Shown: positions 1-64,000, numbered from the stretch's first letter. The stretch: DNA of 64,000 bases from Promethearchaeota archaeon (GCA_048938105.1 JBHLMN010000004.1:32001-96000); one strand, 5' to 3'. Notes: a model not told the origin generated them from the letters alone. A program made the numbers and translations.

Positions 1-2872
1 TATAGGTGAAATTGATCTTTATGGGGTTTTTGTGACCGGAACTTATGCTTATCTTGCATATAGTCATATGGGCTTATATATTCTTAATATTGCCAATTGG
101 CAGGTTAATCCTCAAAATAAAACTAATGAGCTTCCCCCAAGGTTGCTAGGGAGTGTTGATATAGGCTCACCTGGAATTGCCACGAAAGTTTTTGTTTCGG
201 GAGATATTGCATATATTGCTGCACAGACTGAGGGGCTAAAGATCGTTAATGTCAGTGACCCCACTAATCCCTTTGTTATTACTTCTTATGATACTCCAGG
301 CGTTGCTGTGGATGTATTTGTGCAAGGAGATTGTGCGTTTGTAGCGGATGGTCCATATGGTCTCTATGTAATTGATATAAGCGTTCCCAGTAATCCCACA
401 TTAATTGGATCTTATGATACCTCTGGTGAGGCGAATTCAGTTATTGTGGAGGGGGACTATGCCTATGTAGCTGATAAAGGGGGTGGTTTACAGATCATCG
501 AGGTAAGTCAAAATCTTGGACAAAAATTCAAATCTTTCGCCAGTGCCCAATCTACATTAGTTCATGATAGTGGTTCATCCCAGTTATTTAGTACCGCAAC
601 ATTAAATCCGTTTGATTACGTGCCTTCAGGAACATCGATTACTTATGAACTCTCCCCTGATAATGGGGTGCATTGGGAACAGGTTACTCCTGGAGTTGAG
701 CATATATTTTCTAATGAGGGGCATCAATTACTATGGAGGGCAAATTTAACCACAACAGATGATTTGACAACTCCAGTAATCTTTGATATTAGAATAGACT
801 ATGATACTAATCTTATGCAACCATCATTAATATCCCCTGCAGATGCATTCACATATGATAATAATACTCCCAGTTTCGAGTGGGGATTTGTTACCAATGC
901 AACTAGTTATCTTTTTCAGCTTGATACATCTACAAATTTTAATACACTAAATCTCATTAACGAAACAGTTACTGGTCTTGCTTATACCCATAGTTCTCCC
1001 TTAACAGAAGATACATGGTATTGGCGTGTTGCGGGGATTGATTCAACTGATGACTTAGGAGATTTTTCTGAAATTCATTCATTTCAAATTATACTAGCTC
1101 CTCCCCAGCTAGGATCTCCTAAAGATTTCTCTTTGAATGCTGGTGAAAGGGTTTCCATCATCTGGGGTGTAATAGATAATTATCCATCAAATTATACCGT
1201 TTATCGTAATGGATCCATCCATCAACAAGGTGTTTGGACTTCTTCCGTACTAGTATGGCTAGATACATTAGAAGTGGGAGTTCACGAGTTCACTTGTGTT
1301 GTGGAAAACATTTTTGGTAAGACTGATTCTGATGATGTGATAATTACCATTCTACCAGCCCTGCCAGATACAACACCTCCCAACATTACAAGTCCTGAAA
1401 ATATTGTATTTGAAGAAGGTAGTATTGGTTATTCGATTATTTGGAAAGGTTCTGATGACCGTTCTCCTTGGTGGGTAAAAATTAGGAAAGATGGATCTCT
1501 GATAATTGATAAGGGCTGGTTGGGGGAAGATATTGAAGTTTCACTTGATGGACTAACTCAAGGGCTTTATGAGTACAATTGCACATTATTGGATCAAGAA
1601 GGAAACTCCGTTTCTGATATCGTGATGGTGAGTGTAACAGAAGCAGTTCCTGACACTGAACCACCAGAAATTGTACCCCCTAGCCCGATGGAATATGAAG
1701 AGGGTTCCATAAACCATTATCTGTACTGGATCTGTACTGATGACCATCCATTTGCTTATAGCATGATTATAAATGGTACAGAGATTGAATATGGGCCTTG
1801 GCATGGTGAGAATCTAAACCAAAGTGCTGATGGTCTAGATCGAGGTATATGGGAGTTTAAATTAATAATCTGGGATCTATCGCAACATAACGACACAGAG
1901 ACTGTGCTAGTTACAGTCGTTCCCGATACAACTCCTCCTGAAGTAAGCCAACCAGCTGATCTATTAATTGCAGAAAATATGTTCGGATCGATAATATGGG
2001 AAGTATTCGATGATAATCCATCAAATTATGAAATTGTGAGAAATCAAACGCTTACTGTATCATCTGGCCCATGGATGTCAGGCATTCTTCAATATTCCTT
2101 TACTTCATTACCAATAGGATCCTGGGAATTTACACTTACTGTTTGGGATCAATCAAATTTAGCTGCAACAAGTACTGTTAATGTTAAGGTCATTCCTCTG
2201 AGTTCTTATGATACCTCTCCTCCTTTAATCTCTCATCTTCCTGATAGACAGATAACTTTTGGTACAACAGGAAATATTCTGACATGTCACCTTTTTGATG
2301 ATCACCCTCAAATCTATCGAATCTATCTTGATGATGTGCAGGTATTAGAAACATTATGGACAATTCCAAATGTTGAAGTCGATTTTAGTTTAGATGGATT
2401 AAGTATTGGACAGTTTGAGTTTAAAATCGTTGCCTGGGACCTATTTGATAATTCAGCAACCCAATCTGCAACGATAACTATCTTAGGAGATATCACTTCT
2501 CCCACAATTTCTTCACCTCCTGATATTGTAGCTTCTGAGGGACACTATGATGATATTTCCTGGGAGGTTTATGATGAGACTCCTCATCGTTATGAGATAA
2601 TTTCACTCCCAGATGGAGATATCATCGAAGAAGGACCTTGGTCGAATAATCTTATTGAATTAGATGTGTCAAATTTCACTGAAGGCATCTATATGGTTCG
2701 TTGCATAGTTTATGATGCTTCAGGGAATTTTGCTTTTGATGATGTAAAAATTACTATTCGTACGAGTGAGTCTGCACCTAGTTTCAATTTTCTTATTGTT
2801 GTACCTGTTCTTTTCATCCTTATTATGATAAGGAGAGACTTTTTTGAGAATAAGAGGAGGCGAACTAAATGA
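1..2872 (+). CDS. Large cell-surface protein (LVIVD repeats, FN3-like domain, about 6 Ig-like repeats, C-terminal membrane anchor); 5'-truncated by the window edge
   Basis: Frame is open from base 2 (IGEIDLYGVFV...). LVIVD-type repeats (VFVSGDIAYIAA..GLKIVNVSDPTNP), FN3-like TWYWRVAGID, repeated DTTPP...W...D..P..Y units, tail SAPSF + hydrophobic helix + RR/KRRR. Confidence 0.8.
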   Translation, partial: IGEIDLYGVFVTGTYAYLAYSHMGLYILNIANWQVNPQNKTNELPPRLLGSVDIGSPGIATKVFVSGDIAYIAAQTEGLKIVNVSDPTNPFVITSYDTPGVAVDVFVQGDCAFVADGPYGLYVIDISVPSNPTLIGSYDTSGEANSVIVEGDYAYVADKGGGLQIIEVSQNLGQKFKSFASAQSTLVHDSGSSQLFSTATLNPFDYVPSGTSITYELSPDNGVHWEQVTPGVEHIFSNEGHQLLWRANLTTTDDLTTPVIFDIRIDYDTNLMQPSLISPADAFTYDNNTPSFEWGFVTNATSYLFQLDTSTNFNTLNLINETVTGLAYTHSSPLTEDTWYWRVAGIDSTDDLGDFSEIHSFQIILAPPQLGSPKDFSLNAGERVSIIWGVIDNYPSNYTVYRNGSIHQQGVWTSSVLVWLDTLEVGVHEFTCVVENIFGKTDSDDVIITILPALPDTTPPNITSPENIVFEEGSIGYSIIWKGSDDRSPWWVKIRKDGSLIIDKGWLGEDIEVSLDGLTQGLYEYNCTLLDQEGNSVSDIVMVSVTEAVPDTEPPEIVPPSPMEYEEGSINHYLYWICTDDHPFAYSMIINGTEIEYGPWHGENLNQSADGLDRGIWEFKLIIWDLSQHNDTETVLVTVVPDTTPPEVSQPADLLIAENMFGSIIWEVFDDNPSNYEIVRNQTLTVSSGPWMSGILQYSFTSLPIGSWEFTLTVWDQSNLAATSTVNVKVIPLSSYDTSPPLISHLPDRQITFGTTGNILTCHLFDDHPQIYRIYLDDVQVLETLWTIPNVEVDFSLDGLSIGQFEFKIVAWDLFDNSATQSATITILGDITSPTISSPPDIVASEGHYDDISWEVYDETPHRYEIISLPDGDIIEEGPWSNNLIELDVSNFTEGIYMVRCIVYDASGNFAFDDVKITIRTSESAPSFNFLIVVPVLFILIMIRRDFFENKRRRTK

Positions 2873-5800
2873 GAAGTCATATAAGACATTATAATCGAAA
2901 TTCCTATCGAATTCAGTTAATTTTAAGTTGCTTACTTTTATTGATCCTAATTTATTCTATTCCATCAGGTATTTCACAAAGATCCAAATTAGACTTAATT
3001 ACTACCTCAAAATTTGAAGAAATAACAAATGAGAGTTTTAATTATGAAAAAATGACTCAAAAAGCGTATAACTATCTGGAGAATCATTGGAATCCACAAA
3101 AGACAGCACAATCTTGGATATCTGATGATCTTCCAACAATGGAGGATGCTTTTAGATCAACATTTTTCGATAATATGCTTGAAAGTGCTATAAGTAATGA
3201 ACTACAAACTACTACCTCTTCTCAACCTAGAAGTCATATTTCGACTAAAATAACGCCCCTTAGTGAGGGGGGCGAAGTAGTCGAACATACACAAATCTCT
3301 GGGAAACCCAAAATAAGACTTGATGTGTTTAATCAGTCTATTCTAGATGATATTATAATTCCTGTGCGTTCAATCTCTGATATCAAGGTTTTCCAACCTG
3401 AATATACAACCGTTGAAAAAGAAGTGAAAATTGGATTTGAATTTGATCTCCCAAAAATTGATGAAGAAATAATCTTTAAGTTCTCAATATTCAGATTTCG
3501 AGCTTGGGCAAAGTTTGAATTCCGAGTACACTTTGTTTTTCCAGTGAAATTAAGGATTACATACCCTGTGGAAGTTATTGAAGGGTATCCTTATGATTTC
3601 ACCTGTCAAATGATTCCATGGAACCTCCCCAGCTATAATGAATTTGAATTCTTGCTTGATTTTGATTTTGGAGCAGCTGCTGAAATAAAAGTATTCGGGG
3701 CATGGAGAAAACTAGTTGGGAAGAGTTTAGCATTTAATTTTCATAAAGCTAAGACTTTTACAACTCCTCTCGGTAAAACACCCATGAAAATAGGATTACC
3801 TGATATCGACATTATCGAAAAATATATTGATTATTATTTGGAAGAAAATGAGGAAAATGTTTCTAAGAGAACAGGCAATGTTCTGAAGATTCTGAAAAAT
3901 GTTGTCGGAGCAGGTATTGGTTTAGGAACTATAAATTTTTATGGAGATATGGTTTCAGCGAAGCTAGGAGTATATACTGATATTAAAAAAATTGGGAAAA
4001 GGGGTGTTGCATGGACAAAAGCAGATGAAAAAAGAAGTTTTCGTTTCTCAATTGCACAAGCAACTGGGGAGGCTATTGCTAAATTCGTAAAATTTGAGAT
4101 AACAGATCTTCTCTATCATTTGAGAGTGACATGGAGACCAAATCTATTTTTTACTTTCAAGAATATTAAATACTTTGGAATTAAGGTTCCTTTGAAAGAT
4201 TGGCTAGGTGAATATCGTCTTCATCTTCCCGAAATCCCTATTGGAAAAATTTGGCTTATTCCCTCTTTATTTTCATATTCAACATCAGGATCATATACAA
4301 CAGCTTGGGATGCTTATGGTTTTTCAGCAACTTTCGAGGAACTTCCTCCATATGAAGGTCAGGGAATCCTATCTAATATTAGAGTTCATGATTATATGTA
4401 TAAAGTTAAGGTGAGAAATCTTGGAACTAGAACAGATTTAATTCGCCTTGAAGTTTTGAATCTACCTCCTGGATATAAAGTATTTACAAATAGTGACTCT
4501 AAATATTTTACTATAAGTCCAACTGCTAGAGAAATTGATGTGGTCATTTCCGCGCCTGATCGAATTAGTGTTCCACCTGGGCCATGGAAGCTTAGCTTCA
4601 AGGTCACTAGTATATCCCTAGAGATTCTTAAATACTCTACTCCCTCCATCTCATCTCAAGAATTCCAGATTGAGATTCCACATATTATAGATATGGATTT
4701 TGAATTGGATCATGATATGGCTAACATTTTCAATGTCACACGACAAAAATACAATTCAATTGCATTCTATGGTGGAAATGGAGGCAATTTAAACGATACA
4801 ATAATTGTTAATGCGTCTTTAATTACTGATAGAGGCAATCGAACCTTGTTGAGGAGTTTTAAATTAGATCCGTGGGCTTCAGGGCCAGGAGAACATTTTC
4901 AAGGCGAATTTGGTTTTTATTTTGACCTGAATAATCTTTATCCATCTCCAGGGTACTACTTATTTGAGATTCAAGCAAGAAGTGCGAGAGATCCTAATGT
5001 TCAAATAGAATATAAATTCTTTATGGATTTCCCTCAAGTACATAGTGTTATAGCGGAACTTACACCAAAGAATGTTACGATATTTGCAGATTGGGGTGCT
5101 ACATTTACATTACAAGTTAATAATACAGGTAATTATTGGGATAATTTCTCTCTCATATGCAATGCAGGTGATTTAGATGGATATCTTGATTTTCCTGATG
5201 AAATCTTGAATCTTGGATTTTTAGAAGTGGAAGAAGTGTCTATCGTCTTGGCTATCCCTGATCCTAGTATTATCCCTGCTATGGTTGCTAATATGCGAAT
5301 AATCACCCAGTCTCAGGGAAAACAATCAGTGTACGAGGCTGAATATGCTAATACCAAGATATTAGAAGCTGATGATGTACCCCCTGGTATTAACTATATT
5401 GAACCTATGTTTAGTTCAGATAATTTAACGTTACCACAATCATTATTAACTCTTGGACCCAGCTGGAAAGCTATAGATGAGTATCCTGGTCCTGGAGCTT
5501 ATACCATTTATATCGATGGGATTGTACCTGCAGAATCGTGGGCTACTGGTTCATGGAGTATGGATATTCCCGTTCAAGTTCCCATGACTGATATATACTC
5601 TCTTCCAATCGGTATTTATAACGTGACGATTGAATTCTCCGATGAGGCTGGAAATACTGCAACAGATCAAGTTTGGGTTAATATTACTTCTCCTGACAAT
5701 ACTTTACCAATCCTAACCCCAATAACCACTGGAATTTCTTTTCCAATTAATTTTGTAAATGAGAGATTAATCAGTTGGTATTGTGAGGAAGCTTATCCTT

Positions 5801-7536
5801 TAAATTTAATAGCGCTTTTAGATGATATCGAAATCCCAGATTCAGATCTCTTTACTACTCAATATGATGTACATTCAAAAAGCTGGATAACAAGTTGTAT
5901 TTTAAAGCCAGGGACTTTACCTGTTGGTACATATAATTTTACTGTTATCCTTCAAGATATGGGTGACAATATCGTTATTTCAAGTATTTTTGTTGATATT
6001 ACTACCTCAGATAATGAGGTTCCAATAATGATTGGAACTACTCCGTTATCCGTTGCAATACATGGTCAAGATGAAACTGTTTCAATTAATTTCACTGATG
6101 ATAATCCTGATAATTATGAATTCTGGATAAATTCAATACTAGAGGATTCAGGACATTGGGAAGCTGGTGTTGCCCTAAGCTATGAAGCAGAGTCGCTAAG
6201 CTCAAATGTTGGAGAGAATAATTTTACTTTTGTAGTTTATGACCTTGCTGGTCACCAAACTACACATCAATGGACATTTACTTGGAGAGATCTCGACCCC
6301 CCCACAGTTCTTATTACTCCAACAGACTCAACTTTTTATGAGCATAATATTACTCAAGCAATGGCCCCATATTGGATGTTAGAAGACTATGATATACGAC
6401 CTGGCAGTTATAAAATTTATAAGAATAATATAGTGGTAGAAGAAGGAATATGGAATCGAGGTAATGGAACTATCTTCATTCCAACTGTAAATATTACCCC
6501 TGGTATATATGAATTCCACGCTGAATTTCGTGATGCTACAGGTAATCTATTCCCAAGTCCTAGTGTGACATTAAGCATCCTAGATATTTTAGATCCTTTT
6601 ATTTTACCTATAGAATCAATTGATTATGAACCTCCTTTTGCTCCTAGTTGGTTTGAATTCATTGTTGTGGAATCATATTTGAGTAATTATCAGCTTTATA
6701 TAAATGATATTATGGTTCAAGAGGATACTATATCATCAGATTTTCCCATTCTCTTTATAAATCTTGAAGAAACCTTACCAGGTGATTACAACTATACTTT
6801 AATTGTAACAGATGAATCAGGAAATATTGGAAAAGAATCTGTATCTGTTCAAATGCATGATTATACTCCACCTTTGATAAGAATCCCAGCTAATATAATT
6901 TATTCAGAAGGTACAACAGGACATGCAATTTTGTGGGAGATTATAGAAGCTAATCCACTTAACTATTCAGTATATTGTAATGGAGCCCTCATTACTTCTG
7001 GAACTGATCTCTCATTAAATTTCACTCTCTCCGTGGATGGGTTAACATTAGGAAGTTATGAGTATGTAATCCTAGTATATGATGAATCAGGTATGTCTCA
7101 TACCAGCTCTTGTTATGTGACGGTTGTAGATGTTACAAAACCTGCCCTAATACACGTTGGTGATTGTAGGTTCGTTTCAGGAGACGAAAACGCGGAAATT
7201 ATCTGGCGAGTGGATGACCCTCACCCAGAGTCCTATACCATCTTCCTCGATGGGGAAACACTTCTTGAAGAAACATGGAATGGAAACGATATCACACTAA
7301 GCTTAATAGGATGGTCTCCAAACAACTACACACTTCGCTTACAAGTCTTTGATACATCAGGTAACCATGCAAATGACGAGATTAAAGTTGAAATAATTGA
7401 ATTTGAAAATGAAGAAGAATATGTGGAAATAGCTACAGCCTTTTCTTTGCCTTTTGTATTGATATGCTTGATGGTCCTTAGGGTGATTAATAAGAGCAGA
7501 AATAGAGAGGATAGAATAAAAAAATTATATGATTGA
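2869..7536 (+). CDS. 1555-aa cell-surface protein with signal/TM segment, uncharacterised beta-rich N-terminal region, about 7 Ig-like repeats and C-terminal anchor
   Basis: ATGA overlap with the upstream stop. Hydrophobic N-terminal segment, repeats ending G.YN.TI...D..GN, many N-x-S/T sequons, C-terminal helix followed by basic residues. Confidence 0.75.
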   Translation: MRSHIRHYNRNSYRIQLILSCLLLLILIYSIPSGISQRSKLDLITTSKFEEITNESFNYEKMTQKAYNYLENHWNPQKTAQSWISDDLPTMEDAFRSTFFDNMLESAISNELQTTTSSQPRSHISTKITPLSEGGEVVEHTQISGKPKIRLDVFNQSILDDIIIPVRSISDIKVFQPEYTTVEKEVKIGFEFDLPKIDEEIIFKFSIFRFRAWAKFEFRVHFVFPVKLRITYPVEVIEGYPYDFTCQMIPWNLPSYNEFEFLLDFDFGAAAEIKVFGAWRKLVGKSLAFNFHKAKTFTTPLGKTPMKIGLPDIDIIEKYIDYYLEENEENVSKRTGNVLKILKNVVGAGIGLGTINFYGDMVSAKLGVYTDIKKIGKRGVAWTKADEKRSFRFSIAQATGEAIAKFVKFEITDLLYHLRVTWRPNLFFTFKNIKYFGIKVPLKDWLGEYRLHLPEIPIGKIWLIPSLFSYSTSGSYTTAWDAYGFSATFEELPPYEGQGILSNIRVHDYMYKVKVRNLGTRTDLIRLEVLNLPPGYKVFTNSDSKYFTISPTAREIDVVISAPDRISVPPGPWKLSFKVTSISLEILKYSTPSISSQEFQIEIPHIIDMDFELDHDMANIFNVTRQKYNSIAFYGGNGGNLNDTIIVNASLITDRGNRTLLRSFKLDPWASGPGEHFQGEFGFYFDLNNLYPSPGYYLFEIQARSARDPNVQIEYKFFMDFPQVHSVIAELTPKNVTIFADWGATFTLQVNNTGNYWDNFSLICNAGDLDGYLDFPDEILNLGFLEVEEVSIVLAIPDPSIIPAMVANMRIITQSQGKQSVYEAEYANTKILEADDVPPGINYIEPMFSSDNLTLPQSLLTLGPSWKAIDEYPGPGAYTIYIDGIVPAESWATGSWSMDIPVQVPMTDIYSLPIGIYNVTIEFSDEAGNTATDQVWVNITSPDNTLPILTPITTGISFPINFVNERLISWYCEEAYPLNLIALLDDIEIPDSDLFTTQYDVHSKSWITSCILKPGTLPVGTYNFTVILQDMGDNIVISSIFVDITTSDNEVPIMIGTTPLSVAIHGQDETVSINFTDDNPDNYEFWINSILEDSGHWEAGVALSYEAESLSSNVGENNFTFVVYDLAGHQTTHQWTFTWRDLDPPTVLITPTDSTFYEHNITQAMAPYWMLEDYDIRPGSYKIYKNNIVVEEGIWNRGNGTIFIPTVNITPGIYEFHAEFRDATGNLFPSPSVTLSILDILDPFILPIESIDYEPPFAPSWFEFIVVESYLSNYQLYINDIMVQEDTISSDFPILFINLEETLPGDYNYTLIVTDESGNIGKESVSVQMHDYTPPLIRIPANIIYSEGTTGHAILWEIIEANPLNYSVYCNGALITSGTDLSLNFTLSVDGLTLGSYEYVILVYDESGMSHTSSCYVTVVDVTKPALIHVGDCRFVSGDENAEIIWRVDDPHPESYTIFLDGETLLEETWNGNDITLSLIGWSPNNYTLRLQVFDTSGNHANDEIKVEIIEFENEEEYVEIATAFSLPFVLICLMVLRVINKSRNREDRIKKLYD

Positions 7537-7576
7537 AACTTAACTTAAAAAATCAGCTGGGAGAGATAAATCTCAG

Positions 7577-8196
7577 TTAGCCTTTCTTTCTGATGAAACA
7601 AACAACAATTAATGTCGTAATGACTAGGAAAATAACAATGGAAGGAGATACTTGTTGTTCAGTAGTTGTTGTTTCACTGCTTGATGTTTGCTGTGGATTT
7701 GAAGAGGCTGGATTGAGACCGATATTCACTTCATAACCGTCAGATAAGCCATCACCATCAGTATCCCAAACTATTGGTTTAGTGTTGTAATTATGGACTT
7801 CTTGATTGTCTGACAAGCTATCAGTATCAGTATCAGGCACTGCTTGGAGAGTTCCTAAATTATATTCCTCACCATTAGTTAATCCATCTCTATCAAAATC
7901 CTCGCTGGTATCATTGAAGATGTTCATTCTAGCGCATAAAGATAATATTCACTACAAAATATGATGTCCAGAATATCTTAACCAGTGATTTCAACAAGAG
8001 CTGGAGAATACATAATTCGGCCATCTGCAGTATAATTCCATAATCTAAACGTTATCGGAATAATGGGAGGTATTGGAATAATGGGAAAGGCTTCAATTTG
8101 AGATGTGAATAGAAATAAATTTAAGAAAAGTATCAAGGATAATAGACTTCTTTTAGAATTCAAACCAAGAACCCTAACTTGTTTCATAGATTTCAC
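7577..8196 (-). pseudogene. Decayed secreted FG-GAP/beta-propeller plus Ca-binding (DxDxDG) repeat surface protein
   Basis: 72-aa ORF (signal peptide + SPALVEITG) continues past the TAA at 7978-7980 as DILDIIFCSEYYLYALE, completing an FG-GAP-like repeat. A different frame then gives DFDRDGLTNGEE/DTDGDGLSDGYE repeats and a TM-RKK tail (7577-7927). Confidence 0.7.
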
Positions 8197-8335
8197 CCAT
8201 TAAAATTGTCCTAAGTGTATTTAATAAAAACTTCAATAATAATTTAAATTCAGTTAATCTTTCACTATTTTGGATGTTATTAGATTTATCAGATAAAATA
8301 TTCAAGAAAAGACCTTTTTCAGGGATTGAAAGAGA

Positions 8336-9028
8336 ATGATCATTGAAGATAGGAATTTACGTAATAAATACTACATATTTGACTCTAGAAGGCGCGCGGG
8401 GTTTTTACTTGGGCCATATATTGCTTTAGAAGACTTTGATATCCTTTACATAATTCCTAATGGAGGAGTTCCTATTGGATTAGGCTTACTCGAATTTCCT
8501 CTGGTTTCACCCCTGAAAGTGTTTGACCTTTTAATTGTACGAAAAATACAGATTCCAGGAAGCACCGAGGCGGGAATGGGTGCAATTACTCCTGATGGCC
8601 AAATTTTTCTAAATGAACAACTTGTCTCTCGATTGTCAGTAACAAACTATCAGCTAGAACAACAGATTGAAAGGGCAAAACAACAGGTGGAAAAACGGAG
8701 ACGGAGTTTTCAGCTACCCCCCTCGCCAAAAGTGTATGGTAAGAAAGTCTTAATCACTGACGATGGGATCGCTTCTGGTTTCTCAATGTTAGCAGGAGCA
8801 AAATGGTTGAAGAAACTTGGTGCTGAAGCTGTATTAATTGCTGTACCAACAGCACCAATGAGCTCGATAAATCATTTAGAACCACATGCAGACAAGATAA
8901 TTTGTTTAAACATCCGAGATCGCTATCCTTTCGCTGTGGCTGATGCATACAAAGATTGGTATGATTTAACTATGTCAGAGGTTAAAAAATATATTGATGA
9001 GATAAGAATGCTTCAAAAAGTAAGTTAA
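8336..9028 (+). CDS. Type I phosphoribosyltransferase family protein
   Basis: PRPP-binding motif VLITDDGIASG, plus IPNGGVP and VRKI..P...EAGMGAI. Confidence 0.85.
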   Translation: MIIEDRNLRNKYYIFDSRRRAGFLLGPYIALEDFDILYIIPNGGVPIGLGLLEFPLVSPLKVFDLLIVRKIQIPGSTEAGMGAITPDGQIFLNEQLVSRLSVTNYQLEQQIERAKQQVEKRRRSFQLPPSPKVYGKKVLITDDGIASGFSMLAGAKWLKKLGAEAVLIAVPTAPMSSINHLEPHADKIICLNIRDRYPFAVADAYKDWYDLTMSEVKKYIDEIRMLQKVS

Positions 9029-9173
9029 CTAGAGTGATAAGAGTTTAGATATTGAAGCAAACAGCCTATTATTAACAAACAATATTGATGTCTTAATTCT
9101 ACTACAAACTCTTTTAAACTTCTCATTAGAATTTTATTCTTTGTTATTTAAACTTACATAGGAGAATTATAAA

Positions 9174-10007
9174 ATGGGATATATTACTTTTCTACCAGGT
9201 TTACCTTTGGTATGGAATTTTATCCTCGGAGCAATCGTTGCTATGATTTATATACAAGGAATTATTATGCTTATGGAAAGATTGGTTAATGGTGGAACAT
9301 TGTCATCAGATCTCTCACGAAAAGTCATCCATATTGCAGCTGGTTCTTTCATTTGGATTTGGTTGTTCATGGATACCTCGGATAAACTTACGTATATGTT
9401 AAACATTGTAGTACCGTTATTATTCTTTCTAACCTTCCTTCTCAAAGGCACTAGAGGTTCTCCAGATGATAAAGATGTTAAAACGATGACACGAACTGGA
9501 AATCCTCGTGAGTTACTCAAGGGACCGCTTTATTTCACTATTGTCATGATGGTAGCAGGTACAATTCTGTATGGAACCTATGCAGGTATGTTGATGATGG
9601 CCATCGTGGGGTGGGGTGACGGTATTGCTCCATACATTGGGCAAAGGTGGGGAAAGCGTAATTATAAGACCCTTGGCCGTGAGAAAACTCTTGAGGGTTC
9701 TGTTGGTGTCTTATTATTTAGTATTTTAGGTTGTTTAGTCTTTTATGTCCTTCTTGGGATCATTGGTGACTTAGACTTTGGTACTGATATAATTCTTGCT
9801 AATCCAGGTGATAATGTGGATTTAACAATAATCCTTGTTGTAATTGTAATCCTCGGTGTGGTTGCAATGATTATAGAAGCACTTTCGCCTTCCGATCTAG
9901 ATAATTTGTTGATCCCTGCCTCTACTTTGATCACATTATTCATCATCGACATTCTATTAGGGAATCCTTTAACAGGTTTTCTTCAAATCCTCCCTTTTAG
10001 TGTTTAA
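9174..10007 (+). CDS. Phytol/farnesol/dolichol kinase family CTP-dependent polyprenol kinase (integral membrane)
   Basis: Multi-TM protein with RKVIHI, GWGDGIA, KTLEGS and DN motifs. Confidence 0.8.
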   Translation: MGYITFLPGLPLVWNFILGAIVAMIYIQGIIMLMERLVNGGTLSSDLSRKVIHIAAGSFIWIWLFMDTSDKLTYMLNIVVPLLFFLTFLLKGTRGSPDDKDVKTMTRTGNPRELLKGPLYFTIVMMVAGTILYGTYAGMLMMAIVGWGDGIAPYIGQRWGKRNYKTLGREKTLEGSVGVLLFSILGCLVFYVLLGIIGDLDFGTDIILANPGDNVDLTIILVVIVILGVVAMIIEALSPSDLDNLLIPASTLITLFIIDILLGNPLTGFLQILPFSV

Positions 10008-10146
10008 TTTTAAAAAATAACAGGGGGTCTCATTCTATCTCTTTCTTTTATCCTAAATTAGTATAAAGGAATTATTTGTTTGAAATAAGGTTAGTAATAA
10101 TTAAATATTAGATCACTTTCAGTTTGAGATCTATTGATTATTATTG

Positions 10147-10398
10147 TTAATTCTTTTTGATCAAGATGTGCCACATATTCTGTTCATTATGATCAATATT
10201 TTCAATTAGCTGCTGTTTAAGATTCGAGATCGCTATAAGGATTTCCTTTCGAGATATTTCCTCCTTTCTTGTGCCAACGAATTTGATGATTTGGCCTTTT
10301 ATGGCATTTTTTATTGCTCTACGAGCCTTAATTAATGGAATTGGACAAGTTAAGCCTGTTACATCAATAATAAAATCAGGTTCTTCTTCATTATTCAT
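10147..10398 (-). CDS. tusA: TusA/SirA-family sulfur carrier
   Basis: 83 aa with IDVTGLTCPIP; directly downstream of iscU. Confidence 0.85.
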   Translation of the reverse strand: MNNEEEPDFIIDVTGLTCPIPLIKARRAIKNAIKGQIIKFVGTRKEEISRKEILIAISNLKQQLIENIDHNEQNMWHILIKKN

Positions 10399-10407
10399 TG
10401 AATTCTC

Positions 10408-10815
10408 TTATCCCTCTAACTCTTCTATTGATCGTCCTTTCTTCTCAAGATAATTTATTATTGCTCTTTGAAGTGCATCCACAGCTAGATTCGAACAATG
10501 CATCTTTTGTTTTGGAAGGCCGCCTAAGTCATCAGCTACTTGTTTCTTTGTAATTCTATAAGCTTCTTTTAATGTTTTACCTTTGGCAATTTCTGTTGTG
10601 TGAGAACTTGTAGCTATAGCTGCGACACATCCGAAGGTTTTGACTTTAATATCTTCAATTACGTCAGTTTCATCATTAACCTTAATATAGATCCACATTA
10701 CATCTCCACATACGGGATTTCCTATTTTCCCAAGTCCGCTGGGGTTCTCAATTTCTCCCATGTTCTTAGGATTCATAAATAATTTCATTACTTCTTCAGA
10801 ATATATATGAGCCAT
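10408..10815 (-). CDS. iscU: Fe-S cluster scaffold IscU/NifU-like (start moved to ATG 10815)
   Basis: YSEEVM..F.NPKN, GNPVCGDVM, FGCVAAIA, KMHCSNLA. The longer 10863 start would overlap iscS. Confidence 0.93.
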   Translation of the reverse strand: MAHIYSEEVMKLFMNPKNMGEIENPSGLGKIGNPVCGDVMWIYIKVNDETDVIEDIKVKTFGCVAAIATSSHTTEIAKGKTLKEAYRITKKQVADDLGGLPKQKMHCSNLAVDALQRAIINYLEKKGRSIEELEG

Positions 10816-10816
10816 A

Positions 10817-12070
10817 TTAATCATCCTCTGCATCATCCATGTTATGATGATGGTCTTCCTCAATAATCGCTCCTTGATCCTTCATTTCTTGCCATTCCCT
10901 CATAAATTCGGCATTCATAGGACTAATTGTTCTTAATCTTTCAACAACACTAGATAGATGTTCAACAAATTGATCTATCTCTTCTTTGGTGTTGTATTTA
11001 CTTAATCCTATTCGAACACTGCCATGACTAACTTCAGTTGGTAATCCAATCGCTGAAAGAACGTGGCTTGCTTTCAATCGTTTTGAAGAACATGCTGATC
11101 CTGTAGCAATCATAAAATCAAGCAGGTCTAAGTGTAACAAGATTGATTCTCCTTCAACATAACTAATTACAACTGAAAAGTGGTTTGGAAGTCGTTTTTC
11201 TGTGTCAATTGGACCAGTAATTTGGAAATCATGGATTTTTTTCTTAAAGGTCTGCCATAAATAATCTCTCAACTCTGTAACTCTTTCATTGATTTCTGGA
11301 GAATATATTTCAACAGCTTTTGCAAAACCTACAATGCCTGGAAGGTTTTCAGTTCCACCTCGTTTTTTATTTTCCTGGAGCCCACCGTCAATAAGCTTTT
11401 GAATCTTAATACCCTTCTTAATGTAAAGTGCTCCAACACCTTTAGGCCCATGGATTAAATGACTAGTTATTGTTGCCAAGTCAACGATTGAAGCATCAAA
11501 AGGAACCTTACAAAAACTATAAGAAGCTTCGACATGAAGCGGAACATTATGATTATGACAAATAGAGGCAATTTCCTTAATATCTTCGACAGTACCGATC
11601 TCAACATTGCCATGTGGAACTGAAACTAAAAGAGGGGGATCATTACTATCACTAAGAAGTTCTCGTAGATGATTCAGGTCAATAAATCCCTCTGAATCGA
11701 CTTTTATTAATTTAACGATAAAACCAAGCTTTTCTAATGCTGTTAAACTGTCCAACACTGTGGAATGAGATACACTTGAAGCAAGAAAGGTTCTCTTTTT
11801 TTTCTTAATATTTGCTAATGCTATACCTTTCACTGCAAAGTTGTTTGATTCTGCCTGACCTGATGTAAAAACAATTTCAGATGATTTTACATTAATTTTT
11901 GCGGCAATAATCTCTCGTGCTGAATCAAGAGCTTGTTTTGCTTCAACTCCGAAAGAATGTCCATAGTCTGAACTAGGTGGGCTTATTATCTCTGTGAAAT
12001 ATGGCATCATAGCCTCAATGGCCGCTGAATCGACCCTTGTTGAAGCATTGTTATCTAAATAGACCTTCAA
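10817..12070 (-). CDS. iscS: IscS/NifS-like cysteine desulfurase homologue lacking the PLP lysine
   Basis: YLDNNAST, FTSGQAESNN, GPKGVG, RGGTEN and GSACSS are present; SHLIHGPKG stands where SxHKxxGPKG is expected. Confidence 0.88.
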   Translation of the reverse strand: MKVYLDNNASTRVDSAAIEAMMPYFTEIISPPSSDYGHSFGVEAKQALDSAREIIAAKINVKSSEIVFTSGQAESNNFAVKGIALANIKKKKRTFLASSVSHSTVLDSLTALEKLGFIVKLIKVDSEGFIDLNHLRELLSDSNDPPLLVSVPHGNVEIGTVEDIKEIASICHNHNVPLHVEASYSFCKVPFDASIVDLATITSHLIHGPKGVGALYIKKGIKIQKLIDGGLQENKKRGGTENLPGIVGFAKAVEIYSPEINERVTELRDYLWQTFKKKIHDFQITGPIDTEKRLPNHFSVVISYVEGESILLHLDLLDFMIATGSACSSKRLKASHVLSAIGLPTEVSHGSVRIGLSKYNTKEEIDQFVEHLSSVVERLRTISPMNAEFMREWQEMKDQGAIIEEDHHHNMDDAEDD

Positions 12071-12238
12071 GAAGAAAACACCTTCAATAATTCAACGTTA
12101 TATTCTTTTTGATGCCAATAACAATAGTTTATTTTAACTATTATTATACGGAAAAGATAGTAAAAAGCATAATTTTTACTCAAAAGATCAATTGTTCAAA
12201 GCTCATTGGTTACCATTGATTTTATACAACTCGAAACC

Positions 12239-13159
12239 TTAATTCATCATTCCAAGGGTCTCTTTGATAATTTTTGCTACAGCGAAAGCAGTAATATTTG
12301 ATTGATCATAATCAGGACAAAATTCTACAATATCAATGGCGAAAATAGGCAGATTTGATAATTCTTGAATAAAGTTAATTACATCACGAGTTGTTAATCC
12401 TCCTGGTTCTGGATTTCCTAAACCAGGTGCAAACGCAGGATCTAAGATATCTAGATCCATAGATAAGTAAATTTGGTCAACTGTTTGCTTGAATATTTTC
12501 TCAGTCAAGTATGCTATTGCAGCTGCTCCCTTTCTCTGGAATTCATTGCTAGTAATAGTTGTTATTCCTGAATTTTCTGCAAATTTCCTTTGTTCTTCCG
12601 TACTGGCCCGAATTCCGACTTGAATTATATTCTTTGGATTTATCTTTGTTTGATCAATAATACGTCTTATGACACAAGCGTGGGAATATATATTTCCCTT
12701 ATATTGATAGTATAAGTCAGGGTGTGCATCTAAGTAGATAATCCCTACCTTATTATCTTGAAACAGTCCCATTTGAGTAAGTGAATAGATACAGAAATAA
12801 GTTATTAGATGATCTCCTCCAAGAAATAACAATCGCGGGTTTCTCTTTACATCATAAATTCGAGTTAGAGTAGTTAAAACCTCCTTTCGGGTATTCATTG
12901 CATCATTCGTTGAGATTTCAACGTCATTAGAGTCAAATATTTGCCATTTATCCTCAATGTTTACCCCAGCTTCAGTGTAAGGATTATATAATTCACTTGA
13001 GGTTGCCTGACGGATCTTTTTTGGTGCTTTGGCACATCCTTTCCTAAAAGATGAGGAATCATCCCAAGGAATCCCTAGTGCAATTAAATTGGCTTCATCA
13101 ATATCCTCTACGGTAGCACCAAAAAAGAATGTAGAAAATATTGTTTTTGAGGAACCCAT
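12239..13159 (-). CDS. speB: Agmatinase (arginase/ureohydrolase family)
   Basis: GGDH, DAHPD, SMDLDILDPAFAPG, PEPGG. Confidence 0.85.
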   Translation of the reverse strand: MGSSKTIFSTFFFGATVEDIDEANLIALGIPWDDSSSFRKGCAKAPKKIRQATSSELYNPYTEAGVNIEDKWQIFDSNDVEISTNDAMNTRKEVLTTLTRIYDVKRNPRLLFLGGDHLITYFCIYSLTQMGLFQDNKVGIIYLDAHPDLYYQYKGNIYSHACVIRRIIDQTKINPKNIIQVGIRASTEEQRKFAENSGITTITSNEFQRKGAAAIAYLTEKIFKQTVDQIYLSMDLDILDPAFAPGLGNPEPGGLTTRDVINFIQELSNLPIFAIDIVEFCPDYDQSNITAFAVAKIIKETLGMMN

Positions 13160-13255
13160 ATCCTGACATCCTTTGAAGACTGTTATATTATAAAATACAC
13201 TCTTTATTTAATATATAAAGCCAACAGTTTGACTCTGTCTTTTGAAAGGGGATTT

Positions 13256-14815
13256 TCACTTGATTATATAATTTCTTTTTTGATAACGTAATTCTTCTCC
13301 AAGAGTGTTTATTGGAATTCTTACTTGCTTCATCGTATCTCTATTTCTTATTGTAACCTGTTTATCTACCAGAGTTTTGTAGTCGATTGTGACACAGAAT
13401 GGTGTTCCAATCTCATCATGTCTTCTGTACCGTTTTCCTATTGAACCACTGTCATCATAATAAGCAATAAATCCATCTGCTTTCAGATTCTCGAAAATTT
13501 CTCGTGCCTTAGCAAATATTTTTTCATCTTTCTGTAATGGAAAAACAGAAACATCATAAGGCGCTAATCGTGGGTGGATTTTCAACACGACTCGTTTCCG
13601 TCCTTTAACAACTTCCTCAGTGTAACCTTCAGCAATTACAGTGAGTAAAATTCTACCAAGACCAACTGAAGGCTCTGCGACAACATACGGGATATATCGA
13701 ATCACACATTCATCTGTTTGTTCCATGAACTCCATTTTCGATTTTGAGAATTCTTGATGTTGGGTTAAATCAAATTGAGTTCGATTTGCGCACCCCATAA
13801 GTTCCTTCCAGCCAAAAGGGTATTTATATTCCAAATCCCAAGTGTCCAAGGCGTAATGACTTAATTCTGTTTTCATATGTTGTCTTAATCGTAATCTTTC
13901 TGATCGAATTCCTAATGCTTTAACAAACCAGCGTACAAAAATAGTAAGCCAATAGGCTTGCCATTTATTCTTGAATATCCCCTTCTCCCACGCTTCTGAC
14001 ACTGATATCTTTCTATAATCTTCTTCAAAATCTTGGTCTTGTTCTATTTGTGATAAAATATTAATTTCATATTCAGCAATTTCATCAAAATTTGGACAGT
14101 CATTCGTTTTTTCAGGATTTGAGAAGTACTCGAATTCCATAAGTTCATATTCTCTCACTCGAAAAAGAAAATTACGAGGAGAAATCTCATTTCTGAAAAC
14201 AATTCCTGTATGGGCTATTCCAAATGGCATCTTCACACGTGTGGAATCAATAACGTTTTTAAATCCAGAAAATATGAGTTGAGCATTCTCTGGTCGTAAA
14301 TAAGCAACTGAAGATGAGTCTTGTACTGGGCCAATATTTGTGGTAAACATTAAATTGAATGTGACTGGTTCACCAAGATTTCCTCCGCATTCAGGACATT
14401 GTACCACTTTTTCTTTAATAATCTTACCTAATTCATCAATTCCCATGTTTTCAGTATGGATATTCAGTTGATCTTCTACTAAATGGTCTAATCTATGTTT
14501 TTTCTTACATTTTCCCTGACAAAAAATTAGAGGGTCATTAAAACTTGTTAAATGACCTGATGCCTCCCATACCTTAGGATGAGTGATTATTGCACCTTCA
14601 TAACCCACGATATCATCACGATTGCGTACAAAATCATTCCACCATGCTTCTTTGATTCGGTTCTTTATCTCAACTCCGATGGGACCATAATCCCAAAATC
14701 CCGCTAATCCTCCATAAATATTTCCAGTAATAAATGCAATTCCAGTTTTATTCGCAAAAGCTATTATTTTTTCCAGAAATAGCTGCATTTCCTTGTCATT
14801 CTGTCCAGTTTTCAC
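13256..14815 (-). CDS. glyS: Glycine--tRNA ligase (alpha2, archaeal/eukaryotic type)
   Basis: YGGLAGFWDYGP, YLRPENAQ, FRNEISPR, EPSVG; anticodon domain SIGKRYRRHDEIGTPFCVTID. Confidence 0.96.
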   Translation of the reverse strand: MKTGQNDKEMQLFLEKIIAFANKTGIAFITGNIYGGLAGFWDYGPIGVEIKNRIKEAWWNDFVRNRDDIVGYEGAIITHPKVWEASGHLTSFNDPLIFCQGKCKKKHRLDHLVEDQLNIHTENMGIDELGKIIKEKVVQCPECGGNLGEPVTFNLMFTTNIGPVQDSSSVAYLRPENAQLIFSGFKNVIDSTRVKMPFGIAHTGIVFRNEISPRNFLFRVREYELMEFEYFSNPEKTNDCPNFDEIAEYEINILSQIEQDQDFEEDYRKISVSEAWEKGIFKNKWQAYWLTIFVRWFVKALGIRSERLRLRQHMKTELSHYALDTWDLEYKYPFGWKELMGCANRTQFDLTQHQEFSKSKMEFMEQTDECVIRYIPYVVAEPSVGLGRILLTVIAEGYTEEVVKGRKRVVLKIHPRLAPYDVSVFPLQKDEKIFAKAREIFENLKADGFIAYYDDSGSIGKRYRRHDEIGTPFCVTIDYKTLVDKQVTIRNRDTMKQVRIPINTLGEELRYQKRNYIIK

Positions 14816-15389
14816 ATTAATCGCCCATAATGCTCTTTCTTGTCTAACACAGTTAGTATTTAAAATTTATTTTTATTTATAAGTTATCTTCTCTCAGAAT
14901 GATATTGTATAATTCTTTAATAGATTTTTAATGAGATTTCTTACTTTTTAAGCAAGTTTTTCCCCTTAATAAAAGAAGAATCCCTGAGATTATTTTCCTG
15001 ATGATTTTCTCTAGATGCTTTGAATTTTCTAGAAGTCATTAACTATTCAGAATTAGTTTTGAAATAGTGGTTTATATTTAAAGATTAGGATTATTTGTTA
15101 AAATTATGTTTATTTTTAGATGATAATATTAAAATTACTTTTTAATAATAAATTATTTCTTTTCGCAAGAAAATTGGATGGTTAATCTTGATATTCAGCA
15201 GATTTGTAACTTTCGAGAAGTAAACAAATAATTTTAAAATAGAAACAAGTGAATTTCTAAAAAACGTTACTTTTATACAAGAAAAATTGGATTGAAACCA
15301 AAGCAACTATAGATCATTAAGAAAATGTGATAGACCATTTATTCAGCTATATCGTTAATGTTGTAGGCATAAAATGAGGAAATTACATT

Positions 15390-17468
15390 TTGAATCGAAT
15401 TACTGAGCACCCCATTCTTTCTATCCCTGAAATGAAAGAACTAATATTCTTTTGGAATGGGAAACAGATGAGAGGATTGAAAGGAATGGTTATTTCCTCA
15501 GCATTGTTAATGAATGGTGTTACAATTTTTGGATATCATCCTAAAGATGACAGCCCCCAAGGAATTTTTTGCGCTAATAATCAATGTGCCCAATGTATGG
15601 TGATTGTTAATGGAAAACCTGTAAAGTCTTGTATGACCCTGCTAGAGGAAGGTATGAGAATACAAAGTTGTTGTGGTCTACCTGAACTCTTAGCAGATGA
15701 TTCACCAGTTAGGTTTGGAAAGACCCCCTTTGTTAAAACAGATGTTCTCGTGATAGGTGCAGGACCTGCAGGCCTATCTGCAACAAAATATCTTGGTGAA
15801 AAAGGTGTTAAAGTTATCTTAGTTGATGATAAAGATCGTCTTGGAGGGAAACTCGTCCTACAAACTCATAAGTTCTTTGGTTCCATACAAGATGTATTTG
15901 CAGGAAAAAGAGGAATTGAAATTGCCAAAATTCTAGGTAAAGCAGTAGAATCACTTTCAAATGTAGACATATGGTTATCAAGCACAGCTGTTGCCGTTTT
16001 TAGTGATAAAATAGTCGGAATCTTGAAAGGACAAGAATATACGTTAATCAAACCAAAAAAACTTCTTATTGCTACAGGAGCTAGAGAAAAAATGCTTGTA
16101 TTTCCAGGAGATATTCTTCCAGGAGTTTATGGAGCAGGAGCATTTCAAACCCTAGTTAATCGTGATTTAGTCAGATCAGCTGATAGAATATTTATTGTTG
16201 GAGGAGGTAACGTTGGATTAATTGCCGGTTATCATGCTTTACAGGCAGGGATCAATGTTGTTGGATTAGTTGAAGTATTACCCAAATGTGGAGGGTATAA
16301 AGTTCATGAAGATAAACTCCGTCGGCTGGGTGTTTCCATATATACAAGTCATACAATCCTCTCTGCTAATGGTGACGGTAAAGTAGAGTCAATCACAATT
16401 GGTAAGCTAGACCAAAATTGGAATGTTATTCGAGGTACAGAAAAATCCTTTTTGTGTGACGCCATCTTAATCGCAGTTGGATTGGATCCTGTGAATGAAT
16501 TTTATACAAAGGCTATAGAATTTGGAATGGATGCTTGGGTTGCCGGAGATGCTCAAGAAATAGCAGAGGCTTCTGCAGCAATATTTACAGGTCAAATAGA
16601 GGCACTGAAGATTCTTCATTCATTAGGAATAGAAACTGAGGAGAAGCTCAAAGAACTTGAAGAAAAAGCCCAAATTATGAAATCTCCCCCACCAAATCCC
16701 AAAATAAGAGGAATAACAACTCAGGAAGAAGGGATCTTTCCCATTTTTCACTGTAATCAGGAAATCCCTTGTAATCCTTGCACTGAAGTATGTCCTCAAC
16801 ATCAAATAAAAACTGAGAATGACATGATAACAAGTCTACCGTATTTTAAGGGAGAGAAAATGTGTACTGGATGTGGGAGATGTGTTGCAGTATGTCCAGG
16901 GTTAGCAATTTCACTAATAGACTATAGAAAAGATAAAGAAAACCCATTTGTGACCTTTCCATATGAAATGATCGAAAGAAGTGTCAATAGAGGGGAGTTA
17001 GTTACAGTAATGAGTAATGATGGAGAATTAGGTGAATTTCCTATCAAACGTATAAGGAAACTTAAAGAATACCCACGAACTCTTCTAATTACTATTAAAT
17101 TACCCAAAAAGATTGCAAAATACGCTATTGGAATAAAAATTCAATCTGATGATATTGGGGAACCATTAACAATCTATCATAAACCACCATTGGCAGATAA
17201 CGCAATTGTATGTCGTTGCGAGCGCGTAACAGCTGGAGAGATTAGAGAATGGATTCGTAGAGGAGTGAAAGATATTAATCAATTGAAAGCTCTTACTCAT
17301 GTCCAAATGGGTGCTTGTGGCGGGAAAACATGTACAGCTTTGATTAATAGGATTTTTCGGGAGGAGGATATTGATTACAGTCTGATTACTCAAGGAACAC
17401 AACGACCCTTGTTCGTTGAAGTACCATTAGAAATTTTTGCTTCTGCCAAGGAAGTGAGGGATAAATGA
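15390..17468 (+). CDS. Sarcosine oxidase alpha / dye-linked proline dehydrogenase alpha-like flavo-iron-sulfur subunit (2Fe-2S + FAD + 4Fe-4S + BFD-like)
   Basis: GIFCANNQCAQC, VIGAGPAG, ATGARE, CNPCTEVCP/CTGCGRCVAVCP, CRCE...MGACGGKTC. Confidence 0.85.
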   Translation: MNRITEHPILSIPEMKELIFFWNGKQMRGLKGMVISSALLMNGVTIFGYHPKDDSPQGIFCANNQCAQCMVIVNGKPVKSCMTLLEEGMRIQSCCGLPELLADDSPVRFGKTPFVKTDVLVIGAGPAGLSATKYLGEKGVKVILVDDKDRLGGKLVLQTHKFFGSIQDVFAGKRGIEIAKILGKAVESLSNVDIWLSSTAVAVFSDKIVGILKGQEYTLIKPKKLLIATGAREKMLVFPGDILPGVYGAGAFQTLVNRDLVRSADRIFIVGGGNVGLIAGYHALQAGINVVGLVEVLPKCGGYKVHEDKLRRLGVSIYTSHTILSANGDGKVESITIGKLDQNWNVIRGTEKSFLCDAILIAVGLDPVNEFYTKAIEFGMDAWVAGDAQEIAEASAAIFTGQIEALKILHSLGIETEEKLKELEEKAQIMKSPPPNPKIRGITTQEEGIFPIFHCNQEIPCNPCTEVCPQHQIKTENDMITSLPYFKGEKMCTGCGRCVAVCPGLAISLIDYRKDKENPFVTFPYEMIERSVNRGELVTVMSNDGELGEFPIKRIRKLKEYPRTLLITIKLPKKIAKYAIGIKIQSDDIGEPLTIYHKPPLADNAIVCRCERVTAGEIREWIRRGVKDINQLKALTHVQMGACGGKTCTALINRIFREEDIDYSLITQGTQRPLFVEVPLEIFASAKEVRDK

Positions 17469-18616
17469 CCGAATATGACTGCATTATCATTGGAGCGGGT
17501 AGTGTAGGAGTTCCCACGGCATTAGCAATGGGTAAAGAAGGTCTTAGGACTTTAGTACTTGATAGTGCTCCATCTGTAGGTTGTGGTGATAATAAACATG
17601 CAATTGGAGGAATAAGGGCAACCCACTCCAATAAAGGGAAAATTTGGGTATGTCAACGTTCTATAGAGATTTTTTCTGAGTGGGAGGAAAAATTTGGTGA
17701 TGATATCGAGTGGATACAAGGGGGATATTCTTTTGTGGCTTTTAATGAAGCTCATGAACATTTATTGAAAGACACTGTTCAACTCCAAAAACGATATGGA
17801 TTGAATATCGATTATCTTGAAGCAGATAAAATTAAGGAATTAATTCCAGGGATTAACGGTGGTGGACTTCTTGGAGGGACTTTTTCACCTGAGGATGGTA
17901 ATGCCTCCCCATTATTAACTATAAACGCTTTTTATCGTCAGGCGCGAAATTTTGGGGTGGAATTTAAATTTAAAGAAGAAGTAATAAATATTCAGATCAG
18001 TAAAGAACAAATTGTGTCTGTAAAAACCATCAAGGACACACATCAGTCTCAGTGTATTATAAATGCCGCAGGAGCTTGTGCAAAAGATATCGCTCAAATG
18101 ATTGGTAGTTATGTTCCAGTAGTACCTGATTCTCATGAAGCAGGTATAACAGAACCAGTTAAGCGGTTCTTTTCACCTATGGTTGTTGATATTCGGCCCT
18201 CAGAGGGATCTAAAAACTATTATTTTTATCAGAATAAAGAGGGAAAGATTATTTTTTGCCTCACCCCTCACCCTCCCATTGTTGGAACAGATAGACGAGA
18301 AACTAGCGTTTTTTTGCCACAAATTGCTAAAAGAATGATTAATTTACTTCCAAGACTCAAAAATATCAAGGTCCGACGAACATGGCGTGGATTATATCCA
18401 ATGACACCCGATGGTAATCCTATAGTAGGCCCAATAAATGAAATAAATGGGTATATCAACGCAGTTGGAATGTGCGGCCAAGGTTATATGATTGGACCTG
18501 GGATTGGTGAGGTTCTTGCACGCCTTGTGGCAAAAAAAAGCACCTCAAAAGACAGAGAAATTCTTGATGAATTTTCATTATACCGTGACTTTGTTAAAGA
18601 AGAGAAATTAAAGTAA
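17465..18616 (+). CDS. FAD-dependent oxidoreductase, sarcosine oxidase beta / proline dehydrogenase catalytic subunit (DAO family)
   Basis: IIGAGSVG, INAAG, W.GLYPMTPDGNPIVG, GMCGQGYMIGP; ATGA-coupled to the upstream gene. Confidence 0.87.
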   Translation: MTEYDCIIIGAGSVGVPTALAMGKEGLRTLVLDSAPSVGCGDNKHAIGGIRATHSNKGKIWVCQRSIEIFSEWEEKFGDDIEWIQGGYSFVAFNEAHEHLLKDTVQLQKRYGLNIDYLEADKIKELIPGINGGGLLGGTFSPEDGNASPLLTINAFYRQARNFGVEFKFKEEVINIQISKEQIVSVKTIKDTHQSQCIINAAGACAKDIAQMIGSYVPVVPDSHEAGITEPVKRFFSPMVVDIRPSEGSKNYYFYQNKEGKIIFCLTPHPPIVGTDRRETSVFLPQIAKRMINLLPRLKNIKVRRTWRGLYPMTPDGNPIVGPINEINGYINAVGMCGQGYMIGPGIGEVLARLVAKKSTSKDREILDEFSLYRDFVKEEKLK

Positions 18617-18673
18617 TGGCTCTTAAAAAGACAAAAAGTCAGAACTTCGTTTTATTTGTTTTTAGAATTTATA

Positions 18674-19546
18674 TCATGAAGATACATCGAGAATTTCACG
18701 TAGAGATTGAGCTAATAAATCACTTCTAATAAAGGAAAATTGTAAAGGAGCGTCTTTCTTTGATATTGAGGTTAAGAGTAAGTCGTTTCCGATATCAAAA
18801 AATAATAAAGTTTGATCACTTAGGTGTATTGTGCATGCAAGGTTCTCCGTTTTATATGCTTCTTTTAAACGTTCATTAGTTCCAAGCCATAAATTTGCAG
18901 GTAAAATAGCGATTTCTGTTTCACCTATTTCAATAACAGGAAGACCATCTGAAGATAGAATCGAAGCACCGTAAAAATCTTCATTTGTTTGAAGAAATTC
19001 GTTAATTTTATTTTGGGCTTGCGTAATCTCAAAGGAAGACTCATGAATTAGTTTCATAATTTGAGCCATCATTGCTATTGCTGAATCATCCTTTATTGAT
19101 GTACAATAGAAGTTTATTTGGTCATCAGCATCAGATTGAAAATCTTTCCTCAGTGATTCAAAGAATGTGTTTTGGTCTTCTAGAGTAAGCATATCAGTCT
19201 TATGAAAGCAAACAAATTTCGTAGTAAACGGTGCAAATTCTTTCAGAAAACCTAATACCTTGTTCCAATGAAAAACAGAAGTAGAAATTGTACGTGACTC
19301 AGCAACGTCGAGAATCCATAGAACAATTTGAACATTTGAGAAAATTTCTTTAATCTCTTCTTTTGAGAGCATATCTATTGAATTCTCTTCCTGAAAATGG
19401 ATTTGAAGGACTTTTTGAAGAGATTTAACCTTAAGAATCCTAGTTTTATGTGGATCGCCTTCTGCTTCAGTTATTGCTTCATAGGCTTCTTGGAGTATCG
19501 ATGATTTTCCAGCTTTAGGTAATCCCAAGAGTAAAATTTTAACCAT
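18674..19546 (-). CDS. Rag/Gtr1-like small GTPase domain fused to a C-terminal roadblock domain
   Basis: G1 GLPKAGKSS, IFSNV..V.WILDV, G4 HKTD, G5 TSI; C-terminal GASILSSDGLPV roadblock-like motif. Confidence 0.78.
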   Translation of the reverse strand: MVKILLLGLPKAGKSSILQEAYEAITEAEGDPHKTRILKVKSLQKVLQIHFQEENSIDMLSKEEIKEIFSNVQIVLWILDVAESRTISTSVFHWNKVLGFLKEFAPFTTKFVCFHKTDMLTLEDQNTFFESLRKDFQSDADDQINFYCTSIKDDSAIAMMAQIMKLIHESSFEITQAQNKINEFLQTNEDFYGASILSSDGLPVIEIGETEIAILPANLWLGTNERLKEAYKTENLACTIHLSDQTLLFFDIGNDLLLTSISKKDAPLQFSFIRSDLLAQSLREILDVSS

Positions 19547-19661
19547 AGTATCTCATCTTGAAAGGTTATACATACTACACTATAACTCATCCTACTAGTA
19601 GTATATAGTTATCTAAGGGCCTTATCGAACTGAACAATCTCTTATCAGAATTAATTTAAGA

Positions 19662-21338
19662 TTATTGAAGAATGTATTCGTTGAAGAATGAGACTATGTA
19701 TTCAGGGATTTCATGAATTAAGAATTTCCTAGCAAGTAATTCAGCAACAGATGACCCATATCGTCTTCTAAAAAATTCATCTAAAATGTTTTGAACTATA
19801 CTTTTATCAGAGACTTTTCTTTCTCTTTTTTTGTTGATGTAATTTTGGAGTTCACTAATAGAGGGAAGTCCATCTTGAATTTTACTGGAAGTACGAAGAA
19901 ATACAATTGGATTATTAACAAATAATGACTCAATACTATCTTCCTTCAATGAGAAAAATGTATTCTCTGGAAAAACTGAAGACCAATTCTTCTTAACTTT
20001 GTTGTAAGTTTCTGAATTAACAATATCTCCATCTGTGATTGCCAAAGCACGACTCCTAACAAATTTACTTCTTAATAATTCAATAGAAATTACAAATTTC
20101 ATGTTTGTCCATCCCCCCACTCCAATATAAGAAACTCTGTTCTTTGTTACTCTGGATTGATTACCTAGAAGGATGTCCTCAAAAGCTCGAAAAACTCTCG
20201 CATCTGTTCTTCCTTCTACAAATACAACAACATCAGCACCAAGAGAATCAGAGGGTCTAATACCCAACAATTTAGCTACCTTTTTCATTGATTTTTCACC
20301 GTGAATTGGCCGTATTTTGGTCCAACCTTTTAGTAATTCCACTAGATATGCGTGGCCAATGAGTAACCGAGTAGAATGTGTAGAGAAAATAAGTTGATGA
20401 TCTTTTGAAAAATTTTCCAATCTTCTAGCTAATTTACGCTGTCCTTTTGGGTGTAAGTATAGCCCAGGATTGTCAATGATAATAATTTGGTTCACAGGAC
20501 TTGCTGTTAAAAGATAAGCCAATGAAATGATCCTTATGGTTCCAGTAGACATCCTCCAAAGAGGACTAGTGAAAGCTTGTTCAATTGTGACTTCTACATC
20601 TTGTCCATGATCATGATATTCTCCTAACTCAAAAATAAATTCCTGTCCGATAATATCCTTTAAGAAGTTTTCAATTGCTGTTATTGCTTTATAATCCTTG
20701 TTTTTTATAATCCGTGAAATATTGTCATTTAGAAACTCATATTCAGAGGTCTCATGAAAACGCCGAATAAATGCCGAACCAAGAGCTTGTTGAATGACAA
20801 GAAGATCATTTGATTCAAAAGGTATAAATTCGCCGTTTTTAAGTCGTAAATAACAATTTAGCTCTGTAAACATTAATTGTTCCTGCGAGAGATTCATGTT
20901 GAATTTGAAAGCAGAAATACTAGAAAGGTTTGTAATCGTCTCCAACTCCTTAAAAAAACGATTGAAATAATCATGTGATCGCTTTTGAGTATGAAGAAAA
21001 GCCGTATTAACAAAAATTTCACGTAGATAATCATTCTCTAACCAAGAATCAATGCCTTTGTCAAGCTCTAATTCAAAAACTCCACTAATAGTATTCGTGT
21101 TACTAATATAAGAAAGGATAGGAGGAGCTTGGAGTACTTGTTGACCTAGGCTTATTTTTATTAGTTGATTTTGTTGAACTGATGCACGAATATAAGGGTC
21201 CCAAAAGAGAGTTATCCCATCTAAAATATTCGTTTTCCCCGAATTATGGGGGCCAATAAAACAATTCAACCTCTGAAGGTCTAAAGTTAGCCGTGGTACA
21301 CTTCGGAAATTTATTATGCTTAACTTTCGAATATGCAT
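19662..21338 (-). CDS. OLD-family ATP-dependent nuclease (ABC-type ATPase + TOPRIM)
   Basis: INFRS, Walker A GPHNSGKT, H-loop STHS, TOPRIM VFVEGRTD, TDGD, SIE. Confidence 0.8.
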   Translation of the reverse strand: MHIRKLSIINFRSVPRLTLDLQRLNCFIGPHNSGKTNILDGITLFWDPYIRASVQQNQLIKISLGQQVLQAPPILSYISNTNTISGVFELELDKGIDSWLENDYLREIFVNTAFLHTQKRSHDYFNRFFKELETITNLSSISAFKFNMNLSQEQLMFTELNCYLRLKNGEFIPFESNDLLVIQQALGSAFIRRFHETSEYEFLNDNISRIIKNKDYKAITAIENFLKDIIGQEFIFELGEYHDHGQDVEVTIEQAFTSPLWRMSTGTIRIISLAYLLTASPVNQIIIIDNPGLYLHPKGQRKLARRLENFSKDHQLIFSTHSTRLLIGHAYLVELLKGWTKIRPIHGEKSMKKVAKLLGIRPSDSLGADVVVFVEGRTDARVFRAFEDILLGNQSRVTKNRVSYIGVGGWTNMKFVISIELLRSKFVRSRALAITDGDIVNSETYNKVKKNWSSVFPENTFFSLKEDSIESLFVNNPIVFLRTSSKIQDGLPSISELQNYINKKRERKVSDKSIVQNILDEFFRRRYGSSVAELLARKFLIHEIPEYIVSFFNEYILQ

Positions 21339-21526
21339 CAGAATTCCAAATCAATTTTTCATTTATTTATTCTTACGGAGCCCAATGAAATTTAAAGATG
21401 ATCATTTTTTCAGTATATTTAATCCTTAGATTTAGAATAAATAAGTAATAGGGATTTAAAAAGCAATAACAAATTCGTATTGATATAAAGGATAAAAATT
21501 TAAGTAACAGATGTTTTAGAATAAGG

Positions 21527-22774
21527 ATGAGGGATTATAAATTCTTGAATTTTCGGAGATTATTTGTTTATTGGGTAATCTTTTGTATTATTATCACATT
21601 TAGCTATATATTTCTACAGATGCTTCATTTCATAAATTTCTGGGATAACATTGGAATCTCACCAGCTCCAGACCAAATTGAGCCATTTTCTTCATTAGGA
21701 CTCTTGTTTTTCGAAATTATATTTGTGATTGGATGGAGTGTAACAACTGGTGTGTTTATTTGGAAAATGACATCACGTTTTTTCTCTTCAACACAACCAC
21801 AAATTAGATTTTTCCAAGAAGTAGCTCACTCATGGATTACTCTTTCTGGATTTGAAGGCTCATTAATCATTTTTGATGAGATTTTTTCTGTTTTCGTGAA
21901 AGGCTACCTTTATCCTGTTCGTATTAATATCCCAACTCCCATTAATTTTCCAATCTTTCCTTCCTCACTCCAGCCTATCTTTAATGTCAGTTGGATTAAC
22001 ATAATCCTAGTAAGCCTTTTCTATACATTTATTGGTTTTCAAGCTCTAAGGAAAAACCTCGCTCTTGAAAATTTTCTCAGAAGAGTTGTTTTTGATATTA
22101 TTCAAGTAACAGCAATGGTAATTATGGGATTATTAGGATTATTACCTTTCATTTCCACTGAAGATATAATCTTTCTCCTTATACCGTCCTTTGGAAATTA
22201 TTATGCTGTTCTTATTTTCTGTCTTATATCGATAGAATATGTGTGGTGGACGGGAGGGAATATCGAAAAAATAAAAGAACAGTTCCAACAGGACTTTAAC
22301 ATACGGATATTTTTGTTACAAACTTCATTGCTTTTTATTCCATTCGTTACAATTATAACTTTTTTTCCTTCCCCTTTTTACCTTTTAGTGATGGATCCTA
22401 GTTTATGGGTTGCCTTACTATTAATTAGTGCAATAATATCAGTTATTGGTTTGATTCTGTATCGATTGGTTAAAATAATGGCTCCTGATCTATTCGAAAA
22501 TTTCGAACAAAGATATGAATACTTAAAATATCATTTTGATTTAGCATTCGCTCTTAGAGGTACAATGTTTAATTATCCACCACCAGTTGATATCTTATCG
22601 GGAAAAACATTAACAAAAACGATAGAGAGTAAATGGCAAAAAGTCACATTGAAGATAGCGTGCGGTCACTGTTATCATGTATTTACAACACAAACATTAA
22701 AGAATGGTTCCAAAGTTAAACCTGTTCCGTGCCCCTTCTGCGGCTCAATGGCTACAACTCCAATTTGGGAATGA
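21527..22774 (+). CDS. Polytopic membrane protein with C-terminal zinc ribbon, function unknown
   Basis: About 8 hydrophobic segments, then CGHC...CPFC at the C-terminus. Confidence 0.7.
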   Translation: MRDYKFLNFRRLFVYWVIFCIIITFSYIFLQMLHFINFWDNIGISPAPDQIEPFSSLGLLFFEIIFVIGWSVTTGVFIWKMTSRFFSSTQPQIRFFQEVAHSWITLSGFEGSLIIFDEIFSVFVKGYLYPVRINIPTPINFPIFPSSLQPIFNVSWINIILVSLFYTFIGFQALRKNLALENFLRRVVFDIIQVTAMVIMGLLGLLPFISTEDIIFLLIPSFGNYYAVLIFCLISIEYVWWTGGNIEKIKEQFQQDFNIRIFLLQTSLLFIPFVTIITFFPSPFYLLVMDPSLWVALLLISAIISVIGLILYRLVKIMAPDLFENFEQRYEYLKYHFDLAFALRGTMFNYPPPVDILSGKTLTKTIESKWQKVTLKIACGHCYHVFTTQTLKNGSKVKPVPCPFCGSMATTPIWE

Positions 22775-22925
22775 AAAATCCAGATTTTAAGAATACTGAG
22801 TCTTTTCATTAAATATTAAAGAAATTCCATTCTTTAGGACAAATTGAGTTATAAGCCCTAAAACAGGATTAATTTTTATTTATTTTAATAAAATCCCCTT
22901 TATAATCCTTGGAGATAGACTTAAT

Positions 22926-23711
22926 TTGCCTTATTTTACTCGTGATGGATATACATTATATTATCATCATGAAGGGACTGGTCAACCGATTGTGTTTATT
23001 CATGGATATTTGGGGAGCTCTAAATCCCATTGGGGGGATCAGCTAAGTGATCCTAAGCTTATTTCTCAGTATCAGCTAATTGCACCAGATTTACGTGGTT
23101 ATGCGAAATCTAGTCTCGGGAGAAAAGTAGAACAACATCACACTTTGGAACATATTCTCGATTTGCATTTCCTTCTATCTCAACTTCAGCTTAACCAGAG
23201 ACCTATTTTTGTGGGTTACAGTATTGGGGGAACCTTAGCATTGATGTATGCATTAAAATATCCAAATATGGTCCAAAGTATTGTTCTTGTGAGTTCTCGA
23301 CCATTTTTAGGGGATAAAACTCGTTCATGGAATTTTTTAGCGAAAGAAAAACGGAGTGGTAAGCAAAAAAGCTCAATCATTTCGTTTTTATGGAAAATAG
23401 TAAAAAAAATCCAAAGAATTACAACTTATATCTCAATAAAGCGGCAATATAAACGATCGAGTTCGTATCTTCTTCAGCTTGAGCATATAGATGTCCCCCT
23501 CCTAATACTCTATGGGAAAAAGGATACAGTTAACCCTTCTATTGCATATAGTGTTCTAAGAAAGCATCTTCCTCAAGCTGAAGTTGTAGAACTAGACTGT
23601 GATCATGGGATCCCCCATGAACTATCAGAAGTATTCAATAGAATTCTCTATCAATTCCTGAGACAACAAACAAAACAGTCGTCTCAAAAGCAGACTGACA
23701 GGCAGTATTAG
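22926..23711 (+). CDS. Alpha/beta hydrolase
   Basis: FIHGYLG, PDLRGY, nucleophile elbow GYSIG, G..D and DHG. Confidence 0.87.
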   Translation: MPYFTRDGYTLYYHHEGTGQPIVFIHGYLGSSKSHWGDQLSDPKLISQYQLIAPDLRGYAKSSLGRKVEQHHTLEHILDLHFLLSQLQLNQRPIFVGYSIGGTLALMYALKYPNMVQSIVLVSSRPFLGDKTRSWNFLAKEKRSGKQKSSIISFLWKIVKKIQRITTYISIKRQYKRSSSYLLQLEHIDVPLLILYGKKDTVNPSIAYSVLRKHLPQAEVVELDCDHGIPHELSEVFNRILYQFLRQQTKQSSQKQTDRQY

Positions 23712-23968
23712 GCTATCATAATTGTTTTCATTAAATTATCCAATATATCCTTATCAACTATTCCATTCTGATCTCTTTTTGCAATATAACCTGCTTTCCT
23801 GTGTGTAATTTTCGGAATATCTAGGTTATCCTTGTAGGATAAAATTCAACACTTATTGACATTATTCTTTATGAATGTTCTCTGAACAATTAGAAATTCA
23901 GTTTGAATTGGTCAAGTTAGATTTAATAAAATATTCCATTATATTTTGTAAGTGGAGTTTAATTTTAT

Positions 23969-25921
23969 ATGATTAAGTTACCTGACATAGAAATTGTTCA
24001 TGAAGCTCTCCTACAGGCTATTGAAGAAGATCCTGATCTTCAGATAAAAGCTCTGATCGCTTCCCACATTTCACAGCGAAATTCATACTCTTTGATACAA
24101 AAATTACTCGCATTGTCGAAATCATCTCATCCAGAGGTTCGTGAAATAATTGCAATCAGTCTTGAGGGGCATTTTGAAGTACTTGATGATTTATTGGATT
24201 GGTTTGAAGCTGAAGAAGATTTGTCAACGCTCAATGAGCTTTTCTTTACTATTTCTTCAACTCTCAAAGAAACTTCAGAAGATCCAGATCTTACTGGAAC
24301 AGCTATTCGTCTCAAAGAATTTATTGAACAAGGACACCATTTAAATTATAGTTTAGAACTGATTGGATATTGTAATGGACTCATTGCAGCGGAAACTCTA
24401 TTAAATGCTTCATACATTCATAGGTACAACGACACTGTTAGAGTCTCTGTTCTCAGAGGTATGTTACACCTTGCACAAAAAACTCAAAATTTCCCTGATG
24501 ATTTACAAAATTACCTAATTGGTCTTGTTGGGACTATATATGAACCTCCAGAGCTGCGAATAATTAGCTTAGAAGCATTAGGTGAGGTTAATAAGCAAGA
24601 AATAATTGATCAATTAGAAATAATCATTGAAACTGACCACAATCCAACTTTACGAAAAAAGGCTATTGATCTAATTGGTAAATGGGGAGTCATTGAATTA
24701 TCTCCATTATTAATTGAAAAATTAAAGTATGATGGAATTTCTGATGTTCGGGCGTCCGCAGCTTCTGCTCTAGGAGCGATTTCATCCTTTGATGCTCTTC
24801 CTGAACTTACTGAGGCACTAGAAATTGATGTAAGCTTTTCTGTTCGTGAAGCTTCAGCTGAAGCATTAGGTAATCTGAAGTCTCAACAAGCTTTGGCTGC
24901 CCTTCTCAAAGGATTAGAGGATCAAGATTCGTATGTCCGATCTATATCTGCTTGGTCAATTGAACAGATCCAACCAACGTCTCCAGAGTTAATTCAAAGA
25001 ATTTGCTTTGCAGCTGGATCAATTGAACAGGTGTCAAGTATCCGAAGTGGGATGGTAGCATTATTAGCTCGTATGAGTTCTATACTGGAAGCAGCCAATT
25101 GTTTATTAACAATATTCAGAAGGGATAGAACGCCTCTGCGTGAGTTAGTGATTGAGGCACTAGAAGAGTTTGTAGAAATCCTAAGAGACGATCGAAAATT
25201 TCTAGAGGATGATCTTCCCTTTATTCAGGAGACTTTAGCAACATCAAAATCGTTTTCGCTAAGAGCAGCAATATGTTCTTTCCTTGGGCATTTAAAAGAT
25301 GATACAACTTTTCCCTTTCTGCTGGATAGGTTGTTAAATGACGATGATGCCTTTGTACAGCGACAGGCGGCTTGGGCTATTTCAAATCTAAATCCAGATC
25401 ATACTCTCAAGATTCGATCGTTATTGAAAGATAAAACTCTCAATAAAATAGTTCCTCTCTTTTTAGAAATATTAACTTCTTGGGCTCAAATAGAGGATGT
25501 ACCTCTAGCAATAAGCTATCTAAAACCTGAGATGGACATTGAATGGCGTTGTAGAGCTGTTGAGCTCCTCACAGCAATCATAGACTCTCCAGATCTAGTT
25601 ACAAATAAGCAATATACTCACGAAATAATCAATATCCTAATTTCCTTACTACAAAAGGATCATGCAAACACTGTGAGAAGTGCATGTGCACATGCTTTGG
25701 GTCATTTTGAGGGTCATGATTCTTTAATTACTCCAGCGTTAATACAGGCAATCAAAACAGATCGTGTTTATACTGTGCGTGAATTAGCTGCCGAAGCCCT
25801 CGGCTATCGTGGAGGAATATCAGCTGTACCTGAGCTGATAGATCTGATTAACCACAAATTGGAAAAGGATCCTAGTATTCGCTATTTTAGCAGTCTTGCA
25901 TTACTAAATATAGAGTTTTAA
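23969..25921 (+). CDS. HEAT/PBS-lyase-like repeat protein
   Basis: Many VR..AA.ALG repeats across 650 aa. Confidence 0.87.
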   Translation: MIKLPDIEIVHEALLQAIEEDPDLQIKALIASHISQRNSYSLIQKLLALSKSSHPEVREIIAISLEGHFEVLDDLLDWFEAEEDLSTLNELFFTISSTLKETSEDPDLTGTAIRLKEFIEQGHHLNYSLELIGYCNGLIAAETLLNASYIHRYNDTVRVSVLRGMLHLAQKTQNFPDDLQNYLIGLVGTIYEPPELRIISLEALGEVNKQEIIDQLEIIIETDHNPTLRKKAIDLIGKWGVIELSPLLIEKLKYDGISDVRASAASALGAISSFDALPELTEALEIDVSFSVREASAEALGNLKSQQALAALLKGLEDQDSYVRSISAWSIEQIQPTSPELIQRICFAAGSIEQVSSIRSGMVALLARMSSILEAANCLLTIFRRDRTPLRELVIEALEEFVEILRDDRKFLEDDLPFIQETLATSKSFSLRAAICSFLGHLKDDTTFPFLLDRLLNDDDAFVQRQAAWAISNLNPDHTLKIRSLLKDKTLNKIVPLFLEILTSWAQIEDVPLAISYLKPEMDIEWRCRAVELLTAIIDSPDLVTNKQYTHEIINILISLLQKDHANTVRSACAHALGHFEGHDSLITPALIQAIKTDRVYTVRELAAEALGYRGGISAVPELIDLINHKLEKDPSIRYFSSLALLNIEF

Positions 25922-25940
25922 GCTTCTCAATGAATTGCAG

Positions 25941-26846
25941 TTAGGTAAGGACTTTTACCCCATTAGATGTTACTAAAACCGTATGTTCTGCCTGAGCTAC
26001 CAATCCCCGAGTTTTTTCTATTAGAGGGCGATAACCATGGAAATTGTCTCTGTCGAGAACTTCAGCAATATTATGTATCGGTTGATTTTTCTCCTTTAAG
26101 AAAAGTGTAGCTGAACGAAGAGAAAAAGGGATTTTGTGAAATCTCTTTACTAAAATCTTACCAATTTCTGTTTTGGGATTACCTGTTGATGAATAAATCA
26201 AGGGTGGAGATGATCCTTCCTCCACATAACCTGCTGCCCCCTGTGTACTAAAAGGTTCAATAGCTAAAATCATACCCTTTTTTAGTTTAGATCTTTGAGC
26301 AAATGGAATTGACTTTATACTAGGTATCGACAATCCAGCATGAAGATTCCCTTTCTTCAATTCATGACCAGTTAAATTAGCTATGGGTTTAAATCCATAA
26401 CCCTCGATTGTTTCTTGGATAATAGCACCTATTTCACTCACACGAAGACCAGGTTTTATGATATTAATAGCACTATCCAGTGCATCCTTTGCTGATCTTA
26501 TTAATTTGAAATGCTTCCCATCAATGGAAAAGGTTTTAGCTGTATCTGAAAGCATCCCGTTAACATTAGCTCCAAGGTCTACTTTAACGAGGGCTTTCTT
26601 GAGAATGAATCGTTTTTCTGTTGGATCTGGAGCGGCAGTATCATGAGCAGCACACTCGTTGATAGAAATATTCGGGGGAAAAGCTAAGTCTACACCTTTA
26701 GTTTTAGTAATTAATTTAACAATAGAGTCGTAAAGAGTCCCGATAGAGACACCTGGTTTCACATGTTTTCCTATTTGATCTAGTGTTAAACGAGCTATTT
26801 TCCCAGCGAGGAATAAATCATGAAGTTCCTCACGAGTCCAAGACAT
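25941..26846 (-). CDS. map: Methionine aminopeptidase type II (start moved to ATG 26846)
   Basis: AFPPNISINECAAH, KVDLG, DTAKT, NLTGH, LHAG, AIEPF, AQAEHT. The longer ORF start overlaps the MFS gene. Confidence 0.93.
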   Translation of the reverse strand: MSWTREELHDLFLAGKIARLTLDQIGKHVKPGVSIGTLYDSIVKLITKTKGVDLAFPPNISINECAAHDTAAPDPTEKRFILKKALVKVDLGANVNGMLSDTAKTFSIDGKHFKLIRSAKDALDSAINIIKPGLRVSEIGAIIQETIEGYGFKPIANLTGHELKKGNLHAGLSIPSIKSIPFAQRSKLKKGMILAIEPFSTQGAAGYVEEGSSPPLIYSSTGNPKTEIGKILVKRFHKIPFSLRSATLFLKEKNQPIHNIAEVLDRDNFHGYRPLIEKTRGLVAQAEHTVLVTSNGVKVLT

Positions 26847-26892
26847 GCTTAACCACCACTCAATTGTATAATGGGTTAATATGAATGACTGT

Positions 26893-28233
26893 TTAAATTG
26901 ACCCTGATATAGTTGGGACTTTCTCGATATCCCTTTTAAAGCCTCGCAACCATCCAACCAAGAGTAAAACCAGAATTAATATGTTTAACACCAATGTAAT
27001 TAGTAATAATGGTCTTCCCCCTTCAACCTGATAAACAAAACCAACAATGGGACTAATAAAAACACCAAGCCCAGATATAGACATTGAAAGAATAGCCATA
27101 ACTTTTCCAGTGTGTTCTCGTGGAAGTTTACGACCAACAGCTCCCCATGCAATTGTTCGCCATACCTCATCATTTCCTGCTTTAATAATAACCGCAATGA
27201 AAGCTGTACTTGAAAGAATGGCACCAATTTCTTCACCTGATAATAGATTTGTCCATTCTGGTACTGATGGTGAAAGAAATAGGAGAATAATTGAGAAAGG
27301 AAGAAACATGTATACTAGAAACATAACTCTTGCATCATTCTTAGTCCTATCAAGGAGGAATCCAGCAAAAAGCCCTCCTATTACTCCTAGAATAATTGCT
27401 CCAATCATTGTATAGTTTATGGTGCTGTAATCCATACCCACTTCCTCATTAAGAAAAAATGTCTGAACAAAACGATAATTTATATCACTCGCGATGTCTA
27501 GTAAAAATACAATGAAGAATAGTGGAATTGTAGATATAAGTACCATAACTCCTGTTCGATATTGATTAAAAAGGTCTTTAATCCCTCTAGTATGATCTTT
27601 AACTGGTTGTGCTGGTTGTGTTTTCCTTAAAAAGATCAATCGAAGAAAAAAATTTCCTATCGCGACTATAGTAAAAAGGTGCCAAAAAACCTTTAGGCCG
27701 GATACGAAATTATCTTGAATTAAGATCGCAACAATAAGCAGTCCAACAATTCCAAAAATGCCTGTCAGTGTAAATAGACTGGTTCCTGTACCCATTTGTT
27801 CTGGAGGAATGGACTCAAACAAGATAGGATCAATGCTAGCTTGACAGAATTGACTAAATCCAAAAACAGTCCAGACTAAGAGAAGTCCAATAAAATTTGT
27901 AACAAATGGAATAAGAAAGGTAGCAATAGCTAGAAAGAACATGTTAAATGTTGCCATATATTTTCGATGAGGAATATATTTATCGGCCCAATATCCCCCA
28001 AACAGAGTTGCAAAAAGACCAAGAATCATTGCCCAAGAATCCGCAAGACCAAGTTCAAAGTAAGAAATTCCTACATCCCTGAAAAAGAGGTTTAAGTAGA
28101 TCCACGCTGCTAGGAAAATAGCGCCAGAATAGTTTGTAAAGAGGATGACAAGATAATTCCTTGAACTAAAGACAATCTTAAGATTCTCCAGATAACTACT
28201 ATGAGAATCAGGTTTGGATTCCTGCATTGACAT
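26893..28233 (-). CDS. MFS transporter
   Basis: About 12 TM segments; motif-A-like GGYWADK and GFLLDR in the two halves. Confidence 0.85.
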   Translation of the reverse strand: MSMQESKPDSHSSYLENLKIVFSSRNYLVILFTNYSGAIFLAAWIYLNLFFRDVGISYFELGLADSWAMILGLFATLFGGYWADKYIPHRKYMATFNMFFLAIATFLIPFVTNFIGLLLVWTVFGFSQFCQASIDPILFESIPPEQMGTGTSLFTLTGIFGIVGLLIVAILIQDNFVSGLKVFWHLFTIVAIGNFFLRLIFLRKTQPAQPVKDHTRGIKDLFNQYRTGVMVLISTIPLFFIVFLLDIASDINYRFVQTFFLNEEVGMDYSTINYTMIGAIILGVIGGLFAGFLLDRTKNDARVMFLVYMFLPFSIILLFLSPSVPEWTNLLSGEEIGAILSSTAFIAVIIKAGNDEVWRTIAWGAVGRKLPREHTGKVMAILSMSISGLGVFISPIVGFVYQVEGGRPLLLITLVLNILILVLLLVGWLRGFKRDIEKVPTISGSI

Positions 28234-28551
28234 AATACCTTCAATTCAGTTATTGAAGTTCCAATTGGTTGCTAACTAAAACTGTTGATAATCTATAAAA
28301 AATATTTTCCTTTAGGCAATATCACCTATTAATTTTAACATTATCATTTGGTATTAGCCTTATCAAATTGGGAAAGCTAATCCTGCGCTGCTCATTTTTT
28401 GTAATTTGAGTTCCCCGAGTATATTATTGGAAATTTATTCTCTTAAAATCACTTAAACGTTAGATTATGACTTGAAATTTTCTATCCAATAAAAGATTCA
28501 TTATATGCACACCTTGAAAAAGAATGATCTCAGTTGGTTTACTGAGCTCCA

Positions 28552-29622
28552 ATGGATAATCTCTCACCGGCAGACAAGGTTCGACGAAAGCAGCAAATAA
28601 AGCACTTATTGGCTGAAATTGTTGAGAATTTGAAAGATTATTTTGATGAACTTCAATTAAAAGAGTTTGGCCAAAAATCTCGGTTCGTTGTACTTAATGA
28701 TATTCAAGCTGTACATAAAATTGGATCCAAAGGGCTACAATTAGTGACTGCCGATTTCAATAGTGAACTAGGAAGTTTAACGCTAACAATAGCTATAAAG
28801 AGCTTTGATTCACCAGATGAAGCTTTGCGAAATAAAATATTAACTAATCGTTTGTCAAAAAAATTAAAAGACACTGGGGTATTAACACCCCGTGTTATCT
28901 TCGAATATGGTTCTATATTGATTTATGAAGGAATTCAAGGTAAATCATTTTATGATTCAGAGATAAATCCCGAACTTAAGCTTTTACTGACCGGAGAGGC
29001 TCTTTCCAAATATCATTCAACTGTTTTAAAACCAATGCAAAAAGAGAGATATGTTTTCATTTTGAAAAAGACCTTCCAAGACATTGTAATGCCTAAAGAA
29101 CGTAAAGAAGCTTTCATAGACCTTGCTAGTAAGTCATTATCGAAAATACTTAGATATTCAAGTGGTACTGCCGGTACGGCTGGATTCGGAGACTTCCATC
29201 AGGGAAATGTGTTATTCTCGTTTGAGAAAGATGGTAGTGACAAAAAAAGGATCCAGGTGTGGTTAATTGATCCTGAATACGTAGAAGAAGAGCAATCTGC
29301 TGATAGAATGGAAGATATTGGCACTTTTTTCCTACATTCAGCAATTGATAATTATGATAATGATGGAAATTTATATACATTCTGGAGGGAAATTCAACCA
29401 TTCATAGAAGGATATGAAAGAAACCTTTCAGCTGTTGGGTTGTCTTTGAATGAAATATACAGGAATTACGAAGCTGCATTAGCATTTCACCTAGGATTGA
29501 ATGTGTTGCTAGAAGGTCTATTTCTGCAAAAACGTGCAAATATGGATGATGAAACAGCGTTCGATCGAATGGCAACCTGTGTTGCGTTGGCAAATTACTG
29601 TTGGAAGATTGGTTTGAAATAG
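28552..29622 (+). CDS. APH/choline-kinase-like phosphotransferase (protein-kinase-like fold)
   Basis: IAIKSF, TPRVI, GDFHQGN catalytic loop, LIDPE, EDIG. Confidence 0.7.
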   Translation: MDNLSPADKVRRKQQIKHLLAEIVENLKDYFDELQLKEFGQKSRFVVLNDIQAVHKIGSKGLQLVTADFNSELGSLTLTIAIKSFDSPDEALRNKILTNRLSKKLKDTGVLTPRVIFEYGSILIYEGIQGKSFYDSEINPELKLLLTGEALSKYHSTVLKPMQKERYVFILKKTFQDIVMPKERKEAFIDLASKSLSKILRYSSGTAGTAGFGDFHQGNVLFSFEKDGSDKKRIQVWLIDPEYVEEEQSADRMEDIGTFFLHSAIDNYDNDGNLYTFWREIQPFIEGYERNLSAVGLSLNEIYRNYEAALAFHLGLNVLLEGLFLQKRANMDDETAFDRMATCVALANYCWKIGLK

Positions 29623-30118
29623 TCTAGCTTCTAGCTATCTTAAGGTCTATTCGTGTTGAACATATATCTTTGCATCTACCTGAAATTGTAAAGAATTCTA
29701 GTTTGGATGTATGCAAGTGAATTACTTTTTTCGCTTATAAGGGAAGGTTTTCACAACCTTATCAGTCATAAAAGCTAGTCTAATCATTCTTATCAGATTA
29801 TATCGTCTTATAGAACTAGAGGATGGCGAATTATCAAATATCAACCGTCTTTAGGGTTGTAAATGAGAACACAAACGTGTTGTCTTATTATCAGAGGTGA
29901 TGATAAATCTAAAGTAATTCTACACTTATCAAGCTATTCTAGATCCCCCAAAGATATTAAAAATGCCATATAATAAAACTAAATAACATGATGATTTTTC
30001 TTAAGTATTATCAATCCAAAAATTAATTCTAAAAGAGATATAATACTTAGTTATTTGTATTTTAGATACAATAAGTCTTTCTAGGAGTACATTGTTCAGT
30101 CTATAGTGAGGTTATATA

Positions 30119-31540
30119 TTGGATATAGCAATCATCAATACTTGGTTAATGACCTTTAAGGGAAAGGGTTTGGGAATAGTACCTAATGGAGCAATAGGTA
30201 TCGAGGATGGTAAGATATCATTTCTTGGAAAATCTGATGATTTTAACCACAAACAGGCTGATAAGATCATTGATGGTGAAAATCATATCACGATGCCAGG
30301 ATTGATTAATGCACATACTCATACAGGATTAACTCTCTTAAGAGGGGGCGCTCAGGACCTACCTGAAATTGAATGGATGAATAAAGGACTTGGGCCATTA
30401 GCAAGGAATTTAAACAAAGAAGATCTCATTTTAGGTTCAAAACTAGCCGTTCTCGAAGGATTAAGATCAGGTACAACAACTTTTGCTGAATACGCTAGTT
30501 TTGTATCAACTCTTATCCATGAAGTGTATATACCCTTCAAAGTTCGTGTTGTAGGTATTGAGACCATAAATGAGGTTAGCTCAGACAGAGCTCAATTGAA
30601 GCCTACAGATCTTTATCAATTTGATCAATCTAAAGGAGAAGCAGCTCTTAAAAGAGCTAATGGTGTATTTCAAGAATTTCATGACAACGATCTCGTTAGT
30701 TCGATGTATGGACCTCAAGCTTTAGATTTCTGTTCCTTAGAACTCTTAAAAAATATCAAACAACAAGCAATTGATCGAGATTGTAAAATTCATATGCATG
30801 TAGCGCAAGGAGGACGAGAAAGACTTCAAATTTGCGGTCGTTTTGGAAAAGGTTCAACAACTGTAAGTGTACTTAAGAAGAACGGTTTACTTGATGCCAA
30901 CCTCGTTGCTGCTCACATCCACGATACCACCCCAGGTGAACGATTATTAATGGTGAAAAATGGAGTAAAAATGGTTGGGTGTCCTTCATCTATCGCAGTA
31001 ATTGATGGTATAATTCCTCCAATTAATCATTATATAGAAATTGGAGGTACAGTTGCTCTAGGGACAGATCAAGGCCCTGGGCCAGGGCATTATAACATGT
31101 TTCAAGAAATGAAAATGGCTAGTATTTTATCTAAAATTCAGGAAAAAGACCCAACAGCATTACCACCCTGGAAATCACTTCAACTAGCAACAAGAGGAGG
31201 AGCTGAAGTACTCGAGCTTGGAATTGGAAGTCTTGAAGTGGGGAAGCAAGCAGATGTCATTACTGTTGAATTAACAAATTTAAATTTAACTCCCATTGTA
31301 GATAATCCTTTCAAAAACTTCGTACCTAATATTGTATATTCCAGCACTGGCAATGAAGTGGATAATGTAATAGTAAACGGAGAAATAATCATGACTGACA
31401 AACAGATGGTTGATATCGAAGAAATATCAATAATCAAAGAGGCGAATAAACGAGCTAAAAGAGTCTTCGAGGAAGCCTCTGAAGATTGGATTGAAGCAGG
31501 TTCGAAGATGGTCTTATATCATCAAAATGGTTTTTTATAA
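30119..31540 (+). CDS. Amidohydrolase, MTA/SAH-deaminase (Atz/Trz) family
   Basis: PGLINAHTH, HMH, AAH, LGTD, GSLEVGKQAD. Confidence 0.87.
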   Translation: MDIAIINTWLMTFKGKGLGIVPNGAIGIEDGKISFLGKSDDFNHKQADKIIDGENHITMPGLINAHTHTGLTLLRGGAQDLPEIEWMNKGLGPLARNLNKEDLILGSKLAVLEGLRSGTTTFAEYASFVSTLIHEVYIPFKVRVVGIETINEVSSDRAQLKPTDLYQFDQSKGEAALKRANGVFQEFHDNDLVSSMYGPQALDFCSLELLKNIKQQAIDRDCKIHMHVAQGGRERLQICGRFGKGSTTVSVLKKNGLLDANLVAAHIHDTTPGERLLMVKNGVKMVGCPSSIAVIDGIIPPINHYIEIGGTVALGTDQGPGPGHYNMFQEMKMASILSKIQEKDPTALPPWKSLQLATRGGAEVLELGIGSLEVGKQADVITVELTNLNLTPIVDNPFKNFVPNIVYSSTGNEVDNVIVNGEIIMTDKQMVDIEEISIIKEANKRAKRVFEEASEDWIEAGSKMVLYHQNGFL

Positions 31541-31572
31541 ACATATCAAAAAGATATAGAAAGATTTTTGAA

Positions 31573-31628
31573 CTTTTCTGAAAAGATTCATTGGTTTTAT
31601 TGATAAATCGGTGAAAATTTCTGAAAAT
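31573..31628. promoter_or_regulatory. Possible tandem operator upstream of the acyl-CoA ligase
   Basis: CTTTTC-T-GAAAAG palindrome at 31573-31585 and a second TTTC-T-GAAA at 31618-31626. Confidence 0.25.
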
Positions 31629-31713
31629 GTCTTCTTTGTTTAAGAAGGTAATATTTTTTAGAGAATAAAAGATAAATTTGGTTCTAAGGTTAAAAAAAAT
31701 TACTGGTGAGAAT

Positions 31714-33480
31714 ATGGTTCATCCAAATGATATTCCTCTATGGCCTGAAAATGTTCCAAAAACGATTGATTATCCTAACATTCCCCTTTTTGCGAACTTG
31801 GATCGTTCAGTCTTAGAGTTTCCAGATCGAACCGCACTTATCCTTGATACTGGAAGTTTTGATAAGGTTGCTCAAATTACTTTTAAGGATGCGGGAGAAT
31901 TATCTGATAAATTTGCTGCATTCCTTGTCGATAAGGGAATACGACCAGGAGACAAGGTAGCTGTTTTTTTACCTAATATGATAGAGTTTGTTATTGCTTA
32001 TTACGGGATTTTAAAAGCGGGAGCGGTTGTTGTTTCATTAAATTTCCAATATCCTGCCAATGAATTAAAAGGTCAATTAGAACAGAGTGAAGCACGAGGG
32101 ATTGTTTGTGCTGATATGATTACTACTACAATTCAGCCATACGAAACCTGTAAAATTGTACGTGACCAAGGGTTCACTTCCTTGGAATTTATTGTAGTAG
32201 CTTCCATTAAACCTTATCTCAAAGGATTCAAAGCATTCCTTGGTGGTTTACTAGGAAAAATTAGCAAGAAGGATCCCCGTGACTTATACATACACGAGAT
32301 TTATGATAACTATCGCGCAGAGGATCGTCCTAATGTTGATGTGAATCCTGATGATGTTGCTGTTATAATGTTCACAGGCGGCACAACTGGAACACCAAAG
32401 GGTGCTATGTTAACACATAAGAATCTTGTTGTGAATGTTGAACAATGTTCTGTTTGGATGCAACCTCCTCTTGAGAGAGGAACAACAGTTGGAATTGGAT
32501 CGCTACCATTTTATCATAGTTATGGAGCAACGACAGCTATGAACTTAGGCGTCCAGTATGGCGCGACAGGGGTCTTGATGCTTGACCCTCGTGAGGATAA
32601 ATTTACTAAGATATTGGAGCTATTACAAAAATATAAAGTTCAAATTTTTAATACCGTACCTACACTCTATATAGCGATTTTAAATCATCCTAATATAAAG
32701 AATTATGATCTAAGCTCATTAAAAGTCAGTACGAGTGGTGCCGCACCTCTTCCCCTTAGTGTATTACAAGAATATGAGCGAATTACAGGTGCGAATTTGT
32801 CAGAAGGTTATGGGTTGACAGAAACATCTCCTGTTACTCATTCAAATCCCATGGCTGCAGCTCCAGGGCATGACAAACCATTGAAAAAAGAAGGAAGCAT
32901 TGGTATACCCTATCCAGACACTGATTGCATAATAGTCGATGTTGAGACAGGAACTAAAAAACTCGGAGTGAATGAAGAAGGAGAAATAGCGATTCATGGT
33001 CCTCAAGTAATGAAGGGGTATTATAGAAAACCTGAAGAAACTAAAGCAGTTTTTAGAGAAATTAACGGTGAGAGATATTTTTTAACTGGAGATATCGGTA
33101 AATATGATGAAGATTTCTACTTCTATGTAACTGATCGCAAAAAAGACATGATTGATGTAGGAGGATTCAAGGCATATCCTAGGGAGATCGAAGAAGTCCT
33201 CATTACTCATCCAAAGGTATCTAATGCAGCTGTCATTGGAGTTCCTCATCCAAAAGTTGGAGAGACAGTCAAGGTGTTTATTGTCCCTAAAGTAGGGGAG
33301 GCGCTTACGAAAGCTGATATTCTTGCTTATTGCAGGGAAAAACTAGTGAAATACAAACAACCCCATGATGAGAGTTATATCGAGTTCAGAACAGAATTAC
33401 CGATGACTCAAGTAGGAAAAGTACTTCGTCGTGCTTTAAAAGAAGAGGAGGAATCTAAAAAAGATAAAAATAATTTCTGA
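31714..33480 (+). CDS. Long-chain-fatty-acid--CoA ligase (start probably ATG 31714)
   Basis: FTGGTTGTPKG, EGYGLTE, TGDIG, DRKKD, GKVLRR; GGTGA RBS before 31714. Confidence 0.92.
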   Translation: MVHPNDIPLWPENVPKTIDYPNIPLFANLDRSVLEFPDRTALILDTGSFDKVAQITFKDAGELSDKFAAFLVDKGIRPGDKVAVFLPNMIEFVIAYYGILKAGAVVVSLNFQYPANELKGQLEQSEARGIVCADMITTTIQPYETCKIVRDQGFTSLEFIVVASIKPYLKGFKAFLGGLLGKISKKDPRDLYIHEIYDNYRAEDRPNVDVNPDDVAVIMFTGGTTGTPKGAMLTHKNLVVNVEQCSVWMQPPLERGTTVGIGSLPFYHSYGATTAMNLGVQYGATGVLMLDPREDKFTKILELLQKYKVQIFNTVPTLYIAILNHPNIKNYDLSSLKVSTSGAAPLPLSVLQEYERITGANLSEGYGLTETSPVTHSNPMAAAPGHDKPLKKEGSIGIPYPDTDCIIVDVETGTKKLGVNEEGEIAIHGPQVMKGYYRKPEETKAVFREINGERYFLTGDIGKYDEDFYFYVTDRKKDMIDVGGFKAYPREIEEVLITHPKVSNAAVIGVPHPKVGETVKVFIVPKVGEALTKADILAYCREKLVKYKQPHDESYIEFRTELPMTQVGKVLRRALKEEEESKKDKNNF

Positions 33481-33537
33481 TCTTTAATTAAAAAGTGTAA
33501 ATACTACAACCTCCCTCTTCTCTCAATCAGGGAATTT

Positions 33538-34092
33538 TCATATAATTATGGATTTTCCTCCAGTTGGTTTGATAGTTAAGGTGTAATCACTTATCCGAAA
33601 ATCAACTGACATACCAGTGTCTCCACCTATAAATTCCTTGATTAATGGGATATTCGCTTCTTTCAATAGTTTCTTTACTTTTTGGGCATTTTCTTTTCCT
33701 ATTTTCATCGTTAGTTTTGAATAGCCAAACATTTCCGCCCCTCCTATCATTTTTGCGACAAAAGACTTTCGACGATGTTTTCCAGTAGTATTTTCAAGCT
33801 TACTAATCATTGTGGGGATAGCGATATCTGCAAATCTTGTTGATCCAAACCTATTTTTATCATTTATATGTTTTTTATTTACCTTTTGCGATTCTGGGAG
33901 CATTATATGTCCCATAATTGCGTATTTTTCGGGATTATCATCATCAGGGTATAATACCGTTCCGACACATGAACCTAAAGAAGTTATTTTCAAAGTATCA
34001 CATGATGAACCTAGTATAATTTCGCCAATTCCGACATAAAGGATTTTACCCACTTCGGAATCCCTTTTTAAGAATTGTTTCAGGTTAATCAC
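33538..34092 (-). CDS. cheD: Chemoreceptor glutamine deamidase CheD
   Basis: SLGSCVG, HIMLP, FAD.AI, AKMIGGAEMF, IG..N. Confidence 0.92.
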   Translation of the reverse strand: MINLKQFLKRDSEVGKILYVGIGEIILGSSCDTLKITSLGSCVGTVLYPDDDNPEKYAIMGHIMLPESQKVNKKHINDKNRFGSTRFADIAIPTMISKLENTTGKHRRKSFVAKMIGGAEMFGYSKLTMKIGKENAQKVKKLLKEANIPLIKEFIGGDTGMSVDFRISDYTLTIKPTGGKSIII

Positions 34093-34125
34093 ATTTTCCT
34101 CCTTATAAAAGCTAGGACTCCTTGA

Positions 34126-34791
34126 TCAGAAATTTTGAGTAAGTAATATGTTAAAAAAACGATCATAAGTAACATTATGAGGAATTAAAATGCATTCAGC
34201 TTTCACACGACTTCTTTCTGAAGAGAGATCACATTCAATAAATATTACATTAGATTTTTTCGCTAAACCATTTAACTCATATTGCTGCAAGGAATCAAGA
34301 TTTCCTATACGTAACTTAGGTTGTGATGGAATAGTGGCGTTTATGCATAAAAATGTGTTCAATGTAAGGATGTACTTTATTAGAATTATCGATCCGATCT
34401 CCCTAATCAGATCCATGAACACTGTACTGAATTCCATAAGTGCTTCAATGTTATCTGCGGGAGGTGATTTTTGACTTAGTATTTCGGTCACTGTTTCTTT
34501 GTCAAATAACACCAGAACAGTATAAAATATATCAGTAATATTGCTTGCAGAAGAAATTGCAATTTGTGTGTCAGTAGGGAATCGAGCTTTTAATAAGTCA
34601 GGAATTGATTCAAATGAAACCATTCTAACTGATGGAACTTTCATAACTATTGGTTGTTCAAGAAATTCAGTAAGAGCACTAGCAGCTTGACCCGCACCCA
34701 TAGTTCCGAGTTCTTTTAAGGCTTCTTTTTGGAAATCAGATAATTCCTCGAAATTTTCACTAGGCATTGACATAATTTTCCCGTTAATCAT
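34126..34791 (-). CDS. cheC: CheC-family protein with degenerate phosphatase motifs
   Basis: ALKELGTMGAGQAASAL..FL..PI.M.VP and a second REIGS repeat; immediately upstream of cheD. Confidence 0.82.
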   Translation of the reverse strand: MINGKIMSMPSENFEELSDFQKEALKELGTMGAGQAASALTEFLEQPIVMKVPSVRMVSFESIPDLLKARFPTDTQIAISSASNITDIFYTVLVLFDKETVTEILSQKSPPADNIEALMEFSTVFMDLIREIGSIILIKYILTLNTFLCINATIPSQPKLRIGNLDSLQQYELNGLAKKSNVIFIECDLSSERSRVKAECILIPHNVTYDRFFNILLTQNF

Positions 34792-35012
34792 TCTAACCCA
34801 TATATATCATATAATCATTCGCATTAAAAAAAGCAAAAAACGTTCTAATAGTATATTATCGAAAAAGAACTCCTCTCCTTCCCCTATTAATATTCGCATG
34901 GAATCAGATATGGTAAGAGTCTTTATTTCCTCGAAATCTTAATTTATTACACCTGTTATCTGGATTTAAATCATGCAGATGAACCACTTATAGCATCCTA
35001 GAGGTTAATTTT

Positions 35013-36482
35013 ATGAAAATAAGATGTAAATACAAATGGTATCAGGAGATCTTTTCAAATTTCCCAAAAATCATTAAGGAGGCACGAAAAGCTGCAATAG
35101 ATTTGGGTTTAGATAAAATCCAGAGAGATTCTTTTGGAACCTACCCAGGTAGCTCATCCTGTCCTGGTTTGTTACCTAATTATGTCTTAAATGATATCAT
35201 AAAGGCAAATAAACACGTTATCCCGATGAGAAAAATTGAGGATGAACTTCGTAATGTAATAAAAGACATTTATGGTGATGATTATGATTCTGCAGCCACC
35301 AATACTTGTGAGTCGGCATTGAGGGTTTCTTTTGAAACATTAATGGCTTCACCTATGCTAAGAATGGGTGAGACATATAGAAGTAGGTTTATTACTCCCT
35401 ATGGTGAGGACTCTGAATACATAGCTGCGTATGGAAGACCATTCCCTCCTAAATACAAAAATTTATTTGTTGATAGGTCAGTGACAGGAGGAGAGCTCGC
35501 AGTTGAATCAAAATGCCTTCCAAATCTTGATTCACTGCTTGTAAAACTAGTTGGTACAAAATACGAAGTCCATGGAATAAAATACAATCCTGTACCATTG
35601 ATGACTAGGACAGATGCTCAGAAATCGGTTGAAAGGATTGCATTGGTAGCTGAACGCCATATTGAATCATTGACTGGTTTTGCTACTCTTGGTTACGATA
35701 CTCCAGGATATGGATATGGACAAAAAGATGAGAAATGTATACCCATTCTTAAGAAAGGAATTGGTGATCTTGCTCAACAGTACGATTTACCCTATATACT
35801 TGATGGCGGAGGGGGAATGCCCGTAATTGGTCTAGGACCTAATGATGTTGGGGGGGATATAATGATGTGGAGTATGGATAAATCCGCAAGGGCTCCGATC
35901 TGTGGCCTCATTGTCGGCAAAGAAGAAGTTATGGTTCCAGTTCGTAAAGGATTAGGATTGGGAGGTCAAAGATATGGAGAAGTTTCATCCCATGGTAAAG
36001 CGCGATACTCAATGATGGATCCTGGCAGAGATACCGTTGTTGGGTTAATTGCTGTTCTAAAAATGCTCCGTGATAACCCAGATAAAATTAAAAAACCGAT
36101 TGATCAATATCACGATATTATTGTTAATGAGTTCAGCTCTTTTGAGCCAGCTAGGTTTAAAGATAAGTTGATCCTCACTAAAAGCTATACAATGGGAGGA
36201 ACTGAACTAAATTATGAACAAACTTGGCAAAAAGATGAATTTGGGATTCCTATTTTTAATATGGAGGATATGTTCTCTAATACAAATCCTATAATTGTAG
36301 CATTAGATGAAATGGGGGTCGGTTTAGGAGCAACTGTTTATAGTGGAAACATCTTTTTAACGCCAGGGCTTGGCACTCTCGATGAAGAAGGGGATTTAAT
36401 TAAAGAGAATGCTATCATTATAGCGAAATCACTCCTTAAATCAATTGAAATTACGTGTAAATATGCAGATTTGACTGATTAA
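35013..36482 (+). CDS. PLP-dependent fold-type I enzyme, SelA/DgaE-like, substrate unknown
   Basis: TNTCESAL, ILDGGGG, and WSMDKSARAPICGLIVG resembling SelA FSGDKLLGGPQAGIIVG. Confidence 0.6.
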   Translation: MKIRCKYKWYQEIFSNFPKIIKEARKAAIDLGLDKIQRDSFGTYPGSSSCPGLLPNYVLNDIIKANKHVIPMRKIEDELRNVIKDIYGDDYDSAATNTCESALRVSFETLMASPMLRMGETYRSRFITPYGEDSEYIAAYGRPFPPKYKNLFVDRSVTGGELAVESKCLPNLDSLLVKLVGTKYEVHGIKYNPVPLMTRTDAQKSVERIALVAERHIESLTGFATLGYDTPGYGYGQKDEKCIPILKKGIGDLAQQYDLPYILDGGGGMPVIGLGPNDVGGDIMMWSMDKSARAPICGLIVGKEEVMVPVRKGLGLGGQRYGEVSSHGKARYSMMDPGRDTVVGLIAVLKMLRDNPDKIKKPIDQYHDIIVNEFSSFEPARFKDKLILTKSYTMGGTELNYEQTWQKDEFGIPIFNMEDMFSNTNPIIVALDEMGVGLGATVYSGNIFLTPGLGTLDEEGDLIKENAIIIAKSLLKSIEITCKYADLTD

Positions 36483-36516
36483 CATAATTGAAGGTGTAAA
36501 GGAGAATTATTTTGTA

Positions 36517-37467
36517 ATGGTAGAAATTATAAAGCTAGATCAGATAAAGGAAATTTTGGAAAAGATAGATCCTTTAAAACTTATTGAAGAGGGTTTTATT
36601 GCCTATTCTCAAGGAAAAGTTATAGTTCCTCCAGTAGGGGAGATGATTTTTGAGGATCCACCGGGTGATTGTCATATTAAATACGGATATATCAAAGGTG
36701 GTAATTATTACGTGGTTAAAATTGCTCAAGGATTTTATGATAACCCTAAAATCGGGTTATCATCTATTAATGGCCTTAATCTATTATTTAGCCAGAAAAC
36801 TGGGGAAATAATATGTATTTTACTTGATGAAGGACATTTAACGAACATAAGAACCGCAGCCGCAGGAGCAGTTGTTGCAAAATATCTAGCTCCTAAGAAA
36901 GTGAACCGAATAGGGATTTATGGTTATGGAATACAAGGAAAGATGCAATTAGAGTACTTAAAATCTGTCATTAATTGCCGAGATGCATTAGTGTGGGGAA
37001 GGACACAACAAGGACTGGATAAATACCAAAAGGATATGATAAACTCTGGATTTAACATAGAAACAACTATGAATTCTAAGGATATCACTAAGTCATGCAA
37101 CCTTATTGTAACTTGTACGCCTTCAAAGAAACCTCTAATAAAAGTGGAGGAAGTCGTAAAAGGAACACATATTACAGCAATAGGTTCAGATACGCCTGAG
37201 AAGCAGGAATTGGATGCTGCTATCCTTCAAATCGCTGACCGAGTCGTTGTTGATAGTATTTCCCAAGCAGCTTCTCGGGGGGAGTGTTTCCATGCTATAA
37301 TGGAAAGAAAGATAACAGAAGGTAATTTGATCGAACTGGGGACTATGATATCTAATAGAAAGTTCCAACGTGCGACAGATGATGAAATTACTGTTGCTGA
37401 TTTAACTGGTGTGGCGGTTCAAGACATCCAAATTTCAAAAGCGGTGTATGAAGGATTAAAATCTTAG
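36517..37467 (+). CDS. Ornithine cyclodeaminase / mu-crystallin / archaeal alanine dehydrogenase family
   Basis: LTNIRTAAAG, GYGIQG, HITAIGSD, DLTGVAVQD. Confidence 0.9.
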   Translation: MVEIIKLDQIKEILEKIDPLKLIEEGFIAYSQGKVIVPPVGEMIFEDPPGDCHIKYGYIKGGNYYVVKIAQGFYDNPKIGLSSINGLNLLFSQKTGEIICILLDEGHLTNIRTAAAGAVVAKYLAPKKVNRIGIYGYGIQGKMQLEYLKSVINCRDALVWGRTQQGLDKYQKDMINSGFNIETTMNSKDITKSCNLIVTCTPSKKPLIKVEEVVKGTHITAIGSDTPEKQELDAAILQIADRVVVDSISQAASRGECFHAIMERKITEGNLIELGTMISNRKFQRATDDEITVADLTGVAVQDIQISKAVYEGLKS

Positions 37468-37520
37468 AATTTTTGGGTTACCGAGAAAAAAGATATTATA
37501 ATTTGTTTCATGAGGACAAA

Positions 37521-38636
37521 ATGATGAAAATTGAAACCTTCGACCTTGAGAGGAGACAATCTGTCTGGGAGAATCTTGTACAATTTAATCTTTCAGAAAG
37601 TGGAGTTCATCCTTATACTCTTGAAGAACTACTTGATAAAGAGGAACTAGTCAAATTATTGACTATTCAGCTCGGTTATGGTCAAACAAACGGATCTATC
37701 GAGCTTCGAGAGACAATCAGCCGTTTATATAAAGAAGCAGATCTGGATAATATCTTGGTGACAAATGGTTCTGCTGAAGCGAATTTTCTAGGTATTTGGA
37801 GTAATTTAGAACCAAAAGATGAACTAGTTTTCATGATGCCTAATTATATGCAAATTTGGGGAATTGCCCGTTCTTTTGGAATAATAGTCAAACCATTTCA
37901 TTTGAAGGAGGAGTTGAAATGGCAACCAGATATTCAAGAATTAGAGTCTTTAATATCACCCAAAACAAAAATGATAGCCATTTGTAATCCGAATAATCCA
38001 ACAGGTGCCATATTAAGAGGAGAAACAATGCAAAAGATAGTTGAACTAGCAAGAAAGGCAAATGCATGGATCTATTCTGACGAAATATATCGAGGAGCTG
38101 AATTAAATGGAGAAGAAACACCTAGTTTTTGGGATTTACATGATAAGGTAATAATTAGTTGTGGACTTTCCAAAGCTTATGCACTTCCAGGATTACGAAT
38201 CGGATGGTTGGTCGGTCCTAAGAGGCTCATTGAGAAAATGTGGGGTTATCATGATTATACATCAATTACAGCTGGAATTCTAAGTGATCGAATAGCCACA
38301 TTAGTGTTACAGCCTGAGATGCGACAGAAAATCTTGAAGCGGAATAGAGCTAGGTTGAATAGAAATTTGAAAATATTAAAAGAATGGGTTAACAGACATT
38401 CTAATATATTCCATTTCACTCCTCCTCACGCAGGAGGTATTGCTTTTTTAAAATACAATATAAATATCAATTCCACAGAGTTTACTACTAAATTACGAGA
38501 GGAAAAAAGCGTATTTATTGTCGCTGGTGATTGTTTTGGAATGGACCATTATATCCGTATTGGGATTGGATCAGAAACAAATTATTTATTAGCAGGTTTA
38601 AAGCTCATTGATGAAACTTTAGAAGAGTTTACATAA
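37521..38636 (+). CDS. Class I/II PLP aminotransferase (start probably ATG 37521)
   Basis: NLSESGV, NPNNPTG, DEIY, SKAYALPGLRIGW. Confidence 0.9.
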   Translation: MMKIETFDLERRQSVWENLVQFNLSESGVHPYTLEELLDKEELVKLLTIQLGYGQTNGSIELRETISRLYKEADLDNILVTNGSAEANFLGIWSNLEPKDELVFMMPNYMQIWGIARSFGIIVKPFHLKEELKWQPDIQELESLISPKTKMIAICNPNNPTGAILRGETMQKIVELARKANAWIYSDEIYRGAELNGEETPSFWDLHDKVIISCGLSKAYALPGLRIGWLVGPKRLIEKMWGYHDYTSITAGILSDRIATLVLQPEMRQKILKRNRARLNRNLKILKEWVNRHSNIFHFTPPHAGGIAFLKYNININSTEFTTKLREEKSVFIVAGDCFGMDHYIRIGIGSETNYLLAGLKLIDETLEEFT

Positions 38637-38728
38637 GCGAATATCGATTACACGATAAAAATTTTTGAAACAGTTTTAAAAAACGATTAGAATTGAGAAA
38701 AAGGAAAAAAGGGATTACTCCCTTGAAT

Positions 38729-40822
38729 TCACTTTCTGTAGAGTCTTCGTTTCAAAACAATTCCACTAATAAGCACTAGCATAATTAATGGAAATTCAAA
38801 ACCTGGCCCAGGGGAAGGAATTGAAGCGCTTTCTGTGTCAGTTGTGGTAGTTTTTGTTTTGGTTTTAGTAACGGTTTTGGTAGGAGTAGTAGGTGGTGTT
38901 GATGTCGGTGTAGTTGATTCTTCTGCGGTTGTCGTGGGAGTTGTGGTCGGTGTAGTTGGTTCTTCTGTGGTTGTCGTGGGAGTTGTGGTCGGTGTAGTTG
39001 GTTCTTCTGTGGTTGTCGTGGGAGTTGTGGTCGATGTAGTTGGTTCTTCTGTGGTTGTCGTGGGCTCCTCTGGGGGATTTACACTAAAGTGCCATTCAGG
39101 GTGTCGTGTTAAAGTGGTGTACATATCAGGTACACTTCCAACCCATTTGTAAGGTCCCGAACCAGTCATATGTGTAGAAGTTGCTGGAATCCAATTCTCA
39201 AAATCAGGCCCATGAGAATCCCAAATATTACGGGGTAACACGGGTAGATTAGTGGATATGATCCACTCCTGGTACCCACTTCTGTTACTGTAAATTTCGA
39301 CTGTATAATCATCTGGGCTGTCAACACGGTATATATTAGCTAGTCGCCACCCCTGTTGTGGACTTCTTGGCCAAATAGTTTCAAAGGAGTACTCGACATC
39401 AGCAGCGTTGACTGGATCCCCATTATGCCAAGTGGCATTATGGTAAAGGTGGAAGGTGAACTTCTGGCCATCTTGAATACCACCACCAGCAGTAGTCTCC
39501 TCAATTGTCCAATCGTATGCTAATTGGGGGATTGGATCCCAAGTGTTGGGATCGACTGACCACAGGCCTTCATAGATGTAATTAAAGATCTCTAGAGTAT
39601 CGGCGTAGTTAGCATTAAGGATATTGGTGGTTTGAAACTCTTGAAATCCACCACATCTAAATGTTCCACCAAATGGGGCCCCCTCAGAAAGTTTCAGGTG
39701 AACATTTGTGATGCTATATGGATTATCATAACATTTTCCCTGACCTAAGAAGTTAAATAATCCCTCAAATATATCAGTCCGATAAGCACTGAAATATACA
39801 TCGTTATATATAGGAATTATTGGCATTTCATAGGCCAGTAATTGTAAAACTTCTGTAGATGTCATCTTTGCCTCTCCAAGTGTTGGAGCTGACATCATAT
39901 CGTCAATTGCAGCATCAATGGTAGAATTACTAAAAGAATAAAGATTAAAAATGCTTGATCTGAACTCTAGCTCTAAATTCTCATATGGATTGTCAGGAGG
40001 AACTCCCATACTCATGCACGTAATGTTGTAGTTAGCATTAACCATGTCGTTAACGATCTCTTGCCAATCTTTTTCGAAGAACTGTACTCTTAATCCCATG
40101 TCTTCTAATGCCATATAAGCATACTGAGAAGTAATAACAGATGGATAAAAGTCATTAGTAGCGTATATATCAGTTTCACAATCGTAATCATCTAGATCAC
40201 CCGTAGTCCAAGTTCCAGAATCATCAACATCATATTCACGCCAACCATCACCATCTAGATCTCTAAATCCAGCTTTTTCAAGAGTTGCATTCCCAGAAGC
40301 GATATCTGGACTATAGTAATGGACAGGAAGCGAACTCTCAATTTCCCATTCTGTTGCTACAAGTGGCATATGGCTATCAATAGGAACACCAGCACCACCA
40401 TTAGCTTCTTCATTGATTTTGACCTTGTCTAGAGCTATAGCTAACGCTCGACGATACCCTGTGATATTAGTAGGGAATTCTCCGCAATTAAGGGCGAGAT
40501 AACGAATCCTTGAAGCTAGACTGAAATCGACATCAACGTTGGGATCTGTAAGGAGTCCAGGCAAAAAATCGATATCAAATCCAATTGAAAAATCGCACAT
40601 GTCAAGATTACCTTCTCTGAGTGCTATCAACGCTTCTATTTTGTTATCATCAGGATAAACTTGAAAGATCACTTCATCAACGTATCCTCCATAAGGACGG
40701 AAATCAGAACCCCACATTGGATCTACATGTATATTCATTGGTGAGGAGAATACACTATTAGCACAACAAAGAGCCACTAGTGTGAGTGCACTAATTATAT
40801 TAAATAATTTCATTTTTCCCAT
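38729..40822 (-). CDS. ABC family-5 (Opp/Dpp-type) solute-binding protein, circularly permuted, with Thr/Pro linker and PGF-type C-terminal anchor
   Basis: YRRALAIALD, IYEGL, PQLA..W, FTFHL..NATWHNG.PV.AADV.YSF, GSGPYK; tail PGPGFE-TM-KRR. Confidence 0.88.
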   Translation of the reverse strand: MGKMKLFNIISALTLVALCCANSVFSSPMNIHVDPMWGSDFRPYGGYVDEVIFQVYPDDNKIEALIALREGNLDMCDFSIGFDIDFLPGLLTDPNVDVDFSLASRIRYLALNCGEFPTNITGYRRALAIALDKVKINEEANGGAGVPIDSHMPLVATEWEIESSLPVHYYSPDIASGNATLEKAGFRDLDGDGWREYDVDDSGTWTTGDLDDYDCETDIYATNDFYPSVITSQYAYMALEDMGLRVQFFEKDWQEIVNDMVNANYNITCMSMGVPPDNPYENLELEFRSSIFNLYSFSNSTIDAAIDDMMSAPTLGEAKMTSTEVLQLLAYEMPIIPIYNDVYFSAYRTDIFEGLFNFLGQGKCYDNPYSITNVHLKLSEGAPFGGTFRCGGFQEFQTTNILNANYADTLEIFNYIYEGLWSVDPNTWDPIPQLAYDWTIEETTAGGGIQDGQKFTFHLYHNATWHNGDPVNAADVEYSFETIWPRSPQQGWRLANIYRVDSPDDYTVEIYSNRSGYQEWIISTNLPVLPRNIWDSHGPDFENWIPATSTHMTGSGPYKWVGSVPDMYTTLTRHPEWHFSVNPPEEPTTTTEEPTTSTTTPTTTTEEPTTPTTTPTTTTEEPTTPTTTPTTTAEESTTPTSTPPTTPTKTVTKTKTKTTTTDTESASIPSPGPGFEFPLIMLVLISGIVLKRRLYRK
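38909..39064. repeat. 42-bp coding tandem repeat (about 3.7 copies) encoding the 14-aa PTTTPTTTTEEPTT linker
   Basis: Unit tgtagttggttcttctgtggttgtcgtgggagttgtggtcgg at 38909, 38951, 38993 and partially at 39035, with few substitutions. Confidence 0.92.
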
Positions 40823-40834
40823 AAGAACACCTTC

Positions 40835-42763
40835 CTATTGATATTTTCTCCTCCTTTGCCTGAAATAGAGAGTAGCTACGCCTATTACTACGAACATTGT
40901 GACTGCTATGTATATTTCAAATCCAGATGATGCAGCAGATCTGCCTGCCTCTTTTGACATAGGGATTTTTTCAGAATTTGGGGATTCTTCAAAATTTAAG
41001 TGTGAAACTGAAAGTCGAGCATCATATTGCCAGTCTGTGTGTCTTGTCAGATTAATGTATTCCCCAGGTACATATTCTACCCATTTATAAGGCCCAGAGC
41101 CAGTCAAATCCGCAGCTGTTGTGGGAATCCAGGTCTCAAAATCAGGCCCATGAGTGTTCCAGATGTGCATAGGTAACACTGGTAAGCCAGTTGCTCTACT
41201 CCATTCAAAGTACCCACTCTGGTTGGTATAAATCTCAACAATGTAGTCACTAGGCCTATCGACTCGGTAGACATTTTCTAAATAAGATCCATAGTCATTA
41301 CTTCTAGGCCAGAGGGTCTCAAAAGAGTATTCAACATCTGCAGATGTGACTGGTTGTCCATCGTGCCACGTCGCATTATCATTTAGATAGAAGGTGAACT
41401 TCTGGCCGTCCTGAAAACCCCCACCAGCAGTAGTCTCTTCAATGGTCCAGTTATAAGCCAATTGTGGAATAGGATCCCAGTTATTGGGGTCACTTTGCCA
41501 CAGGCGTTCATAGATGCAGTCGAAGACAATCTTATTGAAGTAATATAGATAATTGAGGACATTAGTTGAGTAAATGTCTTCAGTTGAACCGTATCTGAAC
41601 GTTCCTCCAATTGGACCACCTTCGGATTCCTTCAGAGAAATATGTGTGAGACAATACGGATTTTCACCTGTAATGCCCATACCTTTGAAGTTGAAAAAAC
41701 CCTCAAACTTATCTGTACGGTAAGTATTGATAAGAGGATAGCTGTAACAAGCAATCATTGGCTGTTCATGATTTAGTAGTAATAAAACTTCAGCAGATTT
41801 TGCCTTTACATCTTCAAGAGTAGTTGCTGCCATCATCTCGTCAAGAGCAGCGTTTATAGTTGCATTGTTCAACCGATAAATCATGTCTGAATAGGATTGA
41901 CCAGTTCTAAATAATTGGTACAAATATTCCACTGGATTGACAATATCAGCGGCCCAAGTGAAACACATCGTCCAAGCATCATTTGCAAGTATTTTATCGT
42001 AGATAAGAGAAAAGTCCATTTCTACCACAGTCGCGTTTATTCCCATTGCTTGAAGAGCCTTGGCGGCATATTCACTGACGATAATAGCAGGATCATAATC
42101 AATTGTAGCATATATTTCGATGGCACACTCCTGGTGGTCTTTATCACCAGTACTCCAAGTCCCAGAGTCATCAGCATCAAATTCACGCCAACCATCACCG
42201 TCTAAATCTCTAAATCCAGCTCGTTCGAGAGCTGCGATACCAGAATCAATATCTGGTTCATAAAAGTGCGTTGGTAACGAACTTTCAATTTCCCATTCTG
42301 TAGCAATACTAGGCATGTAAGTGTCTATAGGAGTCCCTGCTCCACCATCGATCTCATAGTTAATTCCCACCTTATCTATAGCAAAAGCTAATGCTCGACG
42401 GTACCCAGTGATATTGGTTGGGAAACGTCCACAATTTAAGGAAAGTTGCCGAAAATATGGTTTTTGATTGATAGCTACCTCAACGTTAGGATTCAATACG
42501 AGCCCAGGTAGGTATCGCGCATTATAGATAAGGTCCTCTGTACTGGCGTCAATTTCCCCTTTTTTCAATGCAAGCAACATTTCAGCCCAGTCATTCTGAT
42601 AAATGTTGAATATCACATTATCAATATATCCCCCGTGAGGGCGGAAATTTGAGGGCCATTTGAAGGTCATCGTTGTCATTGGTGCGGAAAGTGTGGTACT
42701 ACCTGAGAGAAGAGCCACTAATACGAACAAACTTGCGAAATTAAACAGTTTCATTTTTTTCAT
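40835..42763 (-). CDS. Second circularly permuted family-5 solute-binding protein (tandem paralogue)
   Basis: Same motif order as 38729-40822, shared DNA stretches (e.g. cacgccaaccatcacc..tctaaatccagct), tail SSGFE-TM-RRRK. Confidence 0.88.
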   Translation of the reverse strand: MKKMKLFNFASLFVLVALLSGSTTLSAPMTTMTFKWPSNFRPHGGYIDNVIFNIYQNDWAEMLLALKKGEIDASTEDLIYNARYLPGLVLNPNVEVAINQKPYFRQLSLNCGRFPTNITGYRRALAFAIDKVGINYEIDGGAGTPIDTYMPSIATEWEIESSLPTHFYEPDIDSGIAALERAGFRDLDGDGWREFDADDSGTWSTGDKDHQECAIEIYATIDYDPAIIVSEYAAKALQAMGINATVVEMDFSLIYDKILANDAWTMCFTWAADIVNPVEYLYQLFRTGQSYSDMIYRLNNATINAALDEMMAATTLEDVKAKSAEVLLLLNHEQPMIACYSYPLINTYRTDKFEGFFNFKGMGITGENPYCLTHISLKESEGGPIGGTFRYGSTEDIYSTNVLNYLYYFNKIVFDCIYERLWQSDPNNWDPIPQLAYNWTIEETTAGGGFQDGQKFTFYLNDNATWHDGQPVTSADVEYSFETLWPRSNDYGSYLENVYRVDRPSDYIVEIYTNQSGYFEWSRATGLPVLPMHIWNTHGPDFETWIPTTAADLTGSGPYKWVEYVPGEYINLTRHTDWQYDARLSVSHLNFEESPNSEKIPMSKEAGRSAASSGFEIYIAVTMFVVIGVATLYFRQRRRKYQ

Positions 42764-43011
42764 AAAAAAATCTTCCTATATTCATTTTAAACTTGTATTA
42801 AGTCTATAAACACCATTCACATACATTTTCGAAATTATTTTTTAGAAGAAATCATTCTAAAATATACCTATTATCTAGTTTTTATAATCTACTATTCGGA
42901 AGATGTCTTACTTAAACGAATTTGGTCAATTAAGAGACAAAATATAAAACTGTTGGACTTAAAACTATAAAAAAAGGCAAGATCTCTCTCCTTTCATTAT
43001 TATATTTGCCT

Positions 43012-43791
43012 TTAAACCCAATAATAACACTTATACGGTTTTGAATCAGTATATCCCAGTTTGAGAGCAAAGTCTCTGGAAATCTCAGTATCAGCATCCC
43101 AATGAGGTTCAATACCATTTTCCAAACAATATGAAATGAGTTCAACTGCTACTCGTGTTGCCAATCCTTTTCTTCGATATTTTATTGAATCCACTGTGTC
43201 TACCTGAATTTCGAGACTTGTTCTGAAAGGAACCAAAGAAGAAGCCATACTAATGATTGAAAGACCATACTTGATACAATATCCCTTTCCCGATGCCATA
43301 AAATGTTTTGGGTCTCCAAAGAACAGATGAACATAATATCCGATCGAATTTTTTATTTGATTCAGGACTTCCATATCCACTTGTTGTAAATAATAACGTT
43401 CAGGAAGGTTGTGTTTTAAATTTTGTATGTATTTAAGAGTAACAGCGGAAGCAGAAAGAGCATATCGGTTGAAGTTTCTTAGTTTAGTTCTAAAGTACAT
43501 CCTTAAGTGTGGAATCCATAATTTCTGATTTGGAATAAAGATTGTCTGTTTCGGAGGGATGTGAGCTAAGATTTTGTTTATATCAGATGAACTGGGAGTT
43601 CCTGCTAGAATATGAACCCCAGGTATTGTAAAAAGTGATACTGAAGGATTTTCAGGATTATCTACAAAAATTTCTCCCAGAGGGAGCTCTGGAATCGCTT
43701 CGATTATATTTCTGAGATGTTGATGTGCATCATACATATGACGAATCGAATCAAAATGAGAACTAGGAATCTGTATCACCATTCGGAGCAC
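43012..43791 (-). CDS. GNAT-family acetyltransferase
   Basis: EIQVDT...YRRKGLA, PHWD...S..FALKLGY. Confidence 0.85.
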   Translation of the reverse strand: MLRMVIQIPSSHFDSIRHMYDAHQHLRNIIEAIPELPLGEIFVDNPENPSVSLFTIPGVHILAGTPSSSDINKILAHIPPKQTIFIPNQKLWIPHLRMYFRTKLRNFNRYALSASAVTLKYIQNLKHNLPERYYLQQVDMEVLNQIKNSIGYYVHLFFGDPKHFMASGKGYCIKYGLSIISMASSLVPFRTSLEIQVDTVDSIKYRRKGLATRVAVELISYCLENGIEPHWDADTEISRDFALKLGYTDSKPYKCYYWV

Positions 43792-43842
43792 CGAGTTTAT
43801 ATATTTTATTACTCTACAATGTTTTGATTAGGTGACTCATCT

Positions 43843-44328
43843 TTAGATAAGTCCTTTACATCGGGAGGAGTTTGGACATTTTCCTCGGTATTGATGAAGT
43901 AGAGCCAGTTGGTTTTCTGTCTCTGGACACCCTTCACCTAAAGCTCCATGAATGATCTCTAGTGCTTCTGTTGACTTATATCCATGAGTTACTAGAAATA
44001 ATCCAATCATTGTTCCTGTTCGGCCACAACCAGCAATACAATGGGTCAATACTGCCTGTTCATTTTGTAATGTTTCACATACGATTTGTAAATAATGATT
44101 AATAGTATCCTCTGTAGGAATTCCAAAATCAGGGATAGATAGGCGTTTGAATTTTACTCCACTAGTTTTTAATTGTTCTTTTAGACTATTTGGTAATCCA
44201 CGAGATGTAAGGTTCACTACAAGCATAAGATTCAACTGTGGTAGAATGCCAAGCTCTTTAAAGAGGGGAAAAGGGCTGCCAGCCAATTTTCCTGGAATAA
44301 TCCACCTGATTATTTGGTTTATTGCCAT
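43843..44328 (-). CDS. Dual-specificity/PTP-family protein phosphatase
   Basis: HCIAGCGRTG (CX5R), general-acid IPDF, ETENQ. Confidence 0.9.
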   Translation of the reverse strand: MAINQIIRWIIPGKLAGSPFPLFKELGILPQLNLMLVVNLTSRGLPNSLKEQLKTSGVKFKRLSIPDFGIPTEDTINHYLQIVCETLQNEQAVLTHCIAGCGRTGTMIGLFLVTHGYKSTEALEIIHGALGEGCPETENQLALLHQYRGKCPNSSRCKGLI

Positions 44329-44349
44329 AAATTTCCCGATTCGATAAGT

Positions 44350-45216
44350 TCATTTTATGATTGATTTAATAAAACCAATAACTTGAGTACTATAATCTGG
44401 ATGTTTTTCAATATCGGAATGATTAGTCTGGTCTGGTATCCATATTTTACTGTAGGGTATTTCCTTTTGGAGGAGAATAGTATATTTTACTGGTAAGATT
44501 TCATCTTCTCGTCCATGGATCAACAAAGTAGGGACAGTAATATGTGATGCAGCATCCAGTGGAGAAAATTCCAGTTTTGAATATTTCCTAAACTTAAATA
44601 AAGTAAGGATTGTGATACCTGGCATCAAGAATGGGGTAAACCATTTCAAGACTGGACCATAAACGTATTTAAGACTGTGAGGAAATGCATAAGGAGATGC
44701 TTCTGCTATTACAGCTTTAACTAGAGGATTTTGGGCTGCTACTATCAATGTGGCACCAGCCCCAATTGAATGGCCAGTTACTATCACTGGTTTTCCCCAC
44801 CAATTAACACAGGAATTAAGGTCTTGACTGAATCGTACAATACTCATTCCTGCGATTTCTTTATCAGAGTTACCATGATCCCTTACAGAAATCAAAATAG
44901 TGATGTATCCATGTTTACCATAGATTCTAGCTCGAGAGACCATTCGCCCTCTATTCCTTCCCCAACCATGAACCAATATTATTGCGGGTTTTTGGTTTCT
45001 GACTTCGTCTGTTCTTCCTTTTGGATAGACTACCCAACACTCCATTCTTTTTCCATTGATTGTAGGCACTTTAAATTCTTTCACTACCCCCCAATCAGGA
45101 TATTCATTAATAGGTCTTCTTGGAAAATTCGCTAAGATAAGTATAATACTCTGATTAATTAGAAAATAAGCAAAAATAATGACACCTAACCAAGTTAATA
45201 TATGGATAATTGTCAT
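44350..45216 (-). CDS. Membrane-anchored alpha/beta hydrolase
   Basis: N-terminal TM, VHGWG, GHSIG, HG.ED, NH. Confidence 0.85.
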   Translation of the reverse strand: MTIIHILTWLGVIIFAYFLINQSIILILANFPRRPINEYPDWGVVKEFKVPTINGKRMECWVVYPKGRTDEVRNQKPAIILVHGWGRNRGRMVSRARIYGKHGYITILISVRDHGNSDKEIAGMSIVRFSQDLNSCVNWWGKPVIVTGHSIGAGATLIVAAQNPLVKAVIAEASPYAFPHSLKYVYGPVLKWFTPFLMPGITILTLFKFRKYSKLEFSPLDAASHITVPTLLIHGREDEILPVKYTILLQKEIPYSKIWIPDQTNHSDIEKHPDYSTQVIGFIKSIIK

Positions 45217-45372
45217 TGTAAGTCCTCATTATGGAAAAACTAAGCCATTAACCTGTGGTCAATGATTATTATATTATGGATAATGAATTCTTTGTTTGTT
45301 ATTGCGCAGTAGATGAATATTAAACATTTTATTTTCTAAAAGTGTTATTTCTTGACATAAAAACTCATATTA

Positions 45373-47466
45373 CTAAGCTATCTTAAACTTCTCTTCTAAG
45401 AGAATGTCACTTGAAGATCTTCCCACTAAGAGCTTGTATTCACCAGGTTCAATTTTCCAAGAATGGGTATTATCATCGTAAAACGCTAAATCTTTAGCTC
45501 TTATAACCATATTTACAATCTCTGTTTCATTTGCAGTAATAAATATCTTTTTAAATCCAGTTAACTCTTTTAGGGGCCGTTCAACTCCACAATCAAGACT
45601 TTGTGTATATGCCTGAACAACTTCAGATCCAGGATGATTGCTTGTATTTGTTAAATTGAGAGTTACGGTTATATTTTCATTCTTAGTATATTTCTTTTTG
45701 TTTAATCGGAGATTGTCATAAAGAAAGGTAGAATAAGAGAGACCATAACCAAATGGAAAGAGAGGTATTATCTTTTCCTTTTCAAAAAAACGATAACCTA
45801 CAAAAATTCCCTCATCATAATAAACTTTCAATCCCTCCCCAGGATAAGTTTTGGTAGAACGATGCACAGGTGAGTCTCTAAGTTTCTTTGGAAAAGTTAT
45901 TGGTAATTTTCCAGAAGGATTAACATCACCAAATAGTATATTAGCGATTGCATGGCCCCCTTCCATCCCTGGATACCAAGCCTCAAGAATAACAGGAACA
46001 TTTTCTAGCCAACCATTCATTGCGATTGGACTACCATTTAATAAAACAACTATAGTATTTGGATTATTTTGAACTGTATGATTAATCAAATTGACTTGTT
46101 CTTTGGGCAATTCGAGTTGATTTCGATCTATTCCTTCACTATCATTTCCAAATGATGACTTTTTATCTTGATTTTCCCCCCTCGCTAGAGATTTATTGCT
46201 GTCATGATTTAGTCCTGCAAAAATAATTACGTAATCAGTTTTTGAAGGATCAGTAGTAATTTGAACTTTATTCTCACATTTTTTCTTCAATCCTTTAAGA
46301 GGAGTTATTTCATACGGAGGTTTGACTGCAGAACTACCACCATAAAGCCATTTACCGAATTTTTTATCTCGGTTGGGCCCTATAATTGATAAAGTACTGA
46401 TTTTTGATATATCAAGAGGAAGAATGTTAGTATCATTCTTTAACAACACCATTCCTTCTTCAGCCATTCGTCTTGCTAATTTTTGATGATCTGGAGTGTT
46501 TCGTTTTCCTTGAGGAAGAGTACTTTTATTTTCAAAAAGACCAACCAAAAACATAACACGTAAAAGCTTTCTTACAATAGTATTTAGGTCTTCTTCTGTG
46601 ATTTTCTGTTCATTTAAAGTACAATGCAACGATTTAAGATGATATACTTTAGCCTTAGGCATTTCAAGTGAAACACCTGCTAAGATACATTCTTCTGCTG
46701 AAACTGGAGGATTGGCACGTGAGAAGGCCCACCAATCTGAAACAATAAATCCCTTAAAATTCCATTTATCCCAAAGAGTATTTCGAAGTAACGCTTTGTT
46801 AGCAAATAAATATTGACCATTAACTTTATTATATGATGTCATAATCATCCAAGGATCTGCTTCTTTTATTACCTCCATGAACGCTCTAAGATAAATTTCG
46901 TGGAGTGTTCTTTCATCAATTTCAGCACTAATAGTAAAACGCTTCGTTTCTTGGTTATTAGCCACATAATGTTTAGGACAAGCCGCGATACGTTGACTTT
47001 GAACTCCTTTAACATATGGAATTGCCAGTTCTTTCGTTAAATATGGATCTTCACTTAAGTATTCAAAAGTTCGGCCATTTAAGGGTGTTCTATCAATATT
47101 TATTCCTGGAGCTAGGATAGCATGCCTTCCGATTGCTCGAGCCTCTTTTCCGACAGCCTTACCGAATTCATGGGCAAGCTGGCGATTGAAGGAAGAAGCA
47201 AGACATATCCCTCCTGGAAAGCGGGTATTTTTACGAAGAAAACTCGTATGCATTGAAATACCGAATGGTCCATCAGTCATTTTAAATGGTTTTATACCTA
47301 ACCTTTTAATGGACTGAGTCTGGAAAAATCGGTTACCTGCAAGTAATTTGAACTTCTCATCGATTGTTAGACGATTTAGCAGATCATCGACTCTAGCTTC
47401 GATATCTAAACTAGGATTTCTATACGAAAGGTGTGTTAATTCCTCTGTCTCAAGTTTTTGGGTCAT
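45373..47466 (-). CDS. GH3 beta-glucosidase/xylosidase (no signal peptide)
   Basis: TDGP.G, GRTFEYLSEDP, KHYVAN, nucleophile SDW, PFGYGLSY, C-terminal Fn3-like domain. Confidence 0.93.
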   Translation of the reverse strand: MTQKLETEELTHLSYRNPSLDIEARVDDLLNRLTIDEKFKLLAGNRFFQTQSIKRLGIKPFKMTDGPFGISMHTSFLRKNTRFPGGICLASSFNRQLAHEFGKAVGKEARAIGRHAILAPGINIDRTPLNGRTFEYLSEDPYLTKELAIPYVKGVQSQRIAACPKHYVANNQETKRFTISAEIDERTLHEIYLRAFMEVIKEADPWMIMTSYNKVNGQYLFANKALLRNTLWDKWNFKGFIVSDWWAFSRANPPVSAEECILAGVSLEMPKAKVYHLKSLHCTLNEQKITEEDLNTIVRKLLRVMFLVGLFENKSTLPQGKRNTPDHQKLARRMAEEGMVLLKNDTNILPLDISKISTLSIIGPNRDKKFGKWLYGGSSAVKPPYEITPLKGLKKKCENKVQITTDPSKTDYVIIFAGLNHDSNKSLARGENQDKKSSFGNDSEGIDRNQLELPKEQVNLINHTVQNNPNTIVVLLNGSPIAMNGWLENVPVILEAWYPGMEGGHAIANILFGDVNPSGKLPITFPKKLRDSPVHRSTKTYPGEGLKVYYDEGIFVGYRFFEKEKIIPLFPFGYGLSYSTFLYDNLRLNKKKYTKNENITVTLNLTNTSNHPGSEVVQAYTQSLDCGVERPLKELTGFKKIFITANETEIVNMVIRAKDLAFYDDNTHSWKIEPGEYKLLVGRSSSDILLEEKFKIA

Positions 47467-47593
47467 AAATCATATTTCCAACGTGTTCATTCAGAATATG
47501 AAAGATAATTTTTGTCTATAAAGTAGAATACAAGATAAAATGCTAAATTAAAAACAAGAATGTATTGAATGTACATCTTTAAGTAAATTCACA

Positions 47594-48613
47594 TTATTTG
47601 AGAAGAAGTGCTTCTATTTCAGGAATGACCAATCCAGTCCTACTATTAAGTAATTTATAGACTTTCTTGAAAGCTGGTATATATTGTTTCATGACTTCTT
47701 TTGTTTCATCTCTCATCCCCATTTCAGCTGCTCCTGAACTTAAAGAAACAGATAGATCGAATAGTCTCCTTAAACAAGCTAAAACCTCAAAATATTCGAT
47801 ATTAGGAACTTTAGAACCATAAAGATTTTGATAGATGTTCAAAACATTATGTCGAAAATCTGAAGATATGTGGGCTTCACATAATACCAAAGTCCAACCT
47901 AAATCCATACGAAAATCCTTAATACTTAACCTGTGCCAATCAATGACATATGCTTCATTTTCAGCTGTTATCAAAATGTTGTTTGGATGAAAATCTCCAT
48001 GAAAAATTGAAAGATATTTAGCAGACATTTTAGGGATATTGTCAAGCCATTCTATTATTGGTAAAAACTCCTCCTTTTTGAAATGTCTTATCTCTTGTCT
48101 AAATTGGAGAAAGTAATCAAGTAATAGGTGTTTTGGATTCTTCTGATCAAGAGAAAAATCAATATTTATTATATTCCAGTTTAACCTGTGAAGAGTATAA
48201 AAAAGATTACAAAATAAATACATCAAATCAGAAAATTCATCCCTACATGCTGTTTGCATCCTCTCCCCTAAAGGTTGGCCATTAATCCTTTCCATGATGA
48301 TGAAAGGTTTATCAACATAGGAGGGTTCTACTCCCAAGAAATATGGAAAAGGGACAGGGTAGTCAATTTTATGTAACTCAGATAATGTCTGGAATTCATT
48401 TTTTGCGCTTTGAGTGGCATATTTTCCAGAGTATAGTCGTAAAATTAGATCTTTCCTTATATCGGCTCCCGAATCTCGATATTCAAGTGTAAAAGAATAA
48501 ATATCAGTCTCCCACCCTGAAGTAATATCTTTAAGATCTAAGACACGAATATTTTCCTTATCAGACAATTTTTCATGTAGAAACGCAGCTATAACTTCTT
48601 CCATAGAATTCAT
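47594..48613 (-). CDS. APH-family phosphotransferase
   Basis: GWET, FIIMERING, HGDFHPNN, IDW, D.G. Confidence 0.85.
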   Translation of the reverse strand: MNSMEEVIAAFLHEKLSDKENIRVLDLKDITSGWETDIYSFTLEYRDSGADIRKDLILRLYSGKYATQSAKNEFQTLSELHKIDYPVPFPYFLGVEPSYVDKPFIIMERINGQPLGERMQTACRDEFSDLMYLFCNLFYTLHRLNWNIINIDFSLDQKNPKHLLLDYFLQFRQEIRHFKKEEFLPIIEWLDNIPKMSAKYLSIFHGDFHPNNILITAENEAYVIDWHRLSIKDFRMDLGWTLVLCEAHISSDFRHNVLNIYQNLYGSKVPNIEYFEVLACLRRLFDLSVSLSSGAAEMGMRDETKEVMKQYIPAFKKVYKLLNSRTGLVIPEIEALLLK

Positions 48614-48756
48614 GAATTCATAACCACATCGTAATAACTAAACAAGAAGCTTTTTTTTCTGCCATATTTAGTATAGGATCTAAATAAAAGCAATTATGAT
48701 CATTCTGAAAAAAGACACTTTAATTTCAATATAAAAGTGCTTATTTCTCCCTTAAT

Positions 48757-48966
48757 TCATTTAGAAAAGAAGATTAAATCTTCCTTAGGCTCTGTTTCGG
48801 TCATAACTCCGATTAAATCATGACTTTTCATATGATGGTTTAAATAACATCTCTCGTGTATTAGTTTATGACATTGATCGCAACGTATAACTAAAACGAA
48901 ACCATTATGATCTCTTTTTAGTAAAAGCTTACCACATACGGAACAAAACCGTGGGTCATCCTTCAT
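48757..48966 (-). CDS. Small zinc-finger protein (C-x2-C-x17-C-x2-C-x4-H-x2-C-x3-HH-x3-H)
   Basis: 69-aa ORF with a strong GAGGTGA RBS overlapping the upstream stop; Cys/His pattern. Confidence 0.75.
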   Translation of the reverse strand: MKDDPRFCSVCGKLLLKRDHNGFVLVIRCDQCHKLIHERCYLNHHMKSHDLIGVMTETEPKEDLIFFSK

Positions 48967-48975
48967 GGCTTCACC

Positions 48976-49101
48976 TCATTGAACTACATCAGGATTTAGG
49001 TCTACTTGCTTTTCTGTATCCAATTCTCCTTCAAGCTTTTTCTCACAATTTATACATTGACCATGTACATTTAACACTGTACCACAGGATTCACAGAACA
49101 T
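48976..49101 (-). CDS. 41-aa zinc-ribbon microprotein not in the ORF track
   Basis: Manual translation MFCESCGTVLNVHGQCINCEKKLEGELDTEKQVDLNPDVVQ*. AGGAGGT RBS about 10 nt upstream; its stop overlaps the next RBS. Confidence 0.75.
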   Translation of the reverse strand: MFCESCGTVLNVHGQCINCEKKLEGELDTEKQVDLNPDVVQ

Positions 49102-49124
49102 CTACAAACGAACCTCCTTTCTCT

Positions 49125-49250
49125 GTCTCAAATTCCCAGGAAAAGTTGAGACTTTGGTGTTTAGGCAAAATAAGGGTGTGTGACAATAATGCCATTCCCT
49201 TGGAACCACATTCTAATGGCAATTGAAAATTTCATAGTGTCACACCAAGT
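49125..49250 (-). promoter_or_regulatory. Structured 5' leader candidate of the zinc-finger operon
   Basis: Stems 49125-31/49146-52, 49178-85/49238-45 and 49190-96/49215-21; BRE/TATA-like GGGAAACC-TTTTAA on the minus strand near 49305-49318. Confidence 0.45.
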
Positions 49251-49401
49251 TTCAACAAGAAGATTCCTGGATTCTCCTTGCATATATGACTTTTTTACCT
49301 GAGGTTAAAAGGTTTCCCGTTCCCGCACAATGAGATATGATCCAATAAACTAGATGATTAAAGAGCGCTTAAGACGAATATTTCATAACAAAAATATAGA
49401 G

Positions 49402-49618
49402 AATGGTGAATTAAGGCATATCAAGAGGTAATTTGTTACCTGAAAACCCATTTTCCCTCGGTCTGTAGTTATAATTACAGACACAGGTGCACCATTATCC
49501 TGTACTACTAATTTAGCTCGTGGTTTAAGAATGCCTGCAGTTGTTTGGTTATTGTGATGTAACCGTGCGTTTACAGACAAGGGATCGTCTGATTGTCTAT
49601 GACGGACAGAGGATTGTC
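49402..49618. ncRNA. Candidate structured non-coding RNA (multibranch junction plus possible pseudoknot)
   Basis: Stem 49402-08/49490-96 encloses three hairpins; crossing pair 49414-19/49531-36; further hairpin 49575-98. No credible ORF. Confidence 0.4.
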
Positions 49619-49681
49619 AAAAATCTAGAATTTATCAAATCGAGCTCACAATGATGAATGCTAATCTGAAAGTAGACTGAA

Positions 49682-52099
49682 TCAAATTCTCTTAAATTCC
49701 AGTTTTATTTCTTGATAGTCAATCATTTCGATTTGTAATTGGTACATAATACCCCAGGTTACTGATTGCTTAGAAAAAGGATATTGTACTGATTTTAGTT
49801 TAAAATTCTCAGGAAATAGTATAAATAGGTCTCCTCTGTGATATCCTCGTTGTTCAAGGGTTATTTTAAGGCAATTAGAATTTGTTTCTATTCGTTTTAC
49901 CTCTTCACATCCCTGCGAGATATGTAATGTTGATGAGATTACTAAAGGAAGATGCAGATCCTCAAAAGGAATAATCCCGAGATATCGACAACCGTGTGGG
50001 GGAATGTCAAGTGGTGGTAACGATTCCTTGTAAGAAAAGCATCCGATTAATCTCTCTTCCCACCAATCAAAAATTAGATAGTGGTCAGAGATGTTCGAAT
50101 TCATAAATATATCCTTTAAAATATAATTTCTTTTGACTGGTTCATCATTCCAGTTAATGATCGCAAGTAAAGCACGTTTTCCTAATACACTTTCTGTTTC
50201 TAAAAGATAGAGTGTTGGCAGAGGTTCATATAGAGTATTAATTGGGAGAGCTGTGGCGGAGTACGGGGGCATGAGTTTTAAAGCCAAGTTTAGTCTCTCT
50301 TTCTCTATTTTCGTCATGTCATCTGAAAGTAATAATTGCCCACCTGTTAATCCAAAAATGGTGCATTGGAGCTTAATCTCCTCATCTGTTAGTTCACTAT
50401 TTTTCTTTCTTACGATCAAACAATCAGGATCATTAACCCAAAATTTATTATGCATGAAGGAACGATTAATACTTCCGATGAGAGCATATTTTAAACAGGG
50501 ATTTCCATAAATAGGGTCATCTCCAGTGTCCCACAATTCTTTCGTGTCTTCACTGACTCTCATGGCGTCGACACATCCGATACTTGGGCCTAAAGGAGCC
50601 CCACAACCAAGAAGATACTTCCCTTTCCCCATTATTTTTCGAATCAGATTTACTGATTCACGATAGACTTGAGCCCGAGTCAATCCTTTCTTGTAGTATT
50701 GACTCCTAAAAACAGAAGCAGCATAAATAAAGTCAATTTTTATGAAATCAAATTGCCACTTATTTACAATGGTGTTGATAAGATTTTCTATGTGAATTTG
50801 GACTTCAGGACGGGTTAAATCTAAAGCATATTCTGTTTGATTCCAATTATAACAAACAGGTAAGAGCTCTTGATCCTCCTGTGAGTGTAGAAACCATTCA
50901 GGATGTTTTAGGAAAAGCTCCGAGTTCTCTGCTGCAAAAAAAGGAGCAATCCATATTCCTGCAGCTTTGTTCTGTTGGTGAGTCAAATCTACAAAATCAG
51001 AAAGACCATCTAAAAATTTGTCATTAAAGGAAGTATAATCTCCAATAGCTGTAAAATAACCGTCATCGAGTTGTAACATATCAATGGGAATGTTTGGTGA
51101 TTTTTCGAAATAATTTGCGTTTGAAAGCAATTCTACATTTGAAATATCAGTATAATAATAATACCAACTACACCATCCTACTTTTGGTTGATGGATCTGG
51201 ACATTCATTCTTTTACTAGTTACTTCAGCATACTCAACTAATCCTAGGTAACCTTGGCCTTGTGATTTAAAACTGATGAGTAATTCTTCTGATTTAATAG
51301 GTTTTTTTCTTAGTTTGTTCATTGGAATACCGTCGTACTGAGAATATGCAGATAACCAAGAAATTTGCGAGGGCCCTCTGAATTGATCCATAACAATTCG
51401 TGAGAAAGAGTTTGCTAGTGTACAAAATCCAAGTATCAGACTACCCTTACTCTCTATATCAGAAATCGCAGTTAGATACTCCGACATGAACCGTCCATGA
51501 ATTAAATTATCCTTATTCTGATGAATAGACGCGATTACATCGACTTCTATAGACTGAAAAGCTTCTTCGAACATTCGGGTTTTTGTAAAACTCCAGCTTT
51601 GGAAACCATGTTCAAAAAAAGTCACATTTTCAGGATAAGTTTCAGAATTTTCATTCAATTTTATGCTTCCATTCATAATCCTTAGAGGTGCTAATGAATG
51701 TAAAGCATATGACAGGTTTTCTGCAGAGTTCTTTGAGATTATCAGCTGCAAAATACAAAAATCATGATTTTCATATAGAGTAATGCTTAATTGTGCTTTA
51801 ATTTCTACTTTCCTAATGGAAAAAGCATCAGTGAATATTAGATCAAATAAAACTTGTTTTCCTGTGCCGATCTCATCTGAAATTATTGTATCAGAGAATA
51901 CACTTTCGTCTGGTACTTTTGGTATTAAAGTTATAATCTTATTATCGTCAATAAGATTGATTGCTGGGGTAATTCCATTTATGTTAAAATTTGTTATCAA
52001 AGAAGAAATTTCTATCTCATTTGTCGATTTTAAAAACCTGATCTTGAGAGTGTTTCCCTGAATTGCTATAAATTCAACAGTTTCAAACAGTTCAATCAT
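49682..52099 (-). CDS. GH36-family alpha-galactosidase
   Basis: GFQSWS, GWCSWY, QLDDGY, GIWIAPF, nucleophile IKIDF, RVSED, NDPD. Confidence 0.88.
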   Translation of the reverse strand: MIELFETVEFIAIQGNTLKIRFLKSTNEIEISSLITNFNINGITPAINLIDDNKIITLIPKVPDESVFSDTIISDEIGTGKQVLFDLIFTDAFSIRKVEIKAQLSITLYENHDFCILQLIISKNSAENLSYALHSLAPLRIMNGSIKLNENSETYPENVTFFEHGFQSWSFTKTRMFEEAFQSIEVDVIASIHQNKDNLIHGRFMSEYLTAISDIESKGSLILGFCTLANSFSRIVMDQFRGPSQISWLSAYSQYDGIPMNKLRKKPIKSEELLISFKSQGQGYLGLVEYAEVTSKRMNVQIHQPKVGWCSWYYYYTDISNVELLSNANYFEKSPNIPIDMLQLDDGYFTAIGDYTSFNDKFLDGLSDFVDLTHQQNKAAGIWIAPFFAAENSELFLKHPEWFLHSQEDQELLPVCYNWNQTEYALDLTRPEVQIHIENLINTIVNKWQFDFIKIDFIYAASVFRSQYYKKGLTRAQVYRESVNLIRKIMGKGKYLLGCGAPLGPSIGCVDAMRVSEDTKELWDTGDDPIYGNPCLKYALIGSINRSFMHNKFWVNDPDCLIVRKKNSELTDEEIKLQCTIFGLTGGQLLLSDDMTKIEKERLNLALKLMPPYSATALPINTLYEPLPTLYLLETESVLGKRALLAIINWNDEPVKRNYILKDIFMNSNISDHYLIFDWWEERLIGCFSYKESLPPLDIPPHGCRYLGIIPFEDLHLPLVISSTLHISQGCEEVKRIETNSNCLKITLEQRGYHRGDLFILFPENFKLKSVQYPFSKQSVTWGIMYQLQIEMIDYQEIKLEFKRI

Positions 52100-52226
52100 A
52101 TTTTGTCATTTTACGAATCTATTAAAAAGAAATATCATCATACTCAAGAACGGATAAATTAAGTCAATAAAGCTAGATTAGGGAGAAAATTCCTTATTTA
52201 AAAAGAAATTTCACTTATTTCCTCCA

Positions 52227-52246
52227 AATACAAAAGCTTTTGTATT
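52227..52246. promoter_or_regulatory. Perfect 20-bp palindrome, candidate operator between divergent genes
   Basis: AATACAAAAGCTTTTGTATT is its own reverse complement and ends 13 bp before ATG 52260. Confidence 0.55.
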
Positions 52247-52259
52247 GAATGTGACGATC

Positions 52260-53345
52260 ATGACCTTTGCCCGAATGCTTCTTGAAGAATGGTTTGATAA
52301 ATACCAGTTTGAAGTCGATTATGACATTGGAGAGAGTGGAGTAAAATTCTTCAAATTTCGTGATTTGAATTTAGATCTTGATGATGTCGAATTAAGATAC
52401 ACCCACCATTTAGGTAACCCTGAACTGAGAGAAGTCATTGCTCTGGAATATGAAAATATAAGTTGGGAGAGTATTGCAGTTACTACTGGTGCCGCAGAAT
52501 CTATTTTTTCACTTATTGCATCTTTAACAAGTAGAAAAGATCATATTATAGTAGAATGTCCCAATTATCCCTCCTTTTGGTATATTCCAGAATCCTTGGA
52601 GCGTCAAATGGATCTTTTCTCCTTAAGATTCGATGAACAATTTAAACCGAATGTTGAGACTCTAGAGGAAATGATAAGACCAAATACGAAACTAATTTGT
52701 TTAACACACCCAAATAATCCAACTGGATCTGTAATAACAGAAGAGGAACTAAAGAATATATTAGATATAATTGAAGAGAAGAAGATTTGGCTATTAATGG
52801 ATGAAACTTATAGAGATTTATCAATTAGTAAATCACCCCCTCCAACAGCTGCAAGCTTAAATTCAAGGGCTATTAGTGTTTCTACAATGTCTAAAGTGTT
52901 TGGTGTTCCTGGGATAAGAATTGGTTGGTCTGCTTGTCTTGATGAAAATGTTATCAAAGGAATTTTAAAAGTTCGGGAACAAAAAACTATTTGCAATTCA
53001 GCATTGAATGAGGTAATAGCACTGCAGCTGTTAAACCAGAAAGAAGAGCATTTACTGGATATTAAAAGACGAGTTAATACCAATATTCAAATCCTAATAG
53101 AATGGATGAAAAATCAAGAGGATTTAAAATTTATAGTTCCTGAAGGTGGAGTAACGTGTTTTCCCCGCTATAGAGAATCAACTAAGGAACTTTGTCGTCT
53201 CTTAGTAGAAAAATATAGGACATTTACAGTTCCAGGTTACTGCTTTAAGATGGATTCCTTTTTCCGTTTGGGATTTGGTGGAGAAACGGAAGAATTGAAG
53301 AAAGGGCTTGAAAAACTAAACCTAGCTATAAATGAAATTGAATGA
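52260..53345 (+). CDS. Class I/II PLP aminotransferase-fold enzyme (start probably ATG 52260)
   Basis: DIGESGV, HPNNPTG, DETY, SKVFGVPGIRIGW. Confidence 0.9.
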   Translation: MTFARMLLEEWFDKYQFEVDYDIGESGVKFFKFRDLNLDLDDVELRYTHHLGNPELREVIALEYENISWESIAVTTGAAESIFSLIASLTSRKDHIIVECPNYPSFWYIPESLERQMDLFSLRFDEQFKPNVETLEEMIRPNTKLICLTHPNNPTGSVITEEELKNILDIIEEKKIWLLMDETYRDLSISKSPPPTAASLNSRAISVSTMSKVFGVPGIRIGWSACLDENVIKGILKVREQKTICNSALNEVIALQLLNQKEEHLLDIKRRVNTNIQILIEWMKNQEDLKFIVPEGGVTCFPRYRESTKELCRLLVEKYRTFTVPGYCFKMDSFFRLGFGGETEELKKGLEKLNLAINEIE

Positions 53346-53400
53346 ACAACACAAACATCATAAATCCTAAAAATATACTTATCAAAGGGTTTCGATAACG

Positions 53401-54477
53401 TTGAAAAGACCTTTGAAGATTCTCCTTACATCAGTAGGATGTCCTGGTGCACCAGCACTTATTAGACACTTAAAAGACAATGGAGAGAGAGAAATCCAGA
53501 TAATCGGCATTGATATGAACCAATATGCTACAGGATTCTATATGGTTGATAAACCGTATATTGTACCACCAGCCAAAGAAAGTAATTATATTCCATCATT
53601 GTTTAAAATAGCTGAAAAAGAGAAACCTGATGTAATTTTTCCCCAATCCTCCTATGAAGTAGGACCAATTTCTCGGAATAAAGAAAAATTTGAAGATTTA
53701 GGCGCTAAAGTAATGGTCTCCAAACCTAAACCTATCGAAATATGTAATAATAAGTATCTTTTGCTAGAATTCTTGAGATCTCATGGATTGAAGACAGCAG
53801 AATATTATTATCCGAAAGATCTCAAAGAGTTTCAAGAATGTGCAAGACTCTTAGGATTTCCAGAGAAAAAAGTTTGCTTCAAACCACATATTTCTAAAGG
53901 GAGTCGAGGCATGCGGATTATAGACCCCAAAATAAATAAGGTCGATTTACTTCTGAACAAACGTCCTTTTAATAGATATATTGATATGAATGATTTTTTT
54001 GAGATTTTTACTGATAAAGAATTCCCCAAACTTCTGCTAATGGAGTACTTAGACGGACTTGAATGTACTGTGGACACATTAGTTTCTGATGGTGAAACGC
54101 TTCTTTCAACAGTAAAAACCCGTGAAAAAGCCACATCTGGTCTAGCAATGATTTTTAAAACAGTTGATCGTCCAGACCTTGAATCATTTACAGAATTAGC
54201 TATGAAAGCACTTCGTCTTGACTACTGTATCAATGTTCAATTCAAGGGTAAACATCTTATAGAAATCAATCCACGAGTATCAACTTTTACATACCAAGAA
54301 GACCTTGTTTTACCCTATCTTTCTCTTAAATGGCTTCTTGGGGAAATTTCAAAAAAAGAACTAGCTGATCAAAAATCTAAAATAAGATATGGGAGAATAA
54401 CGATCCGCTATTATGAACAATACGGTATTAATGAATTCAATGTTCCACAAATAGATAGTAGAAGGATTATCAATTAA
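53401..54477 (+). CDS. Stand-alone ATP-grasp ligase (carbamoyl-phosphate-synthase-like)
   Basis: N-terminal Rossmann-like ILLTSVG.PG, NK, FKP..SKGSRG, LMEYL.G.E.TVD, INVQF, IEINPR. Confidence 0.85.
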   Translation: MKRPLKILLTSVGCPGAPALIRHLKDNGEREIQIIGIDMNQYATGFYMVDKPYIVPPAKESNYIPSLFKIAEKEKPDVIFPQSSYEVGPISRNKEKFEDLGAKVMVSKPKPIEICNNKYLLLEFLRSHGLKTAEYYYPKDLKEFQECARLLGFPEKKVCFKPHISKGSRGMRIIDPKINKVDLLLNKRPFNRYIDMNDFFEIFTDKEFPKLLLMEYLDGLECTVDTLVSDGETLLSTVKTREKATSGLAMIFKTVDRPDLESFTELAMKALRLDYCINVQFKGKHLIEINPRVSTFTYQEDLVLPYLSLKWLLGEISKKELADQKSKIRYGRITIRYYEQYGINEFNVPQIDSRRIIN

Positions 54478-54505
54478 ATACTCTGTGTCATAGAGCTGTT
54501 CAGAA

Positions 54506-56014
54506 ATGACAAAGAAAAAGGAATTATCAGAATATTATGGCAAAGGAGGGCGATTGAAGACCTCTGCTGCACGAGAATTAATTGAAACAGCCTATAATTT
54601 TGAGTGTAATGAACAAAAGATATTATTTAACGATATAGGGTATGCTGATATCGCTCATGTCTTGATGTTGATTGAGGAAGGAGTGATTCCTCCTGAAAAA
54701 GGAGGTACTCTTCTTAAAGCTTTAATGGATTTACAAGAAGTAGATGTTGACAACATACCTCTCAAAACTGAATTGGGAGATATTTATAACGTTCGAACTG
54801 GTATATTAGAAGAAAAAATTGGAAAATTAACTGGTTGGATGCACGCAGGCCGCCCTCGGCGTGAAGCAATTAATATTGGTTTTTTGCTTACTGTTAGACG
54901 TCTTTTACTCAGATTGTTAAAGGTTCATCTCCTTTTAATCAATGAATTCCTAGCCAAAGCTCAAAGCCACTTGAATACAATAATGCCAGATTTCACATAT
55001 TTACATCATGCACAACCCACATCTTTGAGTCACTACTTGTTAACATTTGTATATCCTGCTTTACGAGATTTAGAGAGATTAAAAGTTAATTATGAACGAA
55101 TAAACTCAAGTCCCTGTGGTTCTGGTAGTGTGAATGGATCAAGGCTTCCCCTTAATCGAACCCGTCTTATGATATTACTAGGATTCGATAGAATGACAAA
55201 ACATACAAGGGATGCAATGTGGCAACCTGATATACCTATTGAAACAGCATCAAATTTACTGGCATTGTTAATCAATATTAACAGATTTTCTGAAGAGTTA
55301 CAAATATGGAGCACAACAGAATTTAAGATGATTGATCTTCCAGATCGTTTCTGCAGAGCAAGTGTAATTATGCCTCAAAAGAAAAATCCTTACTCGCTGA
55401 CATACATTCGTGGATTAACGGGAGATATGATAGGTACTTTTACGAGTATTGCTGGAGTAGCAAAAACTTCATCAGGCAATCCTGATTCTAGAATGTTCGT
55501 TTACGGTAAGTTGCCAAGAGCTATTGAAAATATTTCAAAAGCAGTTGATCTTTTTGCTTCTCTTATAAGAGACATGAAACCAAAAACTGAAATAATGTTA
55601 CAAAGAGCAAATGAGGGTTTTCCCCAAGCTACTGATCTTGCTGATGTCATAATGCAAGAAAAAAAAGTAGATTATCGGTCTGCACACCAAATCGTCGGCA
55701 TTCTTGCTAGAAAATCTATTGAATCTGAGTCAATAGAATTTTCTCTGACTCCTGAATCAGTTGATGAAGCTGCTAGTCAAGTTCTCGGGGAAAAAATTGG
55801 TTTAACACAAAAACAATTAGAATCAGTACTTGATCCAGTAAAAATCGTTGAAACAAGGCAAGGTCCTGGAGGTGCTTCGAAAATTCGTGTCCAAGAAATG
55901 ATTAGGGAGTGCCATGAATTCATTCAAGAGATTTCAGGATGGAGAGATGAATGTGAAGAACGTTCTTTAAATGCTCTCAATAATCTCATTTTGATAGCAA
56001 AAGAAAAAATTTGA
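54506..56014 (+). CDS. Argininosuccinate-lyase-like aspartase/fumarase superfamily lyase (XcbC-like candidate, probably not true ArgH)
   Basis: HAGRPRRE, MPDFTYLHHAQP, signature ASVIMPQKKNP, ATDLAD, YRSAHQIVG; directly upstream of comA. Confidence 0.8.
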   Translation: MTKKKELSEYYGKGGRLKTSAARELIETAYNFECNEQKILFNDIGYADIAHVLMLIEEGVIPPEKGGTLLKALMDLQEVDVDNIPLKTELGDIYNVRTGILEEKIGKLTGWMHAGRPRREAINIGFLLTVRRLLLRLLKVHLLLINEFLAKAQSHLNTIMPDFTYLHHAQPTSLSHYLLTFVYPALRDLERLKVNYERINSSPCGSGSVNGSRLPLNRTRLMILLGFDRMTKHTRDAMWQPDIPIETASNLLALLININRFSEELQIWSTTEFKMIDLPDRFCRASVIMPQKKNPYSLTYIRGLTGDMIGTFTSIAGVAKTSSGNPDSRMFVYGKLPRAIENISKAVDLFASLIRDMKPKTEIMLQRANEGFPQATDLADVIMQEKKVDYRSAHQIVGILARKSIESESIEFSLTPESVDEAASQVLGEKIGLTQKQLESVLDPVKIVETRQGPGGASKIRVQEMIRECHEFIQEISGWRDECEERSLNALNNLILIAKEKI

Positions 56015-56025
56015 GTTGTGGAATT

Positions 56026-56793
56026 ATGAAAAAATTACTAAATCTTCCTGAAAGAGCTAAAAAGCCAAGAGAAATTGGATTAACTCATGTTTTAGACAAA
56101 GCAATTGGTCTCTCAGCCCAAGAAGATATGCTTAACACATGTGCTTATTATATTGATATAGTGAAAATTGGGTGGGGATTAGGAGTTCTCGTACAGCACC
56201 TAAAAGATAAAATCGATTTGTATCATAAGCATAAAATCCCAGTCACCTTTGGTGGCACATTATTTGAGGTTGCCTACGCCAATAACAGGCTTGATGAATA
56301 CAAGAATTGGATGAAAGAATTAGGGGTAGGGTATATGGAGATCTCTGATGGTACAATTACCTTATCTATATCTGAGAAGTTGGATTTTATAAAGGAATTT
56401 TCCAAAGATTTCACTGTACTTTCTGAATTCGGCAGCAAAGATGCTGCAACCATTGTCGCTCCTAAAGAGTGGGTGTTAGGAATGATTATGGAACTTGATG
56501 CTGGAGCATGGAAAGTAATCGCTGAAGGCAGAGAATCAGGAACATCTGGTCTTTATCGGCGAAGTTCTGAAATCCGTACAGGTCTCGTCGATGAGCTCAT
56601 TGATGCAATTAATCATGAAAAAATCATTTGGGAGGCTCCTCAAAAGTCCCAACAAGTGTGGTTCATCAAAAAATTTGGTCCGAATGTAAATTTGGGCAAT
56701 ATTGCCCCCTCAGAAATAATTCCATTAGAAACTTTGCGTCTTGGGTTACGTGGAGACACATTGTTAACATTTCATGGTTCAAAGGAAAAATAG
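56026..56793 (+). CDS. comA: Phosphosulfolactate synthase
   Basis: KPR..GLT.VLDK, KIGWG, GGTLFE, EISDG, SEFGSK, EGRESG, WEAP...QQ, VNLGNI, LETLRLGLRGDT. Confidence 0.95.
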   Translation: MKKLLNLPERAKKPREIGLTHVLDKAIGLSAQEDMLNTCAYYIDIVKIGWGLGVLVQHLKDKIDLYHKHKIPVTFGGTLFEVAYANNRLDEYKNWMKELGVGYMEISDGTITLSISEKLDFIKEFSKDFTVLSEFGSKDAATIVAPKEWVLGMIMELDAGAWKVIAEGRESGTSGLYRRSSEIRTGLVDELIDAINHEKIIWEAPQKSQQVWFIKKFGPNVNLGNIAPSEIIPLETLRLGLRGDTLLTFHGSKEK

Positions 56794-56800
56794 CCCATTT

Positions 56801-57619
56801 TCAGCTTTTATCTTTTCTTCTATGAATGTCTTTTTTGAGATCGGGGTTGGAAATGGTCGTTAAACTCGAATCCAAATCAATAGTTGTTGCCATTTCCCGT
56901 ATAAATTGTTCCTTGTTTGCATGTATGTGAATTCCACATTCTTTTTTCTCCAATCCTTTCCAACGTCCCTCTCTTTCTCCTTCCCCATCATTTACGGGTG
57001 CTGTGCAGGGAACGCATCCAATACTTGGGAAATTTTTGTCATGAAGAGGATTATACGGAAGTTCATACTTTTTAATATAGAACCAGACTTTTTCTTGAGA
57101 CCAATCCCACATTGGATTGATTTTAATCATTCCCCGCCCATCTATTTCAATAACATCTAGATTTGCACGCGTTTTAAACTGATCTCTTCTTATTGCACTT
57201 AACCAAGCGTTTTTCGTTTCCAGTACTTTTAGGAGGGGTATAACCTTTCTATAATGGCAACAGATGTCAGGGTTTGTTCTGAAAGCGTTTTTTCCAATTA
57301 TAGTGTCTAATTCTTTTTCGCTAAAATTCGGATATAAAAGCTGTATATTTAGTTTCCATTCATTTCTTATTCTATTCATGAGATCAATTGTCTCTGGAAA
57401 ATGGAGACGAGTATCAATGAAATATATTGGAACTTGTGGTACTGTATCTTTAATAAAGTTCATTAAAACAATACCACTATAGCCAAAGGCAGTAGTCATT
57501 GCTAATTCTTCACTAAATTCCTCATAAGATAATAAAATGATTTCTGATACATCTCTGCCAGTGAAATCCTTTTTCAATATTTTTACTTTTCTTATCTTTT
57601 CTCTCATTGAAAATTTCAT
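56801..57619 (-). CDS. cysH: APS/PAPS reductase family, [4Fe-4S] (APS reductase) type
   Basis: TAFG, FIDT..HFPET, CCHYRKV, SIGCVPCT, REGRW, KECGIH. Confidence 0.88.
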   Translation of the reverse strand: MKFSMREKIRKVKILKKDFTGRDVSEIILLSYEEFSEELAMTTAFGYSGIVLMNFIKDTVPQVPIYFIDTRLHFPETIDLMNRIRNEWKLNIQLLYPNFSEKELDTIIGKNAFRTNPDICCHYRKVIPLLKVLETKNAWLSAIRRDQFKTRANLDVIEIDGRGMIKINPMWDWSQEKVWFYIKKYELPYNPLHDKNFPSIGCVPCTAPVNDGEGEREGRWKGLEKKECGIHIHANKEQFIREMATTIDLDSSLTTISNPDLKKDIHRRKDKS

Positions 57620-57930
57620 TTATATCACTGGTTTCTTGGATATTTAGTCAGATATTTTTCTATAGGATTAGTTAAACTCGTTTGGGATCTTCAAATCGTG
57701 ATCCTTTGGTAGAGAGGAATTAGTTGGCATTATTTCTGATTTTTAATTCTAATAAACAAGCACTCAAATTGATGTTATTAAATATTTTCAATCCTTATCA
57801 TGTGCTTCAAACATCATTTAGTATGTTAGTATCAGCTGGAGAAAGATATAATAATTCGTATTTATGAAAGAATTTCATAATTCTAGTTCTCTTGACTATC
57901 TTAATATTAAAAAAGTAATGGACATCTCAT

Positions 57931-58920
57931 TCATTGAATATTCATAAAATCTTTGATAATTATACTTAGTTTTTCCATATCAAGAGTCATGAAATTGATA
58001 AATCCATCAATTATAAACATTAAAATTCCTAAAAGTAATATTAAAGGTGTTTTACTAAATAATCCTCCTAAAAAGTAAAAACCAAAGTAGCTTAAATGAA
58101 AGAATATGAAAATTATTGGAGGCAATAAATCAGTATTCTTTTCCACAATTGGTTTTGATTGACTAAAAGGCACAAGAAGTATTATACTAGCCAAAATCAT
58201 TGTATAGATGAGAATCGATAATCCTGTCAAACCTGAAGGAATACTGTAATTATAAATACTTAAAATATTAAATAATATGTATACAGGTAGTGGAAGGACA
58301 TGAAATGATAGAAATAAAGGCAGGTATGAAAAGAAGGGAATAATTAGGAAATACAGGATCGATAAGATTGAAGGAACATTAAATTTTTTACTAATTTCTT
58401 TTTCTTCTAATCGTAACATTACCGAGAAAATAAGTACAACAAAGAACCATCCAACAAAATTCCCATAATTTACTCCAAAGAAACTATTTAAAGTGGGAAA
58501 GGGTTCCATAGGGATATCAATCCAACTCCAAAAACCACCATCAAGACGAATAGCAATTGTATCCATAGATAAATCAATAGTTAATGCCAGAAACCCATCT
58601 AATACTGAACGTGACCATTCAGGAATATTAACGACCTTGTTGGAAACATTCATACACGCATAAATGATCAAACCCCAACATAATCCAATACATATTGGAA
58701 TGTTGTCAGGAGGAGATCCAAGTTGAATAAGGAATTCAGGGGAGTACGTATAGGTATGCATTACTTGTACATTCATAAATTCAAGGGTCACTCCAAAAAG
58801 GCTTCCACTCACAATTTGAGCTATTGATTTATGATCTTTCCTCATAAACCATAAATAGAACAGAACACCAAGGAACAAGAGAAATGCTGATAATTCTGCA
58901 AATAAAGTGAAAAACACCAT
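57931..58920 (-). CDS. CruF/carotenoid-biosynthesis (hydratase-like) membrane protein family
   Basis: Multi-TM; E...YTY, P..IGLCW, D...D, FWSW, FGV...NFVGWF. Confidence 0.7.
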   Translation of the reverse strand: MVFFTLFAELSAFLLFLGVLFYLWFMRKDHKSIAQIVSGSLFGVTLEFMNVQVMHTYTYSPEFLIQLGSPPDNIPICIGLCWGLIIYACMNVSNKVVNIPEWSRSVLDGFLALTIDLSMDTIAIRLDGGFWSWIDIPMEPFPTLNSFFGVNYGNFVGWFFVVLIFSVMLRLEEKEISKKFNVPSILSILYFLIIPFFSYLPLFLSFHVLPLPVYILFNILSIYNYSIPSGLTGLSILIYTMILASIILLVPFSQSKPIVEKNTDLLPPIIFIFFHLSYFGFYFLGGLFSKTPLILLLGILMFIIDGFINFMTLDMEKLSIIIKDFMNIQ

Positions 58921-59189
58921 CTTTGAACCTTCAGATTTATTTTTATGTTGAGGTGAATTCTATTTTATTCTTCTTTTGTCAATTTGTCTCTTCTAGGAGA
59001 ATCATGAGTTCTACAGAAATCATGTTTGTGTTCATAATTGTGATTTACAATATATGCTTAAATCTTAAGACAAGCATAAAAGTATCGTTTCTAAAAGAGT
59101 AGTTTCATTAGACAATATGGACGAGAATACATAGTAATACATAAAAGCAAAATGATTTGTCAATTCACTTTAAGAACGGAGATTATATT

Positions 59190-60851
59190 ATGAATATTAT
59201 TCAGGGATTCTCTGCCACCTCATCAGGTATTCAGCTGAATGTCACAAATATTCTCAAACACGGGGCAAGGAGCTTTGGTAGACAAGAAATTGTTAGTAGG
59301 AGACAAGATGGAACTATATTTCGTTATACTTACAAAGACGCTTACACTCGTGTAAAGCGTTTGGCTAGTTCTTTAAGTTTTTTGGATATAACAATTGGAG
59401 ATAAGATTGGGGTTCTTGCTTGGAATACCTATCGCCACTTTGAGCTATATTATGGGCTTTCTGGTACTGGAGCAGTAATGCTTCTTCTGAATCTACGTCT
59501 TGCTCCTCAAGAATTGAGCTATATCGTGAACCATGCTAAGGCAAGATTCATCTTTGTAGATGAAAACCTTCTAGATGTAGCAGAATCGATTGCTCCCTTG
59601 TGTAAGACAGTCAAAGCGTATGTTATTATATCAGATAAACCGTTGAGTGATGTTCCTACATCTCTTACTCCAATATATAGTTATGAAGAGATGTTAAATG
59701 AAACAAATCCAGAGTTTGAATGGCCCAACATTGCTGAGACCTCAGCTCATTCAGCTTGTTACACCAGTGGGACAACTGGTAAACCTAAAGGAGTCTATTA
59801 TTCTCATCGTGATGTTTATCTTCAAGCAATGATGTATGCCGTTAATGCTTCGATTTCAATAAATGATTGCCTACTCCAAATTGTTCCAATGTTTCATGTT
59901 CTAGGTTGGGGTTCTCCTTACGCAGCGACACTAGTAGGAGCTAAACTCGTTTTTCCTGGCAAATACCATTTAACTGACCTAGGGGATCTCATAAAGATTC
60001 TAGTTGAGGAAAAAGTGACGATTTCAAATGGGGCTCCTGCTGTCTTAATGCCAATGTTAGAACACATCCGAAAAATGGATCCAAAACCCAATCTGACAAA
60101 AACACGGTTTATTTCGGGGGCCTCGGAACCTCCTATCTCTATGATAAGGGATTTTCAGAAGTTGACTGGGGCAGAAATTGTCCATTCCTATGGTTCAACT
60201 GAAGCGCATGCAATCGTAACATTGAACCGAGTCATTCCTGCATTAAAGAAAGAGCTCTCCGAGGAAGAAAGTTGGGATCTAAAAAGAAAACAGGGATATA
60301 TTGTTGTTGGACTTGACATTAAAATTATAGATGAAAATGGCAAGGAACTTCCTCATGATGGCAAATCAGCTGGAGAAATACTTATCCGAGGCCCTTGGGT
60401 TTCAGGGAGTTATTATAACAACCCTGGTTCTGAAATTCAGTTTAATAATGATGGTTATTTTAAGAGTGGAGATGTCGGAACGATTGATTCTGAGGGATTT
60501 TTGAAGATTACAGATCGCCTCAAAGATCTTATTAAGAGCGGTGGAGAATGGATCTCTTCAGTGGATATGGAGAATGCAATTGTCTCTCATCCTGCCGTTA
60601 TTGAAGCAGCAGTCGTTGGATGTCCTCATCCTGAGTGGCAAGAACGGCCTTTAGCTTTAGTAGTCTTAAGAGACGAATTCAGAACAAAAGTAACTAAGGA
60701 TGAGATTAAAAAACATCTTGCTGAAAAATTTGCTAAGTGGCAGCTCCCTGATGAGATTCTTTTTGTGACTAGAATACTAAAAACAAGTGTAGGGAAGATA
60801 GACAAGAAAACTATTCGAATGCAATATAATAACATCTATACAAGTACTTAA
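59190..60851 (+). CDS. Medium-chain acyl-CoA ligase (AlkK/DmdB-like; start probably ATG 59190)
   Basis: [57 protein letters not shown]. Confidence 0.9.
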
Positions 60852-60865
60852 ATAGGCCAATAAAA

Positions 60866-61270
60866 TTAGATTTCAATTCGTAGTACCTTCTTGACTTCTT
60901 CCCAGTACCATTCCCGTTTATAAATGGGATAAATTTGTTGTAGTTCAGATATTTCTTCTTTTATTGCCTTTGTTATTTGATAATTTTTATGAATTGAACA
61001 TTCATCATGGATAAAGGGCTTTCCAGTTATAAAAATCGGATAATATTTACAGTAAAGGGGTTTAGTTTGGTGAATTACGCATTGATTATTGTGAAAATAA
61101 GGACATCCTTGAGTTGTGTAGTATATCCCACCATCCTTCACTTGTTTGAATCTTTCTGAATAGTTTTTGAAAAGATAGACTTCATCAGGATTGAGAATAA
61201 TATAAACATCGATGCAGCAATCATTACCATCTCTTCCTATACAATTACGACAAAGATTTTCTTTACTCAT
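60866..61270 (-). CDS. YkgJ-family cysteine-cluster protein (start probably ATG 61270)
   Basis: CRNC.....DCC, CPY....CVIH..KP..CKYYP. Confidence 0.8.
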   Translation of the reverse strand: MSKENLCRNCIGRDGNDCCIDVYIILNPDEVYLFKNYSERFKQVKDGGIYYTTQGCPYFHNNQCVIHQTKPLYCKYYPIFITGKPFIHDECSIHKNYQITKAIKEEISELQQIYPIYKREWYWEEVKKVLRIEI

Positions 61271-61298
61271 AAGAATTCCCAATTTTTTGTGTGGGCCA

Positions 61299-64000
61299 CT
61301 AGAATTTACTTCGTATTCCATCAATTAACAATTTAAACAAATGACTAATTTTGAGGTTCACATCATCACGTTCCTTTTCTTCAGGATGTTTCTCTTCCTG
61401 ATTGGCCATGTCTACCCATTCAAGATAAGACTTATCTAAAATCTCCTCAATACCGTATTCTTTTATGATTTTTTCCGTCTTTGGATATAATTGAGAATGA
61501 TTGCCATATAATTTCCCTGTCTGATTATTTTGAAAGAGAATCAAGGCGGGAAATGAAAAATGATTTGCTAAAGATTGGATGAAATTTGATGGTTTATCAC
61601 CCATGTAAGGTACAATTATGAGTTCGAATCTAATAGTTTTTCCCGAAAATGTAGGTGCAGTTGACTTAAATGTGCTTGAATAGGTTGGGATAATTTGTTG
61701 AGCGTGACCTGTCCCATGAGTCCAATGGTGTAGCATTTTCCCATAATATGTTCCGAAAGGGTTTATCCTAATCTGTTGGCCATTCTGATTTAAGTCTCCA
61801 AATCCCTTGGCTCGGATTTTTATCGGAGCGAAAGCGAAATTTGCAGCCTTTAGTGAGTTAAATGCAATTAATAACCCCTGATCCCGATTTGAAACAGCCA
61901 TCCATCCATCAGAGATATTTGATACAAAGCAATCTATATCTGCATTCTTTGGGTCGACTTCAACCATATCTAAGTCAAAATAAGTAGTATGGCCGAAAAA
62001 GTTATGTTTCCAGATTCTTAAATGAGTGTCATTTTTACCAATAATATTTGGTCTAATTTCACAAGGAATAATCTCTTGCCAGCGATCATCAAATTCTGTT
62101 TTCACTCCAAAAATATTACTATCACTAGTGGTAGTACCAAAAATATTAGGAATCGTCATATAAACTTTAAGAAGGACTTTTGGAATGTTCGCATATACAG
62201 TTAATTCTTTTTCTGCCTTCACTTCTAATCCATTAATTATTTTAAATAAGCTAACAATTTTTACAGAAGCAAAGAAATTATTACTCCCATCATGTAAAAT
62301 TTTAATCTCATCAGATGCAGATTTGTACTTTAATAATCGTTTCGGTTTACCAAAAACTATTGCTGACTCTAAAAATTTTTTAGAACTGAATTCCTTTCCC
62401 TCAAAGATGAAAGTATTAATTTTTCCATTATCATCGAATTCTAATTTGACATATTTATTTTTTAGAATACGCTTAGACGCAAATAAATCCCTATCTATTC
62501 GTGGGATTGTTTCTTTTTCTCGATTAAAAAGAAGTTTTAATTTGATATATCCTGATTTATTAAAAGAAGAGGTTGGTATAATCGCTTCAAAGAGATCTGT
62601 CTCACGATTGTTTTCTTTATTGACATTAAATGGTATTTCTTGGGGATTTATTTTCTTTATTCCCTTAAATTCCTTTGGTAATTCCGTTCTAATTAATATC
62701 GGAGAATTAACTAATTTTTCTTCCTTTCTTGTTATCCCTCGGGTTTTAATAGGGAGGATATACATATTAAAAGCATCATCAGTAGAATTCCACGTGGAAT
62801 TCAGGGCTTCACTTAATGCTAAGTTAAAAGACTTTTTTGCTAATTTGAAAGAGTCAATCGCGTATTTTAAAGCGGTTTTTTGGCGATGAGGATGTTGAAA
62901 TGGCATTGACATTCCAAAATGTGTCGTGGATGAGAAAAGTATCTTATTTTTCATGTGAGAATTAACTGAATCATTATCATTCCGAAGATAGTTATTTATT
63001 TGAGAAAGATTCGATTGAGTTATTTTTTGGGAGATTAATGTGTCAGTAACACATTTTAACCAGCGAGAATGTTGTCCAATAGTCCAAAATTTAGTGTTAT
63101 TATATTTTTGTGCCCAATTGTAATAACCACACCAACATCCATCTGCTAAATCTTGTCTAATTGTACAAGATCCATGAACTTTGAGTTTTGGTATAATTTC
63201 TAACAGATTCACCAATTTGACGTATTCTAACTTATCCACTGCTTTAATTATTTCTCGAATTCCTCCAGTATTAGGCATCCACTTCATAAAACGTGGGACG
63301 GCAGTTCCCTTCCACGCAGGACTATCCATATCATGGTTCAACACAACCAGAGCATGACCTTCAATGTTCCCTGTTTTCTGTTTTCTACGTATGAATTTAA
63401 ACCATTTCTCAATAGATAGATGATCAATAATATCCCCGAAACCATACATAGGAATCATAATACAACTAGCATCAGAGATAGTTGATAAGAAATTAACTAA
63501 ACCATAACATTGGTTCCAATCTAATCTAGGATTAATTAGGGGGCGTGCTGTGTCAAAAGGAATAACTGCATAATAGTTGAGGATACCTTTGATCCCAACT
63601 TGCTTAAAAAGTTCTATCATACCGTGGGTAAACATTGTTTCTTGTACGCGAATATAAGGGGCAATTCTACCTGGAAATAATTGTTTTAAACCTATTCCCA
63701 TTGAATTCTCAATGTTCCAAGTGCATTGTAGGAGAAATTCCTCTGTATCTAAAACTGAAAGAGCGTTATTCCCCCAACTTCCGATGATAACTTCATCTCT
63801 ACCTTGTTTCACACGTTCTATTACTTGATCTAGAATATCTGGTTGGTATTTTTGTTGGAGTTGGATCGACCAATATAAATCACTATAATCCCAAGAAATC
63901 CTAATCTTTCCATCACAAAATCCTTCGTCCTCACATTTAACAATTGTGTCCATAATCTCTCGCATTATTTTTAGATCTAGTCCAAAACCATCTGTACCTA
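61299..64000 (-). CDS. Large hypothetical protein, possibly GH38/GH57-like glycoside hydrolase; N-terminus lies beyond the window
   Basis: Frame stays open to the window edge (GTDGFGLDLKIMR...). N-terminal barrel-like motifs SWD, WGNN, QETM, NHDMD; beta-rich C-terminal half (LKNKYVKLEFD..G.I). Confidence 0.45.
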   Translation of the reverse strand, partial: GTDGFGLDLKIMREIMDTIVKCEDEGFCDGKIRISWDYSDLYWSIQLQQKYQPDILDQVIERVKQGRDEVIIGSWGNNALSVLDTEEFLLQCTWNIENSMGIGLKQLFPGRIAPYIRVQETMFTHGMIELFKQVGIKGILNYYAVIPFDTARPLINPRLDWNQCYGLVNFLSTISDASCIMIPMYGFGDIIDHLSIEKWFKFIRRKQKTGNIEGHALVVLNHDMDSPAWKGTAVPRFMKWMPNTGGIREIIKAVDKLEYVKLVNLLEIIPKLKVHGSCTIRQDLADGCWCGYYNWAQKYNNTKFWTIGQHSRWLKCVTDTLISQKITQSNLSQINNYLRNDNDSVNSHMKNKILFSSTTHFGMSMPFQHPHRQKTALKYAIDSFKLAKKSFNLALSEALNSTWNSTDDAFNMYILPIKTRGITRKEEKLVNSPILIRTELPKEFKGIKKINPQEIPFNVNKENNRETDLFEAIIPTSSFNKSGYIKLKLLFNREKETIPRIDRDLFASKRILKNKYVKLEFDDNGKINTFIFEGKEFSSKKFLESAIVFGKPKRLLKYKSASDEIKILHDGSNNFFASVKIVSLFKIINGLEVKAEKELTVYANIPKVLLKVYMTIPNIFGTTTSDSNIFGVKTEFDDRWQEIIPCEIRPNIIGKNDTHLRIWKHNFFGHTTYFDLDMVEVDPKNADIDCFVSNISDGWMAVSNRDQGLLIAFNSLKAANFAFAPIKIRAKGFGDLNQNGQQIRINPFGTYYGKMLHHWTHGTGHAQQIIPTYSSTFKSTAPTFSGKTIRFELIIVPYMGDKPSNFIQSLANHFSFPALILFQNNQTGKLYGNHSQLYPKTEKIIKEYGIEEILDKSYLEWVDMANQEEKHPEEKERDDVNLKISHLFKLLIDGIRSKF

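Follow-up and report, generated by a model that had tools for sequence, protein, structure and literature searches.

The window, the whole 64,000-nucleotide stretch of DNA analysed, contains a compact gene group for which ORF calling confirmed every gene at the position given in the initial annotation, as well as the gene order and spacing. On the plus strand, a gene for a PLP enzyme of class I/II fold (52245..53345; Aminotran_1_2, 160 bits; the ATG at 52260 was the initially annotated start) is followed after 55 nt by a gene for an ATP-grasp carboxylate-amine ligase (53401..54477; PylC-like_N and ATPgrasp_Ter) and, after a further 28 nt, by one for an XcbC-like lyase of the aspartase/fumarase superfamily (54506..56014; Lyase_1 and ASL_C2). 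The next plus-strand gene encodes ComA, the phosphosulfolactate synthase that joins PEP and sulfite (56011..56793), and it overlaps the lyase gene by 4 nt if it starts at a TTG or lies ~11 nt from it if a later ATG is used. Convergent with comA, and with 7 nt between the two stops, is a minus-strand gene for CysH of the Fe-S assimilatory APS-reductase type (56801..57619; PAPS_reduct, 141.6 bits). Beyond it lie genes for a Caroten_synth-like membrane protein (57931..58920, minus strand; PF04240, 44 bits) and an AMP-forming acyl-CoA synthetase (59157..60851, plus strand; PRK06187, 532 bits, above the cut-off of 476). We define the core of the locus as a four-gene accessory cassette of ATP-grasp ligase, XcbC-like lyase, ComA and convergent CysH, which occupies a slot of variable content; the PLP-enzyme gene on its left and the acyl-CoA synthetase gene on its right are both conserved.

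The slot becomes apparent when the locus is compared with those of relatives. Of 20 congeners, 7 have an orthologue of the PLP enzyme (69-76% identity) and just one has the lyase. In G015 (locus L102) the PLP gene lies directly 5' of the AMP-binding gene, to whose product the window acyl-CoA synthetase is 84% identical, and elsewhere it stands 5' of other cassettes (L101, L126 and L128), with L101 retaining an ATP-grasp gene between the equivalent PLP and AMP-binding genes. The Caroten_synth-like gene is found between these same flanks in a genome without the cassette (G008) and is absent from the cassette-bearing locus L014; its product is probably slot content from outside the pathway. Since the PLP gene is a conserved flank that persists without the cassette, its membership in the pathway is doubtful, and the initial description of a four-gene operon that includes it was overstated. 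The nearest models of the PLP enzyme (PRK07324, GntC and VioD) all score below cut-off. A pathway role is possible for the acyl-CoA synthetase, the conserved right flank, which scores 565 bits on a DmdB-like model with a cut-off of 822.

The lyase scores 487.1 bits on the XcbC model NF052535, below the curated cut-off of 575, and 293.6 bits on the argH model TIGR00838, barely above the cut-off of 279.5. For comparison, true XcbC from locus L090 reaches 724 on the XcbC model and the scored lyase-ComA loci without XcbD reach 416-510, whereas Asgard ArgH proteins score 448-544 on the argH model. Phylogenetically, 76 XcbC-like rows are split from 12 ArgH rows with an SH-aLRT support of 100, and the window lyase falls on the XcbC-like side, within a 98-supported clade of lyase-ComA loci that lack XcbD. 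It carries the XcbC signature (R118-R119-E120, T164-Y165, R284, S286, K292, Y296 and R329). No XcbC-like row among the 76 departs from R119, E120, Y165, R284 or N210, and R329 and Y296 predominate there; the ArgH rows differ at all seven positions, save one with N at 210, and the window lyase has all seven XcbC-specific residues. Model scores, tree and signature residues thus bear out the initial placement of the lyase with XcbC rather than with ArgH.

In ArgH, we take His162 to be the general acid and Glu296 its partner (duck delta-2 crystallin numbering), a mapping supported by a constant +3 offset across five motifs. The equivalent residues of the window lyase are Tyr165 and Thr299, so that by alignment it is without the His-Glu relay that protonates amine leaving groups, while the equivalents of Ser283 and Lys289 are retained as S286 (the base) and K292. 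One may argue that the lyase is the organism's argininosuccinate lyase in a coincidental neighbourhood: it passes the argH cut-off, databases label it argininosuccinate lyase, and it is the sole strong ArgH-like match in the genome. However, this is barely conceivable, as argG has zero TIGR00032 matches in the 99%-complete genome (the control search was positive in 14 of 14 genomes), which also has no second ArgH, and the Tyr/Thr replacements, the 100-supported split from ArgH, the linkage of the lyase to ComA across phyla and its absence from 19 of 20 congeners all rule against it. The reaction proposed for the lyase is conversion of phosphosulfolactate to sulfoacrylate and phosphate, and we consider it likely, from residues and family placement, that sulfoacrylate is formed. 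Its closest solved structure is EDDS lyase (194 bits, E 3e-56), an amine-adding C-N lyase, and hence the window enzyme might add an amine to sulfoacrylate.

ComA and CysH are each encoded by a single gene in the genome. ComA matches PF02679 over positions 1-243 of 243 (298 bits), scores 252 bits on TIGR03849 (below the equivalog cut-off of 280) and is 47-57% identical to the ComA encoded 3' of the lyase in bacterial loci. CysH scores 229.9 bits on PRK02090, above the cut-off of 154, and its translation contains the CC...CxxC cluster ligands (DICCH, CVPC) and ECGIH, an instance of the ECGxH catalytic motif. In addition, Sat (ATP sulfurylase) and CysC are both encoded on contig C52, no NIR_SIR match representing a sulfite reductase was found in the 99%-complete genome, and a cysH gene adjoins lyase-ComA in three bacterial loci (L028, L041 and L047). 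With Sat and a single CysH present and no sulfite reductase, sulfite probably feeds ComA; CysH is probably its source, which supports the role initially suggested for the APS reductase.

The initial annotation had reported comB, comC and comDE as lacking in the window. Across the 99%-complete genome this holds for comB (no PF04029 match) and comDE (no TIGR03845 match) and fails for the comC family, as two Ldh_2 genes lie on other contigs. The lack of XcbD, also reported, extends to the whole genome, where the best match is a PurB-like gene on contig C48 with 31% identity. XcbA has no match in the genome, the only XcbE-like gene (36% identity) is unlinked and ~100 kb from the cassette, and neither McrA nor any CoM-using enzyme was found in the genome. 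A PAPS-reductase-family protein had been attributed to the xcb cluster, but XcbA is in fact DUF7714, which has been described as a functionally uncharacterised [2Fe-2S] protein (PMC9457059), and is not of that family. Judged by this gene content, the cassette is not one for coenzyme M. A shortened pathway to CoM or a CoM-like thiol, in which one lyase would carry out the XcbC and XcbD steps and a class-I PLP enzyme would replace XcbE as C-S lyase, is very improbable. Class-I fold PLP enzymes do include C-S lyases, the PatB model matches the window PLP enzyme with 117 bits, and an XcbE-like gene exists, albeit unlinked; ComA with an XcbC-like lyase is, moreover, the known bacterial CoM front end (PMC9457059). 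Nevertheless, the absence of XcbA, XcbD and McrA from the genome argues against this pathway, CoM synthesis would leave the ATP-grasp ligase without a task, the PLP gene also occurs where the cassette does not, and true xcb clusters are arranged in a distinct order that includes XcbA, XcbD and XcbE.

The cassette is no general Asgard trait: of the 399 Asgard genomes of the phylum, 2 were found to carry it, and these belong to a single genus. Two additional Asgard records (L010 and L014) have the five genes from the PLP enzyme to CysH in unchanged order, their proteins 70-87% identical to those of the window, and this recurrence goes beyond chance. The nearest relatives of the window lyase-ComA pair are mostly bacterial, and of 80 loci drawn from many phyla most have the lyase and ComA genes side by side, a conserved linkage that likewise speaks against chance. 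In bacteria, 21 loci have the pair without XcbD, and in 16 of the 21 an ATP-grasp gene adjoins the pair. The ATP-grasps of these 16 loci form two subfamilies unrelated to that of the window, and since three unrelated subfamilies have been recruited beside the same pair, an amide ligase is functionally tied to ComA and the lyase, in agreement with the initial inclusion of the ATP-grasp in the pathway. In place of an ATP-grasp, locus L041 combines an AMP-binding enzyme with an LbH acyltransferase and a DegT aminotransferase, and locus L047 has an NRPS directly 3' of its lyase-ComA-CysH trio. These bacterial loci are located in polysaccharide clusters. The annotated bacterial lyase-ComA loci contained no class-I PLP enzyme. 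Six bacterial loci have an added FAD_binding_2 reductase that the window locus does not, and the ligated acid may therefore differ between lineages. These bacterial relatives are consistent with horizontal acquisition of lyase-ComA, later joined with a ligase of glycan-cluster type.

The window ATP-grasp, single-copy in the genome, is 45-55% identical to members of an ATP-grasp family linked to PIG-L. In 14 of 20 loci, genes of this family have a PIG-L de-N-acetylase gene and GT4 genes beside them, and their neighbours also include flippases, Wzy, Bac_transf and several glycosyltransferases. The tree nests the window clade within a larger one (support 97) that has 18 rows, 11 of them PIG-L-linked. 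No PIG-L deacetylase or glycosyltransferase gene adjoins the cassette itself; the orthologous partner-type PIG-L is encoded on a different contig (C52:230781-231404), in a glycan cluster with Sat and CysC that is of polymer type (TagF-like, epimerase and sulfotransferase genes). All 14 ATP-grasp-linked PIG-L proteins match this one best, with 35-57% identity (12 of them with 45-57%), and a PIG-L of this type is present in all six relatives that have the ATP-grasp. The pairing is not obligatory, as one genome (G016) has an 80% PIG-L orthologue and no ATP-grasp. We lean slightly towards sulfoacrylate as the acid ligated by the ATP-grasp, and an amino sugar is a tentative candidate for the acceptor. 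Of the product classes initially offered (solute, cofactor, lipid headgroup or glycan decoration), the PIG-L/GT4 context of the family best supports glycan decoration.

From the observed gene content, family placement, signature residues, linkage and genome-wide absences we infer every reaction of the following pathway. Sat, encoded elsewhere in the genome, would activate sulfate, and CysH would reduce APS to sulfite, which ComA would add to PEP to give (2R)-phospho-3-sulfolactate. The lyase would then remove phosphate by elimination, as Xanthobacter XcbC does, yielding 3-sulfoacrylate, and the ATP-grasp would convert the sulfoacrylate carboxylate to an acyl phosphate and join it to an amine. 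The most likely source of this amine would be a hexosamine, part of a surface glycan or glycoside, from which the PIG-L deacetylase of the C52 cluster would have removed the N-acetyl group. That the cassette turns sulfate into sulfoacrylate, amide-joined to another molecule that is probably an amino sugar, has in our estimate about an even chance (roughly 0.5).

Other products are conceivable from the same genes. With an amino acid or a small GlcN-glycoside as the acceptor for sulfoacrylate, the ATP-grasp might give a small soluble product (a solute, a cofactor-like compound or an antimetabolite), an outcome that we regard as rather unlikely. Such a route would resemble in its logic either natural products that carry fumaroyl amides or mycothiol and bacillithiol synthesis (GT4, deacetylase, ligase). 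The cassette is without flanking glycan genes, the order GT4, PIG-L, ligase is a known low-molecular-weight thiol pattern, L047 places its trio immediately before an NRPS and L101 keeps the ATP-grasp between the PLP and AMP-binding genes; the flippases, Wzy, Bac_transf and several glycosyltransferases beside relatives of the ATP-grasp, and the polymer-type cluster that houses the partner-type PIG-L, argue the other way. It is less likely still that the sulfonate, instead of being the acyl donor, enters in the form of an amine or amino acid. In that case, the lyase or the PLP enzyme would turn sulfoacrylate into cysteate or an N-substituted cysteate, which the ATP-grasp would attach to a carboxylate such as that of a uronic acid. 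A precedent exists in Campylobacter capsule amidation, in which an Aminotran_1_2 enzyme is reported to act together with an ATP-grasp (PMC11800379), and both the amine addition to fumarate by EDDS lyase and the co-directional class-I PLP enzyme 55 nt upstream are in keeping with this reading. However, the PLP gene is a flank that occurs without the cassette and has no class-I counterpart in the annotated bacterial lyase-ComA loci, the lyase is without the relay for amine leaving groups, and the neighbouring enzymes in L041 and L047 activate acids.

The preferred reading, an amide-linked sulfonate acyl group, shares features with several known systems. Mycothiol (MshA, MshB, MshC) and bacillithiol (BshA, BshB, BshC) are made by a GT4 enzyme, then a PIG-L/LmbE deacetylase, then a ligase. 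The same order among relatives of the window ATP-grasp implies re-acylation of de-acetylated GlcN, but here the ligase is an ATP-grasp, the contexts include flippases and polymerases, and a sulfonate takes the place of cysteine as the proposed acyl donor. In xcbABCDE of Xanthobacter autotrophicus Py2, ComA/XcbB likewise adjoins an XcbC-family lyase, and XcbC has been shown to eliminate phosphate to give 3-sulfoacrylate (PMC9457059). Since the window lyase has the XcbC-specific residues, the first two xcb reactions (PEP and sulfite to phosphosulfolactate, then to sulfoacrylate) would be expected here. In contrast to xcbABCDE, the window has the lyase before ComA rather than after it, a lyase below the XcbC cut-off and an added ATP-grasp and CysH, in a genome without XcbA (DUF7714), XcbD, a linked XcbE or a CoM-using enzyme. 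The archaeal ComA-ComB-ComC-ComDE pathway and the yitBCD sulfolactate genes of B. subtilis share ComA and the sulfite-fixing first step, but the genome yielded no ComB or ComDE, and phosphate is probably removed by elimination rather than hydrolysis. EDDS lyase of Chelativorans sp. BNC1 (PDB 6G3D-6G3I, 6RX8, 6RXA) shares the fold, and its SS loop likewise holds a catalytic Ser (S280; PMC6973171); it adds amines to fumarate, whereas the window lyase has the Arg-rich substitutions of XcbC and linkage to ComA. Amidation of capsule glucuronate in Campylobacter jejuni HS:2 is also an ATP-grasp amide decoration of a surface polysaccharide that uses a small substrate from neighbouring genes, but there the sugar gives the carboxylate and the small molecule the amine (PMC11800379), and the reverse polarity is favoured here. 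Finally, misNOPQ, which provides the 2-sulfoacetyl starter of misaugamycin B, leads from a ComA homologue to a sulfonated acyl group in an amide bond, but its partners are an ACP plus an acyl-CoA ligase and a glyoxalase, an XcbC-like lyase is missing, and the product is C2, not C3 (PMC9136965).

We found no description in the literature consulted of a route from sulfate through sulfoacrylate to an amide-linked sulfonate product. To our knowledge, sulfoacrylate has so far been known solely as an intermediate of bacterial coenzyme M synthesis, and the cassette together with at least 21 similar bacterial loci suggests a second fate, as an amide-linked sulfonate on glycans or peptides. More speculatively, ComA, an XcbC-like lyase and a carboxylate-amine ligase could constitute a widespread undescribed module, spread over many bacterial phyla and a single Asgard genus, that decorates amino sugars or peptides with a sulfoacryloyl or 3-sulfopropanoyl group, either of them a C3 sulfonate acyl group. 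If true, this would add a branch to organosulfonate biosynthesis and a class of permanently anionic glycan and natural-product decorations built from sulfite and not by PAPS sulfotransferases, giving a negatively charged surface modification resistant to sulfatases; in its unreduced, sulfoacryloyl form the group would act as an electrophilic Michael acceptor. The consequence for Asgard biology would be modest, the cassette being a rare accessory trait of one genus, while the lyase family, now mis-annotated as argininosuccinate lyase in many genomes, would gain a function.

The four co-directional genes and the convergent reductase gene described in the initial annotation are confirmed by open reading frames and by Pfam and NCBIfam families. 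A class I/II-fold PLP enzyme (52245-53345, with an ATG at 52260), an ATP-grasp protein with PylC-like_N and ATPgrasp_Ter domains (53401-54477), a lyase with Lyase_1 and ASL_C2 domains (54506-56014) and a full-length ComA (56011-56793) are encoded on the plus strand, and a CysH-type reductase (56801-57619) on the minus strand. In two other Asgard records (L010 and L014) all five genes recur with their order kept, at 70-87% identity. Near-identical proteins bear names that assign the organism to Heimdallarchaeota/Hodarchaeales. Homology, signature residues and gene context together give good support to a predicted front end in which ComA would convert sulfite to phosphosulfolactate and the lyase would then yield sulfoacrylate. 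The literature searched holds no description of a module combining ComA, an XcbC-like lyase and an amide ligase.

The front end depends on the identity of the lyase, which scores 487 bits on the NCBIfam XcbC model, below the cut-off of 575, and 294 bits on argH, above the cut-off of 279.5. The real ArgH proteins of 18 other Asgard genomes reach 448-544 bits. A tree of 76 XcbC-like and 12 Asgard ArgH sequences splits the two groups with an SH-aLRT of 100; the window lyase falls in a 98-supported clade of 11 members, nine of which come from loci with a lyase followed by ComA and no XcbD. In the alignment of XcbC-like proteins against ArgH, the SRND motif becomes R118-R119-E120, T-H becomes T164-Y165, T-G-S-S becomes R284-x-S286-V287, NPD becomes NPY296, a Glu is replaced by Thr299, and R329 is gained. 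The lyase numbering runs 3 ahead of that of duck delta-2 crystallin, constantly over five motifs; on this mapping the base Ser283 and Lys289 are retained and the His162-Glu296 acid relay is gone, a pattern that fits phosphate as the leaving group and additional Arg ligands. A reading in which the catalytic Ser is changed to Val was rejected, since the renumbered motif keeps the base Ser and it is the second Ser that is altered. Searches of the 99%-complete genome gave neither argG nor a second ArgH. Thus, judged by its sequence, the lyase is XcbC-like and not ArgH, as had been proposed. Its nearest solved structure is EDDS lyase, by analogy with which the window lyase may be an amine-addition variant; active sites of this family form between subunits. 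Separately, the absence of argG and of a true argH, together with the lack of an ArgH-like match to the lyase query in 19 of 20 congeners, suggests arginine auxotrophy.

A related question is whether the cassette belongs to a coenzyme M pathway. No ComB, ComDE or McrA is found in the genome, and XcbA has no match there; for XcbD the top match is a PurB-like gene of 31% identity, and the sole XcbE-like gene (36% identity) lies ~100 kb from the cassette. Two Ldh_2 genes are present on other contigs. The cassette is not a coenzyme M pathway, in keeping with the earlier statement that XcbD is missing. The PAPS-reductase-family protein that the initial annotation placed in the bacterial xcb cluster does not hold up: XcbA is DUF7714, described as a [2Fe-2S] protein to which no function has been assigned (PMC9457059).

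As for the supply of sulfite, the CysH translation carries CC...CxxC and ECGIH, the Fe-S APS-reductase type, and is the only CysH in the genome, which also encodes ATP sulfurylase (Sat) and APS kinase. No NIR_SIR sulfite reductase was found, although the control search has matches in 11 of 14 genomes. With Sat and a single CysH present, sulfite therefore has no evident assimilatory fate except ComA. The missing NIR_SIR enzyme also suggests that this archaeon has no assimilatory sulfate-to-sulfide route.

Relatives of the lyase are encoded in at least 592 species genomes, and the best 80 loci fall into two architectures: true xcb clusters and loci with a lyase followed by ComA. The latter comprise 21 bacterial and three Asgard loci with one lyase and without XcbA, XcbD or XcbE, and their ComA is 46-57% identical to the window ComA. 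In 16 of the 21 bacterial loci an ATP-grasp gene adjoins, mostly directly upstream of the lyase, so that the neighborhood survey bears out the pairing; these ATP-grasps form two subfamilies, neither of them significantly similar to the window protein. Two of the other five contigs are too short for a verdict, one locus has an MBOAT gene, L041 combines lyase-ComA with an AMP-binding enzyme, an LbH acyltransferase and a DegT sugar aminotransferase, and the L047 contig begins at the lyase and has an NRPS straight after lyase-ComA-CysH. A FAD_binding_2 reductase is added in six lyase-then-ComA loci, CysH adjoins the pair in three bacterial loci, and polysaccharide clusters host the annotated bacterial loci. 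That carboxylate-activating enzymes have been recruited repeatedly and independently is the chief reason for proposing that this C3 sulfonate acid would serve as an acyl donor. Apparent ATP-grasp::lyase fusions in L057 (916 aa) and L038 (886 aa) are ORF-calling artefacts in GC-rich DNA, the adjacent genes lying in different frames or being separated by a stop. The acyl-CoA synthetase (AMP-binding) gene near the window cassette clusters with that of L041, yet is only 21% identical to it and lends no support as a common partner. In L047 (3045-10770, from an Anaerolineales MAG), the NRPS (A-T-C-A-T, then C-A) starts 20 nt past lyase-ComA-CysH, an arrangement that predicts a nonribosomal peptide whose starter unit is a C3 sulfonate.

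Homologs of the window ATP-grasp at 45-55% identity are common, and a PIG-L GlcNAc de-N-acetylase adjoins them in 14 of 20 loci with sufficient flank, usually in the order GT4, PIG-L, ATP-grasp, GT; in the tree, the window clade is nested among these PIG-L-linked members. For all 14 neighboring PIG-L proteins, the best match in the source genome is C52:230781-231404, at 35-57% identity overall and 45-57% for 12 of the 14. This gene belongs to a glycan cluster on another contig, which also encodes a GT4, a UDP-GlcNAc 2-epimerase, a TagF-like transferase, a sulfotransferase, Sat and CysC. Six of 40 relatives have the ATP-grasp, and each of the six also has a C52-type PIG-L; as a caveat, G016 carries the PIG-L but no ATP-grasp. 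In four of the six the two genes lie side by side or close together; they are unlinked only in the source genome and in G009, the two that carry the lyase-ComA cassette. From this linkage we infer that the ATP-grasp ligase would form an amide by re-acylating a hexosamine freed of its acetyl group, and that it was relocated in this lineage beside the genes that would supply its acid. An ESM Atlas look-up returned only the protein's own family, and a PDB sequence search only 2pn1, an unannotated structural-genomics entry. Literature searches gave nothing relevant on a link of ComA and ATP-grasp to polysaccharides, on sulfoacryloyl or sulfopropanoyl groups, or on a glycan step combining PIG-L and ATP-grasp. 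The wider C52 region (214001-234000) also encodes a type I phosphodiesterase and an NTP-transferase::Aminotran_1_2 fusion (610 aa), and its TagF-like gene is of the glycerophosphotransferase type; the archaeon appears to make sulfated surface polymers too.

The PLP enzyme had been counted as a pathway member, a role that is possible but unsupported, because its gene is kept without the cassette and no class-I PLP enzyme was seen in the annotated bacterial lyase-ComA loci. Its orthologs (69-76% identity) occur in seven of 20 congeners and the lyase in one. The PLP gene is a conserved flank of a variable slot whose other flank, the acyl-CoA synthetase gene, is conserved at 73-84%. Between them lies the present cassette in the window, nothing in G015 (L102), only a carotenoid-synthase-like membrane protein in G008, and, in L101, an ATP-grasp of 46% identity that falls in a different branch of its family. 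In G011 (L126:5232-8954), a member of the same genus as the source genome, the slot holds two hexapeptide (LbH) acyltransferases, an Amidohydro_2 enzyme and a CysH-like reductase (56% identity), with no ComA or lyase; with this second sulfite-linked module by the same PLP gene, sulfite might be used by the PLP enzyme itself. Another slot content is seen in G018, also of that genus (L129:1387-5002), where the PLP ortholog is followed by a 496-aa protein without a Pfam match, an ornithine cyclodeaminase/mu-crystallin enzyme and a second Aminotran_1_2 gene. On the minus strand of the window (60866-63965), genes for a 152-aa CxxCxxCC-domain protein and an 888-aa protein without a Pfam match adjoin the acyl-CoA synthetase gene, as they do in L010, L014 and L126.

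The lyase is found in two of 399 Asgard species genomes, both of one genus, and its nearest relatives are from a Woesearchaeota MAG, Verrucomicrobiota, Desulfovibrio and gammaproteobacterial symbionts. Because the nearest lyase-ComA relatives are mostly bacterial and the Asgard ATP-grasp subfamily differs from the bacterial ones, the cassette looks like a mosaic in which a lyase-ComA pair gained by lateral transfer was combined with a glycan-type ligase and CysH. Among the best 80 loci, the true xcb clusters, ordered XcbA, ComA, XcbC, XcbD, XcbE, occur in Chloroflexota, Methylococcales, Marinimicrobia and Actinomycetota. Complete clusters are present in L026, L032, L055, L059 and L076 (about 1-9000) and in L050, L062, L082 and L090, the last with all xcb proteins above their own NCBIfam cut-offs. 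A distinct set of upstream genes is conserved in each group: nine families are common to the Marinimicrobia/Chloroflexota set, and that of Methylococcales includes CoA-transferase subunits. This spread of xcbABCDE suggests that coenzyme M-dependent metabolism extends well past the known alkene oxidisers.
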